NCBI GenBank assembly: GCA_977017575.1
Contig: CDRNVI010000189.1
Span: 1 to 64,000 of the forward strand
Length of the DNA: 64,000 bases
Reading direction: 5' to 3'
Origin: Paramoeba atlantica
Lineage: Eukaryota; Protista; Discosea
A model generated the notes under the pieces. It was not told the DNA's origin. It saw only the letters and a program-made list of their open reading frames with translations, and did no database searches. Both the position numbers and the translations under genes were made by a program. Shown one piece after another: positions 1-64,000 of this stretch. The stretch's first letter is position 1. Each line of letters starts with the position of its first letter.

Positions 1-1507
1 CTCCTCCTGTTGCTGTTCTCATCAGCCCCGCTCCTCTTTCCACTGCCATTCTTGTTGCTTCTTCTCCAATAGCAGTAGGACAAGGAGTTATTGAGGAAGA
101 AGAAGAAACAGAAGAAAAAGAAACGACTGGAACCCACGAAATTGTCCAACGAAAAGAAGAAATATCTTTCCAAGAAATATGAAGAAGATTCTTTTCTTTT
201 TCAACTTCATAAACAATATCTGGTTTTCTTTTTTTCTCTTGCTTCTTCTCTTCCTCTCCAAGTCGTTGACAAAGATAAACAATCTCATAACGACAGCGCT
301 GAATCATGTGACTTTGTATATTTTCATCAACATTAACGTCAAAGGTATTAAGCGCAAGAGGGTACAGGTATAAATCCATCATTCGAAGTGCATACAATAT
401 CTTCTTCAAATGATTCAATGGAAATGATAAAGAAGAAGAAGAAGAAGAAAAACGGTTTGACGAAAAAGAGGAAGAGGAGAATTCATCATCATGAACAGAA
501 GAACCATTTCGAAGAAACTTGGCAACAACATTGGATATCGAATGAGAAATAAACTTCGAGCCAATCAAGCAATGTGCATATGAAAAGATATTTAAAGCCA
601 ACCAAAGAATCGCTTCTCTTTTAGTTAAACCATCAAAACCACCACAACCACCACCACCACCACTCACCGGAACACCAACACAAGCCCTTACTACATCAAT
701 TCCCATCATCTCAAATAAAGGAAGAAGACGCTGAGCATATTGTTTTGTTGTCTGATCCGATTGCCCAACCTTTGAAAATACTGTTTCATCTGAAGATTGT
801 CCCATTGAAAGATCCCAATTTCCTCCTTTTGTTCGAATTCGATAAATATCTCTTCGCATTGAAACTGAAAGCTCACCCAAAACAAATGCTTTTCCTTCAA
901 AAAGAACTGAAATCAAAACCTCCAGTAATGGATTTTTATAAGGTGATGAATTTAACCAAGGTTCAATAATTCCACCACCACCACCACCAGACCCAGACAA
1001 CAACCCGCTGTGATCCTTATTCGTACTACCGCCACCACAACTCCTACTGCTGTTTCTGTTGCTGCCATTGCTGCTGCCACCACCACCACCACCACCACCA
1101 CCATCATTTCGATAATGGTGATGAGAAGAAAAAGGCATCATCTCATTGAAGCTCAAAAAAGGTTTGAGGAATGAAGGAATACAAGAACCAACAGCTGAAT
1201 TATCGAGAGCCCGAAGCCGTTTCCGTCGAGATTGACTTTCCTTTAATGAATAATCTGTAATCCCACCACCACCACCACCACCATTCTCAACAGAATTTGT
1301 TGTTCTCAACGCATATGGTAAAAACATGCCTTTTTCGCTCGGGTTCATATTCAACATCAAACGAAGAGAGGAGACAGAGTTGTTTCCTTCTCTCCTTCCT
1401 CCAGCAGCAGCAGCAGCAGTACCAGCAGCAGCAGCAGCAGTACCAGCAGCAGCAGCAGTACCAGCAGCAGCAGCAGTACCAGCAGCAGCTTTCTCCTCCT
1501 CCGTTTC

Positions 1508-1539
<32 letters not shown>

Positions 1540-2332
1540 AGTTGTCAGTTGTTGTTCTTGTGGTTGTCTCAAGAAGAGAAGAACAACAACAAGAAGAAGG
1601 AGGATCTGACTCAAAAGAAGAAGAACAACGAGAATGAGGGAGAGAACAAGAACAACAACCATGACGAGAATTCTTGGAACAAGAACAAGAACAAGAAAAC
1701 TGCTTCTGTTGCTGCTGCTGCTGCTCTCTTTTTGTCGATTCGAACAAAGAAGAGGAAGAAGAAGTTGGACACCCATCAAACAAAACACCTTTCCATTGAT
1801 ACACCACCACCACTTGACTGTTCGAAGAAGTGCGAGTACAACCATCCGCATGTTTTTTCTTTGATAAATCACTTTTCCTTTTACAAACAACACTATTACA
1901 TTCAGAACAAAAAGAGAAACGAGGTGTCCCTTGTGGAACAGCTCCTTCGAAGATAGGAAGTCTTCGACAAGTTGCATGCGAGAAAGATAAAAATTGAGAA
2001 ACATAATCAGGTGAACACCTCTTCATCACCGAAGGATCGCAAGATTTTGTCTGACATTGTTTCAAGAAAGATTTCTTTATCCAATAATACTTTTCGGAAG
2101 TACTCGTACTCTTTTTTTCAGCAGTTGGGATAAAACTATGACCACACGCAAAAATCACATATTGAGTCTGTGAACCTCTAACAATCATAAAAGGAGGAGG
2201 AGAAGAATACTGCTGCTGCTGCTGCTGGGAAAACAAATCATCATTATGAGGTGGTGGAAACAATTGAGTTAAATCATGATCTTGTTTCACCAACTGCGAA
2301 AACACAAGGCGATCAAGCGAGGGAAACGTCAT
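1..2332 (-). CDS. Unknown protein, >=777 aa, 3'-partial (runs off the left edge); Cys-rich N-terminal third, Thr/Ala/Gly/Ser low-complexity middle, globular-looking C-terminal part
   Basis: Manual translation from ATG at 2332 (MTFPSLDRLVFSQLVK...FACGHSF...GTAAAAAG...LNTFDVNVDENIQSHMIQRC...) found no stop down to position 2. It is absent from the ORF track, consistent with having no stop in the window. An acceptor-like TTTACAG lies just before the ATG. Confidence 0.7.
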
Positions 2333-2550
2333 ACTGTAAAGAATAAACCCTTTTTACAAGCCAGCCAGCCAGCCAGCCAGCATATATGTATTATTTTGGG
2401 GGAGGGAGAGTGGAGCAAATGGTGGATGGATGATTCTCTCGAATTGGGTGAAAGATTACACACCAAAGTGTAGAACTACACTACACTGGCCAACAAAAAA
2501 TAAAGAGTGTACTCTACTGATTCACACACACCACACACCTAGACACAATG

Positions 2551-2580
2551 TACGATACGATACGATACGATACGATACGA
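2551..2580. repeat. (TACGA)6 microsatellite
   Basis: Directly visible perfect pentamer repeat. Confidence 0.95.
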
Positions 2581-4303
2581 CACGCGATAATGCTCTCTTC
2601 TCTTCTGAAGGATCGGAGAAGGGGGGGAGGGAGAAGGGAGGAAGGATGCTTATCTTAAGCTGCTTCGTGTCTCTTCTAACAATAAGAAAAAAAGAGAGTT
2701 AAAATTCATTTTTAATCATCACCAAAAACCAGAAAACCAGAAAACCCTCATAAAAACAAAAAACAATATTCACTCAAAGGGAAGTGTTGAAAATAATACC
2801 TCAAAAACCAGTCGTCCAGAGAAGAAGGGAGGGAGGGGGAGGAGTGAGTGTGTGTTGCTTGTTTGTTTGAGTTGGTGTTGTTGGTTACTCGAAAAAAGAG
2901 AGAAAACTCTTTGTTTTTGCACGTGTACTCTTTTAGCAAAAAGAGAAAAAGCTCTTTCCAACCACGAAAGTGAAACGAAAAGTCGAGCCAACGTTCAAAA
3001 AAATTCAAAAAAAACCTTTTCGAAAAGGTTATCGTTGTCCTCGCTCTCTCTCACCACACCTTAGTCTTTCCACGTGTACCTCTAAAAAAAGAAAACAAGC
3101 AAAAACAAAAACGTTTTTCTTTTTTTCAAAAAAAACCATAAATTAATCTTTCACAATAAAAAGAATTCTTTGAAACAAAAAAAGAAAAGAAAAACCTTTT
3201 TTCGAGCTTAAACCCTCCTCAATATTATTCAAACATCAGAAGAAGAGAGAGAAGAAACACAACTTTTGAACCCCTCTCTCTCTCTCTCCACCCCCCTCCC
3301 TTCTTCTCTTGATTTTCATTTGTTTTGAAACTCAAAATGAGAGAAAAGAAAAAATAAATTGAGTATTCAACTTAATCTTTTCTTTTTTTTTCTCTTCATT
3401 ATATTCAACTCCTGCTGTTATATTATCGTTGTCGTCTCTTCCTTTAAAAAAAGAAAAAAAGAAAAAGGAATATTGAATTAGTGTTTTGAAGGATAAAATA
3501 AAAAAAATATTATCTTGTTGTTTTAAATTAAAAAAAAAAAAAAAAAGAAAATAAAAAACCTTCTTGAAACCTCTTTCTCTTTCTTTCTCTTCTCTCGAGT
3601 CTCTTTCGCTCTCTCTCTCCCCCCCCCTTCAAAACCCTAAATCTCTTTGGATGCCGTCGATCGATTCTCTTCAATAAATCACTAATTACATAAGTCAGTA
3701 AAGATATATCTCTCTTCTTTCATAATAATCAAATTAGAACAAACCAGCAAAAAGAAACGATTTATCACTGCTGAAAAGCTTGATGTTCGCTCTCTCAACA
3801 AACAACAACAAACAACAACAACCACATGCATCAATTATTGTGTGAGATGATCTTTCCTCATCTTAACACCACTTCTTTCCCCCCCCCCCCCCTTCTTTCG
3901 TGGTTTGCCATCATCATAACACATCTTCTCCCTCTCCTTTCCCTCTTAATACTCACAAGACTGCCAAACATTGGACAACACAACAAAAGGATCACCGGAA
4001 CAACCCAAAACCCAAACCCCCTTTTTCATTCTAAAAATAAAAAAAACAAAAAAAAAAAAACGAAAAAAAAAATCGGTGTCCCAAATAAAAAGACATCTTT
4101 TCATTGTTGTTTTTTTGTGTCAATTCTTTTTTTTTTCAAAGAATTAATATTTGAATCGAAATCAAAAGAAGAGAAAATTGGTGGATTGGTGTTTGATGTT
4201 TGTTGATTTTCTTCTTCTTTTGATTCTTTTTCTTCCAAAACCTTAAACCCTGAAACTACCCACCATAAAAATAACAATTAAAGATCTTTGAATTTTTTTG
4301 AAT

Positions 4304-5525
4304 TTAAAAAAAAAGAATATTTTTATTATAAGAAATATGATAAGAGTGAGGAGGCCACATAATATTATCCGGGGAAGAGAATTGCTGGTCATAATTTTTA
4401 AAAAAAATAACAGTGTATTGTTCCCCACGAAAACTTTCCATTGCAATTTTTCGATGTCGCAAACGTCCGTCAAAAACAATTATTGTTCCTGGAATAATTG
4501 GAATTCGAATTGTATATGCTCCTGTTGGGTCTTCAAATTCAAAAAAACTCTCACCGACAAACGTTCCTAAAAAAATAACAATTTGAAATGTAATATCGCG
4601 TTCATCAGAGTGCCATTTGACTGATTGGTCATTCGATGTCATTAAAGAAACATAGATTACAAATTCCCCAGAAGCGAAGCGATCATCGAGAAGAGAACAT
4701 AGGTATTTCCCTTGAAGCCATAATTGTTTTTTCCATTGGGGAATTTTTCGTTCGAGTGGATTATTAGCAACTCCAAAATGGCGGACAAAATTGTGGGGTT
4801 TTTCAAAACCTAATCCAAAATTAGGGGAAAACAATTAAAGGGGGTGGGTGGGTTAGGGTGTAAGACGAACAGACGAAAAAGAAACAAAAATAAGGTTAGA
4901 GAAAAAAGATAAACGAAAAAAACAAAGAAAAAAGAGATAAAAAATTAAAGAAAAAAAAATTAAAGAAAAAACCTGTTGCCCCAATTGCATTAACAGTATA
5001 CCCAATCATAATTGTTCCTTTAAGATCAAAATTTTTTGAAGTTTGTTTTTGTGAAAAACGACAAGAATTCTTCAAAAAGAAAAAGAAGATGCTCAAATAT
5101 TGGGAAAGAACTGGTGGAAATGTTAGAAGTGGTTGAGGAAGGTTTGTGTTCGTAAAGATATGATATTCGTGAAGTGAAAAAAAGGGAAGAATTTTGTGTT
5201 CTTTTCCAGGTTTGTTGAGAGGGTTTAAAAGGCTGCTTCTGCTGCTGCTGCTGAGAACGGAGGAGGAAAGATAATAATTTTTGAAAGGCTCTGGAATAGA
5301 AACTGAAAAAGGTGGTAATATCGTAAACTTCTCCTCCTCCTTTCTCAAAGGTAGTAAAGAAGAAGAGGAAGGGGGGTTGCATTGAAATGCTGTTAAGTAA
5401 AAATTGTCCTCATTCATCGCTTGCACTTTTCGCTTTTTTGCTTCTCTTTCTTCTCTTTTTTGTAAACACCAGTATGTTCGGCGGTCTTTTTGACGAAGAG
5501 AGGGAAAAAGGACTTTATGGGACAT
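4304..5525 (-). CDS. 2OG-Fe(II)-dependent dioxygenase (possibly TET/JBP- or AlkB-related), 2 exons (5525-4973, 4809-4304)
   Basis: A phase-1 GT-AG intron joins ORFs 4896-5525 and 4304-4834 in frame. Motifs WHSDERD (HxD), IVFDGRLRH (distal His) and a terminal strand GEQYTVIFF fit the double-stranded beta-helix fold. Confidence 0.72.
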
Positions 5526-5579
5526 GGAAAGAAACTAACACAAAAAATGTGTTCAATATTTCTCTTGTGTGGAGAATTC

Positions 5580-5825
5580 AAAAAAAAAAAAAAAAATAAA
5601 AAAAAAATAAAAAAAAAAACAAAAAAAAAAACAAAAAATTCTCAAAAAATTCTCAAAAAAAAGTGTCTGCAAAAAAGGGATTTTTGTGCCTGAAAAATGG
5701 GAGGGGGTAGGAACTCTGCTTTTTTTTATTTTTTTTTTTTGTGAGAATTTTTTTTGTTTTTTTTTGAGAATTTTTTGAGAATTTTTTTGAGAATTTTTGA
5801 GAATTTTTTTGTTTTTTTTTTTGTT
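5580..5825. repeat. Imperfect inverted repeat (AAAATTCTCAAAAAA units versus TTTTTTGAGAATTTT units) around an ~80-bp spacer
   Basis: Units at ~5633-5662 are reverse complements of units at ~5760-5810. Confidence 0.6.
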
Positions 5826-6691
5826 AGAATATTTGTGGGTTTAGAGAAGAAAGAAAACAAAAGAGAACTCTACCGCTATGTTGGCAGAGTTCTTAAAACA
5901 AAAAAAAAAGATTTAAGAAGCAACTTACTGGCACACTGAAAATTGAAGTCTAAACCCTATTCCAAGAAAAAATAAAAGTGTTTGCTGATTCACCAAGCAT
6001 AAAGAGGCAACAACACAACCAACAACAACCATAAATAACAACCCTAAACCCTAGTGTTTCAATTTCCAGATTTTTCATCTTCTTGCCATCTTTACACAGA
6101 CGGAGGGGCACCACACCCACCACTGCTGAAGGGAGGAGGCCAACTCTCCATAAGTCCGGAGACTTGTGCAATATAGTTGGTGTTGATAAAAGGAAGGGTT
6201 AATGGTTTTTTTCTTTGTTGTTAAGGTGATATTAGTTTGTTTTTCATTTGCGATCATTGTGTTGTGTGTTTGTGTTTTTCATTTTTTTTCAAAAAAACCA
6301 AAAAATAAAACAAATCAAAAATTAATTTTTTTATTAATATTTTTTTGATTTTTCAAAAAAACAAAACAAACCTTTAACCTTTCTTTTTTATTATTTTGAA
6401 CTCCAAAAAACAAAAGAGAAAGTAAAAGAAAAAAAATAAATCAGAAAAGAGGAGAGTAGATTTTGGCTGCACACGGACAGGACGTGTCAAAGATGAAACA
6501 AAAGAAAGGAAAGCAAATTGAACACAGAGAGAAGGAGGAAGGGAAGGAAAAAAGGAGGAGCAATGAAAGGAGAGGGAGAGAAGCTTGTAAACCTAATTAG
6601 ATGTGGTCCACAATATCACCCCTAAACCCCCAACAATACTTTGGTAAGAGAGAAAGAGGCAAAAGAGGAAAATTAGCAAAAAGAAAAAAGA

Positions 6692-6746
<55 letters not shown>

Positions 6747-6956
6747 AGGAAGAAAGAGGGAGAAGAGAAAAAAAAAAAGGATTGGAGGAGCAAGAAACAA
6801 AAAAGAATAAAAGAGAGAAAAAAAAAGAAAAAGAAGAGAAAAAATAAAAGAAAAAAAAGAAAAAAAGAAAAAAAAGAAAGAAAACCAAAGCACAAAAAAA
6901 TCTCAGTCCATTAAAAAATAAGAGTGCTCTTATTTCTTGGTGGTTTCAAAGCAAGA

Positions 6957-8455
6957 GTAAATCACAAAAGGAATAAGACGATACAATTTTTCAATGGATA
7001 AAGAACATTCTCTGAAAGAAAAAACATTAAAACAAAAAGTTATTTAAATATTATTTAAAAAAATATCAGAAAAAAGAAACTAAATCCCTAACCCATCACA
7101 TCACATTGTGCTTTATCTGAGAGAAAAATAGGATTCTTTAAATACAAGTAAATCACAAGGAATAAGACGATGTAATTTTCAATGATAAAAAACACTCTCT
7201 GAAGAAAAAAACAATAAAAAAAAGTAATTAATTACTGTTTAAAAAAATACTAGAAAAAAGAAACTGAACCTCTAACCCATCACATCACATTGTGTTTTAT
7301 CTGAGAAAAATAGACTTCTTTGGAGAGAGTAAATCACAAGGAATAAGACGATGTAATTTTCAATGATAAAGAACATTCTCTGAAGGAAAAAACAATAAAA
7401 AAAAGTAATTAGTTATTGTTTAAAAAAATATTGAAAAAAAGAAACTGAACCCCTCACATCACATCAAGTGCTTTATCTGAGAAAAATAGGCTTCTTTGGA
7501 GAGAGTAAATCACAGGGAATAAGACGATGTGATTTTCAATGATAAAGAACAGTTTCTGAAGGAAAAAACAATAAAAAAAAGTAATTAGTTATTGTTTAAA
7601 AAAATATCGAAAAAAAGAAACTGAACCCCTCATATCACATCAAGTGCTTTATCTGAGAAAAATAGGCTTCTTTGGATACAGTAAATCACAAGGAATAAGA
7701 TGATATGATTTTCAATGATAAAAAACACTCTCTGAAGAAAAAAACAATAAAAAAAAGTAATTAGTTACTCTTTAAAAAAATACCGAAAAAAAGAAACTGA
7801 ACCTCTCACATCACATCAGGTGCTTATTTGAGAAAAATAGGCTTCTTTGGAGAGAGTAAATCACAAGGAATAAGATGATGTGATTTTCAATAATAAAGAA
7901 CAGTTTCTGAAGGAAAAAACAATAAAAAAAAGTAATTAGTTATTGTTTAAAAAAATATCGAAAAAAAGAAACTAAACCCCTCATATCACATCATTGTGCT
8001 TTATCTGAGAAAAATAGGCTTCTTTGGATACAGTAAATCACAAGGAATAAGACGATATTATTTTCAATAATAAAGAATAGTTTCTGAAGGAAAAAACAAT
8101 AAAAAAAGTAATTAGTTATTGTTTAAAAAAATACCCGAAAAAAGAAACTGAACCCCTCATATCACATCATTGTGCTTTATCTGAGAGAAAAATAGGCTTC
8201 TTTGGATACAGTAAATCACAAGGAATAAGACGATATAATTTTCAATGATAAAGAACAGTTTCTGAAGGAAAAAACATTAAAACTTTAATTATTTAAATAT
8301 TGTTTAAAAAAATGTTGGAAAAAAGAAACTGAACCTCTAACCCATCACATCACATCACATTGTGCTTTATCTAAGAGAAAAATAGGATTCTTTGGATACA
8401 GTAAATCACAGGGAATAAGACGATGTTATTTTCAATGATAAAGAACAGTTTCTAA
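6957..8455. repeat. Tandem satellite, ~8.3 copies of a ~177-bp unit
   Basis: The GTAAATCACA anchor occurs at 6957, 7148, 7329, 7505, 7681, 7856, 8033, 8211 and 8401 (spacing 175-191). Units are homologous along their whole length and carry no ORF. Confidence 0.95.
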
Positions 8456-10135
8456 AAAAAAAAAACAATTAAAATAAAAAAAAATAAAACAAAAAAAATT
8501 CCGAATATCAACAAAAAGATTAAAACTCAAAAGAAACAACAAAAAACAAACTTTCATATTTTTAAGCTTTCAAAACCCTGAAATAAAAAAGAAATAAAAA
8601 AAAACAAAAAGAAAAAAAAAAGAAGAAAATGAGAGAAAAAGAAAAAAAGAAATCAAAAAAGAAATCAAAAAACCATTGAAAAAAAAGAAATCCTGTTCCC
8701 ACTCAACACAAAAGAAAATGAATCCCTTTTGATTTTTTTTATTTTGTTCATTCTGAGAATAAAAAGAATTAGTTTTTCATTTTTCTAAATCTTTTCAAAA
8801 AAGAAAAAGAAAAAGAGAAAAAGAAAAAAGAGAAAAAGAAAAAAACCAAAAGAAAAAAACCAAAAGAAAAAAAAAAAACAATTTTGTGTGAAAAAAAGTA
8901 AAAAAGAAAAAGAGATGAAGGAAAAAGAAGAAAAAAGAAACGAAAAAAAAAAAGAGAAAAAGAAAAAAAGAAACAAGAAAAAGAAGAGGAAAAAAGAAAA
9001 GAAAGAAAACCTCAAAGAATTGAATCACCGGATAAACCTTGTGAATTCTCTTATCTTTCTCACTTTGAGAAAAATAGATTGGTTTTTCATTTCTCTTTCT
9101 TAATATAAAAGTGATACATTGAAAAAACCAAAAATCTCTTGATTTCTAAAAGTCTATTTTTCTCATCTTTCAAAAAACAAAAACCAAACACAAAAATCAA
9201 ACAAAAACAAAAAACAAAAAAGAAAAACTTTTTTGCCGAAAAACCGATTTTTATTTTGGGTGCGATTTTTTTTCTTGAAATTTGGCAAGGAGGTGAAAAA
9301 GAATTCAAATGTTCTTGTTTTTTCTTAGTTGTTCAAGCTTCCATCAAGATAGGACCAATACAAATTCAATTCTTTTTCTTTTTTTCTTCTTTAATCTTAT
9401 TTTTGGTTTGCATTTGGATTTTTTCAATCAATTTTGGTCATACAATCCTTTTTCTTTGTTTTTTTTTGTTTTTTTCTCTTTTTTGTTGAATCTTTCTCTT
9501 TCTCTTTCTTTTTCTTTTTTTCTTTCTTTCTCACAAACAAAAAAGAAAAAAAAAACTGTTCGAAACAAAAAACCAAAAAAAAAAACCAAAAAAAGAAAAA
9601 GAAAATGGATGATGTGGCAACATTTGATTGGGAATTGGATTTTTTTTTTCTTTTTCGGAAAAGAAAGCGGCGGGTGAGAAAAAAACAGAAAAACAGAAAA
9701 AGAAAAGAAAGAAATTGAAAGAAAAGAAGAGTTGAAAGGTTTGGAAAGATACATGATAGATTGTTTGATTTACCAATGAACTTTTTTATTCCATATTTCA
9801 AGTGAATGTTTTAGTTTGTTATTCTTTTTTTTTTTCTTTATTCACAAACTATTAAAAACAACACCACCGGATCAATCATTTCACTTTTCCACACACAATC
9901 AAAAGAAAGAATTGAGAAAATCAAAGAAAAACAAAAGGTTTCTTTTTTAGCACACCTTATGCTTCGATGTTTTTCGTCTCTTTCGGATAGAATCATCACC
10001 TTAATCGATTCGATTCGTAAATCTTTCGAAAAAATTCGTTAGTTTTTTGCAATGTATAGGGAGCAATAATATTATTTCTTATAATAGGGAAACAGAGCCA
10101 AAAGTCCCAAAAGTATGTTTACAAAAGGATGCTGT

Positions 10136-10445
10136 AAAAATCTCTCAATATTAAAAAATGAAAAATAAAAATAATAAAATAGTGTAAAAACATGAAATTA
10201 ATCTATGTTTAAAGAAAACTTTGAAAAATTTTATATATTACCCTCTTATGTAGGTACCAATTCATTGATGTTTTTTTATATGTAAAATACATAGAAAAAA
10301 TACTCATATTTTTGGACTCTATAAAAATCTCTCAAAATGAAAAAATGAGAAATGAAAATGATAAAGTAGTGTAAAAACATGAAATTAATCTATGTTTAAG
10401 GAAAACCATGAAAAATTTTATATATGACCTGATAATGTAGGGAGG
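10136..10445. repeat. Diverged direct-repeat pair (~125 bp matched, period ~187 bp)
   Basis: AAAAATCTCTCAA...TAGTGTAAAAACATGAAATTAATCTATGTTTAA...GAAAAATTTTATATAT occurs at 10136 and 10323. Confidence 0.8.
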
Positions 10446-10827
10446 AGACTAAAATTATATGTTTGTATGTAAAAATCATATAAATGTTTTCTCAATTATT
10501 TTTGTTCTATGAGACAAAATCAAAAATCTGGCTGGTCCAAGTTTTAGAAAATAGTTTTTTTTATTATGTTATTAAAAAAAATTAGTCCCAGCTCACTTAT
10601 TTCCTCAATATGTAGGGTGCCACTTTAAAGTCCTATCATTATATGTGAATTTCATACATAAGACCTCTTCGTAAACTGCCTATAACTTTTTGTGACATAT
10701 TCGGATTTTAAAAAAAAATATGCCATTAGGTAGACAAAAATGAGGCGCATCTTTCTACCAGTCTTGATTTTCCGAATTGTGAAAAAAAGTGGTTCAAAAC
10801 AAAGTAATTAGGCCCTAAACCCTAATT

Positions 10828-13800
10828 AGAGCATTGTGATATGACATAAGAGATATTAGGTTGGGTCTTTGTCAGCCAATTGAGGGAACCAACAAGGCTG
10901 GAGTAGGGAAAGTCAGTTTTGGGTTCATTCTTAGGGTTGAATCGTTCAAAAGATTTGATCAAATTGTTCAAGAATGTATGTTGGTCAATTGAGATTTCCT
11001 TAAAGTTTTGTTTTACAGAGCAGCCAAGAAACCAATCACAACTTCCAGAGCTTTTCCATTTGAATTGTTTGTATAATTTCATATGTATCTCTTTACGGAG
11101 TTCTTGTGAAGTACATATATCAAGAGTATCATCAACAGCAGTGGGCATAATACAAAAATTTCCATCTTGTTCATGATGAATGTAGAGGTTTGGGTCAGAA
11201 TCACAGCAAACAAATTTTAGTTCTTCAGTCAGGAATTTATAAAAGATCAAATTCCATCTTTGTCCAGCAACAGGAACTCTATAAAGGGCCATGTTCAGTT
11301 TGCAAACATGGTCAGGCTTTGTGGGGTTAGCAAAACCTTTAGGTTGTTCTACATAATAGACAACATCTCCTTCTAGCATTTCTGATTGTACATAGGCACT
11401 GGATACATCACTGGAATGCACTTCAAGTCCATAGGCAGCAGCAATGGCGTAGATTAGATTCATAGAAGTTGAGGTTGCAGATCCAGAGTAATTATCCTCA
11501 AATTCGATATTGGGGTCAGCTTTCAGTTTTCGGTTCACAGAGCTTCCATTGGCACACAAGTGGGCTTTGAATCAGGTTATCACTCCATTCTCAGTTTTGA
11601 TTTTGAATCACCACAGACTTTTCATAATAATATGTTTCTTTTCATCTTGATTTGGTTTCAGTCTGGAAACAAGGGTCCAAGTGTTATTTTCTTTGTGAGC
11701 TTCAATTTCACGTTAACAGGCAGCTATCCATTCTCCTTTTTCTTTACTTTTATTCATTTGTTTAAAAGTTTTGGGAGTAATTTTGTCAAAAACAACCTGT
11801 TCAGCAGTAAAAGCTTATTGAAGAAAGAGAGGTAACAAGGTATTTTCATTCGCAAGGGCATCGAAATCAGCTTTCATTCCATCATTCCATTTCCTCTTAT
11901 GAGATTGGTAGGTATGTTCGGTGTTGGATTGTAGGTCTCCTTCTAATTTGGCCAATTTCACTTGTTCAGTCTTATCTTCATTCTTCAATCCTTTTATGTG
12001 AAATTTCTTGTAATTAAATCTTTCCACTCCTCTGCCAGGTTGTGTGCTAGTTGGATGTTCAGGTTCAGTAGTTTCTTCAGTAGCAGGAAGTTTGGCTTCC
12101 TTGGGAGAAGGGAGAGAAAAATCAATTTTTTGTCTTGGAGTATTTACGATTTTCATGGGGATATTTGTTTTACTTCTCATGGGGTTCGTTTGAGGAGTAG
12201 TAGTTCCAGAAATATTCTTCAGGGGTCTTTTTCTGGGGGTGGGAGGGCAAGTTGTTCTTTCTTGCATTGAAGGGGTGAGTAAAAATAGATCAACTTTAGG
12301 GTCATTATCTGCATCATCCTCCAATTCAGTTTCAGGTCCTTTTGATTCATCTAAAAGGTCAATTTTCATCAAAGGGTTTGTTTCACTATTATAATCATCA
12401 TCAATAGTGTCTTCTTTTTCATCAATCTCATCAGTTGAATGCACATTGGAGTGTCCAGTAAGAGTTCTTGAAATATCAAAAGTATTTGGCAATTCATCAA
12501 CAGGTTGTGCTCTTCTAGCAGGACTATTAGTCTCCACAAATTTGTCATCAGATTCGTCTTGTTCATATTTTTCATCATGTTCATAGGGTGGATCATCCAT
12601 CAAACCAGTATCTCAGTTCTTTAGGTCATCCATTCTTGTTTGTACTGGTAAATTTTTAATTTCTTCATTATCTTTATATTTCGCCTGGTCATAATAACTT
12701 GGCATTTTCTTATTCTTAATTCTTTCTTTTAACTCAGAAATGTCGAATGCATATTCATCAAATAATACATTAGAGCATTGAAAAGTTTTCATGGCAATTG
12801 GGTCATAAAGCAAAAATCCATTCATATTCTCAGCAAGTCCCAGATTAATAGCAGCTCAGGATTTTGAATCAGTTTTAGAATGTTGATCATGAGGGATATA
12901 GGCAAAAGCATGACAACCAAAAGTTCGTATCAAATTCATGCTTGGTTTTGTCTCATACAATTTCTCAAAAGGGGTAATTTCTTGTTCTTCTTTTACCATC
13001 AGAGATATCAGCTTACTAGCCATCCTCTCAGCAAATTTCCAAAATTTAGGAGGTAGACAGGCAGCGAGCCTCATTGCTTGAGCAGTATTCCAACGAGTTT
13101 TGTTTCCTTTCTCAGCCACACTGTTTTCCTCAGGACAGTCAGGACTGGATTGTCGAATTTCAATTCCTTTGTTTCTACAAAATCTTTCAAGATCAGTATT
13201 CTTTCCAATAAATTCAGAAGCACCATCACATTGAACAATCTTCACCTTCACATCAGCTTGTCTCTCCAATTTTCGGATTACATTAATGATGGTTCTTCCA
13301 ACATGAGATTTCTTCTTAATGAAGCGAGAGAGATCAGCACCAGAGTAATCTTCAATAATAGAGATAGAATATCGGTTGTGATGATAAGAGAGTGTCAATT
13401 TTTCATGGAAATCGATGTGAAGCATCTCACCTTGGCAGTGAAAAGTTCTTGTACTAGCGTAATGAGGTTGCTTCTTGTTTTTGGCAAACACACAGGTGTC
13501 GCATACATCATTTGGGTCAGCAATTAATTTGTGGTAATTATCGGGCAAACTGTGGATCACTCTGGCCTTAATGGTTCTTCTAAGTCCAGATTGATGTCCA
13601 GTTTGTCCATGCCATAATTTTAATTCTTTTTCATGTTGTGGACAAAGTGTGTGTCTCACTTGTTTAGGGTTATCAACTTTTGGTTTGATATATTCTTCAG
13701 AATCAACTTCTTCAACAAGTTTTGTACAATAAGCTTCTTGTACATCTATCTTTGGAAGGGTAACATTATACAGTCCATTCTGGAGAGGTCTACTTAATAT

Positions 13801-15700
13801 CTTTTCAGCTTGAGGCAGATCAATTGATTTCTTCATCACAGATACATTGTCTTTATCAAAAATAACAGAAGCATTCCACAATTTGCACATTTGTGAAACG
13901 GACAGCAGGTTCGTAGAGCATTCAGGAGCAACAGAAACATTCTCAATAGAGGGAAGACTTTTCTTCAATTCTAAATTACCCACAAGAGAAATAGGAATTA
14001 ATTCACCATTCACTTGTGAAATAGCAACAATTGGGTCAGGTTTTCAAGTATTCATTATTCTATCTTCAGAGATCACAATAATGTTCGAGCAACCAGAGTC
14101 AACAAGAAATTCATCATCTGTTTCAATAGGAGCAGTATTTTTCAAAGATGGAGGGAAAAAGAGAAAAGAGTAAACAGGAACCATGATGTTTTTATTATGC
14201 ATTTTGCAATTCCATTCTCCTTTTTCTTTCAAGTACTTATTGAAAGCAGCTTCTGCGTCTTTTCCAGCTTGTGTACGTGGCTTCTGTCCATCATGACAAT
14301 CAGATGTCTGGTGGTTAGGCTTTCCACAGTGGAAACAATTTTGAGGTCCTTTTGGGGGTTCTTCCCATCCACTTATGTTTCTAAATTTCTCGTACTTGTC
14401 TCTTCTTGATCCTCTGTTCTAGTACTGGTTCTGACTTTGTTGTTGTTGTTGTTGCTGTCTTCAATTCTGGTTCTGGTTCTGTTGTTGTTGTTGGTGTGCT
14501 GCATTTGCTTTTTGTATCTTGGTGTCTTGGTCTCGAATTGCATCTCAATTCTTAAAGTGGTTCTCTGTCATTTTGTATTCTGCTATTATATCTTCATACT
14601 TGATTTCTTTCTTCTTATATCTTTTCTTAATGTCAAGTGTTGTCTGGTCCCATTTCCTTGATACAAGTGCTTTTAATAAGATATTGCACTTCATATCCTC
14701 ATCCATATCGCCACCAGCTCTCTCAAAATGGTTTTTCAGGTTCAAAAGGCAAATAACCATTGCAGAAATATCTTCGCTTTCACTCTTTCTGAAGTTGTTA
14801 ATCTCCTTTTTAATTCTTTCCAACTCTCCCTCAGTGTCCTTCAAATAGTGGTTATCAAGCACTGCTATAATCGAGTGGGGTCGAGAGAGGTATCTATCAG
14901 AGGTGGTCTTGAGATACAGTCCATCAAGAAGGAAGCAATGACAATTCGGTTTATTATTCTTTGTTCTCATGTTTTCTTCGCTGGGTCTTGCTCATCTGCA
15001 GGGGCAACAAGATCATTCTCATTGTCAATTTGTATGTGATACAATACTCAGGCTTGCATCAGTCTATCTTTGATCTGATGTTTCCAGGTTTCGTAAGTGG
15101 GGTCATCATCACCTCTGAACTTGTTCTCGATTGGTTTCAAGTATTTCAAATCGCTCCTGGAAGGTTCTATCACTGGGTATTGTATGTTGGCCATGATTAA
15201 AGCTTATCATATGTGAACAACTTCACACACAGGTCACGTTCAAGACAAGTTTCTTTTCACACTCGAGAGTGGCTCAGGGGCAAGCCTAGACTCTTAATCT
15301 GTCAGATCAACTGGATCTCAGGAGAGATGGACAAAACAAAAGCAAAGCCAAACCAAAGATCAAATTGAAAATGTAGATTTATTCAAGGAAACAAACAAGG
15401 TGAACATTTGCTCAAGAGAGAGAAATGTGAGGGCAGTGAAAAGACAGTTGAGATGTGATCGTGACAAGAATAAAAAGGAACACAAAAACAGCATTTTTGT
15501 GGAAGGAAACAAGGACAAAATCAAATCAGGAAGGGATAAAATAAACATCAGAAAAAATAGAAAAAGGGAAAATAATACAAGGGGAAAAATACAACAGAGA
15601 AAGGGAAAAGAGAGAGAGAAAGAGTGGTGATCAATCGGAGGAGCAGAGTGACAGGATGGCATCAAATTGAATAGAAGACAACTGAACAGGGTTCGTAACA
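10828..15700 (-). mobile_element. Decayed Ty1/copia LTR retrotransposon (5' LTR-gag-PR-INT-RT), 3'-truncated: no RNase H, no 3' LTR
   Basis: Copia domain order. gag ATG at 15194; CCHC knuckle NCFHCGKPNHQTSDCH at ~14290-14340; protease FLVDSGCS at ~14090-14115; integrase LWHGQTGH...HIDF...VQCDGASEF...EENSVAEK in 12856-14013; RT YVEQPKGF...AVDD...YSSLVGSLNWL in 10822-11559. Several stops and frameshifts. Confidence 0.93.
15212..15700 (-). mobile_element. Putative LTR (~470-490 bp) of the copia element
   Basis: Begins TGTTACGAAC at 15700 on the minus strand, exactly where the neighbouring RT coding frame breaks. Ends in ...CA just upstream of the gag ATG; the 3' boundary could be 15212 or 15232. 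No second copy is present to confirm it. Confidence 0.6.
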
Positions 15701-16540
15701 CCATTTTCAGTCTTAATTCGAAATCACCACAGGCCTTGCATAATAATGTGTTTCTTTCCATCCTTGGGGAACTTCAGGGGAGGAGGCACCAATTCCCAAG
15801 TTTTATTTTCAATATGAGCATCATATTCTCTTTTGCAGGCTTGTTTCTTTTTCATTTGAACAAGCAGCTTGCTTGTAGGATCGAGGGGTAACTTTGTCAT
15901 TAACAACTTGGTCAACATGGAAGGCATAGTCAAGGAAATCAAGATTTTTGTAACCATGGCCAGGTTCACCAAACATATTCCAAGGTATTTTCAGGGTACT
16001 GAACACTTTTCCAATGGCACTATGTTGGTAGTCAGGGTCTTGGAAGCAAGCAGAGTGTCTTACTTCTTTGGCTGCATCATCAGATTCATTTGGTTCAGAG
16101 ATGTTAATTTCATCATCAGGTTGAGGTTGAGTAACAAGATTAAAATCAACTTCAGGATCAGTTTCAGAGTTGTATGTAGAGGAAGAGTAAGGAGATGCAG
16201 ATTGATCTGCAGGGGCATAAGGGTCAGGATCATGATCATCTGGTGAGTAAATTAACATTTCATAATTATCAAGGTCAATTGGCAATTCAGGTTCATTTTC
16301 ATCAGCAGAGTCATTTTCAGTTCCTTCACTTTCTTCATCCTTCATATCTAATTCTGTCATTTGAAGAAGAATTTCAGAATCAGGGGTACTAAAATCAAGA
16401 GGGGAATCACTTTCAGTGCTGGGAGTTTCACCAAGAGAAGGAGGACTGAGCTTGGGTGTTCCAGGATGTTTCTTAGGTGACTTTTTTGTCTTACCAGGGG
16501 TCCCTCCTTCTTGTTTCTTATCTTTATCCTTTCCCATTGG
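15701..16540 (-). mobile_element. Second copia fragment (INT-RT linker plus start of RT), interrupted by the LTR above
   Basis: An acidic linker, then TPRSYKQ...KQACKREYDAHIENKTWELVPPP...GLW*FRIKTENG, which is the N-terminus of RVT_2. Confidence 0.85.
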
Positions 16541-16699
16541 AGCCTCCAAATGTAAAATGATAGATTTTATAGTGAATAATAAAAGCAATCAAAATGTTGT
16601 TGTGCAATTTGAGAATTTGAAAAGTGAACATTGGACTGTTTCAGAAATTGGCAGTTCCACATCAGCACTCATTCTCCTTTATTTAGTAAATCAAAAAGG

Positions 16700-17100
16700 C
16701 ATAGATGTCTTTATCAAGGAGTTGTTGATTTCTCCATTGCAATGATAGTCAAGAGGTCACAGGGTGCTAGTTTAGCCCCAGGAGAATTCAGTGAAAGATG
16801 AAGCTCAAGAAGGAGAAGAATTATGAACTTGTAGAGTTCAGATATGAGCTGAAGAAGAGAAAGAGAAAGAAACTCACTTGGGAGTTTCAGAATAAAAAAA
16901 GCGCTTGAAGACCATTCTTGAGTCTGCCTCAAAAAGAAAAAAATCAAAAGTGAGCATGAGTTCTGAAAATCAAAACCAACATCACCAATGAACTCATCTA
17001 CTTTGGTACAGACTAAAGAAGGTATGTTAGAAATATGTTGAATGGACAACTGAAGAGCAGTCCTCAGAAGTTTCATGAAAAGTGAGAAACTTCCTGATGA
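16700..17100 (+). pseudogene. Decayed Lys/Arg-rich ORF of a probable transposon
   Basis: One + frame reads KMKLKKEKNYELVEFRYELKKRKRKKLTWEFQNKKSA*RPFLSLPQKEKNQK*A*VLKIKT; the TGA stops sit where CGA (Arg) would fit. Confidence 0.4.
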
Positions 17101-17481
17101 CATCATTAATGGTGTTTTTTATTTGAATTCACAGAAGGTCAACTTGGAGGAGACCAAGGGTTGACTTGAAGGAGATCAAGAGTTGGATCAGATGAATAGA
17201 GCAGAGAGCCAAGTGTCTTCAGAGTAGTGCACATTGCTTGTGTGCACCTGATGACATCATCAATGGTGTTTTTTATTTAGATTCACAGAAGGTCAACTTG
17301 GAGGAGACCAAGGGTCAACTTGAAGGAGATTGGGAATTGACTTGGAGGAGATCAAGGGTTGGATCAAATGAATAGAGCAGAGAGCCAAGTGTCTTCAGAG
17401 TAGCGCACATTGCTTGTGTGCATCTTCAGTTGCCATTCAATATATTTCTGACATGCCTTCTTTAGTTTGTACCAAAGTAGA
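16997..17481. repeat. ~60-bp inverted repeats (16997-17056 / 17423-17481) flanking two direct repeats (17093-17246, 17247-17422)
   Basis: Direct alignment of the arms and of the direct repeats; the mismatches are mostly transitions. Confidence 0.9.
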
Positions 17482-18003
17482 CATGTTCAGTTGTCAATCT
17501 TCTCTCTCAAGATTTTCAGGATCTAATTGATTTTATTGATTAATTTTTTTTTCTTTTTCTTTCTTACTTCTCTTTTTGAAAAAGAAATATTCATTTTCCT
17601 TTTCTTCTCTCCCTCAGGTTCACAAGTTGTATGTCTCAAAGAGGATTTTGTTCTTCTCTCTCTCCTCTTCTACAATTTTTCTCCTCAGAGCCACTTCATC
17701 AGCATCCATTTTTTTTCTTTTGTTTTTTCTTTCTCTCTCTCTTTCTCTTTCCCTTTCTCTTTCTTTTTTTCTCTTTTTTTCCTCTCTCTTCTCTCTTTTT
17801 TCACAGCAAAAAGAATAAGAATTATTGAAAAAAAAAAAGGAAAAACTTAAAATAAAACACTTTGAAAATTTAATTTTCTTTTTTTGTTCGAGCTGGTTTT
17901 CTAGTTTGTCCCTAAAATCAAGAAAACAAAAAGTGAGATTCCATATCTTTCCACAATCATTATTTTAAGAATAAAGAAAAAAAAATGAAAAAAGAAAATA
18001 AAA

Positions 18004-21000
18004 TCAAACCTTTAATTGAATGATTAAATCAACAATTCTTTCATCTTTTGCAATATCAAGTACTGTTTGACCACCCTAACAAAAAAAAAGAAAAGAAGAT
18101 CAAAAAAAAAAAAGAACTTACTCTTTTCAACAACCCACAAATAACAAAATCAACAATAAAAAAAAAGATAATAAAACAGAATATCAAAAAAAAAACTTTG
18201 TTTTGAATATTCACATTGGCACCATGTTCAATAAAAATCTTCACAATTTCTTCAAAACCATGAAAAGCAGCCATGTGGAGGGGGGTGTCTCCATCCTTAA
18301 ATATAAAAAGAAATGTTAAAAAGAGAAACAAAATAAAACATTTCTCTATCATGAACAATGAGAAAAATAGAATTAAAAAAAGAAAAAGAAAATGAAAACA
18401 TTATCTTGAAGATGGATGTTGGATCCATATTCAATTAGAATTTTTACAATTTCTTTAAAATTTTTGGAAGCAGCTGTATGAAGAGGTCCCATGCCATCCT
18501 GAATATAAAAAGAAGTGTTTGAAAAAAGAAAAAGAAATACAAAAGCCAATTTTCAAAAAAATAAAAAGAACCTCCCATGCAAAATCAACATTTGGGTTTC
18601 CTTTTTCCAATAAAATTTGAACAGTTTGTTCATGTCCTTGAAAAGCAGCAATAAAAAGAGGAGTTACTCCATCCTTTACATTAAAAAAAATAGAAAAATG
18701 AAAAACTGAAAAAGAAAAAGAAAAAGAAAAAAAAAAAGAAAAAAACAACAAAAGAACCTTATTTACAAAATCAACATTTGGTTCTCCTTTTTCCAATAAA
18801 ATTTGAACAATTTTTTCATGTCCATTTAGAGCAGCAAGATGAAGAGAAATGTATCCATCCTTTTAATTAAAAAAAAATTCAAAAAGTGAAGAAAGAAAAA
18901 GCAAAAGAAATCAAATCAATCAAATTCAAAATATCATTAAAGAGAAGAACCTTATTTGCAAAATCAACATTGACTCCTTTATCCAATAAAATTTGAACAA
19001 TTTGTACATATCCTTTTTGAGCAGCAATGTGAAGAGGAGTTGCTCCATCCTTTACATTTAAAAAAATAGAAAATTGAGAAAGTAAAAAAGAAAAAGAAAA
19101 ATTAACAATTAACAAAATAACCTCATCTGCAAGATCAACATTTGCTCCTCCTTTTCCTACTAAAAGTTGAACAATTTGTTCATATCCATTTTGAGCAGCA
19201 ATATAAAGAGGAGTTGTTCCATCCTTTACATTAAAAGAATAAAATAGAAAAATGAGAAACTGAAAAAAAAAAAAGAAACAATCAACAAAATAACCTGAGT
19301 TGTAAGATCAACATTAACTCCTTTATCCAATAAAAGTTGAACAATTTGTTCATATCCTTCTTGAGCAGCCATATAAAGAGGGGGTACTCCATTCTTTTAA
19401 AAAAAAATAGAAAAATGAGAAAGTGAAAAAAAAAAAAAGAAAGAAACAATCCATCCAAAAGAACCTTATTGGCAAGATCAACATTTGGGTTTCCTTTTTT
19501 CAATAAAATTTGCATAATTTGTTCATGTCCATTTTGAGCAGCAATATAAAGAGGAGTTGCTCCATCCTTTTAATAAAAAAATAGAAAAATGAGAAAGTAA
19601 AAAAGAAAAAGAATAAGAAACAATCAACAAAATAACCTCATCTGCAAAATCAACATTTGCTCCTCCTTTTTCTAATAAAAGTTGAACAATTTGTTCATAT
19701 CCATTTTCAGCAGCAATATGAAGAGGAGTGACTCCATACTTTACATTAAAAAAATCGAAAAATGAGAAAGTGAAAAAAAAGAAAAAAAAAGAATCAACAA
19801 AATAACCTGATCTGCAAAATCAACATTTGCTCCTCCTTTTTCTAATAAAAGTTGAACAGTTTGTTCATGCCCATTTTCAGCAGCAATATAAAGAGGAGTT
19901 ACTCCATTCTTTACATTAAAAAAAAAAATAGAAAAATGAGAAAGTGAAAAAAAGAAAAAGAAAAAGAAAAAGAAACAATCAACAAAATAACCTCAGCTGC
20001 AAGATCAACATTTGCTCCTCCTTTATCTAATAAAAGTTGAACAATTTGTTCATGTCCTTTGCAAGCAGCCATATAAAGAGGAGTTACTCCATTCTTTAAA
20101 AAAAAAAAATAGAAAAATGAGAAAGTAAAAAAAAAGAAAAAGAAACAATCAACCAAATAACCTTAGTTGCAAGATCAACATTTGGTTTTCCTTTTTCCAA
20201 TAAAATTTGAACAATTTGTTCATGTCCTTTTTGAGCAGCAATATAAAGAGGAGTTGCTCCATTCTTTTAATAATAAAAAAATAGAAAAATGAGAAAGTGA
20301 AAAAGAAAAAAAAAGTAAAAAAGAAAAAGAAAAAGAAACAATTAACAAAATAACCTCATCTGCAAGATCAACATTTGCTCCTCTTTCTAATAAAATTTGA
20401 ACAATTTGTTCATGTCCATTTTGAGCAGCAATATAAAGAGGAGTTGTTCCATCCTTTACATTAAAAAAATAAAATAGAAAAATGAGAAACCGAAAAAAAA
20501 AAGAAAAAGAAACAATCAACAAAATAACCTGGGTTGTAAGAGCAACATTTGCTCTTCCTTGATCCAATAAAAGTTGAATAATTTGTACATGCCCATTTTG
20601 AGCAGCAATATAAAGTGGAGTTATTCCATCCTTTACATTAAAAAAATAAAATAGAAAAATGAGAAACTGAAAAAAAAAAAGTAAAAGAAACAATCAACAA
20701 AATAACCTCATCTGCAAGATCAACATTTGCTCTTCCTTTATCCAATAAAATTTGAACAATTTGTTCATGTCCATTTTGAGCAGCAATATAAAGAGGAGTT
20801 GTTCCATCCTTTAGATGCAAAAAAAAAATAGAAAAATGAGAGAAAGTGAAAAAAAAAAAGAAAAAGAAAAAGAAACAAAATAACCTTCTTTGCAAGATCA
20901 ACACTTGAATTTCCTTTATCCAATAAAATTTGAACAATTTGTTCATATCCATTTCGAGCAGCAAGAAAAAGAGGAGTTCTTCCATCCTTTAGATGCAAAA

Positions 21001-22159
21001 AAAAATAGAAAAATGAGAGAAAGTGAAAAAAAAAAAAAATAAAATCAAAATCAAAATCAAATTCAAAATATCAATCATAATCATAATATCATAAAAAGAG
21101 AAGAAACCTTCTCTGCAAGATCAACATTTGGTTTTCCTTTTTCCAATAAAATTTGAACAATTTGTTCATATCCTTCTTGAACAGCAAATTGAAGAGGAGT
21201 TGTTTCATGGAGCTAAATAAATTTTAAAAGATCAAGGTTTGTTCAAAAAAATGAGAAAAAGAACCAATGAATTTCAAAAAAGAAACAAAAAAGGAACAAA
21301 AAAAAAGAAAAAAAAAATTGTTATTGAAATTTTTTTAAAAAAAAATAATGAAAAAATGAAAAAACTTGTTCAATAGCATTGATATTAGCTCCTTGATGTA
21401 ATAACAATTCAATCTTCTTTTCATCTCCTTTGAAAGAACCAATGTGGAGATCTGTTATTCCAAACTATTTTTGTTTTTTTTGTTTTTTTGTTTTTTGTTT
21501 TTGTTTTTTGAGAAAAAAGAGTCAGAATTGTGGTGGGTGAAACCCTCAATTTCCACCCCCCCCGCCCCTCCTTCTCCCTCACAAAAAAGTTGAAAAACAT
21601 AAAATCCATTTTTAAAAAGAAAAGAAAAGAAAAAAGAAAAAAGAACATTGGGGTATTCATGTTTTTCCACCATCTCAAATAGTATCCCAATTCGAATCCA
21701 ATTGTGATCCACAAAAGCAATTTTGAATAATTCCTTTTTTTTTTTCAAAAATAATGAAAAAAGATTAATTTAATATTAAATCAAAATAAAATGTTGTTTC
21801 ATAAATCAAGATAATAGATGAAAGAGAGAAAGAAAGAAGAGGGGAAGAAGAAAGGAAACAAAGAAAAAACAACCAGAAAAAAGAGGAGAGGGGATAAGAA
21901 AGAACCAGAAAAAAACCTCAAACGATTTTTCTTTCAACTCTTTTCTCACTTTCTCTTCTTCTCTTTTTTTCTTCTCTTCTTCTTCTTCTTTTCTCAATCT
22001 CTCTTCTTCTTCTTCTTCAAGTCCTTTTATCTGTGGTTCAAGAGTTTGAATCTCCCCCCCTCTCTTTTTCCCTTCTTTCTCTTCTTTCTCTTCTTTCTCT
22101 TCTTCCTTCAATTTGTCGCCAAGTGTTTGTCCTTCACCTCTCCTTGTCCTTGACATCAT
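18004..22159 (-). CDS. Ankyrin-repeat protein: Glu/Lys-rich N-terminus, 18 ankyrin repeats each on its own phase-0 exon, C-cap exon
   Basis: Repeated exons (D/N)GxTPLxxAAxxGHEQIVQxLLxKGxxNVDxxx separated by mutually homologous ~70-85 nt introns; last exon 18075-18004 GGQTVLDIAKDERIVDLIIQLKV*. Confidence 0.93.
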
Positions 22160-22518
22160 CCTTCTTCTCTCTCTTCTCTTTCTCTCTCTGTTTTCTTTTT
22201 CTATCAAAAGCTCTTTCTCACTTTTCTCCAAAAAAAATCAAAATAAAAAGAGAACTGTCAAATTCAAAAAAGAGCTCAAGATTTTGTTTCCTTCAGAGCA
22301 CAATTTAATTTTGGCTGCAAAACCACATGAAATTATTTTTATTGTTTTTCGTTCTTTTGTTTGATCTGAGTTGTGAAGACGTTGGGAGGGGAGTGAGAAA
22401 AAAGAGAAGATTATATTTTTTGAAACTGGTCCAAGTTGGTGTATTGTGTGAATCAAGTACCATTTACCTCATCTCCAACCTGTTCTTCAAGTTCTCCTCT
22501 CAACTTTGTTGTGTTTTG

Positions 22519-23485
22519 ATGGCTGATGATGTTGAAGAAAAGTGGAAAGTAGATTCGAACTGCCTCCAATGGCAACAATTCCAAAACTATTTTGAGTTGA
22601 CAGAAGACAAAAAAAGGATTCATTCTCTCAAGGTGTGTGTTATTTTTTCCTTTTCTCTCTCTCGAATTTCAAATCTCAAGCCATTATCTTTTTTGATCCA
22701 TTTCTTCTCTTTTAGCCACATACAAAAGTTGCAATTGGAGAAGAACCCCTTAATTTCTTTTCAGATTTTGAGATTGAATTTGTTGTTCGCATCAATAGTC
22801 AATCTTTTCGAAGAACTTATTCCATTGGGATTTCCGATCGACCTCTTCACTGTAATTTCTTTTTTTCTTCTTCTCTTCTTCTTCTCTTCTCTCTCTTCTC
22901 TTCTTGTTCTCTTCTCTCTTTTATTCTCCTTTCTCATTTTTAATAATTTCAAGAACTTGGCTATCCTTTTCTTTTGGGATCAACAAAAACCTCTTGGGGT
23001 TGGAATATCGATGGCAATGTGAACCACAAAGATTTAACGATTGAATTTTCCTCACCATGGGGATACGGTTTTCTTTTTTCTTCTCTCTTTTCTTTCTCAA
23101 TTATTTTGGTTTTTATTTTAGAATCTTTTCTTTGACTTTTTTTAGTTGTCCAAAACATGTATGTTGTACAAATGAAATATTCTGCAAAAACAAGGTCCAT
23201 TCTATTTTTATTCTTTTGATCAACCCCCATCATTGCTCATTTCTTTCTTTTTTTCTTGTTTTTTTTTCTCTTTTGGTTCTCTCTTTGAATTTATTCTTGT
23301 CTTTCTCTTCTTATCACAGAACAATTCAATTTTTGGACAATGGAGAGGACCGAGGAGTCGCCTTTGAATTAAGTGAAAAAGACATTTCACAGAAACTATA
23401 TCCAGCAGTCTCTTTTGCTTCCTTTGGTCATCGGGCTATTATGAGAACAAAGGATAGTGTAATGCTCAAACCTGCAAAACATTGA
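22519..23485 (+). CDS. SPRY/B30.2-domain protein, ~5 exons
   Basis: The spliced product contains YSIGIS...LGSTKTSWGWNIDGN...RTIQFLDNGEDRGVAF...LYPAVSF. Confidence 0.8.
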
Positions 23486-23832
23486 AGAGAAAAAAGGAAA
23501 TTATTTTGGCTTTTAATGTTTCTTTTGCAATCTGGTAGTTTGTTTTGATTTTTGGCCTATCTTTTTTTTTAATGAGAGCGCAGATCAAAGACCACCTCCT
23601 TACTGAACCCAAAGAGGGCAACGACATTATTCAACTTTTGACATGGCGAAAATAACAACTTATCGTGCTGTCTGTTATCCAACAAAGTGATGAAGAAGAC
23701 AATGGAGCTTGGGAGGATGTGATAATTGGGATTTTGAAATGAAATTATTTTGCCCTCCTTGGATTTCTTTTTTTTTCATTTACAGTTTACTTGTTTTGTT
23801 TTGAAGATAATTTATTTGAAATAGAAATCAAT

Positions 23833-24420
23833 TTACATAATAATGCACCCTTTGCGGTTCCCTTGGGTCTTCTTTTTCTGATCCCGTGGGAAAAGAACTG
23901 CTCGAATTCCTTCATCAAAAACTTCTTTCAACCCCTTTTGTGTCATCGCACTGCATTCCAGGTATTTCACAGCCCCCAAATCTTTCGCCAGCTGTTCTCC
24001 CATTTGGCGAGTAATTGGTTCTAAATTCTTCTCTTCCAAGTTTCGTAAGGCAACTTCGTCAGTCCTCAAATCAGCCTTGGTCCCAACAAGCAAAAACTTT
24101 TCCAAACCATGATGTTGAATTTCTGGGACCCACTTTGCACGGACATTCTCAAAAGAAGCTGGTGACATAATCGAGAAACAGACCAGAAAGAAATCAGTCT
24201 GAGGATAAGAGAGTGGTCGCAATCGATCGTAATCTTCTTGGCCAGCAGTATCCCAAAGACCCAGATTGATTGGTTTCCCATCAACAATCAGATTGGCTGA
24301 GTAGTTGTCGAAAACGGTTGGGATGTATTCACCAGGAAAAGCATTTGCAGTGTAAGAGATTAAAAGACATGTCTTGCCCACCGCTCCATCACCAACAACA
24401 ACGCACTTAATTGCTTGCAT
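23833..24420 (-). CDS. rac: Rac-family Rho GTPase, intronless, with CaaX (CIIM)
   Basis: [50 protein letters not shown], polybasic tail. Confidence 0.97.
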
Positions 24421-25140
24421 GTTTTTTGAAATCGAAGTTAGGTTTTTTTGTTCTGTCCTCCTCCTTTTCAAGAAAGAAAGAAAGATGAAGAATGAGAGAG
24501 TGGAAGTCGATTCAGTGAAAAAAAAAAGGTGGGAGTCAAGACTTTATTTAGAAAATATTTTTCCATATTAAGTATTGCCTCAAAAAATGCCGAACATTTT
24601 CGTTTTTGTTCACGTTTTCTCTTTTCTTTCCAGACGACACCGCTTTCAAGAAGTTGACACCGAACACCATTGGTGTTTCACTGAAGAAACAATTTCAGCC
24701 AAAACAACCTGAACAAGCAACAGTCTTTGCAATGGCGGTGAGATCTTCCAAATTTTCGTACATACATCATAATTTTTGGATGTGTATGAAAGTCAGCTTG
24801 ACCCAACTTTAATGAACCAATTTCTCACGCTCAATCCCTTCCAAGGAAAAGAAGAAACACAGAAGTTCTTCTTTTTTCATTTTGGGAAAGGTCACATGGA
24901 AAGAAACCTTGTGGGTTGTTGTTGATTCATTTGGATTCCATTTTTGATTCAGATTTTGAGAAAAGCTTGGTTGAATTGTGGGGTTTGTCTTTATTTTCTG
25001 TTTTTTTGGTTTTGTTTTCCTTTTTCTGTTAATTTTGACCCTCCAAAACCAAAAAGAAAAAAAAATGGGTTTCGAGTCAATCTTTTTTTCAAATTTCTAT
25101 TTTGAATAATAAATTTTATTCGATTTTGAAAACAAAAAAA

Positions 25141-28100
25141 TTATCTTGATTTTTGAGAACTGGTTTTCGATATTTTTCTTTCTCTTTCTCTTATTGTTAA
25201 TGCTTTTCTTTCTCTTTTTTCCTTCTCTTTCTCAAGTTGAAATTTTTTTCTTTCATTCTCTCTCTCTTTCTCCTTCATTCTCTTGTTTTCTCCTCTTTCT
25301 CTTCCAATCTGTCCTCCTCTTTCTACAATTTTTTTTAATTGAGAAAGGTGTTTCTCAACATTTTCTTTTCCTCTCTCTTTCATCTCATTTGCTTCTCTCT
25401 TTCTTTCTTTTCTCTCTTCTTCTTGTGCTTTTCTTTTTTTCTCCTCTTCTACTTCTTTTTTTCTTTCTTCTTCTTCTTCAATCATCTCTCTTTCTCTCTG
25501 ATCTTTTTCAATCCTTTCCTTTTTATCTCTCTCATCTTTCTCTTTCTTTTTTGTCTCTCTTTCTTTTTTATCTCTCTCTTCTTTTTCTCTTTCTTTTCTC
25601 TCTTCTCTCTCTTTTCTCTCTTTTCTCTCTTTCTCTTCTTTCTCTTCTTTTTCCCTCTTTCTTTTCTCTTTCTCTTTTTCTTTTCTCTCTCTCTCTCTCT
25701 TCTCCTTCTCTTCCATCCCTCCCTTTATCTTTTCAATATCAATCGACCCCAATTTCAATCCATCACAATCAACTTCAAGATGGATTGGCTGACCAGAAGA
25801 ACAATTCTCTCTGCCAATCCCCAAAGAACTTACCAAGACAACACCTTTCCCATTCCATAAAGAGAAACTTCCTTGCTGAAGATTGGAACTCAAAGGTTTA
25901 TCCAATTGATGATTGTTTGGATTACCATTCCCAAACCCATACAAAAACCCATTGGTTGCTGTAAAGTGGCAACCCCCACCATAGAAAGGTTCTTCTTTTC
26001 CATTTATATCCAGCACAGAGATCGAAATTTGGGTGACATCTTGATTTGATTGATCACATGTTACTCCTTTGCCAAGTGATGTGACTCGTTCTTGAAGTTC
26101 AATCTTGGGAGTGCAAATTTTGAGTAAAACAAATTTAAAACAAACAAAATAAGAAAAAAAAAATAAACCTGATAAGGCTCACCAACAGTCTCCCTCTTCT
26201 GAGAAATAACCTTCTTCCCCTTAACAAACCCATCCACAACAATCTCACCTTCTTCCCAAATGACATCTTCCCACACAACATGTGAATACTCAACCATTTT
26301 GGAATGTCCTTGTGATACATTATTGACAAAAAGTTCAACTCCATCAACATTTGAAAAGACCCAAACATCGATTTTGTCCCCTTGGTTCCAGTTCCAGTGG
26401 GGGAAGAGGTGGATTCGAGGTTGGTAGTTTTCAATCCACCATGTCTTGTAAAAATACCAGACATCTTTTTCAAATCCTGAAAATGGAAATATTTTTTAAA
26501 AAAAACTCTTGCCAAAAAAAATTACTTTTTTGAAGAAACTAAAAAAAATAAAAACCAGCATAATCAATCACACCAAAATGTGAATTGGTATTAGGCCAAG
26601 AATAAGGAGTTGGTTCACCACGATAATCTCTCTGTGTCCAAATATACCCACCTTCCATAAAAGGGCGTGTTGCAATTGGTTCCCATGCATCTTCTGCGCT
26701 TGCTCCCCAAGATACAACTATTTGTTTTTTCAGGCAAAAATCTTTTATTATTTTATTTTTTCTTAGTTATTAATATTTGTTCTTTGAATTATTTTTTTTC
26801 ATAAATTGAGAAGTGAAATCAAACTTGGATTTTCAATATCATAACTCCAAAGATAAGAATTCGCAGGGTCATTTGAATAGAGTCCACGATCTGTCACCAC
26901 ACTAAACCAAAAAAAAAGTATTTTCAAGATTTTATCAAATTATTTTGAATTTTCAATCATTTGAAAAAAGAAAATAATAATACCTTGAAGTTTCAGAACC
27001 AATTAAAGGTTGAGATGCATTAAATGAATCATGAAAATGATCGTATTCTTCGATCGCATAATTAATCCCAACAACATCTAACGCTTTTGTAATCTCACCA
27101 GGGCTTTCCCAACCATAGTTTTGAGCTGCTGTCACTATGTTTTTTTATTAATTTCAGCACAAAAATAAAATTCAATAAAGAAATCAAAAGAAGAAAAAGA
27201 ATAAATAATTTTCTAATTTGAAAAAAAAGAGAGTTCAAACCTGCACGACCACCCCAGGGGTCATAAGTTTCAATAATTTCACGAAACTGATTGGCCACAT
27301 TCAATCCATTCGGGTCATTTTCCATACATCCAACTATTGGATAAAAATTAATAATTGAGAAATTAATGGAAAAAAACTCTTTTTTAGAATCAATTCCAAA
27401 AAAATATTTTCAAAAAAAAAGAAAATAAAAGAACAAAAAAAACCAACCCTCATTACAAAGACTCCAAAAAGCAATTGAAGGATGATTTCTATCTCGAACA
27501 ACCAGATCACCCATATCCTCAAAATACTGGTTCTCTGCTGCAAAATTTCTGTTTTCATCCCAAATAATAATCCCATTTTGATCTGCATAATCTAACAATT
27601 CTGGATTTGGTGGATTGTGTGACATTCTCCAACTATTTGCTCCCATTTCTGCAAGTGACTCCATTCGATATCTTCATTTGGAGAGAAAGAAGAGAGAATT
27701 AAATGAAAAGGGTAGGGATGAGAAAGAAAAAAAGAGAAAGAAAAAAAAAACCGGTTGATCCGATCAGGAACAGCAACACCACAGCCAGCAAAATCTTGAT
27801 GATTACAAACCCCTTTTAACTGTCCCCAAAAAAGTATTTCAAAAAAAAGAACAGAAAAAAAAAACAGTTTTGAAGAAATAAAAATTACTTTCAGATTTTG
27901 GTCATTGATAAAAAATCCAAGATTTGGATCCCAAAGAAAATTTCTTGCTCCAAACTTAATAGATATCACATCACCAATATCACTTCCCTCCCAAATTACT
28001 TTCGAAACAACTGTATACAGATAAGGATAACCTAGAACGAGAGAGAGAAATACATTCTATTAATTTCCAATGAAAGTGAAAAACTCACACACAAAAAAAA

Positions 28101-29673
28101 AAAAAAAGAAAGAAACCGGGTTCCCAAAGAAAAGCAGAATCAAGATTCAAAACACTGTTCATCTCTAAAGTTTCATCACCCTTCGAAGCAAGAAGTGTCT
28201 CAGTCGCATTTCCAACCTCAACACCATTCCTATCCAAGATACTCCACAAAGATGTCACATTTCCTTCAATAACAGAATCCAAAACAATCTTTGAAGAAAT
28301 TTGAATCAGAATTGGAGATTGTGGTTGTCCATTCTGTCGATCAATTTCCCCAGATGGTGCCCCTTGTACATACAACCCCCAAGGTTGAACGTGAAAGGTC
28401 GGAGCAGTTGTAAGCCAAACATGGCGATAAATTCCTCCCCCTTCATACCACCACCCTTCTGGTTCGGTTGCATCAACATAAACAGAGAGAATGTTTGGTG
28501 TTCCATCAAATCGAATTATTGAAGAATAATTCGGGAGGAGAGAGAAATAGAAAGATGTATATCCTGATGTGTGATTGCCAATGAAAACCCCATTGAGATA
28601 GTAGAGACTGTTGCGATAGACTCCATCAAATGTGATCCAAAGGCTTTGGTTCTTGATTGCGGAATCAAGCGAGAAGATAAGTCTGAAAAGTGAAGAAAGA
28701 GCGGAGAGTGAGAGGAGATTAAGAAAAAGAAATCAAAACAAAAAAAAATAGCAACAAACCTGTACCAACCACGACCATAAGGCAAATAACCATGAGCCAT
28801 ATCAGCAAGAGGAGTCGGTTCTCCTTCAACAACAAAATCATGTGGTAGCCAAACACTTTCCCAATCCCCATCATCACCCTCTCTCATCTCTCTCTCATCT
28901 CTCCTAGATCGAAAGAAACTCTTTCCGATCTTATCTCCCCCAAAATAAGGAGAATGTGAAGAATCAGAGGATGAAATATCCATACATTCTGGATCAGAAC
29001 AGTTTTGGCCAACTGGAGGAGGGGGAGGAACAGGATTTCGAGTGACACTCATCCTACAAAAAGAAAGAGAGGTTGGAGAAAGAGAGAACAAAAGGAAAAA
29101 AGGAAAAGAGAAAAGGAACCATCCTGTTTGTGGTTGTTGTTGATCTGAAATAGAGCCAATCCAACATGAATTGGGAGGACTGCAATCTCCCCCATTCGCA
29201 CACCACTACAATCAGTGAAAAAAGAGAAAGGGAGGGAAGGGGCTCATCAGAAAAAAAAAAAAAAAAGAAGTAAAAGAAAAAAGAGAGGCAAACTTGAGAG
29301 ATTTGACAGCCTGCATTGATACAACAGGCGGATTGGCAATCTGCTTGATCCATCGCGCCAGCAACCTGGCTCAGTCCGAAAACCTGAATGAAATGGAAGA
29401 TAATCATGTAAGAAAACGGGAGAAATGCAAAAGGAAAGAAAAATAAAGAAGAAAAAGAGTTCCAAAAGAGAGGGAAGAGAAAAAGAGAAAGAGAGATTCC
29501 ACCTGAACATTGGTAAAATTTGAAACAAAATCATTTGTACAATTCAAACTCGTCGGAAAAACTTTTTTAAATTGCCAGTGACGATCAATCAAAATTTGTT
29601 CCCTTCCATTCGTCTCCCCAAAACAAAAAGAAACAAAGAAAGAAAAGAACAACACCAAACAACAACAACGCAT
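25141..29673 (-). CDS. Secreted glycoside hydrolase family 2 (beta-galactosidase-like), multi-exon, with a Cys-rich insert and a Lys/Glu/Arg-rich C-terminal tail
   Basis: Signal peptide at 29673; LPHDF, DFDGVY, WYEGGGIYRHVWL, KGVCNHQD, RMSHNPP, RDRNHPSIAFWSLCNE, GSET, DYRGEP, PHWNW, GNGNP motifs. Confidence 0.92.
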
Positions 29674-29799
29674 CAAAACCAAAAAATATTTTACAAATCC
29701 AAAAAAAAATTCAAAAACCAAAAACCAAAAAAGTGAAAAAACGAACACAAGTGGCGTTAAAAAATAACGCCCTAAATTTCTTCAGAAAATGGTGCAGAT

Positions 29800-32229
29800 G
29801 TTCATGCTCAAACAACCAATTTTGAACAGAAACATTTGCCTCTTGAATTTTACAATCCATTTTTCATGGAGCATCATGATGTTGAAGTGTACATTCACCT
29901 ATATTTTGTAGAAAAAAAAAATGATCGAGAACCTCTGGTTTATTTCTGCATTGAATGATTGATTCAAAATGATGCAATTGTTCATGCTCAAAATAACCAA
30001 TTTTGAGCACGAACATTTCCATCTTGAATTTTACAATCCATGACCTCGAAGTGTACCTCCACCTATTTTGCAGAAAGAAAAAAATGATAATCAAAAAGAA
30101 AAGAAAAGGAAAAGTTTTTGGTTCCCACAGCGAGAGTCTCCTTTCCATCCACCTTCGTTTATTTTGTTCAAAAGATTTTGACAGATGAAATTGATTCTTT
30201 TTTTTTGAAAATAAAACACTGAATTATAATTCATCTTGAAGAGGAGTTGAACGAAATTGTGGAAATCCCCAGTCTCGAATCCAAAACATCAATGATGCAG
30301 CTAGAAATAAAATAGAATTCATTTAATCAGAAACTTTTCATTAAAAATCTTCTTTTTTAAATTTCAAAAACAGAAACCAAAATTTTAAATTAAATAAAAT
30401 TTAAAAAAAATTGAATAATAATAATAAAAAAAAAAGAACCAAATTTTGATCTTGAAGGGGTGATTGGTAAATCAACAGTTGGAGAAAGATCCAAAATATT
30501 TCCATTCCGAAAAATAACTGCAAAACCACCAAATTCTGGTTTCCTTTCATCCCCTTTGCCCACCTAATAAAAGTGGTTGAGTTTAAATTTTCCCTTCTCT
30601 CTCTTCTCTCTCTTCTCTCTCTTCTCTCTCTCTCTCATTCATCTCTTTTCTTGTAAAACCTTTTGAGGTTGTTTATCCTGGAAGCTTCTAAGTTCTGATG
30701 TACGTAATGACCAAAGATTTTGACACAGTTTTTTTGATCCTTTGACAAATCTTGCCTTATCACCAATCGAAACAGCAAGATCATCCAAATGAGCCTTTTT
30801 TTTTGTAAAAGAAATTGAGACATTTTGTTTTCAAATCCGAAGAATAATAAAAGAGAAAGAATCTTACATTTGCCAACGCAGTGGTAGCACAGATAACAGT
30901 AACAGCAAGCTTTTCTGGATTTTCAGTAACAATTTTTTGGAGATCCTAAAAAAAAAATATGAGAGAAAAGAAGAGAAAAAGAGTGTTTTTGGAAATACTT
31001 TAAACAAAAGAAAAAATGGATGAAAAAATGATCAAAAAGAAAAAACCGAGAATGCAGAAGCAGAAAGAACAGGTCGCTCAAAATGACCTGCTTTAATCAA
31101 TGGCAGCATAATCTCTCTTGGAGTAAAAGCTTTCACTGGAAAAAAAAATGGTTGTTTAATTTTTTGAACTTCAAAAAAAATCAAACTTGAAATTTCAAAA
31201 AATCCAAAAAAAAAAAAAAAAATTACTTTGACTTGCATCAAAAACACGAAGTCGAATACCAAAAGAATACAAAACCAATCCAGGTAAATTAGTAATTCCC
31301 TCTTCTCTGGCAAGAGGATGAAGTTCTTCTCTGTTATTTTTGTAGGTTCAATTTATTGTTGTTGTTTAAAGAGAAAAAGAAAAAAAAAAGAAAAATAGAA
31401 AAAAAAATACTCAGCAAGATCGATAATATAAATGGTGAGGAGATCTTCCAGATTATTCTGTTCTGTGATATCAGATAAAGAGAGAGAAAAGAGAAAAAAG
31501 AAAAGAAAAAATCAAACTTTGATATCTTTCGTAAAGGGGACATAAAAATCGTTCCTAAAAAAAAATGAACAAGAGAAATGAGAGAGAAAAGAGAGAAAAG
31601 AGATAGAATGAGAAAAAAGAGATCGAAAGAAAGAAAAGAGAGAAAAGAGAGAAAAGAGAACATTTCATTGTTGAATTCATCAAAGATGACCAAAGAGAAC
31701 CCAGTATCCTATTCAAACCAAAATGAGAAAACCATTTTCCAAAAGAAAGAAAAAAGAGAGAAGAAAGAAAAAGTCTTGTAGTGGGAGGAGCTTCTGTCTC
31801 TTTTCCCATTCGAAAGTGGTCGAAAGAAAAGAGAAGAAGAGAAAAGAGAAGAAGAGAGAGAGAAGAAAGAAACAAACCCAATTCGCCTCTTCAACAGTCT
31901 CAAGTCTTGTGGCGAGAGGAGGAGTTGTTCCCTCTGGTTGTTTTTGAGACAATTTCTCTTAAAGAAAAAGAGAAAAAAGAGAAGAAGAGAGAGAGAAGAG
32001 AGAGAAGAGAGAGAAGAAAGAAACAAACCCGAATAGCTTTCCTCGCTTCTTCAACAGTCTCAAGTCTTGTGGCGGGAGGAGGAGTTGTTCCCTCTGGTTG
32101 TTTTTGAGACAATTTCTCTTTTGCCATCATTTGAATGTGGCTGAGAATGTCATCTTCTTCTTCTTCTTGGGCTTGGAGGAGAGAGGAGGAGAGGAGAAAG
32201 AGAAAGGAGAGGATGGTCCAATACTTCAT
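29800..32229 (-). CDS. Unknown secreted or membrane protein, many small exons; 3' end uncertain
   Basis: Signal peptide MKYWTILSFLFLLSSSLLQA at 32229; a series of GT-AG-bounded coding-like exons down to ~30270; no family recognised. Confidence 0.5.
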
Positions 32230-32532
32230 TGTTTTTCCAATTGTTGAAGAAGAGAGAAGAAGAGAGAGAGAAGAGGTGGGGAAAAAGAGCGACGAGCGAC
32301 GAGTGAAAAAAAAAGGAAAAAAGGGGGAAAAAAGTTTTTTTGGGGGGGATTGAACCTTCTTCCTTTGGATCTTTTTAGTGTTTTTAAATACTGTTGAAAA
32401 CTTTTTTCGGTGTATATTTTTTGAGCGTTTTTTTATCTTTTTATTTTTTGTTTTTCGTCATTTTTTGTTTTGTTTCGATTCGTTTGGATCCCTTTTTTTT
32501 CTTATTCTTCTTCTTTGAAAGTTAAGATTCAA

Positions 32533-35500
32533 ATGAAAAAAAGAGAATCTCAACTTCAAGATGAAGAGAAGAAAATTATTCTTCAACATGATTCCCCCTC
32601 AAGCACAATTTCCAAAAAAGAAAATCTGATTCGTTTTCTCCGGATCATGCTCATCGACCCGAAAGCAATCTCTCTTTTAGTTGAACAAGAAGGAATTGAT
32701 TCATTCGAAAAATTCTGTTCTTTTCAAATCCAAGAAAAAGAAAAAGAAAGAGAATTTAGAGAGAAATTTGGAGAAGAAGGAAAAGAAAGTTTGGAGGGAG
32801 TTGTCCATGGTTTTCGAATGTCTGTTTTGTTTTTGCAATCTCTTTTGAGTGCTGAGAGGGGGGGGATTTCTTTGGATGAGTTTTCTTGTGGTTGGCATGG
32901 CGAGGTTTTTGTTTGGGCTTTTATGAATTCTTTGCTTGGTTTGTTTTTTATTTTCTAATTTTTTGTTTTTTGTTTTTGTTTTTTGTTTTGGCTTTTTTGT
33001 TTTGGCTTTTTTGTTTTCACGAAACTCTCTCCATTCTAACCTCTATTTTTCAACCACACAAATCCCCTCCTCTCCCTCTTTCTCTTTCAAACAAAAACAA
33101 AACAAAAAACAAACAAAAAAACAACAAAAAACAAAAACAAAAGATCTATGCCCATACTTCACACAAAAGAGATGCAAAACCTTCCACCAACTGAGCATTC
33201 TGCCCATTCCCCGTTTTCTTGGCTCTCTTCCCTCTCTCTCTCCCCCCGAGAGAGAGGCCATTGCTTCTCATTTGAGGAATTTTCAGTTTTTGTATGAGCA
33301 GAAGGTTAAGATGTTTGAAGGCAGAGGTTTTTTTTTTGTTTTTTTTTTTTTGTATTTTTTTTTTGTATTTTTTTTGTATTTTTTTTGTATTTTTTTTGGT
33401 TTTTTTTTGTTTTGTATTTTTAGTTTTTGTATGAGCAGAAGGTTAAGATGTTTGAGGTTGTTAAGATGTTTAGAATTTTTTTATTTTCTGATTCAAGATT
33501 TGATTCTTTTTATTATTTCATATCACAAAACCTTTTCTCTTTTTCAATTCAATTTTATTGAATTTCTAAATGAAAAAATCTCAGAAGTTGACCCTTCTTT
33601 GGGAGAAGTTCAAATTTGGTTACGTTCAAATGATTTTTTAGACCTTTGTTGGGTTTTTTCTTCTCAGGTTTTTTCTTCATCCGTAATTTTTATTTTTTTA
33701 TTTTTATTTTTTTATTTTTATTTTTTTATTTTTATTTTTATTTTTATTTTTATTTTTATTTTTATTTTTATTTTTATTTATTAATTAATTGATTTATTTC
33801 ATTGTTTTTTTCAGTTATTTGATTTACTCAATTTGATTCTTTCTTTTCCCCCCTCTCTCTCTTCTCTCTCCTTTCCCCCTTCTAGGATTGCAAATCTTTT
33901 CAACAACTCTCTTCTCTCAATCTGAAAAAATTCCTTCCTCTTGTCCCAAAAGAGAGAGAAAAAGAATTAGAAAAAAAGTTAATTTCTTTTCAAGAAAGTT
34001 ATCCCAGAATTCACCATTTGATTGATAGCACTTCTCCTCGCCTTTCTTTGGATGCGATCTCTCTTACTCATTCCTCTCCTTTGTATGGGGTTCCAAAAGG
34101 AAACCCTCTTCAAGCTATTTCTCCTCCTCCTTCTTCTTCTCTTCTCTCTTCTTCTTCTCAATCTCCTCCTTTCAATCCACCAGGTCTAGTTCCAAGAAGA
34201 AACTCAAAACCTTCTCGATCTCCTCCTACTCCCTCTTCTTCTTCTTCTTCTTCTTCTACTACTTTTTTTGTTCCCTCTCCCTCTCTCTCTCCTTCTACTA
34301 CCCCATCTCCACCAGGCCTTTCAAGACAAATCAATCCGCGAACTTCTCCAAATCCTCTCTCTTTTTCTACTTCTTCTCTCCCTCTAATGAATCACCCTCT
34401 TCCGCGAGGTATCCCTTCTTCTTCTTCTTCTTCTGCTCTCTCTTCTCATTCTCATTCTCATGTTAAGAAAGAGAAATATAAGCGGGTCCGGTCTCCAGAA
34501 ATGTTTGAGGAAGAGAAGAAAGAAGAAGAGGAGATGAAGAGTGTGGAGGTTTCCGCTTGGTTAAGAACAAATAATTTGGAGGATTTATATCCTATTTTTG
34601 AGAAAGAAGGATTTCAAAATTTTGATGAATTGGCAACTTTAAAATTGGGTTTGTTTGTTGAGAAGATTCCTCAAGAACATAGGGAGAGAGTTTGTGAGGT
34701 TTTTTCTCTTTTTTTTTTCCCCCCTCTTTTATCTCTTCTCTTTGTTTTTTCCTTTCTTTTTGAAAGAAAAAAGTCAGATTAATATTAAAAGAATTAAAAT
34801 GAATGAATATAATTATTAACTTTTCTTTTAGATTGTGCGAACCTTCCAAAAATCGTATTCACAATTGATACTCCTTTCTGAGAAAATGTGTACAATGCCA
34901 AATCCTGATAAAACATCAAACAAAATGAAAAGAAATAGTACTTTTTTGGAGGTTTTCTTTTTGTTCTTTTTGAGTTTTTTTTTCTTTTTAATTTTTTTCT
35001 CAAATTTAAATCACAGATGAACTTTTTTCGATCATCGAGTACTGGGAAAGTTTATTTTTGATTGATTTTATTTTCCTTCTTTTTTAGAAAAACCTTTTTT
35101 TTATTTTATTTTATTCCACAGAAGAAAAAAAAAGAAGAAAAAGGAAAAGAAAAGATCAAAAAAGAAAGAAGGAAAAGAACAATCTCAGGAAAAGCAAAAA
35201 GAGAAAGCGCTTTGAAAGTCGAATCTCATTTTGCAGAGAAAAAAGGAACAATCGCAAGATTAGATTTAAAAACAGTAAGAAGAAGAAGTGATGGTCTTCT
35301 TTCTCCCCCTCTCACGTCCGCTCACAACAAACAAAACCAGAAAGAAGAAGAGAAAGAGAAAGAGAAAGAGAAGGATCCAGAGACAGTTCGAGCAGAAAGA
35401 GAGAAAAGACAACAAGAAATAGAGGCATTTTCGACATTTGTTATGCATCTTGATGAAGGAAATCTCTCTCAAATTGATATTAATTCCACTTTTGTGATTA

Positions 35501-35859
35501 GTATTGAAGATAAGAAAGAGGAAAGAAGAGCAGAAGGAGAGAGGACTAGAAGAGGAGAGAAGACAGAGAGAAGAAAATCGTTGCCTGGGATGTATCGCGA
35601 GCCAGAAAAATGGGAAAAGGGTCTTGTTGCTTTAAATGAAGGAGTTTTTGATTCTGAAAATATGTCTGAGGAGGTTGGTTTCTTCTCCTTCTCTTTCTTT
35701 TTTTTCAATTTTTTGTTCTTGCCTTTTTAACCCTTATTTTCTTTTTCTTTTTCAATTGTTTAATCTCTTTTTTTTTTCTTTTCTCTTTTCCAGGCATTCC
35801 GTCGAATGAGAAGGAAAACGAAACTTTCCGCCCAAGAAGTCTTTGGTGGTTCTCCTTGA
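32533..35859 (+). CDS. Protein with 3-4 SAM-like domains, a Ser/Pro-rich linker and a charged C-terminus
   Basis: EVSAWLRTNNLEDLYPIFEKEGFQNFDELATL and EVQIWLRSNDFLDL are SAM-type; exons splice in frame where checked (e.g. intron 32939-33143). Confidence 0.7.
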
Positions 35860-36048
35860 GCTCTTGTTCCTTCCTTCTCCTTTATATTAATTATAACCTT
35901 TGTTTGAATAATATTTATTGAATATTATCAAGTCTTATTTTTTTCCTTTTCTTTCTTTTGTTTTGGAATGATTGGATATAAGAGTCCTTTCGGCCAAATA
36001 TCCAACACTTCGAGATTTAAATTACATTATTAGATTCTTCAATTCTTT

Positions 36049-39000
36049 TCAAACACGAGGTGTCGCCAGAGCTAATTCAAGTTTTCCCCCACTCAAAACC
36101 AAAGCCAAATTACAACAGAATGTCCAATCAAATGGAATGTGCTCGACTTTCAGCTTCTTCATCGAATTTTTGTCGTTTGCGTTCAATATTTTCCCTAGAT
36201 CAGTCATTAAATCAGACGGCAATGGTCCCATGAAAGACATTAACTGTCTCAGCACAGAAGATTTGTCTTCCCCAAGATCACGAGAAAACCAAACAAACAA
36301 TTTTGGTAATCGAACAACCAATGATCCATTTTCTTTCCGAACAGAGAATGTTCTCGTCAAATATCGTGACGCTGCTCGGCGTAGAGAGTTTCGAAGGGTC
36401 GACCCAGTGTAGATTGCAATATCTGGGCAGGATTTGCTCCCACAATTCAAAGCAAAAGATAATAATGGGAAAGATTTCGTTAATGGCAACTCACGACGAG
36501 GATCTTTCTTTTTAAATCGTTCCACTCGACCTCCTGGTAAACTTGAAGCAGATTTTGGGGTCGGGAGAGGAGCTCGTAAAATAGCATGTTCAATCTCATT
36601 CAAAGAAACCACATACCCCCCCACATTATATGATGAAGTTTGTAAAAATTTGGCCAAGAGTTTAGAAGAGGTTGAAGCTCCTCGTTCAATATAAGCATGG
36701 AGGACGAGAGTGTGATAAATGTTGAGCCAAAATGCAGCTTTGTCATTTTGGTCATGGAGGAGTGTGAAATCGATATTTTGGAGATAACATGTATTGAGTG
36801 TAAATATCTAAAAAGAAAAAAAAATATGTTGAGTTGGAATGAAAAAAAAAATTCAAAAACTCTTCTTTTTTGCTCTCTAATCGAAAATAAAAGAGAAAAA
36901 AACAAACCTTAAATTTTGGATCATCACGGATACTCACCAAAGTCGCAGGACGAATCTCATTCTCAACCAAAGAAGAAACTTGACTAAACAGCGTTGCGAT
37001 TGTCTCCAACAAATCCTTCGAAAATTGTAAAGGAGAACCAATCTCTTCTTTAAGCTCTTCTTCCCCCCTTGTTTGTGCACCCAATACATGAGGAGATCCA
37101 TCTTCACAAAAGACCAAGATTGGAACAACGTCCCAACAAGCTTGGCAAAAATAAGCAGGACATTTGGAACATTTGATTGTCGCTTTTGTTCGAGAATTGC
37201 ATTGAACACACCGAGAACTTGACTCTCCAAAGATTTGTTTGTGATGATGTTTTTCTCTCATATTCAAAATGACTGATTTTCCAGCAGATGTGTCACGTGA
37301 CTCATCTGCAAATTCAAAAAACTCAGCAGAATCAGTAAATCCTTCGGCGCAATTGCTTGAGACAATAAAACGATAGTTCATCAAACGACTTCCCAAACTC
37401 ACAGCATCAACTCGAGAATTACAGATTGGAACATTTACACAGAGCCAATCAATGAGATCAAAGGCTGCAAATCGAATCATTTTCTTTTGTTTTCCTTTTG
37501 AGTCAGATTCATGGAGTCCGAATCTAAAGAGAGGTCGAAAAGTGAGTGAGTCTTTTTGAAAATAGTGAAAAGAAAAAGGAAAAAAGAAAAGAAAAGAAAA
37601 GAAAAGAAAAACGTTGAGATCCCCTTCTCAGGGTTTTTCAAATCTTCCACAATCTTCTCCAAATCCAAATAACCCAACATCTCCACAGGCCGCTGGTCTT
37701 GTTTTGGTTCCCCCAACAAGGCCAACACGCTCTCCAACTCTGCTCTCAATTTTTTCTTCTTCTTTGGCAAAAGGTCTAAAACATTATAATTTACAATATA
37801 AAGGTGTAATAAATGATACGAGTGTTTTTGAACAGGGATCCGTTCCGGGGTAAATGGCTGTCGAATGCTATGTTTTGATGAAACTTGTTCATAAAAGTTG
37901 ATCATTTTTGGCTTCATTTCGAGAATGTATGAATTACAACATTTCATGTATCCTTCTTTGTCTCCAAACTCGACTAGTGATGCGAGATTTTGAATTAACT
38001 AGATGGAAAAGATTAAGTTTTAAAAATTTTAAAAAACCATTCAAAACAAAAAACAATGAAAAACAGATAAATAAAAAATGATAAATAAAAAAAAATTTAC
38101 CTTCGCAATCAAAACAAGAAATCTTCGTAAACTATCAGAAGGAGGATTCGCCCTCAATCCAGGAAGAGTCTCAGGAGTTGCAAGAGCAGGACACAAAAAC
38201 CTCAAAAATAAAAATCCACTCAAAACATTATGTATTCCCGCAGAAAAAGCACGTATTACAAATCGTTTCAGATATGCACAAATTTGGAGAATTGGGACTG
38301 GGATGCTTGGTACAGATGCAAATACTAAAAAGAGGAGTCTTGTCGTCCAGTTTAAGAGAAAGGAGATATGGGTGGATAAGTTTGCAGGGTCTTCTTGGAA
38401 AGAAAGAATGAATTTTTCTACCTGGAAATTTTATGGGATTAAAAAACATCGCGTTTTGAAAAAAATAAAAATAAAAATAAAAATAAAAATAAAAATAAAA
38501 ATAAAAATAAAAATAAAAATAAAAATAAAAATAAAAATAAAACAAGATCAAAAAAAGAATCAAAAAAAAAATCAAAACCCCTGCTTCTGCAGATTCAATT
38601 TCACAAAAAAAATGTTGCAAAATATGAATTAAATAATCTTTCCCCACTTGATTGGCAAACAAACTCAAAGTCTTGATCACTAAAGTTTGTCCTCTGAATA
38701 AAAGATCCATTGACTGTGTCCCAATAATTTCTATAAAAAGAGTATTTTAATAAAAAACCCAATTCCCCTTTTTCTCTTTCTTTCTCTTTCTTTCATCTCT
38801 CTTCTCTTTAAACAAAAAAAAACCTTTCCAAAGAAGACATTTGAAAAACTCGATCACTTTCTCATTCCACATTAGGACAGCCAAAAGAGGATTTGCAAGT
38901 GAACTCGCATCCTCAAAAGTGACCTGAAATTAAAGATCAGAAAAAAAACCTTTTCCAAAAAAGAAAAAAGGGAAATAAAAATCGTAGAACAAATAACAAT

Positions 39001-42000
39001 TTCAAAAAACAAAAAACAAAAAACAAAAAACAAAAAACAAAAAACAAAAAAAACAAAAAAACAAAAAAACAAAAAAACAAAAAAAAAAAACAAAAAAACA
39101 AAAAAACAAAAAAACAAAAAAAAAAAAAAAAAACAAACCACATGACAAAGATGTTCCAAAACAGAAAAACGATGACCCACCAACAACTTCTCCAAAGACA
39201 AATATTGTCGAAAAGAATCATCCCCCTCAAAAGTAATATGAAAATATAAAAGCCCTCTCTCTCTCCCATTCTTTCCTTTCTCTCCCTCTCTCTCTCCCTT
39301 CTCCTTCTCTCCCTTTCCTCCCTTTCCTCCTTTCCCTTCTCTTTTCTGATCTTTTGTTGGAAGAAGAATTTCTGATGATGATCCTTTTGTGAGTAAGAGA
39401 GCTCCTTCATTTTGTTCTATTTTGTAAGATTCAGAAAGAAGGAAAGAGAAGATTTGTTTGAAAATAAGAAAGTTGAAAAATGAAGTTTAAAAGAAAAGAT
39501 CAGAAAGAAGATTTTTAGAAAAGAAAAAAGAGAAAGGAAAAAAACCAGGGCAAATCTCCAATACTTCTCTCTTAATATCACCACTTTCCAACTCCGAAAT
39601 TGGCAAAGAATAAGAAGCAAGATGATAATCTTTCTTCTTTTTCTTATCCACTTCATATAAATTGATTATTACAGTTGATCTTAAATCTGTCACCAAACTA
39701 TTCGAAAGAAATGTTTTAATTTTACTTTTTTTCAGAAATTTTCTTTGTTCTTTTGGTTCTCTTTTCAAGAAGACCTTCATTTAATAAAGATAAAAGAAAG
39801 ACAAACAAGCAAAATTGTTCATTCCACTGAGCAACAGGACCTGGTTTGTTAGTTGTGATGTATTCTTTATCCTCAAAATGGATTGTCGAATAATAAAACA
39901 TTGAGCCTTTTTAATAAAAATAAATAAAAAGAATAAAAATATAAAATTAAATCACAATCATACCAAGATCAGAGCCTCCCAAAAGAGCAACAAACAATCT
40001 CCCCTTACTCTCCATAGCCCACACAACTTGTTCAACCTAAAAAAATAAAACATCAGTAAAAAAAACCCTTCTCTTTAGAAAGAAACCAAACCAAACAAAA
40101 CAAAACAAAACAAAACAAAACAAAACAAAACAAAACAAAACAAAACAAAACAAAACAAAACAACAAGGCAACAAAAATCAAAACAAAAATCAAAACAAAA
40201 CAACCACAAACAACCAAACAAAGAACAAAACCTGCTCTTTTAAAATATTTTTATGTGGTGGTTCACAAATCTCATCTTCAATCCAATCATTAAGAGAATC
40301 ATCAGAATGAGATTCATCATCAAATTCTTCATCCTCATTGTGAATCAAATCTTTGAGTTTTGTCCCAAACTTTCTACTTTTGGTCTGTGAAAAAAATCAG
40401 ATTGTCAGGAAATTGAAAATGTTTTATGGAATGGGCAATTGATAAACTAAATGAAAAAGAGCCTATGACTTTTTTTTGAATAAACAATTAAGAAAAAATT
40501 GAATTATTTCGTAAAAAAAAGAAATCAAACACAAACCCGACTCTTTTTTGCAAGAAAACTGCTCAAAATATTCTGAAACTTCTGAATTAAATAAAAATAA
40601 TCCAACGTTGTTGTTAAATCGTCACTCTCTACCGAATCCAACAAAGCCAATTTATATTTCGCCAAAAAATCGACCAATTCTGTTTTCCATGACGCATCAA
40701 GAAAAGATCTACAGAGAGGAACAAAAGAATAAGTAAACAAAAGATGTGACTTGAGAGAAAAAAGAAAAGAAAAAAAAGGGGGGGAAACCTGGGTCCTTCT
40801 TCTCCACCTTCCCAGACACCTCTTCCTGCTTCAACCAAATCCCTCCCAATGTGGACCACCTAAGTTTGTGATTCCATCAATTTCAAAAAAAAAAGGAGAG
40901 TTGAAGAGAAAAGAAGAGAAAAGAAAAGAAAAGAAAGAGAGAAAAAAAAACTAGATCCAAAAAAAAATAAATAAATAAATAAAAAACCTGTTCACAAAAC
41001 CCATCAAACAACCCAAAACAATCCCTCAAAACCTCATTAACAACTGAATTATTGGCTTCACGAAACTCAGTCTTACAACAAAGCTTCATCAACAATCTGC
41101 CAATCAACTTTAATCCATTTCGACTCCCACTTTCTTCTTCAATTGAATATGTTGCCACCATTGGAATAAAATATCGTAAAAAAATAACAGCACCAACAGC
41201 CCAATGTGACAACGGTGTCCGCTCAACCCTCTCAGCAACTGAATTTTGTCTCACAACTTCAACACATCGATAACAAATGACACAAAGTCCACGTGGCAAA
41301 TTCTCTGCAGCCTCTAATAATTTACTCACAACTCTTTGTAGTGAATTTTTTAGCTGTTTCGTTTTGGGTTCAATCTCATCAATCTCTCGATTTAAAATCA
41401 AGTCACATTTTGATTTTGTCAACTTCAATCCTAACTTCAAAAGCGGTTGTAACAAAGCCATTCCTGGTCCTCGAAATGGCTCCAACAAATGTTTCAACAA
41501 ACACACGCTTGGGCTTGTTTCCCTCATCAACAACGCAACTTTTTTATGTGACTCCAATTCGGAACGAAGCTCAACAAAAAAGAATCCTTCTGGATCACCA
41601 TGAAGATCAAGTAATACGGCCATTAAAAAGGTCAATCGGAGCGGAGACGCTGGAATTCCAATTAAGGTTACCAAGAAGGTCCGGGCCAATAAGTGGCTAT
41701 GTGAACGGAGGATGAGAGAGAGTTGTACAACTTCTAAAACCCAAAACGAATCAGTTTTGTTAAAAAAAAAAAAAAGTTGGAACAACTTTTCTTGCTGTTT
41801 TTTGAAGAGGTTTTTTGGTTTTTTGAAAAAAATCTTTCAAAAAATGGAAGAAAAAAAACCTTGTTTTTGAAGAGTTGAATTCGAAGTTCGTTGGCTTAAC
41901 TTCACTTTTTTAATCCCAGAGGAAGAATTTGACCTTGCCCTGGTCAACAAACCACTACTCAGCGTCTTTGAAGAAGAATACTTTGGCAAAGAAAGCTGTG

Positions 42001-44899
42001 GGCACTCTTTTCGAAAAGAATGTTTTAGATCTGAAATTCTTTCCAACGCCACTTCCATTTCCTCGCTCTTCAAATCATCCAAACCCATGACGTATTTTCT
42101 CATCACATACCCATGAATAAGAAGAATCTTTCCAAAAGAAGTAACAGATTCTCGATCATCTCTCTCAGGAATTTGGCCTTCTGGTTCTTGGTAATGTTTC
42201 CCAAACTCCATAAAACATTCCATTTGAAGCTCCCGATTTTCTTCCTCCAACTCGCATAAACTAACTAAAAATAAATCAAGAAACTGATGACCTTCCGCGA
42301 CACTTTGATTGGCAAACTTCATATTTTCTTCTTCAAAAGTTGTCCCACTTGCTAAAGCTTCGACCATCTTCGCAACAAATTGAAGCAATCTCTTCATCGG
42401 CTGATTTGTTGCCAAATGAAGTTCGTCAGTTGAAGTGAGAGTTGGGCAAAGAAAGTCCAAAAAGAAGAAGCGAATGATTACTTTCTTAGCGAAAGTCTCT
42501 CCAAATTTCTTGGTCATCAAGACAGTCAGACAAGAACAAAAATTAACTAATTGAGGGGGGAGAGTATCCACAGACCCAACAAGCATCTTTAAAAACAACC
42601 GAAAAGCACTCTCAATGCTTTGGCAAGTCGCAATCTGAACGCCCTCTTGCTCTCCAGCATGAATTAAATCTTTAATTTCGTTCAGTTGAGAGACTTGTGC
42701 ATATAAAAACGACCCAACGATTGGTCGGAGATAACGAGTTCCGAAAAAATAGATGAACTTTTTGATGAAGAGAGACCCCGGTGAGTTTGGTAAGAAGAGG
42801 TTATCTTCTGTTTTGCACTCCACTTCATACTCCGATACAGCTTTTTTTTGCAACAAAAAAAGAAGGGGGAAAAAGGGGGGGAAAAGGTGAGAAAAGGTGT
42901 CAAAAAAAAAATTAAAATAATATTTCTAAACCTGTCACCCCAATGCTTGCGAGACCATACATGGAACAAACTCCATAAAAATAAGCAACAGTTTCATTTA
43001 GAGTTGAACCATGATCAATTTCGAAAAATGAGCGCATTGCGACAGGACAAAGTAAGAAGAGATTCAAAGACTTTTCAAGAGAGGAAACAGCAGAAATTTC
43101 CGAATCAATGACCACGGCTGGTGGGAAACCAACCTAAAAAATAACACACATAATTAAAAATAATCAGAAAAAAAAAGTTTTTCCACCCCCAAGAGAGAAA
43201 CTAAAAAAATAAATCCTAAGAAAAAAGAAGAAACCTTATGAGGTTCAGAAATAGACACTCGCTTCTCCTGATGCCAACGAAGAGGAAGCAAATCAGACGG
43301 ATTTGATGAAAAAGATTTGAAATGATCAAGACTTGGGTCACTTAGTGTGGCGATTCGATTAGTATCAGCTCGAACTGTCTCTAATGGACTCATTTTTCTT
43401 CTCAATTTTGGGCCAGTGGAGCTTCGATTTCGTTGGATAATTACATCAGGGTCGGACGAGATTTCAATTGGAGCGCTAAAAAATAAAAGAGAGAGAGATG
43501 AGAAAAAAAAAATAAAAGGAACAAAAAATAAAAACACAAAAAACCACGAATTTTCGATATCAAGTAAACTCTCTCTCAGTTGATCAAGAGTTTCAGTCCC
43601 AAAAATTGCTGCCTTCCCTTCTTTCGCTTTTGCAGTAATTGTGTCCTTCATCAAATCATATTTTTGTGTCAAAATTCGAAGAAAATAACTCACCAACTCC
43701 CTTAAGCGACAAAAATTTTGTGGTCCTCTCTTTCGGTCAAAGACTAGATCTCGATCCATCATCCCGAATTGGATCCGACAAGTTTGTAAAATTTCTGATT
43801 GCTCTGGAGTGAGTTCTTGAGAACCAAAATCTTTGAGAGCAATTTGAAAATATGGCTGGCATTCCAATAAAACATCGTTTGTTTTTTTCATATCCTCACT
43901 TTCAAACCATTCCCCCATGGCTAATCGACGAAGTAAGTAAGCCATGATAGAACTCAAGTATTCAAAGGCAGGAGCAACATCAACAAAAAAGTAGGAAGGT
44001 TTTGCGAGAGCTGGAGCCAAAAAACGGGCAAAGAAACGAGCCAAAAAGACATGAGGAGGGGTTTTAGAGAATTTGTTGGACATTCTTTTCGTCAAAATCG
44101 AAAATATCATTTCTTGTTCAGGAGATATGAGCTGTACTGACCCGGTCAGGAGTTTAATAAAGACGAAAAACAATTCCCCAAGCTTTTTTCGAAATTCTGG
44201 AGATTGTGATTCGAAGGTTCCTGGTCGAACACGCCCAAGATCTTGTTGGAGAAGAGCTTTAAAAACGGTCGATAAAAGTGCAGAATAATAGTTTGCCCCA
44301 GCTCGGAGATTGAAAGAATCAAGAAAATTGGCAACAGCTGAGGAACTGGTGAAAAATTCTTTGTCATCATCCATAATTCGGATCTCGTGATCAATGAGCC
44401 CTGTGAGAGGGGAGGGAATCACAAAAATGAGAGAGAGAGAGAGAGAAAGAAAGAGATATTTGTGAAAATCAAAAAGAGGAAATGTTGATTTTGTTTGTTT
44501 TTTTTTTGAGAAAAAGAAGAAAAAAAAGTGAAGGAAGTGTTACCTAATAAAGCTTCTTGTGTACAATTCATCTTTGCACAAAATTGATAAAAAAGGATTG
44601 GGAGTGTGTCAGGATTGAGATCGGCAGTGTGTGTTAAGAAAGAAGAGAGTGTCAGAGGGGTTGTGACAAAACGGCAGAGAGAACTTTGGAGTTGAATCAC
44701 ACCTTGTGGTGAGATGTTGCTGTTTGTTGTGGAAAATGAGAAGGAATCCTCACTTGTGGAAAAGAGTTCGTCACTTGACTTCTTTTTGGAGAGCTGTGGG
44801 AAGAAAAAAAGAAAAAATTAATGTCAAAAAAAAAAATCAAAAAAAGAGATAAATTTTTACCTCATCTTTATCTTTGTAGTAGATACTATCAAAACTCAT
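36049..44899 (-). CDS. Large protein: 3 degenerate RasGAP-like domains - C2 - canonical RasGAP - DEP - Cys-rich Zn finger - DUF547
   Basis: Exons join in frame from ATG 44899. FLARFFARFLAPAL, FFFLDFLCPTL, VIFLRYFIPMV, LFRGQTL...GFLFLRFLCPALATP; C2 WNEQF...LASYSLPISEL; DEP FAAFDLIDWL...SRVDAVSLG; DUF547 KAAFWLNIYHTLVLH...SLNEIEHAILR...FALNCGSKSCP. Confidence 0.82.
38461..38540. repeat. Intronic (AAAAAT)~13 microsatellite
   Basis: Directly visible. Confidence 0.95.
40095..40162. repeat. Intronic (CAAAA)n microsatellite
   Basis: Directly visible. Confidence 0.9.
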
Positions 44900-45449
44900 T
44901 TGGGAAAAGAATTTGTGCTCCAAGCACAAACCCAATCAACTATTGAAGAGAGGAGGGAAAACCAAAAATAGAAAAGGCGGATCAGGAAGAAAGACAAACA
45001 CAAAAAAGAACAGGTTGTTGAGTGTTTTGTGTGTTTTTGTGTTTTGGTTGTTTTGTGTTTTGGTTGTTTTGTGTTGTTGTGTTGTTGTGTTGTTGTGTTG
45101 TTGTGTTTTGGTTGTATTATGATTTGGGTGTTTTGTGTTTTGTGTTTTCCCTTCCGGCTGAAAAACACAAATAGAAGGAGAAAAAATCAACAAAAAAAAA
45201 GGTTTTTCGCACCAAAAAAAGCAACCGAAAAAATTCGATTTGCTTTTTTTGTCTTTTTTGGTTTTCCCACTCTTTGAAAGTCGAGACTTCGTTACAAACA
45301 AAAACTGTTTGAGAAACAGTTCAAAAGCAAAAGGGGATTGGTTTGTCCATGGCACAACTTTCAAGAGGATTTTTTTTTTTTTTTGAAAAAGATTCCTCGA
45401 CTTTTTGTTTTCTTCTCTGGTTTGTTTTTTTTGTTAGTTTGTTCTTAGT

Positions 45450-46469
45450 TTATTTGAGATAACGAGAGGTAAAGGGCCATTTGACAACACGAGATTGAAT
45501 TGCACTTTCATACACAGCATCAGATTGAGAAGAGGGGTCAGAAGCAGATTCTTCAGAGGAAGATCGATTGAATTGGACGTGTTCTAGAGACTTCTTCCAC
45601 CCGTGTTTCGCAACATAAGCATCAAAAGCATCTCCGTCAAGTTTCAAAAAAGATTGGAGGGTGTTCTTCTCAATGGTTTCATAAGTAATAACGATTTGAT
45701 TTGAAATGTCTATTTGTCATCATTTTCAGAGATTCTCTCAAAACAAAAAAAACATTTGTCTCTCTTTTCTTACTTTTCAAAAAAAAAAGATTTTCAGAAA
45801 TTGAATAAAAAAACACAAACACTTTCGAATAGAATCATAAAAGCCAGAGACAGAGCTGAGAAGAGAGGAAATTTTATCGAGTTCTTCCCAGACTAAATGA
45901 AATCGAGCAGTTCTCAATAACTCAGCAACACGAAATAAACTTGGGAATGGTCCTTCTCCATGCTTGGGGGGGGTGGAGTTCGATAAGTTCATCGAAAATA
46001 AGAAAGGAGGGAGAGAAAAAAAGATTTCAAAAAAAAAAGAAGCGATTTTCAAACACAAACCAAAGGTTGTGGAATAAGATAAACACAAAGTTGAAAATCA
46101 TTTGCAGGAAATTGCATCAAAGAGAGAGCCAAAATCAAAGCAATCAAATCATTTTGTCTTTGTTCGGGATGAACTTGGTACAACTTTAATAAAAGGAGAT
46201 TGGCTTCCAAATGATAAAGTTGTTCTTCAGCTATAGAATAGATAATTCTATGTTAAAAAAAAAAAACTCTTTTCCAAAAAAGAGTGTCTCTCTCCTCTTT
46301 CACAAAAAACCACCAAACAACCAACAAAAAAAAGCAGCCAACAAAAAAAAAACAACAACAAACCCTCAACTTTGACAAAAGATTGGAGAGAAGGAATTGC
46401 ATCAAGCCCTTCTTGACCAAGTCGATACTTGGTCTCTGAAACAAGTTTACCAATCTTTGCCAGCGCCAT
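45450..46469 (-). CDS. EIF3K: Eukaryotic translation initiation factor 3 subunit K
   Basis: YHLEANLLLLKLYQVHP...DFQLCVYLI...GFYDSIRK...ITYETI...HGW matches the eIF3k pattern. Confidence 0.85.
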
Positions 46470-46747
46470 CTCTTCTTCCTTTGTACAAGAAACCGCCGAA
46501 CGAGAAAACAGACGACAAACTTGATACTTTTCGGGAAAAGGATTTTGGAGTCTTTTTGATTTTTTAAAAAATATTTTTTTAATTGAAATTCGCATACAAA
46601 ATTGGAAAGAACAATATTTTAAAAAAATTGGCTCGACTTTTTTTTCGTTTTCTTGCTTGTTTCGGAGAAGGGAGGAAAAAGGGTTGGCGTTGTCGAGGTT
46701 TTATCTCAAGACAAAAAGGAATCTCTTTATTCATTTTGTCGAAAAAG

Positions 46748-47872
46748 ATGAAAGATGAAGATCGAATTTATAAGTATGGTATGAAAAAGATCGAAGAACA
46801 AAAAAGAGAAAAATGTCAACACAAGACCGTTTATTCTCATGAAAATTTGGCGAGTTATATCAACAGTCTCTGCTGTGATCACTCCGTCGTTGCTTTTTCT
46901 CCAACCCACATCATCTCTTCTTCACCATCGTCACCATCTTCCTCCTCTTCTTCACCTCTTTTATCTCCAACGAAATTACCTTCTCAACCATCGGAAAAAC
47001 GAATCATCTTTGAAATTCGAGAACCAAGAGGAGAAGTTGATTATCCAGCAAATTATCCTCAGAAGACAACCACACCAGTCGTCAAAGAACTTCGAAAAGT
47101 ATTGCCTCATTACCAACACAAACCAAACCGAAAGTTTGTTGATTTAATCAATGGTCATTGTGAAACAGTTGCAATTGCCTTCTCAGAGAGGGTCCTTTTA
47201 TCTCTCAACCATCGACAAGATGACGATCTTCCATCCGCGCAACAAACTCGAAAGAGGAAAAGAGGAAAAGAAGAAGAAAAAGAAGAAGAAGAAGAAGAAG
47301 ATATTCTTCAAAGAACATACTCAGAAGTATCTCAAACCTTGAAGCGTTCTTCGGTTCCTCAACAACTCTCTTTCCTTTTCACTCCAGAATCCAGAGGCAG
47401 AAACACCGAAACGAACAAGGGAAAATCAAAGTGTCGCCAATATCAGATGTGGGAACCTCTCCTCCCTTCTGTCTTGAAAGAAAATCTCTCCGAAGAAGAG
47501 AAACAGTTTCCTCATTTTCTCCGCTCCTTTTTTGCAGGACTTTCACAAACAAAACTAGACAATTTGGAGGAGATTATTCGGACAGCCAAAGAGAATATCT
47601 TCGCTCTCCCCTTGTATGTTGCTAATTACATCTGGGATGGAGATGAACTCACTGAAATACAGATGAAAGATACAAAACACGAAACAGCAATGTATTCAGT
47701 TCACTGTATTGGTCTTGTGGTTGACAAGAAAAATGGTGAGCTTTATCTTGCTGATCCAAATGGTCCTCTCATACCGGGTGCTTCAATGGAATTTTTCCAA
47801 ATCCCTTTTGAGCCCCTTCCTCCCTCTGAATGGTCTACTTCGATCTCTCAGTATGATCGTGATCATCAATGA
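46748..47872 (+). CDS. Intronless hypothetical protein with a candidate papain-like (C39-like) Cys-His-Asp triad
   Basis: 374-aa ORF from ATG 46748; NGHCETVAIAF ... VHCIGLVVD...YLADPNG. Confidence 0.6.
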   Translation: MKDEDRIYKYGMKKIEEQKREKCQHKTVYSHENLASYINSLCCDHSVVAFSPTHIISSSPSSPSSSSSSPLLSPTKLPSQPSEKRIIFEIREPRGEVDYPANYPQKTTTPVVKELRKVLPHYQHKPNRKFVDLINGHCETVAIAFSERVLLSLNHRQDDDLPSAQQTRKRKRGKEEEKEEEEEEDILQRTYSEVSQTLKRSSVPQQLSFLFTPESRGRNTETNKGKSKCRQYQMWEPLLPSVLKENLSEEEKQFPHFLRSFFAGLSQTKLDNLEEIIRTAKENIFALPLYVANYIWDGDELTEIQMKDTKHETAMYSVHCIGLVVDKKNGELYLADPNGPLIPGASMEFFQIPFEPLPPSEWSTSISQYDRDHQ

Positions 47873-48096
47873 AAAAAAAAAAAAAAAGGATGAAAAGACA
47901 CACCCAAGTCAAAAAATAAAAAATAAGAATCAAAAAAATAAAAGAAAATGTGAGGAGAGATTTCATTCCTCTTTTGTTTGCATCTCTCAGCAGAAGGGTT
48001 TTTTTTTTGGTATCAAAAAAGTTTATTTTTGGAAGAGTGTTTTTTTTTAAAATTTGTTGAAACCGACTGAGGAAAATGTTCGACCTGTCCCTAATT

Positions 48097-50076
48097 TCAA
48101 GCAATTGAATAATCTTTCACTTCAAAAAAAAAAAAGGAGAAAGAGAGAAGAAGGGGAAAAAAAGAAAGAGAGGGATGAGAGAAAAAAGGGATGAGAGAAA
48201 AAAGGGATGAGAGAAAAAAGGGATGAAAGAAAAAAGAAAAAAAAAAGAAAAAAAAAGTTCCAAAACCTCCTGCATCTTTAGAAAACAATCGCCCACAAGT
48301 AGGATTCGAAAATGAATGGGAAACAGCGAATTCTAGCAACAATTTCATATAAGGAACTTCTCTTCGAGAATGATCTGGGAGCACACCAACATGAGCAATT
48401 TCCACTTCGCCAGGATTTGAGCGATTTAATTCGATAAAGCCTGCAGGACACCCATTGACATTCAAGACACCGAAAAAGATATTAGGGTCACTTAAAATGG
48501 CTCCAAGTTCGTTATCGAGCATGTTTGAACGTGCGTTCCATCCTTTGACAGCGCCAATTGTATTATATAAATAACGATAGAATGAGATAGTTGGACTGGC
48601 TTGACCAATCGACAATTGAACAGCACCATTGGGGGAGATAGGAATCGAAACGTCATATGGAGCAGAAAAGAGCTCAAAGTTGGTCCCTTCTTCACCATCA
48701 GCCTCTTCACCATCATCACCAAAACCAGCCATACGATCTTCTTGATTATCGGCTTTTCCACGCCATTCTTCCAAGGTTTCTTTCATCTGATTACCAACAT
48801 CAAGCATCTTCTTTTCATCCGCTGTTGATTCCTCTTTTGAAACACACGCTTTAATCCAAGGATGTTCAAGAGCTTGTTTGGCAGTGTATCGCGCATCAGG
48901 GTTGACAACGAGAAGATGATCAATAAAGTCTTTGGCAGAATCAGTAATGTGCTCCCAATAATCTTCTTCATACTCATAAATTCCAGATTGAATCATATCG
49001 AGAAGATCTCGAATATCGGGTGAAGCAAATGGAGGGTACCCACAGAGCAGAATATACGTAATCACTCCAATGGACCATAAATCAGCTTGTTTCCAATAAC
49101 CCATTCCTTGGAGAACTTCTGGTGCGACATAATTTGGAGATCCAACAACTGTTTGAATCAACGTATTTGAACCAACAACTTTTGCCAAACCAAAATCACA
49201 AATTCGAATATCTAAATCGTCGTTCTCTTTGTACAAGAGCAAGTTTTCTGGTTTTAAGTCACGGTGAACGATTTTGCGATCATGAAGATAGTCAATTCCA
49301 GATAAAATTCGTTTAATCAGTTCTGCGGCGTATCGCTCTGAATAAGCCCCCTTGTTCAAAATTCGTTCAAATAGTTCTCCTCCTACTGCGATCTCTGTAA
49401 CAATATAGAGATTATCTTCGTCCTCGTACACTCCTTTCAGTTTGATGATACTTTCGTGATCGATTGTTTTAAGTACTTCTACTTCCGTTTGTAAGCTCTT
49501 TGGTGAGACTTCTTTTCCAACTTGACTCTTGTCGATGACCTTGACCGCAACTACTTCGCTCTTCTCTTTTGCTGTTCCTCGGTAGACCTAGAAATTTTTT
49601 TCGGGAAGAAATTGGGGAAAAAAAAGGAGAAAATTTTAATTAATTGATGAAAAAAAAATTAAATTTTGAGCGAGATTCAAGGAAAAAAAAACAATCCTCT
49701 CTTCAAAATACGACCCAAAAACTCAAGAGAGAAAAAACTCATTGAAAAAACTCAAAAAAACAGAGAGAGCGAAGGGAGGGGAGGGGAAGGATGAGAGGAG
49801 AGAGAGAGAGAGAGAGAATGATGATTCAAAAAAAAATGAAACCTTCGCAAAGGCACCAGTCCCAAGAAGATCAGCTTCAGACCAAGTAAAGTGTTCTTTT
49901 ACGTTTGAAGAACAACCATCAAGAAGCATAACCTTCTTGTCCCCGCCCTTTTGATCCGAGATCAAGTCAATTCTCCTCTTCCTTCTCTGTCCAGAAGACT
50001 TCTTCGTTCCCTTCTCCTTCTTCTCTTTCTTTTCTTTAGTTGTCTTTTTTGTCTTTTTTGTCTTCTTCTCGTCCAT
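48097..50076 (-). CDS. CAMK-family Ser/Thr kinase (CaMK1/MLCK-like) fused to a C-terminal GNAT acetyltransferase-like domain; last exon uncertain
   Basis: LGTGAFAK|VY, VAVKVIDK, HRDLKPENLL, DFG, APE, DLWSIGVI intact; the C-terminus has FYRYLYNTIG...GCPAGFIEL...EIAHVGVLP...LLLEFAV. Confidence 0.88.
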
Positions 50077-50534
50077 GGTGAGAGATTATTATTAGTTCTA
50101 TGTGTTCTTTTTTGTTTGTTTGTTGTTTGTTGTTTTTGTTTTTGTTTTCTTGTGTTTTTAAAACTTTTTTTCTCTCTCTTTTTTACACTTCACCTCCGGG
50201 TTTTTCTCCCTTTCCATTAAATTAGCCCCAATTTCGTTTTAATGGGCCGAATTAGGAGCAAACAACTTCTTTTTCAAACATCCGAAAAGACTCGAAACAC
50301 TTTTTTGGAGGTAAGATTTTGTTTCTGAGAAATTGTTGGCCCGAGAAATCGGATTGAGCGTTGAGCGAGATGAAAATTTTATTATTCTTGTCAAGAAAAA
50401 TTGAAAAGAAATTCTTTTCCTCTCTTTGTTTTTTTTAAGAGATTTTTAAAAACCTCTCTTGATGAAAATCAGTCGACTCCTCTTCGTTCACACATAAGAA
50501 AAGGTCAACCGTTTGTTTTTTTGCAACATCATTT

Positions 50535-51292
50535 CTATGGAGAATATTGTCCAAAGGCAGGGAAAATTCCAGTGAATGTTTCCACTGAAATTGTATCTGG
50601 ATCCTGATTTTTTTTTTGTTAAAAAACCAAAAAAAAAAAGAGAAGGGATTTTTGATAAGCACTAACCCTTTGAAGTTGAATCACAACTCCTTCAGCGTGG
50701 TCGGTGATGTTGTTCAAGGTAGTTTTTTCGACAGCTCGAAAGTACAGTTGAAATCGGTACAACTGAGTTTCGTAAGATGCTATGAAAAACGCTTGAGTCT
50801 CTCTTTTTCTTCAATTTGAACATAAAAAATTTCCAAAAAAAAATGAAAGACAAACGAGGACACAACGCGACGTAGGGGTAAACCTCATCCCCATCAATAT
50901 TTCCAAGAGCAGATGCATTGAAAGGAAGAGAACCAACAACAGGAAGATCGGTTACTGCCCAGTGCAAGTAAGTATACCCAAGACCAACTTCGGCGTCTGG
51001 ATCGTCAAGAACCATAACAGCGCTCATTGCATTTCCTGGGGGTTGGCCCCACTTCATCGCTGGAGAAGCGCTTTCACCTCCTGGATATCCGAAGGGAGAA
51101 TAATCTGCTGTGGGACAAGTGTGGATCTGCTTTTATCATGAGATGTGTGGAATGATAACGGTCAAAACAAAAAAAAAAAAAGAGACAAACATTTGATAGA
51201 ACTCCATCAGGAGCAAAGTTCACAGGAGCAAAAAAAGCAGATGTTAACGCCACAAAAAGAAACAAGAACACGCTTTTTTCTTTCCAGTTCAT
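50535..51292 (-). CDS. Secreted PEBP-family protein (YbhB/YbcL-like), ~4 exons
   Basis: Signal peptide; SPAMKWGQPP...AVMVLDDPDA...YLHWAV...PYVALCP...YRFQLY. Confidence 0.75.
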
Positions 51293-51538
51293 CTTTTTTG
51301 AGGAGGAGGGAAGGGGTGTGACAAGAAAAAAAAAGTCAAAGAGTTTCGAAAAAGTTCTTTTTCTGTGGAGTCCCCCTGAAAAAAATAGGACACCGTTTCC
51401 CACCGTTTCTCTTTTTTTCAACTCGCACTTTTTTTCAGTTTGCTCTCTCTTTTCCTTCTTTTTGTTTCATTCTTATCAACTTTCGTTGTCTCTTTTTTTT
51501 CTTTTTTTTTTGTTCTTCTCTTTTGAGTTGGGGCAACA

Positions 51539-54500
51539 ATGAAAAATGCATTTGGTGGCCATAAAGATTACATGGAAGAGAAGAAGCGAAAATTAGATCA
51601 ACAATTCCAAAGTCGTTTTTCTGATGACCCTTCTTCTTGTTCGATCCTCTCAGCGAAGGATCTTTCGAAAGAAAGTTCAATTCAGTTTTGATTCTCTCTT
51701 TTTTTTTTTCAATTGGAAAAGATTGGAGAGAGAACCAAAAAAGGAGTTGATCATTTATTTTTGATAATTTTCTTTTTTCTTTCTTTTGAAAGAGATGGAA
51801 TCTTCAGAGGAGTTCATGTTTACATTACTGGGTTTACTGATCCGCCCCTCCCTGAGCTTCAAAGTTTACTTGGTTCTCTTTCCTCTTTTCTTTCTTCTTT
51901 CCTCTTCCTCTTCTGTTCTGTTCTCAGTTTAATCGATGAAATACAGGGAAAAATGGTGGAAAACATGAACAATATTTATCAAAGAGAGTAACACACATTG
52001 TTGCTTCAAATTTGCCTCTAACAAAAGTCAAAGAATGGAAAAAGAAAGGGTTATTTTTTTCTCTTGAAAGGAGCGAGAGAAAGAGAAAAAGAGATGAGAT
52101 AGATGTTGATAATCAATATCAGAATTCGTCAGTTGAAAATTGTTTCTCCTCACTGGTTGGTTCATTCCGTGGAGCAAGGCCGTCTCCTCCCTTGGATTCA
52201 ATATGATTTGTTTAAATCATTACAAGTATTCATTCTCTTTCCTTTCGTTTTTCTGATTCTTATTATTCTTCTGGGGATTCTTTTTTGTTTAATTTTTGTT
52301 TGAACAAAGAGAGGTGGAGAATTCTCAACAGGAGTATCGTCACTTTATCGAGTCGAGGCATCAACCAAATCCTATCTCAAACCATTTAATCCGCAAACTG
52401 ATCTTGATTCTTCATTTATTCGAAAGGAAAGTCAGGAAAGGGGAGAAGAAAGAACAGAAATCAAAGAACGGGAACAAAATCAAGAAAAAGAACGAGAAAA
52501 CAAACCACAGAAGAAAAGAGAGGAACAACAAAATAGATTCGAACAAAAAACAACAGAAAAAAAGAAAGAAACCCAGACGACAATCAAGAAAACTATCAAA
52601 CAAAACCCTCCACAAAAGATGAAACAGATTCCAAACCCAAGTCTTACAGCAGTGGATGATGACTTTATCAAAAATTATTATAACCATTCCCGGTTACATC
52701 ATCTTTCAACTTGGAAACAAAAGTTTAGAGATGAGATGGCGAAGATGGTAGAAGCAGAGACGAGACTTTATTATGATCCAAGTATTGCTTCGACTACATC
52801 AACAACAAACCCTTCAACAACAACATCAACAACATCAACAACATCATCATCAACAACAAAGAAGACTCGACTTATTTGCCATCTCGATTTCGATTGTTTC
52901 TTTGCGTCAGTGGCGATGAGATATCAACCTGCATTATATGGAAGGCCAGTGGCTGTTTGCCATTCTACTTCTCGTTCTTCTACTTCTACTTCTCAGATTG
53001 CTTGTGTTAATTATGTTGGGAGAAAGTTTGGATTGAGGAATGGGATGTTTGTTGCTGAGGTATGGTTCTATTCCATTTTTCGAAGATTTTTGTTTTGTTT
53101 TATTCTTGTTCTTGCTCTAAAAATGAAATGTAAATTAAAATCCCCTCCTCTCTAAACCTTCCTTTTCTATTTTATCTCTTTTTAGGCTTTCAAGAAATGT
53201 CCAGAACTTGAAGTTGTTCCTTATCAGTTTCCGAAATATGAAAAAATTTCAACGATGTTTTATCGATTTTTATTAAAATATTCCAAAAAAATCCAAGTTG
53301 TGAGGTTTTCTATTCTTTTCTTTCAAGCAATGAAGATTAATTTAATTAGTTAGTCAATTAATTTATTTTTTATTAAATGTAGTGTTTTCAATTATATTTT
53401 CTGTTTGAAACTAACCTTTGTTCTCTCCCTCTTTATCAACCAATAGTTGTGATGAAGCCCTGATAGATATCACGGGATGTGAGAATCCAGAGGCGCTTGT
53501 TTTAAAAATAAGAGAAGAAGTGTTTCAAAATTGTGGTTGTAATTTGAGTTGTGGGATTGGAACAAGTATTCTTGTTGCCAGGATGGCTTGTCGGTTTTTC
53601 TTTTCATTCCTTCATCATCTCTCTTTTTCTTCCTTTTTTCTCTCTTTTTTCTCTCTCATCGCGATTCCTCCATTTTGTGTCTTTAGAAAAGCAAAACCAA
53701 ATGGACAAAAATTGGTGTTGCTTGATCAAACAGATGAATTTGTTGCATCAATGCCAATCTCTTCTCTTCCTGGTTAACTTTCAAGAACTTATTTTATGGA
53801 AATTCGATTTTCTGAATAATTAACAAATTTGATTTCAGGTGTTGGGAGAAATATACTCAAAAAAATCGAGAAATTAGTTTCGCCTCAAATCCAGAGTTGT
53901 AAAGATCTTCGAAGTATCCCAAAAAATGTTCTTCAAACTCATTTTGGAAAAAAAGTGGGGGAAGGTTTGTGGGGAATGTGTCGGGGAATCGATGAGAGAG
54001 AGATTGTTACTGGTTCTTTTTCTTTTGAATTCTTTTCTCTTTCTTTTTTCTGATTTTGGGTCTTTTTATTTTTTAAAAACCTTTTTTTTTCAGATTGGTC
54101 TCGAAAATCAATTGGAGCAGAAGTAAATTGGGGGATGAGATTCACTGAACAAAAAGAAGTCACAAACTTTCTCAAGCAACTCGTCACAGAAGTCGTCTCC
54201 AGAATGAGAGAGTCACGTGTTGCTGGTCTTCGAGTGACCATAAAAGTTAAGAAAGCAAAGAGAGAAGGAGATGGGGAGAGAGGAAGGGGAAAAAGGAAAG
54301 AAAAGGAACGTGGAAAGAATTTGGAAGAAGAGGAAGAAGAAGCAGAAGAGGAAAAAGAGGAAGAAGACGAGATCGATGCAGAAGAAAGAGGGGAGAGAAA
54401 AATTATCCAGCCATACAAATATCTAGGACATGGACCGTGTCATAATTACAGCAAATCAATGACACTCCCCCAATTCACAAACACAGAAAAAGTAATCTTT

Positions 54501-55904
54501 TCGACGAGTAATATTTTGTTAACTGAGTTAAAAATCTTGCCTGTGGAGTTGAGAGGGTTGGGAGTTCATATGAGTAATTTAATTACTGTTTCTGAGTTGA
54601 GCGGTTTTTCTGGGGAGGAAGGAGGAAGAGAAGAGGGGAATGAGGAAGAGAGAAGAGGCGGAAAGAGGCATCAGTCGACGATTTTTGAGAAATTACTGGA
54701 GAAACAAAAGGATCGTGAAAAAGAAGAAGAAAAGGAAAGAGAAGAAAGAAGGAAAGGAAAGAGGGAGGTGGGAGATTCTTCAAGTGGGGAGGTGAAACAA
54801 ATGAATATTGATGCTATTGAAGGAGGGGATGGTTCTCGATTCTCCGAAGGTGCTTGTTTTGTTCCTCCTCCGACCTTATCTCAACTTGATCCAACGGTGA
54901 TTGATGTCCTCCCGGAAGATATTCGGAGAGAGATTGATAGAGAATACGGAAGGTCAACAGAGGAGAGAGAAGGCGACAATGAAGATGATCATCTGAGTTC
55001 TCTTGTCCATTTTGTTGATTTGCCTAATTTCTCTCAACTTGATGAAAGTGTTTTGGGGATGCTTCCTTGTGGATTACGGAAAGAAATTGACATCGAATAT
55101 TGGAAAAGAAAGAAGAACAAGAAGAGGGAAAGAGTGATTGAGGGGCAATTGTTCTTAGAAGATCGGAACCCGCCAAAGAAAGCCAGACAACAAACACTTC
55201 GTGAGACTGGATGTCGAGCTTATGCACAAGAAGGGGATGATTTTGTTCTTCCAATTGCACATAAGATCCAAAAAGAATTCGATGTGGAGATGCTGTTGAC
55301 CTTAAGTCCTTCGCTTATCACAGAGACACTTGAGGGAATGGGTTATCAACGCCAGGATATCTCTGATATTTTGAAATTGAAACACAGGCAAGTGGATCAG
55401 ACAGATATTCAACAACCACACACCCCTCTTCAGCGATTTTCCCCGGTTCAACATCGATCACCAGATAGAGCTCAACAACAACAACAACAACCACAACCTC
55501 AACTTCAAAGAAACCAACAACCAATCCCACAATTAATCCAACACCACCAACAAATTACACAACAGCAACATCCCACCCCTTCAAACAGAACAATTATCAA
55601 GCATGCGCCATCATCACTTCTCTTCTTTCACAGTGAACCAATAGATTTCGAATTTCGTGCCACAGTCAAGAAATGGATGGGAAAGACTCTCCATCCCTCT
55701 CCTCTCCAACAAACAATGCTCTCTCTTTTCTTACAACAACTTGTATTTGAGGGAAACTTGGAGGGTTTGCAATTTATGGTTCGGTTTCTCTCTCATTTTG
55801 CAGAGGATAAATTTCCACAATGGAAGAGTACTGTTGCGAAAGTTGTTCAGGATGTACAGGAGGCAGTTGTTTCAGTGTTTGGTGGTTCCCTTTTGGTGAC
55901 TTGA
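51539..55904 (+). CDS. REV1: DNA repair protein REV1 (BRCT, Y-family deoxycytidyl transferase, two UBMs, C-terminal domain)
   Basis: GGHKDYMEEKKRKLDQQF; BRCT GVHVYITG...THIVAS...PHWLVHSV; YYNHSRLHHLSTWK; HLDFDCFFAS; SCDE; UBMs SQLDPTVIDVLPEDIRREI and SQLDESVLGMLPCGLRKEI. Confidence 0.95.
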
Positions 55905-56275
55905 TTTTTCTTTCTCTTTTATCTATTTTGTGAAATATCCCCCAATCGAACCGAAAAAGTTCTTCACATTTTTGAGGACGATTAGGAACTTGAGTTTCTG
56001 AAACTGAAATTTTCTTCAAAAAAAAAAATCCCATTGAAATGGGCTTTTATGAATTGGAGAAAACTCAATAAAATTCTCAACTTCAACACACTGTTTTTGG
56101 TCGAAGCCTTCGAAAAGGGAATGAAACTTATTTGATCTTTTTTACAGTCAAAATAAATGCAAAAAAGCTTTTACTCCCTTTTCTGGCGCTCTTTTTTTGG
56201 AGCCTTCGTTTCGTTTAAAAAAGTTGAAAAAAAGCGTCTGAGTTTAGAGAAAGGAGAGAAGAGAGAGAGAAAGGG

Positions 56276-59200
56276 ATGGAAGAAGAAAAGAGAAAGAAGA
56301 AAGTTGTGATTAAAGGAGAAGAAAAGAAGAAGAAGAGAGTTGTGGTTGGGATTGTTGGAGTGAAAGGGAGTGGGAAAAAGACTCTGTTGTACCAAACTTT
56401 GGCACGTTTTGGAGATCTCAATTCTTTTGGGATTCGTTGTCCATCAAAGTAATTTTATTTTTTTCATTTTTTTTTTCTTTAAAATTCTTTCCTCCTCTTT
56501 CTTCTTTCTTTTTTTTATTCTTATGAAATTTTGATCAACACAATTTTTCTCGATTCAGTGATGATCTCTTTTCAACTCTTTGGACAAACACTCGCAACTT
56601 AATAAGTGGAGCAAGAAAGGCAAGCCACCAAGGAAATGATGATCTTTGGAATACAATTAAAGATGTTGCTGATTTTAAAATTGGTTTTTCTTCAAAGAAT
56701 ATTGATCTTATTGCTCCTCTTTGGGAAAGAGTTATGACAAGTGTATGTATTTTTTCTCTTCTTTCTTCTCTCCCCTCCCTCCTCTCTTTTTCTCTCTTCT
56801 TTTCTCTTTTTCTTTTTTATCCCTCTCTCAAATTTACACACCATCTCTCTTTTCTTTGATTCACACCCCTCATTCTTTTTCCTTTTCTCAAAAAAAAGGG
56901 AGACAAAACAAAAGAAGCCGTTTACAGATCATGTGTCGGATCACAAAGATTGTCTCCATCTTGGGAATCACTTGCCATTGCCATTCCTCGGATTGTTAAA
57001 GAAAAAGAAGCATTTGAAACAAAATTTGAAGAGTTGGTTCAGGCGAAAGTCGATTCTTTGAAGAGGATTCAGGCTGATTTGAGTTTGGAGGGGAGTGATT
57101 TTTCTTTTGTTGTTCCTGATTCTGCTCAGGTTTTTATTTGCTTTCTCATTTTCTTTTCTTTTTTTTTATATCTATTTTGATTAAGTTTATTAATCAATTT
57201 ATTTATTAAAATAAGCAGAATGAGGAACTCGATCTTCGAATTTTCACGGTTCCAATGAGCGATTTTAATGATACGTCATCTCCAAATCAAAATCTTCTCA
57301 AAGGTTTTTTTTTTTTAATAACAAGAAATTATTTGTTTTCCCACCCAAAAACAAAAGAGTAAAATTATTTTACCAAGAAACCCAACACAAGAACAATAAT
57401 TGAAAATCCGAAAAATATCTTTCTGATAAGTCTCTCTCTTTCCCTCTCCCCAAAAAAAAACAACAGAATCATACCAATCTTGGCAGAAAACATCTTCACT
57501 TTCCCAAACCCCAACAATCCTCTTCTTCACAGGATACGATTTATTCAAAAAAAAGATCCAAAATGGAATACAATTAAAAGATTTTTTCACTGATTTTGAA
57601 GGTCCAAAAAATGATCCCCTAGAAGCTCTCCATTTCATAATCCAAAAATTCTCTTCTGCATCTTCTGTTGAATTATTAAAAAATGGACATGTCATTCTGT
57701 GTGTTGGATCAGCTCTTGACCCAACCTCCATCTCCAATTTCCAGCGTGTTTTGATTCCGTTTTGTCAAAGAAAATCGTTTCAAAATCTGCCACATGTTGC
57801 GTTTGATTTGACCCATCCTGAGATGGCTCTCTCTATTACCGATTCAAACCCTCCATCAAATGAAGTCCAACTACTTCAGAATCTCTTCTTTGAATCTTCT
57901 TCGAAAGATATCACCCTTACGGCCATTCCCAATTTCGAAACCGCTCAACTATCATTCAAACACCAGATGAAATGTGCAGATGGAGCTCTAAACTTTTTCT
58001 CAAACCCATTCGTGACGACAAAACGACTCGATTTAAAATATTTAAAACGTGGTTCAATGGACGAAGCTACCTCAGCATGGAAAAAGATCAAACCTGAAAA
58101 TTGTAATGAAGGAACAGTTGGTTTTCGTCACCCAACCATCACAAGTTTCTTTGGCGTCTCTTTAGACCCCCCAGCGTTCGTAATGGAATATATGGAGGGG
58201 GGAGATCTTTCTTCTTATTTGAATGAACCACTTGGTATTCTTGGTGATTTGGTTCGTGTTCTTGAAACGTTGTGGCGTGCGGTCGGTGTTGTCACAATCC
58301 AGCGAGAAGTTGCGGAAAAGACTTTGAAATCTGTCCCACTGGATCTTAATTTGGAGACATTGTGTCATGGTTCATTTCAATTCGAAGCGATTCCAAAGTT
58401 TAAAAAGTGGAGAGAGATGTTGGATGTTTGTCCAAGAGCGGGGAAAAAAGAAAAAGGAGAGGTTGAATTGTTGGAAAATAGTGTCACGCGTGCTTTGAAT
58501 GATTTTTTGAAAGATCCAAATGATAAAAGGAAGAATGAAACTGTGGGGGAGGTTATTAAGGATGTTTCAACTTTGGGAAGGAGACATGGATCTCTTGTTG
58601 GTTTGTTTTTGGATGTGTTTTTTTAATTTTTTTTTTTTGGTGGGTTTTTAGGGTTTTAATTAATTTTCTTGTTTTTTTGGTTTTTCAAAAAGAAAATACT
58701 TTCATTTTTCCAGAAGATTTATTAATCTTAAAATTAAAAACTCACTCATTTTGTGGAATAGGTGATGTGGATTGGAATATTCGATTAAAGATTGCTCTTG
58801 ATGTTATTTCTGGAATTCTCCATCTTCTCTCTCGCTCTCCTTCAGTCCTTATGTCTGATTTGAGTGTATTCTTTTTCTTTCTTTGATTCTTTTTCTTTTT
58901 TTTCTTTTTGAAATTTTAATCATTCTTCATTATTTAGTCTTCAATGATCTTATTGACAAAAGATCCGTTAAAGATCAAGATTGACGATCCTGAGTGGATT
59001 GTCGCGCCACTCGCAAAGGTTTCCTTTCATTTTCACTCTTTTTTTTTTTGGAATGAAAGAAATCTCTTTCTTTTAATACTTTTCGAATCTGATCCAATTT
59101 TTTTCATGATTTAGTTGGTGTATTTGGGACCATACCAAAAACTGATTGAGGTTGGGAAGATGGAAGGTGAAGTGTCTTGGACTGCTCCTGAAGTTCTTCG

Positions 59201-62080
59201 TGGACATTCCCCAACTCTTCGCTCTGGTTTGTTTGGAAAATCTTTGTTAAGTTTTAAAAAATACACAGACTGAAGAGATTTTTTAATTATTTTGGAATTT
59301 GTTTAATTGGTCTTCATATGAATCAGCTCAATTGGTTGATACTCACATCCACTTTCTCTAGTTGTTTACACAGTAGGAATTCTTCTCTGGGAACTCTGGA
59401 CATGTCAGCGCCCATACGACACCTTAATTCGAGAGAGTGGTGTTACAGCTGAGGAAACCCAAAAATTCTTAAAATCATTTGTATTAGAAGGAGGACGACC
59501 GTCCTGGTTTTTTTCCCTTTTTTTTTATTTCCTGTTTCCTCTTTTCCCTTCTCTTCTCTTCCGCTCTCTTCCTTCTCTAACTATTGTTTCTTTTCCAAAA
59601 AGGCCACCAATTAGCACAGATCATGTTCGAACTTGTCCACCAGAATACCGAACACTTGTTGAAGCATGTTGGACAGAAAACTCTGGTCTGAGACCAAGAT
59701 TTAAAGAGTTAATTCATGCTTTGTTACTTGTTTCTTCGAGTTTAGCGCCGAAATTACACTCTGAATTAATTAAACAACCTCACTTTGTTGATTATTGGGT
59801 TGCTGGAGAGGGAAGAGAGCCCAAAAACTCTGGTAAAGAATCGAAGGAATTAGAAGGAGAAAGATTTGTTGTTATTCCTTCCTCAAAGAAAGAGAGTGTG
59901 GCGGAGGAAGGTGACGGTCCTGAGATCAAAGCAGCACAAATTAGGTGGGTTTATTTGATGACAAATTTGGCCAAACAAATCTCTTCTGATGGGGGTCCTC
60001 TTGTGAAAGATTTGGAGTTTTCTCTTTCATATCTGACTTTGGGACAAGCGGTGCTTTTTCGGAAACGAATATCTGCAACTTTTGGAGTTCAAGTTTCGTC
60101 TGATAATATTTTACGGTCTGCAGGAGATGGTTTCACAATTGGAAAGTTTTTGGAAAGATATGTCCTTTCGCTGCGTTCGTTTCGAAGGTGGAGAAAGAAA
60201 TTGAGACAACTTTTTGAAGAGTTGGACAATAGTGAAGAGTTGGTCAAAAATACTGACTTTTTTAATTTGAAATTGGAAGAATTGAATCTTCGGTCGAGTG
60301 AACTAATTGCTCTTCAAAATTTAATTGCGGATCGATTTGCTGTTATGATCCCGTCTGGGAAAATGTTTCAAGTTGTCAAAGAGGGGAGAACACTTGAGGA
60401 TTTTTTGGAACAACATCTTTTGCCACATCGAAACCGTCTCGAGCGTCGCAGCAACGTGGACGACAAGTTCCAAAATCGAGTTTTAAATCTCTTTGCATCT
60501 CTTGAGAATGGCGATCAACTAATCAAAATGACCGATTTTATGGATCTTTCTCTGTCGGAATTAGGGTTATCTTCTTTACAAATGGTTGGTTTACAAGACG
60601 CCATCTCAAAAGAATTTGGAGTTTTTGTACCATCTGGATTATTGTTTGAAGCTGTGGCAACTAATTTATCCATTTTCCAATTCTTTAAAAAATATGTGAT
60701 TGCTTCTTGGAAGAGAGCTGTTGAAACAGAGAATCGTCAAAAGTCGTCACACTCTACTTCACCGAAATCTGGACGTGACGCCGAGGCCAGTCGACTCTCT
60801 CCTCTCAGCGAAGTTGATGCGCTTCAAATCCGAAACCTATTTGGAAAAATCGAAAAATGCAAAGAAATTTCCACCAAAGAAGATTTTTTACAAATCCTTC
60901 TTTTGGACATGAATATGAACTCAACAGATCTGGTTTACCTAAAAAATACAATCTTTTTCGATTTTGGGGTCTATTTACCATCTGAGGTTATATTTCAATC
61001 TATGACCGAATCGATTACAATTGCGGATTTTTTTGTGAGACATGTTTTTGAGAAGTTGCCAAGAGAGAGAGGAGGGGAAGAGACGGGGAGGGCGAGAGGA
61101 GGAGGAGGGGTTGTTGTTACTGAGCAGGATAAGGCTGAGATTTTGAAGACTTTGATGACTTTGGGGTCTTTGAGACCGATTGGGTTTGGTGTTTTTTTTT
61201 ATTATTATTATTTTATTAGTATTATTATTATTTTTTATTTTTTTTTTATTATTTTTTTTTTTCGTTTATTTATTTATTTATTTTATGTTTTTTTCTTCCT
61301 TCTTTTCTTACTGTTGATAATTTTATCATAATAAAAATAATTCTTTTCTCTTAAACAGAGAAAAAGAAGGATATGAAATGTTAAACATGTCGTTGGACTC
61401 ATTTTATATGAACTCACTGGAATTAGTTGGATTTCAAAATGCAATTTCTGTCGCTTTTGGAGTCTTTGTTGCATCTGGCGCAGTATTTGATGGTTTTTTT
61501 CTCTCTCTTCTCTTCTTCTTCTCTCCTCTCTTCCTTTTTTAGAGTATTTTTTTGATTAACTACTTCCTCTCTCTACCTCAATCTCTATCTTTTCTGTATT
61601 TATTGTAGGAGTCGCAAAACAAATGACAGTTATCGAATTTTTTGAAAAATATGTTTTTGAGGCAAGAGTGAAGAAATCAAAAAGAAAGAGAAAAGTACAG
61701 AAGACTCATCTCAAAGAAGAAGAAGAGAGAGTTTCTTATATAAAAAGAAATAAGAGAAGTAGCTCTTCTTCTTCTTCTTCTCTTATTTCTACCTCTGCTT
61801 CTGATCTTGGTCGAAGTGCTCACTCTTTTGCTTCTTTGAGTTCACTTGTACAAAAATCAAAAAAGAAAGAGAAAGACAAAGAGAAAGACAAAGAGAAAGA
61901 CAAAGACAAAGACAAAGACGGAGAGATAAGGTTTCGGGTTGGGAGGAGTGATGGGTTTGCTTTGGAAAAGAAAGAAGAAGAAAGAAAGGAAGGAGAGGTA
62001 AGAGTAAGAAAGGGAAGTAATGCAGCTTTTTGGGTTTTTTTTCTTTTTTCATTTCCTTTCTGTTCTTTACTCCTTTCTCT

Positions 62081-62120
<40 letters not shown>

Positions 62121-64000
62121 CCAAACACTCACAAAACAACAATAATAATAAATAAATAAATAATAGAAAAAACAAAACAAAAGACCACGCGCAAGTCTCG
62201 TTCTCCCAGGTGGCCAAATTCTTGGAGAAGAAGAAGAACTCGAAAATATTGAGATTGAAGCTCTTGAAGATGAGAGAGAGAGAGGAGAGAGAGAGAGAGA
62301 TTTTGTGAAAGAGCATGATCCTGATGTTCATTTGATTGATCCAAAGATTTCTGTGGAGCTTGAAACGTTCTATTTGGAACGATATGGTTTATTTGGATTT
62401 TTTTCTTTTTTCTTTCTTTTTTCTTTCTTGTTTTTTATTATTATTTTTTATTATTATTATTTCCTTTTTATTATTATTTACTTTATTTATTATTATTAAT
62501 GTTTCCTGATCTATTCTTCCATTCCCCCTTCCAAAAAACCCTCTCATCTTCTTCTTCTCCCTCTCCAAAAGGCCTCCTCGGGCTCACCCCAGACGAAATA
62601 ATGCAATCACCCTCCCTAGGCCAAGCACTCCTAACCCGTACATCAAGAAACCCAAACCAAACCATCCTCGTTTGGATTGGTACAAAAGGAAATGAAGAAG
62701 AAAGTATTACAATTGGGGAGTTGGTTCGAAATGCGAAGTTGATTTGGGATGAGATGAAGAAGAAAGGGATCAAGAAGGGGGATCATGTTGCTTTGTGTTT
62801 TGCGCCGTGTTTGTTGTTTGCTCAGGCGTTTTTTGCCTGTGTTTTTGCAGGTTTTTTTATTTTTTGTTACAATCTTTCTTTCTTTTTGTTTTTGAAAATT
62901 AAATTTTTTTTCCCTTTTTTAATCTTATTTTCTAACTTACAAATAAACTAATTTTTTTAAATCTTTAAATTAAAAAAAAATACAAAATAGGAGTTGTATG
63001 TGTCCCAGTATACCCACCAGAACCATCCGCAGCGTTCACAGTCACAAGATTTATAAATATTTGTCGAGATGCCGAGTGTAAATTGATTCTTTCTCACTTT
63101 ATGTGTACTTCTAGAATTGAAAAAGTTGTTGATTTGGGACTTGGGACTACGGGAGGAGAGAAAGGAGAGAAAGGGGAGAAAGAGGAGAAAGGAGAGAAAG
63201 GAGAGAAAGGAGAGAAAGGGGAAGGAGAAGAAAAAGGAGAAAAGAAAAACAAAGGATCAAACGGATTAGATCAATTCCAATGGTTAAATACCGATTTTGT
63301 CAAAGAAAAAAGGGAAGAAAGTTTTGATTTTGATTTTGAAATTGAGTCACAAAATCATGATTCGCTTTGTTTTTTGCAATTTACGAGTGGGTCCACTGGC
63401 TTTCCAAAAGGGGTTATGGTTCGCCATTTGGGGATTTTGTTGGAGTGTGTCTATTTGCCACCAGCTCGTTGTCACGCGCTTTGGCTTCCTCATGTTCATG
63501 ATCTTGGTATGGCTCTAAATTTTTTGTTTATTTTATTTTATTGATTTTTCTTTTCTTTTCTTTTATTTTGTAAAAAAAAGGTGTTTAATTTTTTTTTTTC
63601 ATAAATAGGGTTGCTTTGTTTAATTCAGGGGGTATTAATGAGCCATAGAACATACTTAATGAGTCCTGTGACGTTTGTTCGAGCTCCTCCACTTTGGGTT
63701 TTTTTGTCAAGTGAAATTCGAGCGAATCAAATGATTGGTCCTAATTTTGCATTTGAGTTGTGTGCATTGAAGTTTCCACGTGAGGTTTGTTGTTGGATAT
63801 CAGAATTATTATTTTTCTTTCTTTTCAGTCTAGAACTTTTTTGAAAAATTGTTCTCTTTTTTTTTATTCAATTTAATTCTAAAAATTAAACACTCGTTAC
63901 AACAGGGACTAGACAAAATTGACCTCTCATCAATCCAATACGTCACAAACGGAGGCGAACCAATGAAAAAAACAACAATCGATTTATTCACCAAAACATT
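56276..64000 (+). CDS. Giant multidomain protein, 3'-partial: degenerate G-alpha - TKL/Roco-type pseudokinase - 5 ACP-like repeats - fatty acyl-AMP ligase (FAAL)
   Basis: Manual splicing at GT-AG sites keeps one reading frame from ATG 56276 through ORFs 56950, 57751, 58677, 59721, 61623, 62305, 62499, 63083 and 63611 to the window end. Confidence 0.78.
56330..57780 (+). other. Domain: heterotrimeric G-alpha-like (GTPase motifs degenerate)
   Basis: P-loop GVKGSGKKT; helical domain LWTNTRNLISGA...LWE...PRIV...EELVQAKVDS; PTILFFTGYDLFKKKI...LKDFFTDFEGPKNDPLEALHFIIQKF...SALDPTSI. Confidence 0.75.
58000..59730 (+). other. Domain: TKL/Roco-like kinase fold, probably inactive, with an ~130-aa insert
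   Basis: HPTITSFFGVSLDPPAFVMEYMEGGDL; DWNIRLKIALDVISGILHL; SWTAPEVL; GILLWEL; CPPEYRTLVEACW...RPRFKEL. Confidence 0.85.
59940..61660 (+). other. Domain array: five acyl-carrier-protein (PP-binding)-like repeats
   Basis: ELGLSSLQMVGLQDAISKEFGVFVPSGLLFE and four homologous units match the ACP LGxDSL...FGVxLP pattern. Confidence 0.72.
62570..64000 (+). other. Domain: fatty acyl-AMP ligase (FAAL)-type adenylation domain, continues beyond the window
   Basis: GDHVALCFAP...VPVYPP; FLQFTSGSTGFPKGVMVRH; WLPHVHDLG; MSPVTF...PPLW; GPNFAFELC; DLSS...NGGEP. Confidence 0.88.

What the first reader, a model, noticed from the sequence alone, without database searches (positions are those of the whole stretch)
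59940..61660. Five diverged ACP-like repeats; four keep the phosphopantetheine serine and they lie upstream of the FAAL
Aligned to LG(L)DSLxxVEL: R1 SYLTLGQAV (Ser replaced by Leu, ~60039), R2 LNLRSSELI (Ser ~60294), R3 LGLSSLQMV (~60573), R4 MNMNSTDLV (~60921), R5 FYMNSLELV (~61414). Each is followed by a F(G/A)Vx(V/I/L)xS segment and a hydrophobic F(F/L) helix. Keeping the Ser while the rest diverges suggests selection for holo-ACP function; the preceding Asp is replaced by R/S/N/N. Tandem ACPs are known to raise flux in PUFA synthases and trans-AT PKS, but the usual order is FAAL then ACP, not ACPs then FAAL.
Basis: partly seen in the sequence, partly recalled or inferred. Interest (0 to 1): 0.75.

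Follow-up and report, generated by a model that had tools for sequence, protein, structure and literature searches.

The report
Five carrier-protein domains before a fatty-acid activating enzyme
A spliced gene of an AT-rich protist holds five old, diverged copies of the acyl-carrier-protein domain, four with the cofactor-attachment serine, placed before (not after) a fatty acyl-AMP ligase and behind a G-protein-like/dead-kinase module, a layout I found described nowhere.

Summary
Five about 85-residue repeats lie at 59922-61660 on the + strand, and pairwise scores are 8-24 SD above shuffles. They are real but very diverged acyl carrier protein (ACP) domains.

- **Sequence:** Pfam PP-binding recognises only R3. 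A profile of the subfamily matches canonical ACPs (hhalign probability 96%, E 3e-9), and 33 of 36 PDB hits are carrier proteins.
- **Fold:** An AlphaFold model of R4 (pLDDT 94.5) is a four-helix ACP with the serine at the start of helix II. All 50 best of 48,161 PDB representatives are ACPs or PCPs (Z up to 9).
- **Serine:** R2-R5 keep it; R1 has Leu or a gap there.
the gene is eukaryotic and spliced, and R5 spans three exons. The same exon begins with the end of a kinase-like domain, a G-alpha-like domain lies further upstream, and the protein ends right after the FAAL.
- **Relatives:** among 1.84 billion representatives, the only subfamily relative is a ketosynthase followed by three such repeats, all with the serine.

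Most likely the FAAL in the same protein loads R2-R5 as holo-ACPs (about 0.6, untested). This is a new variant of a known kind. The scan noted the same stretch before in overlapping windows of the same genome.

The parts
56276..59602 (+). Upstream exons of the same predicted gene: G-alpha-like domain and a kinase-like domain that looks degenerate. This is context, not the finding itself.
   Evidence: Pfam G-alpha PF00503 E 1.7e-13 (50.9 bits, cutoff 48.8) and a weak PK_Tyr_Ser-Thr hit on exon piece 57430-58623. Loss of catalytic motifs was read by eye only.
59603..59720 (+). C-terminal end of the kinase-like domain, in the same exon and reading frame as R1-R4.
   Evidence: Pfam PK_Tyr_Ser-Thr profile positions 226-258 of 258, E 0.0037. 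The frame is open from 59340 to 61328. An AG acceptor lies at 59601-59602.
59922..60174 (+). Repeat R1: ACP-like, the most diverged, with Leu (60039-60041) or a gap where the attachment Ser should be.
   Evidence: z 8-10 against R2-R4; alignments A1, A4, A5; no Pfam hit.
60177..60432 (+). Repeat R2: ACP-like, Ser at 60294-60296, preceded by Arg.
   Evidence: z 24 against R3. BLASTP to the canonical tandem-ACP protein P0005 puts R-S on D-S. No Pfam hit on its own.
60450..60708 (+). Repeat R3: ACP domain, Ser at 60573-60575 (motif LGLSSL).
   Evidence: Pfam PP-binding 25.4-30.3 bits against a cutoff of 20.8; BLASTP to P0005.
60795..61056 (+). Repeat R4: ACP-like, Ser at 60921-60923 (motif MNMNST).
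   Evidence: AF2 pLDDT 94.5, pTM 0.85, helices at 6-17, 43-57, 63-71 and 76-85. VIA Z 9.2, rmsd 2.1 A over 76 of 78 residues of PfACP. All top 50 of 48,161 PDB representatives are carrier proteins.
61110..61183 (+). Helix I of repeat R5, at the end of the large exon.
   Evidence: Same frame as R1-R4. GT donor at 61184 with a consistent phase. Similarity to helix I of R2-R4 was judged by eye.
61184..61358 (+). Predicted intron (175 nt, GC 13%).
   Evidence: GT-AG ends, phase consistent. Holds 4 of the 7 indels that separate the two assemblies, and two further differing positions.
61359..61492 (+). Core exon of repeat R5 (loop, helix II, helix III), Ser at 61414-61416 (motif YMNSLELV).
   Evidence: z 8.5-14.5 against R2-R4; alignments A1, A4, A5.
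61493..61608 (+). Predicted intron (116 nt).
   Evidence: GT-AG ends, phase consistent.
61609..61660 (+). Helix IV of repeat R5 (TVIEFFEKYV). The exon runs on to 62016 as a Lys/Glu/Ser-rich linker.
   Evidence: z 6-6.7 against R3 and R4; open frame.
61661..62386 (+). Linker between the array and the FAAL: the rest of the exon to 62016, an intron at 62017-62209, and an exon at 62210-62386.
   Evidence: Phase-consistent GT-AG model with no in-frame stops. There is no RNA evidence.
62572..64000 (+). FAAL domain exons at 62572-62850, 62991-63506, 63609-63784 and 63906-64000. The domain continues beyond the window and ends at L001 15658.
   Evidence: Pfam AMP-binding. FAAL models are the best NCBIfam match for six of the seven exon pieces scanned and are listed for the seventh. 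The best PDB relatives are solved FAALs: 3kxw, 7r7e, FadD23, FadD28, FadD32.

Best explanation
The stretch encodes a tandem array of five ancient, strongly diverged ACP domains inside one large spliced eukaryotic protein. The predicted order is G-alpha-like, kinase-like (probably inactive), ACP x5, a low-complexity linker of about 200 residues, then FAAL, then the end of the protein.

Shown here:
- The repeats are homologous to each other and to PP-binding domains.
- R4 is predicted to adopt the four-helix ACP fold with the conserved Ser at the N-terminus of helix II.
- R2-R5 keep that Ser and R1 does not.
- The downstream domain is a FAAL, and no other carrier domain follows it.

Inferred:
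- R2-R5 are converted to holo-ACPs by a phosphopantetheinyl transferase.
- The C-terminal FAAL adenylates a fatty acid and, reaching back over the flexible linker, loads it as a thioester on these four arms.
- The acyl-ACPs are then used by a partner acting in trans (a ketosynthase, acyltransferase or reductase). The only relative of the subfamily is a ketosynthase carrying three such ACPs.
- R1 is a degenerate, structural or docking copy.
- Because the copies are only 25-33% identical, they may not be equivalent to one another.
For: - **Repeats are real:** z 8-24 against shuffles.
- **PP-binding:** R3 scores above the gathering cutoff.
- **Wide search:** in 1.84 billion representatives the exon finds only four proteins besides itself. 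Three are canonical carrier-domain proteins: P0003 with 5 PP-binding domains, E 3e-6; P0005 with 3, E 2e-4; and P0004, a 5978-residue FAAL-ACP megasynthase. The fourth is P0002, ketosynthase C-terminal half plus three repeats of the same subfamily, E 9e-14.
- **Profile comparison:** subfamily against canonical ACPs gives probability 96%, E 3e-9, Ser on Ser.
- **PDB by sequence:** 33 of 36 profile hits with E<1 are carrier proteins. The best is the ACP of mycosubtilin synthase MycA, 6kfu, E 1.3e-3.
- **Serine column:** 7 of 7 where filled, one of only two fully conserved columns. It is the only nearly invariant column among 19 aligned ACPs.
- **Fold:** AF2 R4 pLDDT 94.5. Foldseek, VIA and the Foldseek-independent VIA-wide search each give only ACPs or PCPs in the top 50.
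- **Sequence around the Ser is seen in other carrier domains:** megasynthase P0004 has LGLNSV and LGLNSL, and the solved holo-ACP AntF has MDSTEL.
- **FAAL identity:**
- **One gene:** seven GT-AG introns of 102-193 nt, all phases consistent, intron GC 13-34% against exon GC 35-46%. Nearly all of the few differences between two assemblies lie in predicted introns, and the one in an exon is a synonymous third-position change.
Against: - No experiment or proteomic data shows the cofactor.
- The Asp before Ser and the Gly of the LGxDS motif are mostly lost, and position +1 is Ser or Thr in R2 and R4. Recognition by a transferase is therefore uncertain.
- Four of the five repeats fail Pfam on their own.
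- A Ser at the start of a helix can be kept for capping alone.
- The AF2 alignment contained canonical ACPs, so the model is not independent of the sequence homology. The single-sequence model of R1-R4 was poor, pLDDT 44.
An ATG at 62499 would allow a separate FAAL gene.
- No ketosynthase, acyltransferase, reductase or phosphopantetheinyl transferase lies within the window or 7.5 kb downstream.
Confidence: 0.6

Rival explanations
1. Pseudo-ACPs. The repeats keep the ACP fold but are no longer phosphopantetheinylated. They would act as a spacer, scaffold or protein-binding module between the signalling-type N-terminus and the FAAL. The FAAL would then use another acceptor, as proposed for DIP2-type FAAL-like domains that have no ACP.
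For: Four of five repeats fall below Pfam PP-binding. The canonical Asp and Gly of the motif are replaced, and R1 has already lost the Ser. Eukaryotic FAAL-like proteins without ACPs exist (DIP2; PMC8460268, PMC9342972). No partner enzymes are encoded nearby.
Against: The Ser is kept in all seven other repeats of the subfamily across two proteins that are only about 25% identical, while its neighbours vary freely. The other subfamily member sits next to a ketosynthase, a context in which carrier function is needed. Every FAAL exon matches bacterial-type, ACP-loading FAALs best.
Confidence: 0.22
Either the array and the FAAL are separate transcripts (the FAAL starting at the ATG at 62499), or the array carries intermediates for an enzyme acting in trans, such as a homologue of the ketosynthase-ACP3 protein.
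For: ORF 61623-62159 would end in a stop if intron 62017-62209 were retained, and an ATG opens ORF 62499-62951. P0002 shows that this ACP subfamily works beside a ketosynthase elsewhere. There is no RNA evidence.
Against: The ATG lies in pyrimidine-rich, low-GC sequence just before a good AG acceptor. Exon 62210-62386 is open, of exon-like GC content, and phase-consistent on both sides. Even as two genes they would be adjacent on the same strand, which still points to a functional pair.
Confidence: 0.12
3. A chance or low-complexity resemblance, or an unrelated helical repeat.
For: Helical domains of about 85 residues are common, and E-values against PDB sequences are modest.
Against: Shuffle z-scores of 8-24; library-wide significant hits to tandem ACP proteins; hhalign probability 96%; only carrier proteins among the top 50 structural matches in an exhaustive search.
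Confidence: 0.02

Closest known systems
FAAL-ACP loading didomains and FAAL/ACP pairs of polyketide and lipopeptide pathways (e.g. HapA, the olefin synthase loading module, MycA, FadD32 with the N-terminal ACP of Pks13)
   Same: A FAAL-type adenylating domain in one polypeptide with PP-binding domains. The best sequence match of the repeat profile in the PDB is the MycA ACP. The N-terminal ACP of Pks13 is among the Foldseek matches. The FAAL exons match solved FAALs best.
   Different: The order is reversed: the ACPs come first and the FAAL is the last domain. There are five carrier domains instead of one. No PKS or NRPS module is present in the protein or nearby. The host is a eukaryote and the gene has introns. 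The protein is fused to G-alpha-like and kinase-like domains.
Tandem ACP arrays of PUFA synthases and trans-AT polyketide synthases
   Same: Several consecutive ACP domains joined by linkers in one protein. Canonical tandem-ACP proteins are the only other significant hits of the exon. A beads-on-a-string arrangement with an additive effect is described in PMC3585217.
   Different: Those arrays usually consist of near-identical copies next to ketosynthase, acyltransferase or dehydratase domains. Here the copies are 25-33% identical, one has lost the Ser, and no such catalytic domain is present. Diverged tandem ACPs with distinct, in-series roles are known in the leinamycin family (PMC7618002), which is the closer analogy.
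DIP2 / CPS1 eukaryotic FAAL-like proteins
   Same: A eukaryotic multidomain protein with a FAAL-type domain outside a PKS or NRPS context. The precomputed annotation gives a weak AMP-dom_DIP2-like hit on the C-terminal subdomain.
   Different: DIP2 has a DMAP1-binding domain plus two FAAL-like domains and no ACP (PMC8460268). Here there is a single FAAL with five ACP domains and a different N-terminal module.
P0002, an uncharacterised ketosynthase + 3 ACP-like protein from a JGI transcript-like contig (L002)
   Same: The only other member of this diverged ACP subfamily. It shares the helix pattern, the L-x-L-x-S motif with a variable residue before the Ser, and the T(I/V)xxFF helix IV. The eight repeats group apart from canonical ACPs in a tree (branch support 94/99).
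   Different: It is linked to a ketosynthase rather than a FAAL. Its three repeats cluster with each other (97/94), so its array expanded separately. Its source organism is unknown.

Membership tests
PP-binding / acyl carrier protein superfamily (Pfam PF00550) | Match to the family profile above the curated cutoff | tested here: met
   R3 scores 25.4 bits alone and 30.3 bits within the exon, against a cutoff of 20.8. R1, R2, R4 and R5 give no Pfam hit on their own. They are tied to R3 by z 8-24, and the subfamily profile matches canonical ACPs at hhalign probability 96%.
PP-binding / acyl carrier protein superfamily (Pfam PF00550) | Four-helix bundle with the attachment Ser at the N-terminus of helix II | tested here: met
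   Tested for R4 only: AF2 pLDDT 94.5, helix II starting at Ser43; Z 9.0-9.2, rmsd 2.1-2.2 A, full-length matches to ACPs. Caveat: the alignment used included canonical ACPs. R1-R3 have only a low-confidence model with the same helix pattern. R5 was not folded.
PP-binding / acyl carrier protein superfamily (Pfam PF00550) | Conserved Ser aligned with the phosphopantetheine attachment site | tested here: met
   R2-R5 have the Ser in the column of the canonical DS motif. This is not met for R1, which has Leu or a gap there.
PP-binding / acyl carrier protein superfamily (Pfam PF00550) | Canonical G-x-(D/H)-S-(L/I) motif around the Ser | tested here: not met
   The residue before the Ser is R, S, N, N. 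The Gly is kept only in R3. Position +1 is S, L, T, L. N-S and S-T contexts do occur in other carrier domains.
PP-binding / acyl carrier protein superfamily (Pfam PF00550) | Covalent 4'-phosphopantetheine on the Ser (holo form) | not testable with these tools
   Needs mass spectrometry or labelling by a phosphopantetheinyl transferase.
FAAL-ACP loading module | Adenylation domain of the FAAL type | tested here: met
   FAAL models are the best NCBIfam match for six of the seven exon pieces scanned and are listed for the seventh. The best PDB relatives are solved FAALs. The segment between the AE(F/A)TL motif and the VDPET motif is about as long as in LpFAAL, which is consistent with the FAAL-specific insertion, but this was not tested structurally.
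FAAL-ACP loading module | Carrier domain directly C-terminal to the FAAL | tested here: not met
   The reading frame stops 89 codons into the last FAAL exon (L001 15658). The next called gene is a deiodinase-like gene on the other strand. All carrier domains are N-terminal.
FAAL-ACP loading module | Association with PKS or NRPS modules | tested here: not met
   None is present in the protein, in the 64-kb window (largest ORFs: kinase, RasGAP, retroelement, REV1), or in 6 kb downstream.
Tandem ACP arrays (PUFA synthase / trans-AT PKS type) | Three or more consecutive ACP domains in one polypeptide | tested here: met
   Five consecutive domains, four of them in one exon.
Tandem ACP arrays (PUFA synthase / trans-AT PKS type) | Near-identical copies that all carry the Ser and sit beside KS/AT/DH domains | tested here: not met
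   Identity is 25-33%. R1 lacks the Ser. No KS, AT or DH domain is present in the gene.

The most novel reading that the evidence does not exclude
The array is not just a loading platform for a pathway. It would be the working part of a signalling enzyme: a G-alpha-like/pseudokinase module controls, or reads out, the acylation state of four pantetheine arms charged by the FAAL in the same protein. That would couple fatty-acid availability to G-protein-type signalling, or to regulated delivery of acyl chains at a membrane. No such wiring of carrier-protein chemistry to a G-alpha or kinase scaffold has been described in what I could search.
Probability: 0.12. Interest if true: 0.85.

Novelty: new variant of a known kind. 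Interest (0 to 1): 0.6.

Why it matters
ACPs and FAALs are well understood as parts of polyketide, lipopeptide and lipid assembly lines. This case would matter in four ways:

- **Range of the ACP family.** It would extend the known sequence range of functional ACPs. The canonical Gly and Asp are gone and most copies are invisible to Pfam, which matters for genome mining in protists.
- **Domain order.** It shows a FAAL acting as the last domain behind its carriers, so domain order need not follow reaction order.
- **Non-equivalent carriers.** It gives a natural array of four diverged carriers plus one dead copy. That is a test bed for the question of whether tandem ACPs are redundant or specialised.
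- **Fusion partners.** It ties carrier-protein chemistry to a G-alpha-like/pseudokinase module in a eukaryote, a fusion I found neither in a search of 1.84 billion proteins nor in the paper library.

If the repeats turn out to be unmodified, the case is still a clear example of ACP domains re-used as a scaffold.

Tried and rejected
- **Word-index protein searches.** The R1-R4 exon and the repeat region of P0002 each returned only themselves.
- **Metagenome contig scan with the exon.** 229 pattern matches, none confirmed by tblastn.
- **Single-sequence AlphaFold of R1-R4.** Too poor to use for fold search, pLDDT 44.
- **ESM Atlas feature search.** Only sub-threshold leads (0.87-0.88): PP-binding clusters and one unrelated family.
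- **Profile without R3 against the PDB.** Only 5 of the 10 weak hits were ACPs, so the direct ACP signal of R1, R2, R4 and R5 alone is marginal. It rests on their strong similarity to R3 and on the larger subfamily profile.
- Two local sandbox scripts did read the whole stretch 56200-64000, including them: a frame listing and a blastn against the already fetched L001.
- **Paper searches.** 'tandem ACP' together with 'FAAL' found nothing, and a search for kinase-FAAL fusions in amoebae found nothing relevant.
- **Search for partner genes in the window.** No PPTase, KS, AT or reductase among the ten largest other ORFs.
- **Rejected reading: the conserved Ser as a target of the adjacent kinase.** By eye the kinase-like domain lacks the catalytic Lys and Asn of the HRD loop and the Asp of DFG.
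- **Organism.** I did not determine its identity. Earlier notes of the scan call it amoeba-like or kinetoplastid-like.
Full report
**What is in the sequence.**
The window is AT-rich (about 35% GC) and shows short open frames separated by T/C-rich stretches, as expected of a eukaryote with short introns. The finding lies in one long exon (59603-61183, + strand) and the two exons after it.

R1 has Leu at 60039. The Ser codons are R2 60294, R3 60573, R4 60921 and R5 61414. Each repeat is about 85 residues. After the Ser it carries the F(G/A)Vx(V/I/L)xS segment and a T(I/L)xxF(F/L)xxxV helix.

The repeats are not chance. Local alignment scores exceed 500 shuffles by 18.6-24 SD among R2, R3 and R4, by 8.5-14.5 SD for the core of R5, and by 8-10 SD for R1.

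**Gene structure.**
Its helix I ends the large exon (61110-61183). Loop, helix II and helix III form a 134-nt exon (61359-61492). Helix IV opens the next exon (61609 onward).

From R1 to the window's end I could place seven GT-AG introns of 102-193 nt. All have consistent phases, no exon has an in-frame stop, and intron GC is 13-34% against 35-46% in exons.

A second public assembly of the same locus (L001, ENA) is 99.82% identical over 7.8 kb. Nearly all of the few differences fall in predicted introns, and the one in an exon is a synonymous third-position change at 63643. This supports the exon model, although homopolymer errors could also concentrate in T-rich introns.

**Are the repeats ACPs?**
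Pfam PP-binding recognises only R3: 25.4 bits alone and 30.3 bits in the exon, against a cutoff of 20.8. The other four get no Pfam hit on their own.

The exhaustive search of 1.84 billion representative proteins with R1-R4 gave just four hits besides the locus itself:
- P0003 has five canonical PP-binding domains, and P0005 has three.
- P0004 is a 5978-residue megasynthase that starts with a FAAL and an ACP.
- P0002 is the C-terminal half of a ketosynthase followed by three repeats of the same diverged kind, with motifs LNLQSS, LSLKSN and LSLSSS.

BLASTP against P0005 places the Ser of R2, R3 and R4 on the Ser of the canonical GLDSL motif.

A profile of the eight subfamily repeats matches a profile of eleven canonical ACPs with hhalign probability 96% and E 3e-9, Ser on Ser. 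Against all PDB sequences, 33 of its 36 hits with E<1 are carrier proteins. The best is the ACP of mycosubtilin synthase MycA, 6kfu, E 1.3e-3. The five in-window repeats alone already gave only carrier proteins (16 of 16). Without R3 the signal is marginal.

In the 19-row alignment the attachment Ser is the only nearly invariant column, and R1 is the sole exception. Within the subfamily it is one of two columns that are fully conserved where filled.

**Fold.**
A single-sequence AlphaFold model of R1-R4 was poor (pLDDT 44), though its helices repeat in the same order four times.

With the 19-row alignment, R4 (Pfam-negative, motif MNMNST) gave pLDDT 94.5 and pTM 0.85. It has helices at 6-17, 43-57, 63-71 and 76-85, so Ser43 is the first residue of helix II, as in ACPs.
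- Foldseek's top 50 PDB matches are all ACPs or PCPs, with probability up to 0.99. They include the N-terminal ACP of Pks13, the domain loaded by the FAAL FadD32 (the link to FadD32 is from my own knowledge).
- VIA-align gives Z 9.2 and rmsd 2.1 A over 76 of 78 residues of Plasmodium ACP.
- The search that does not depend on Foldseek, against 48,161 PDB representatives, again lists only carrier domains in its top 50.

The caveat is that canonical ACPs were in the alignment, so the model is not independent of the sequence homology. R1-R3 and R5 were not modelled with confidence.

**Surroundings.**
The large exon begins with the last conserved block of a protein kinase domain (Pfam profile positions 226-258 of 258), and the frame is open from 59340. 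Further upstream the same predicted gene has weak kinase N-lobe similarity and a G-alpha match above Pfam's cutoff (E 1.7e-13). By eye the kinase lacks several catalytic residues. I did not test this further.

Downstream, after a Lys/Glu/Ser-rich linker, FAAL models are the best NCBIfam match for six of the seven AMP-binding exon pieces and are listed for the seventh. Solved FAALs are the best PDB relatives: LpFAAL 3kxw, olefin-synthase FAAL 7r7e, FadD23, FadD28 and FadD32.

The protein ends 89 codons into the last FAAL exon. The next gene is a deiodinase-like gene on the other strand. The five repeats are therefore the only carrier domains, and they all precede the FAAL. No PKS, NRPS, acyltransferase, reductase or transferase gene was seen among the larger ORFs of the window or in the 6 kb downstream.

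**How it most likely works.**
Shown: ACP homology and predicted fold, the Ser pattern, FAAL identity, and the domain order.

Inferred: a phosphopantetheinyl transferase converts R2-R5 to holo-ACPs. The FAAL forms acyl-AMP and transfers the acyl group to these arms, since FAALs reject CoA and depend on holo-ACP (PMC8460268). The long flexible linker lets the C-terminal FAAL reach back, so order in the chain need not follow order of reaction. The acyl-ACPs are then consumed in trans.

The link of the same ACP subfamily to a ketosynthase in P0002 favours a carrier role. A tree puts the eight subfamily repeats apart from canonical ACPs (94/99) and P0002's three together (97/94). The subfamily is therefore old and the two arrays grew separately.

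The copies share only 25-33% identity, so the 'more copies, more flux' model taken from near-identical PUFA arrays (PMC3585217) fits less well than non-equivalent roles, as shown for diverged tandem ACPs in the leinamycin family (PMC7618002).

I put about 0.6 on loading by the FAAL in the same protein. I put about 0.22 on unmodified pseudo-ACPs, where the Ser might be kept merely as a helix cap.

**Comparison with what is known.**
Reviews describe FAALs as stand-alone, as FAAL-ACP didomains, or at the N-terminus of megasynthases (PMC11837247, PMC8460268). Eukaryotic FAALs are reported as FAAL-PKS or FAAL-NRPS, or as DIP2 proteins without ACPs (PMC12820801, PMC8460268).

I found no paper that holds both 'tandem ACP' and 'FAAL', and none on kinase-FAAL fusions. 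The word-index and metagenome searches found no further relatives.

The parts are known kinds. The arrangement is new as far as I could search: reversed order, five diverged carriers with one dead copy, no assembly-line domain, and fusion to G-alpha-like and kinase-like domains in a eukaryote.

**Verdict.**
This is a new variant of a known kind, with interest 0.6. Overlapping windows of the same genome had already produced the same first-stage note (s1-386511, s1-386229, s1-399671). That is the same DNA, not independent evidence.

Noticed in passing
window 56276-59602: The same predicted gene starts with a P-loop-like GVKGSGKKT and a G-alpha match (PF00503, E 1.7e-13). A kinase-like domain follows whose HRD and DFG motifs look degenerate by eye (MSDLSSSM, YLG), so it may be a pseudo-GTPase/pseudokinase module.
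   Followed up: partly
window 63150-63260: A Gly-Glu-Lys low-complexity insert (GEKGEK...) sits inside the N-terminal FAAL domain, between the first core motifs and the TSGSTG motif. It gave spurious collagen-like hits.
   Followed up: no
L001 14848-14963 and 14985-15100 (beyond the window's end): A 116-nt tandem duplication (87% identity) covers the last ~55 nt of a FAAL exon and the start of its intron. It creates a second copy of the TGDLGFVIGRKIYLSGR coding segment within the intron.
   Followed up: partly
L002 (P0002), residues 1-140: In the ketosynthase half attached to the three related ACP-like repeats, the second catalytic His appears to be replaced (PGNTEICSG where NxGHTEAAAG is usual). 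The contig also has an N gap near 225-235. Both were read by eye only.
   Followed up: no
window 56200-64000 versus L001 6480-14283: Two public assemblies of this locus differ at only a few positions (99.82% identity). Nearly all differences lie in predicted introns, mostly as length changes in T runs, and one is a synonymous change at 63643.
   Followed up: yes
window 54135-55904: The neighbouring upstream gene encodes the C-terminal part of a REV1-like translesion polymerase (IMS_C and REV1_C). An IMS domain ORF lies further upstream in L001.
   Followed up: no
   Followed up: no
window 40883-42856 and 48097-49431 (- strand): Other large ORFs in the window are signalling genes (two RasGAP-like pieces and a canonical protein kinase). 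A retroelement fragment lies at 12856-14013. There are no lipid or polyketide genes.
   Followed up: partly
Nothing was laid, and the stretch was kept out of all later database searches.
   Followed up: no
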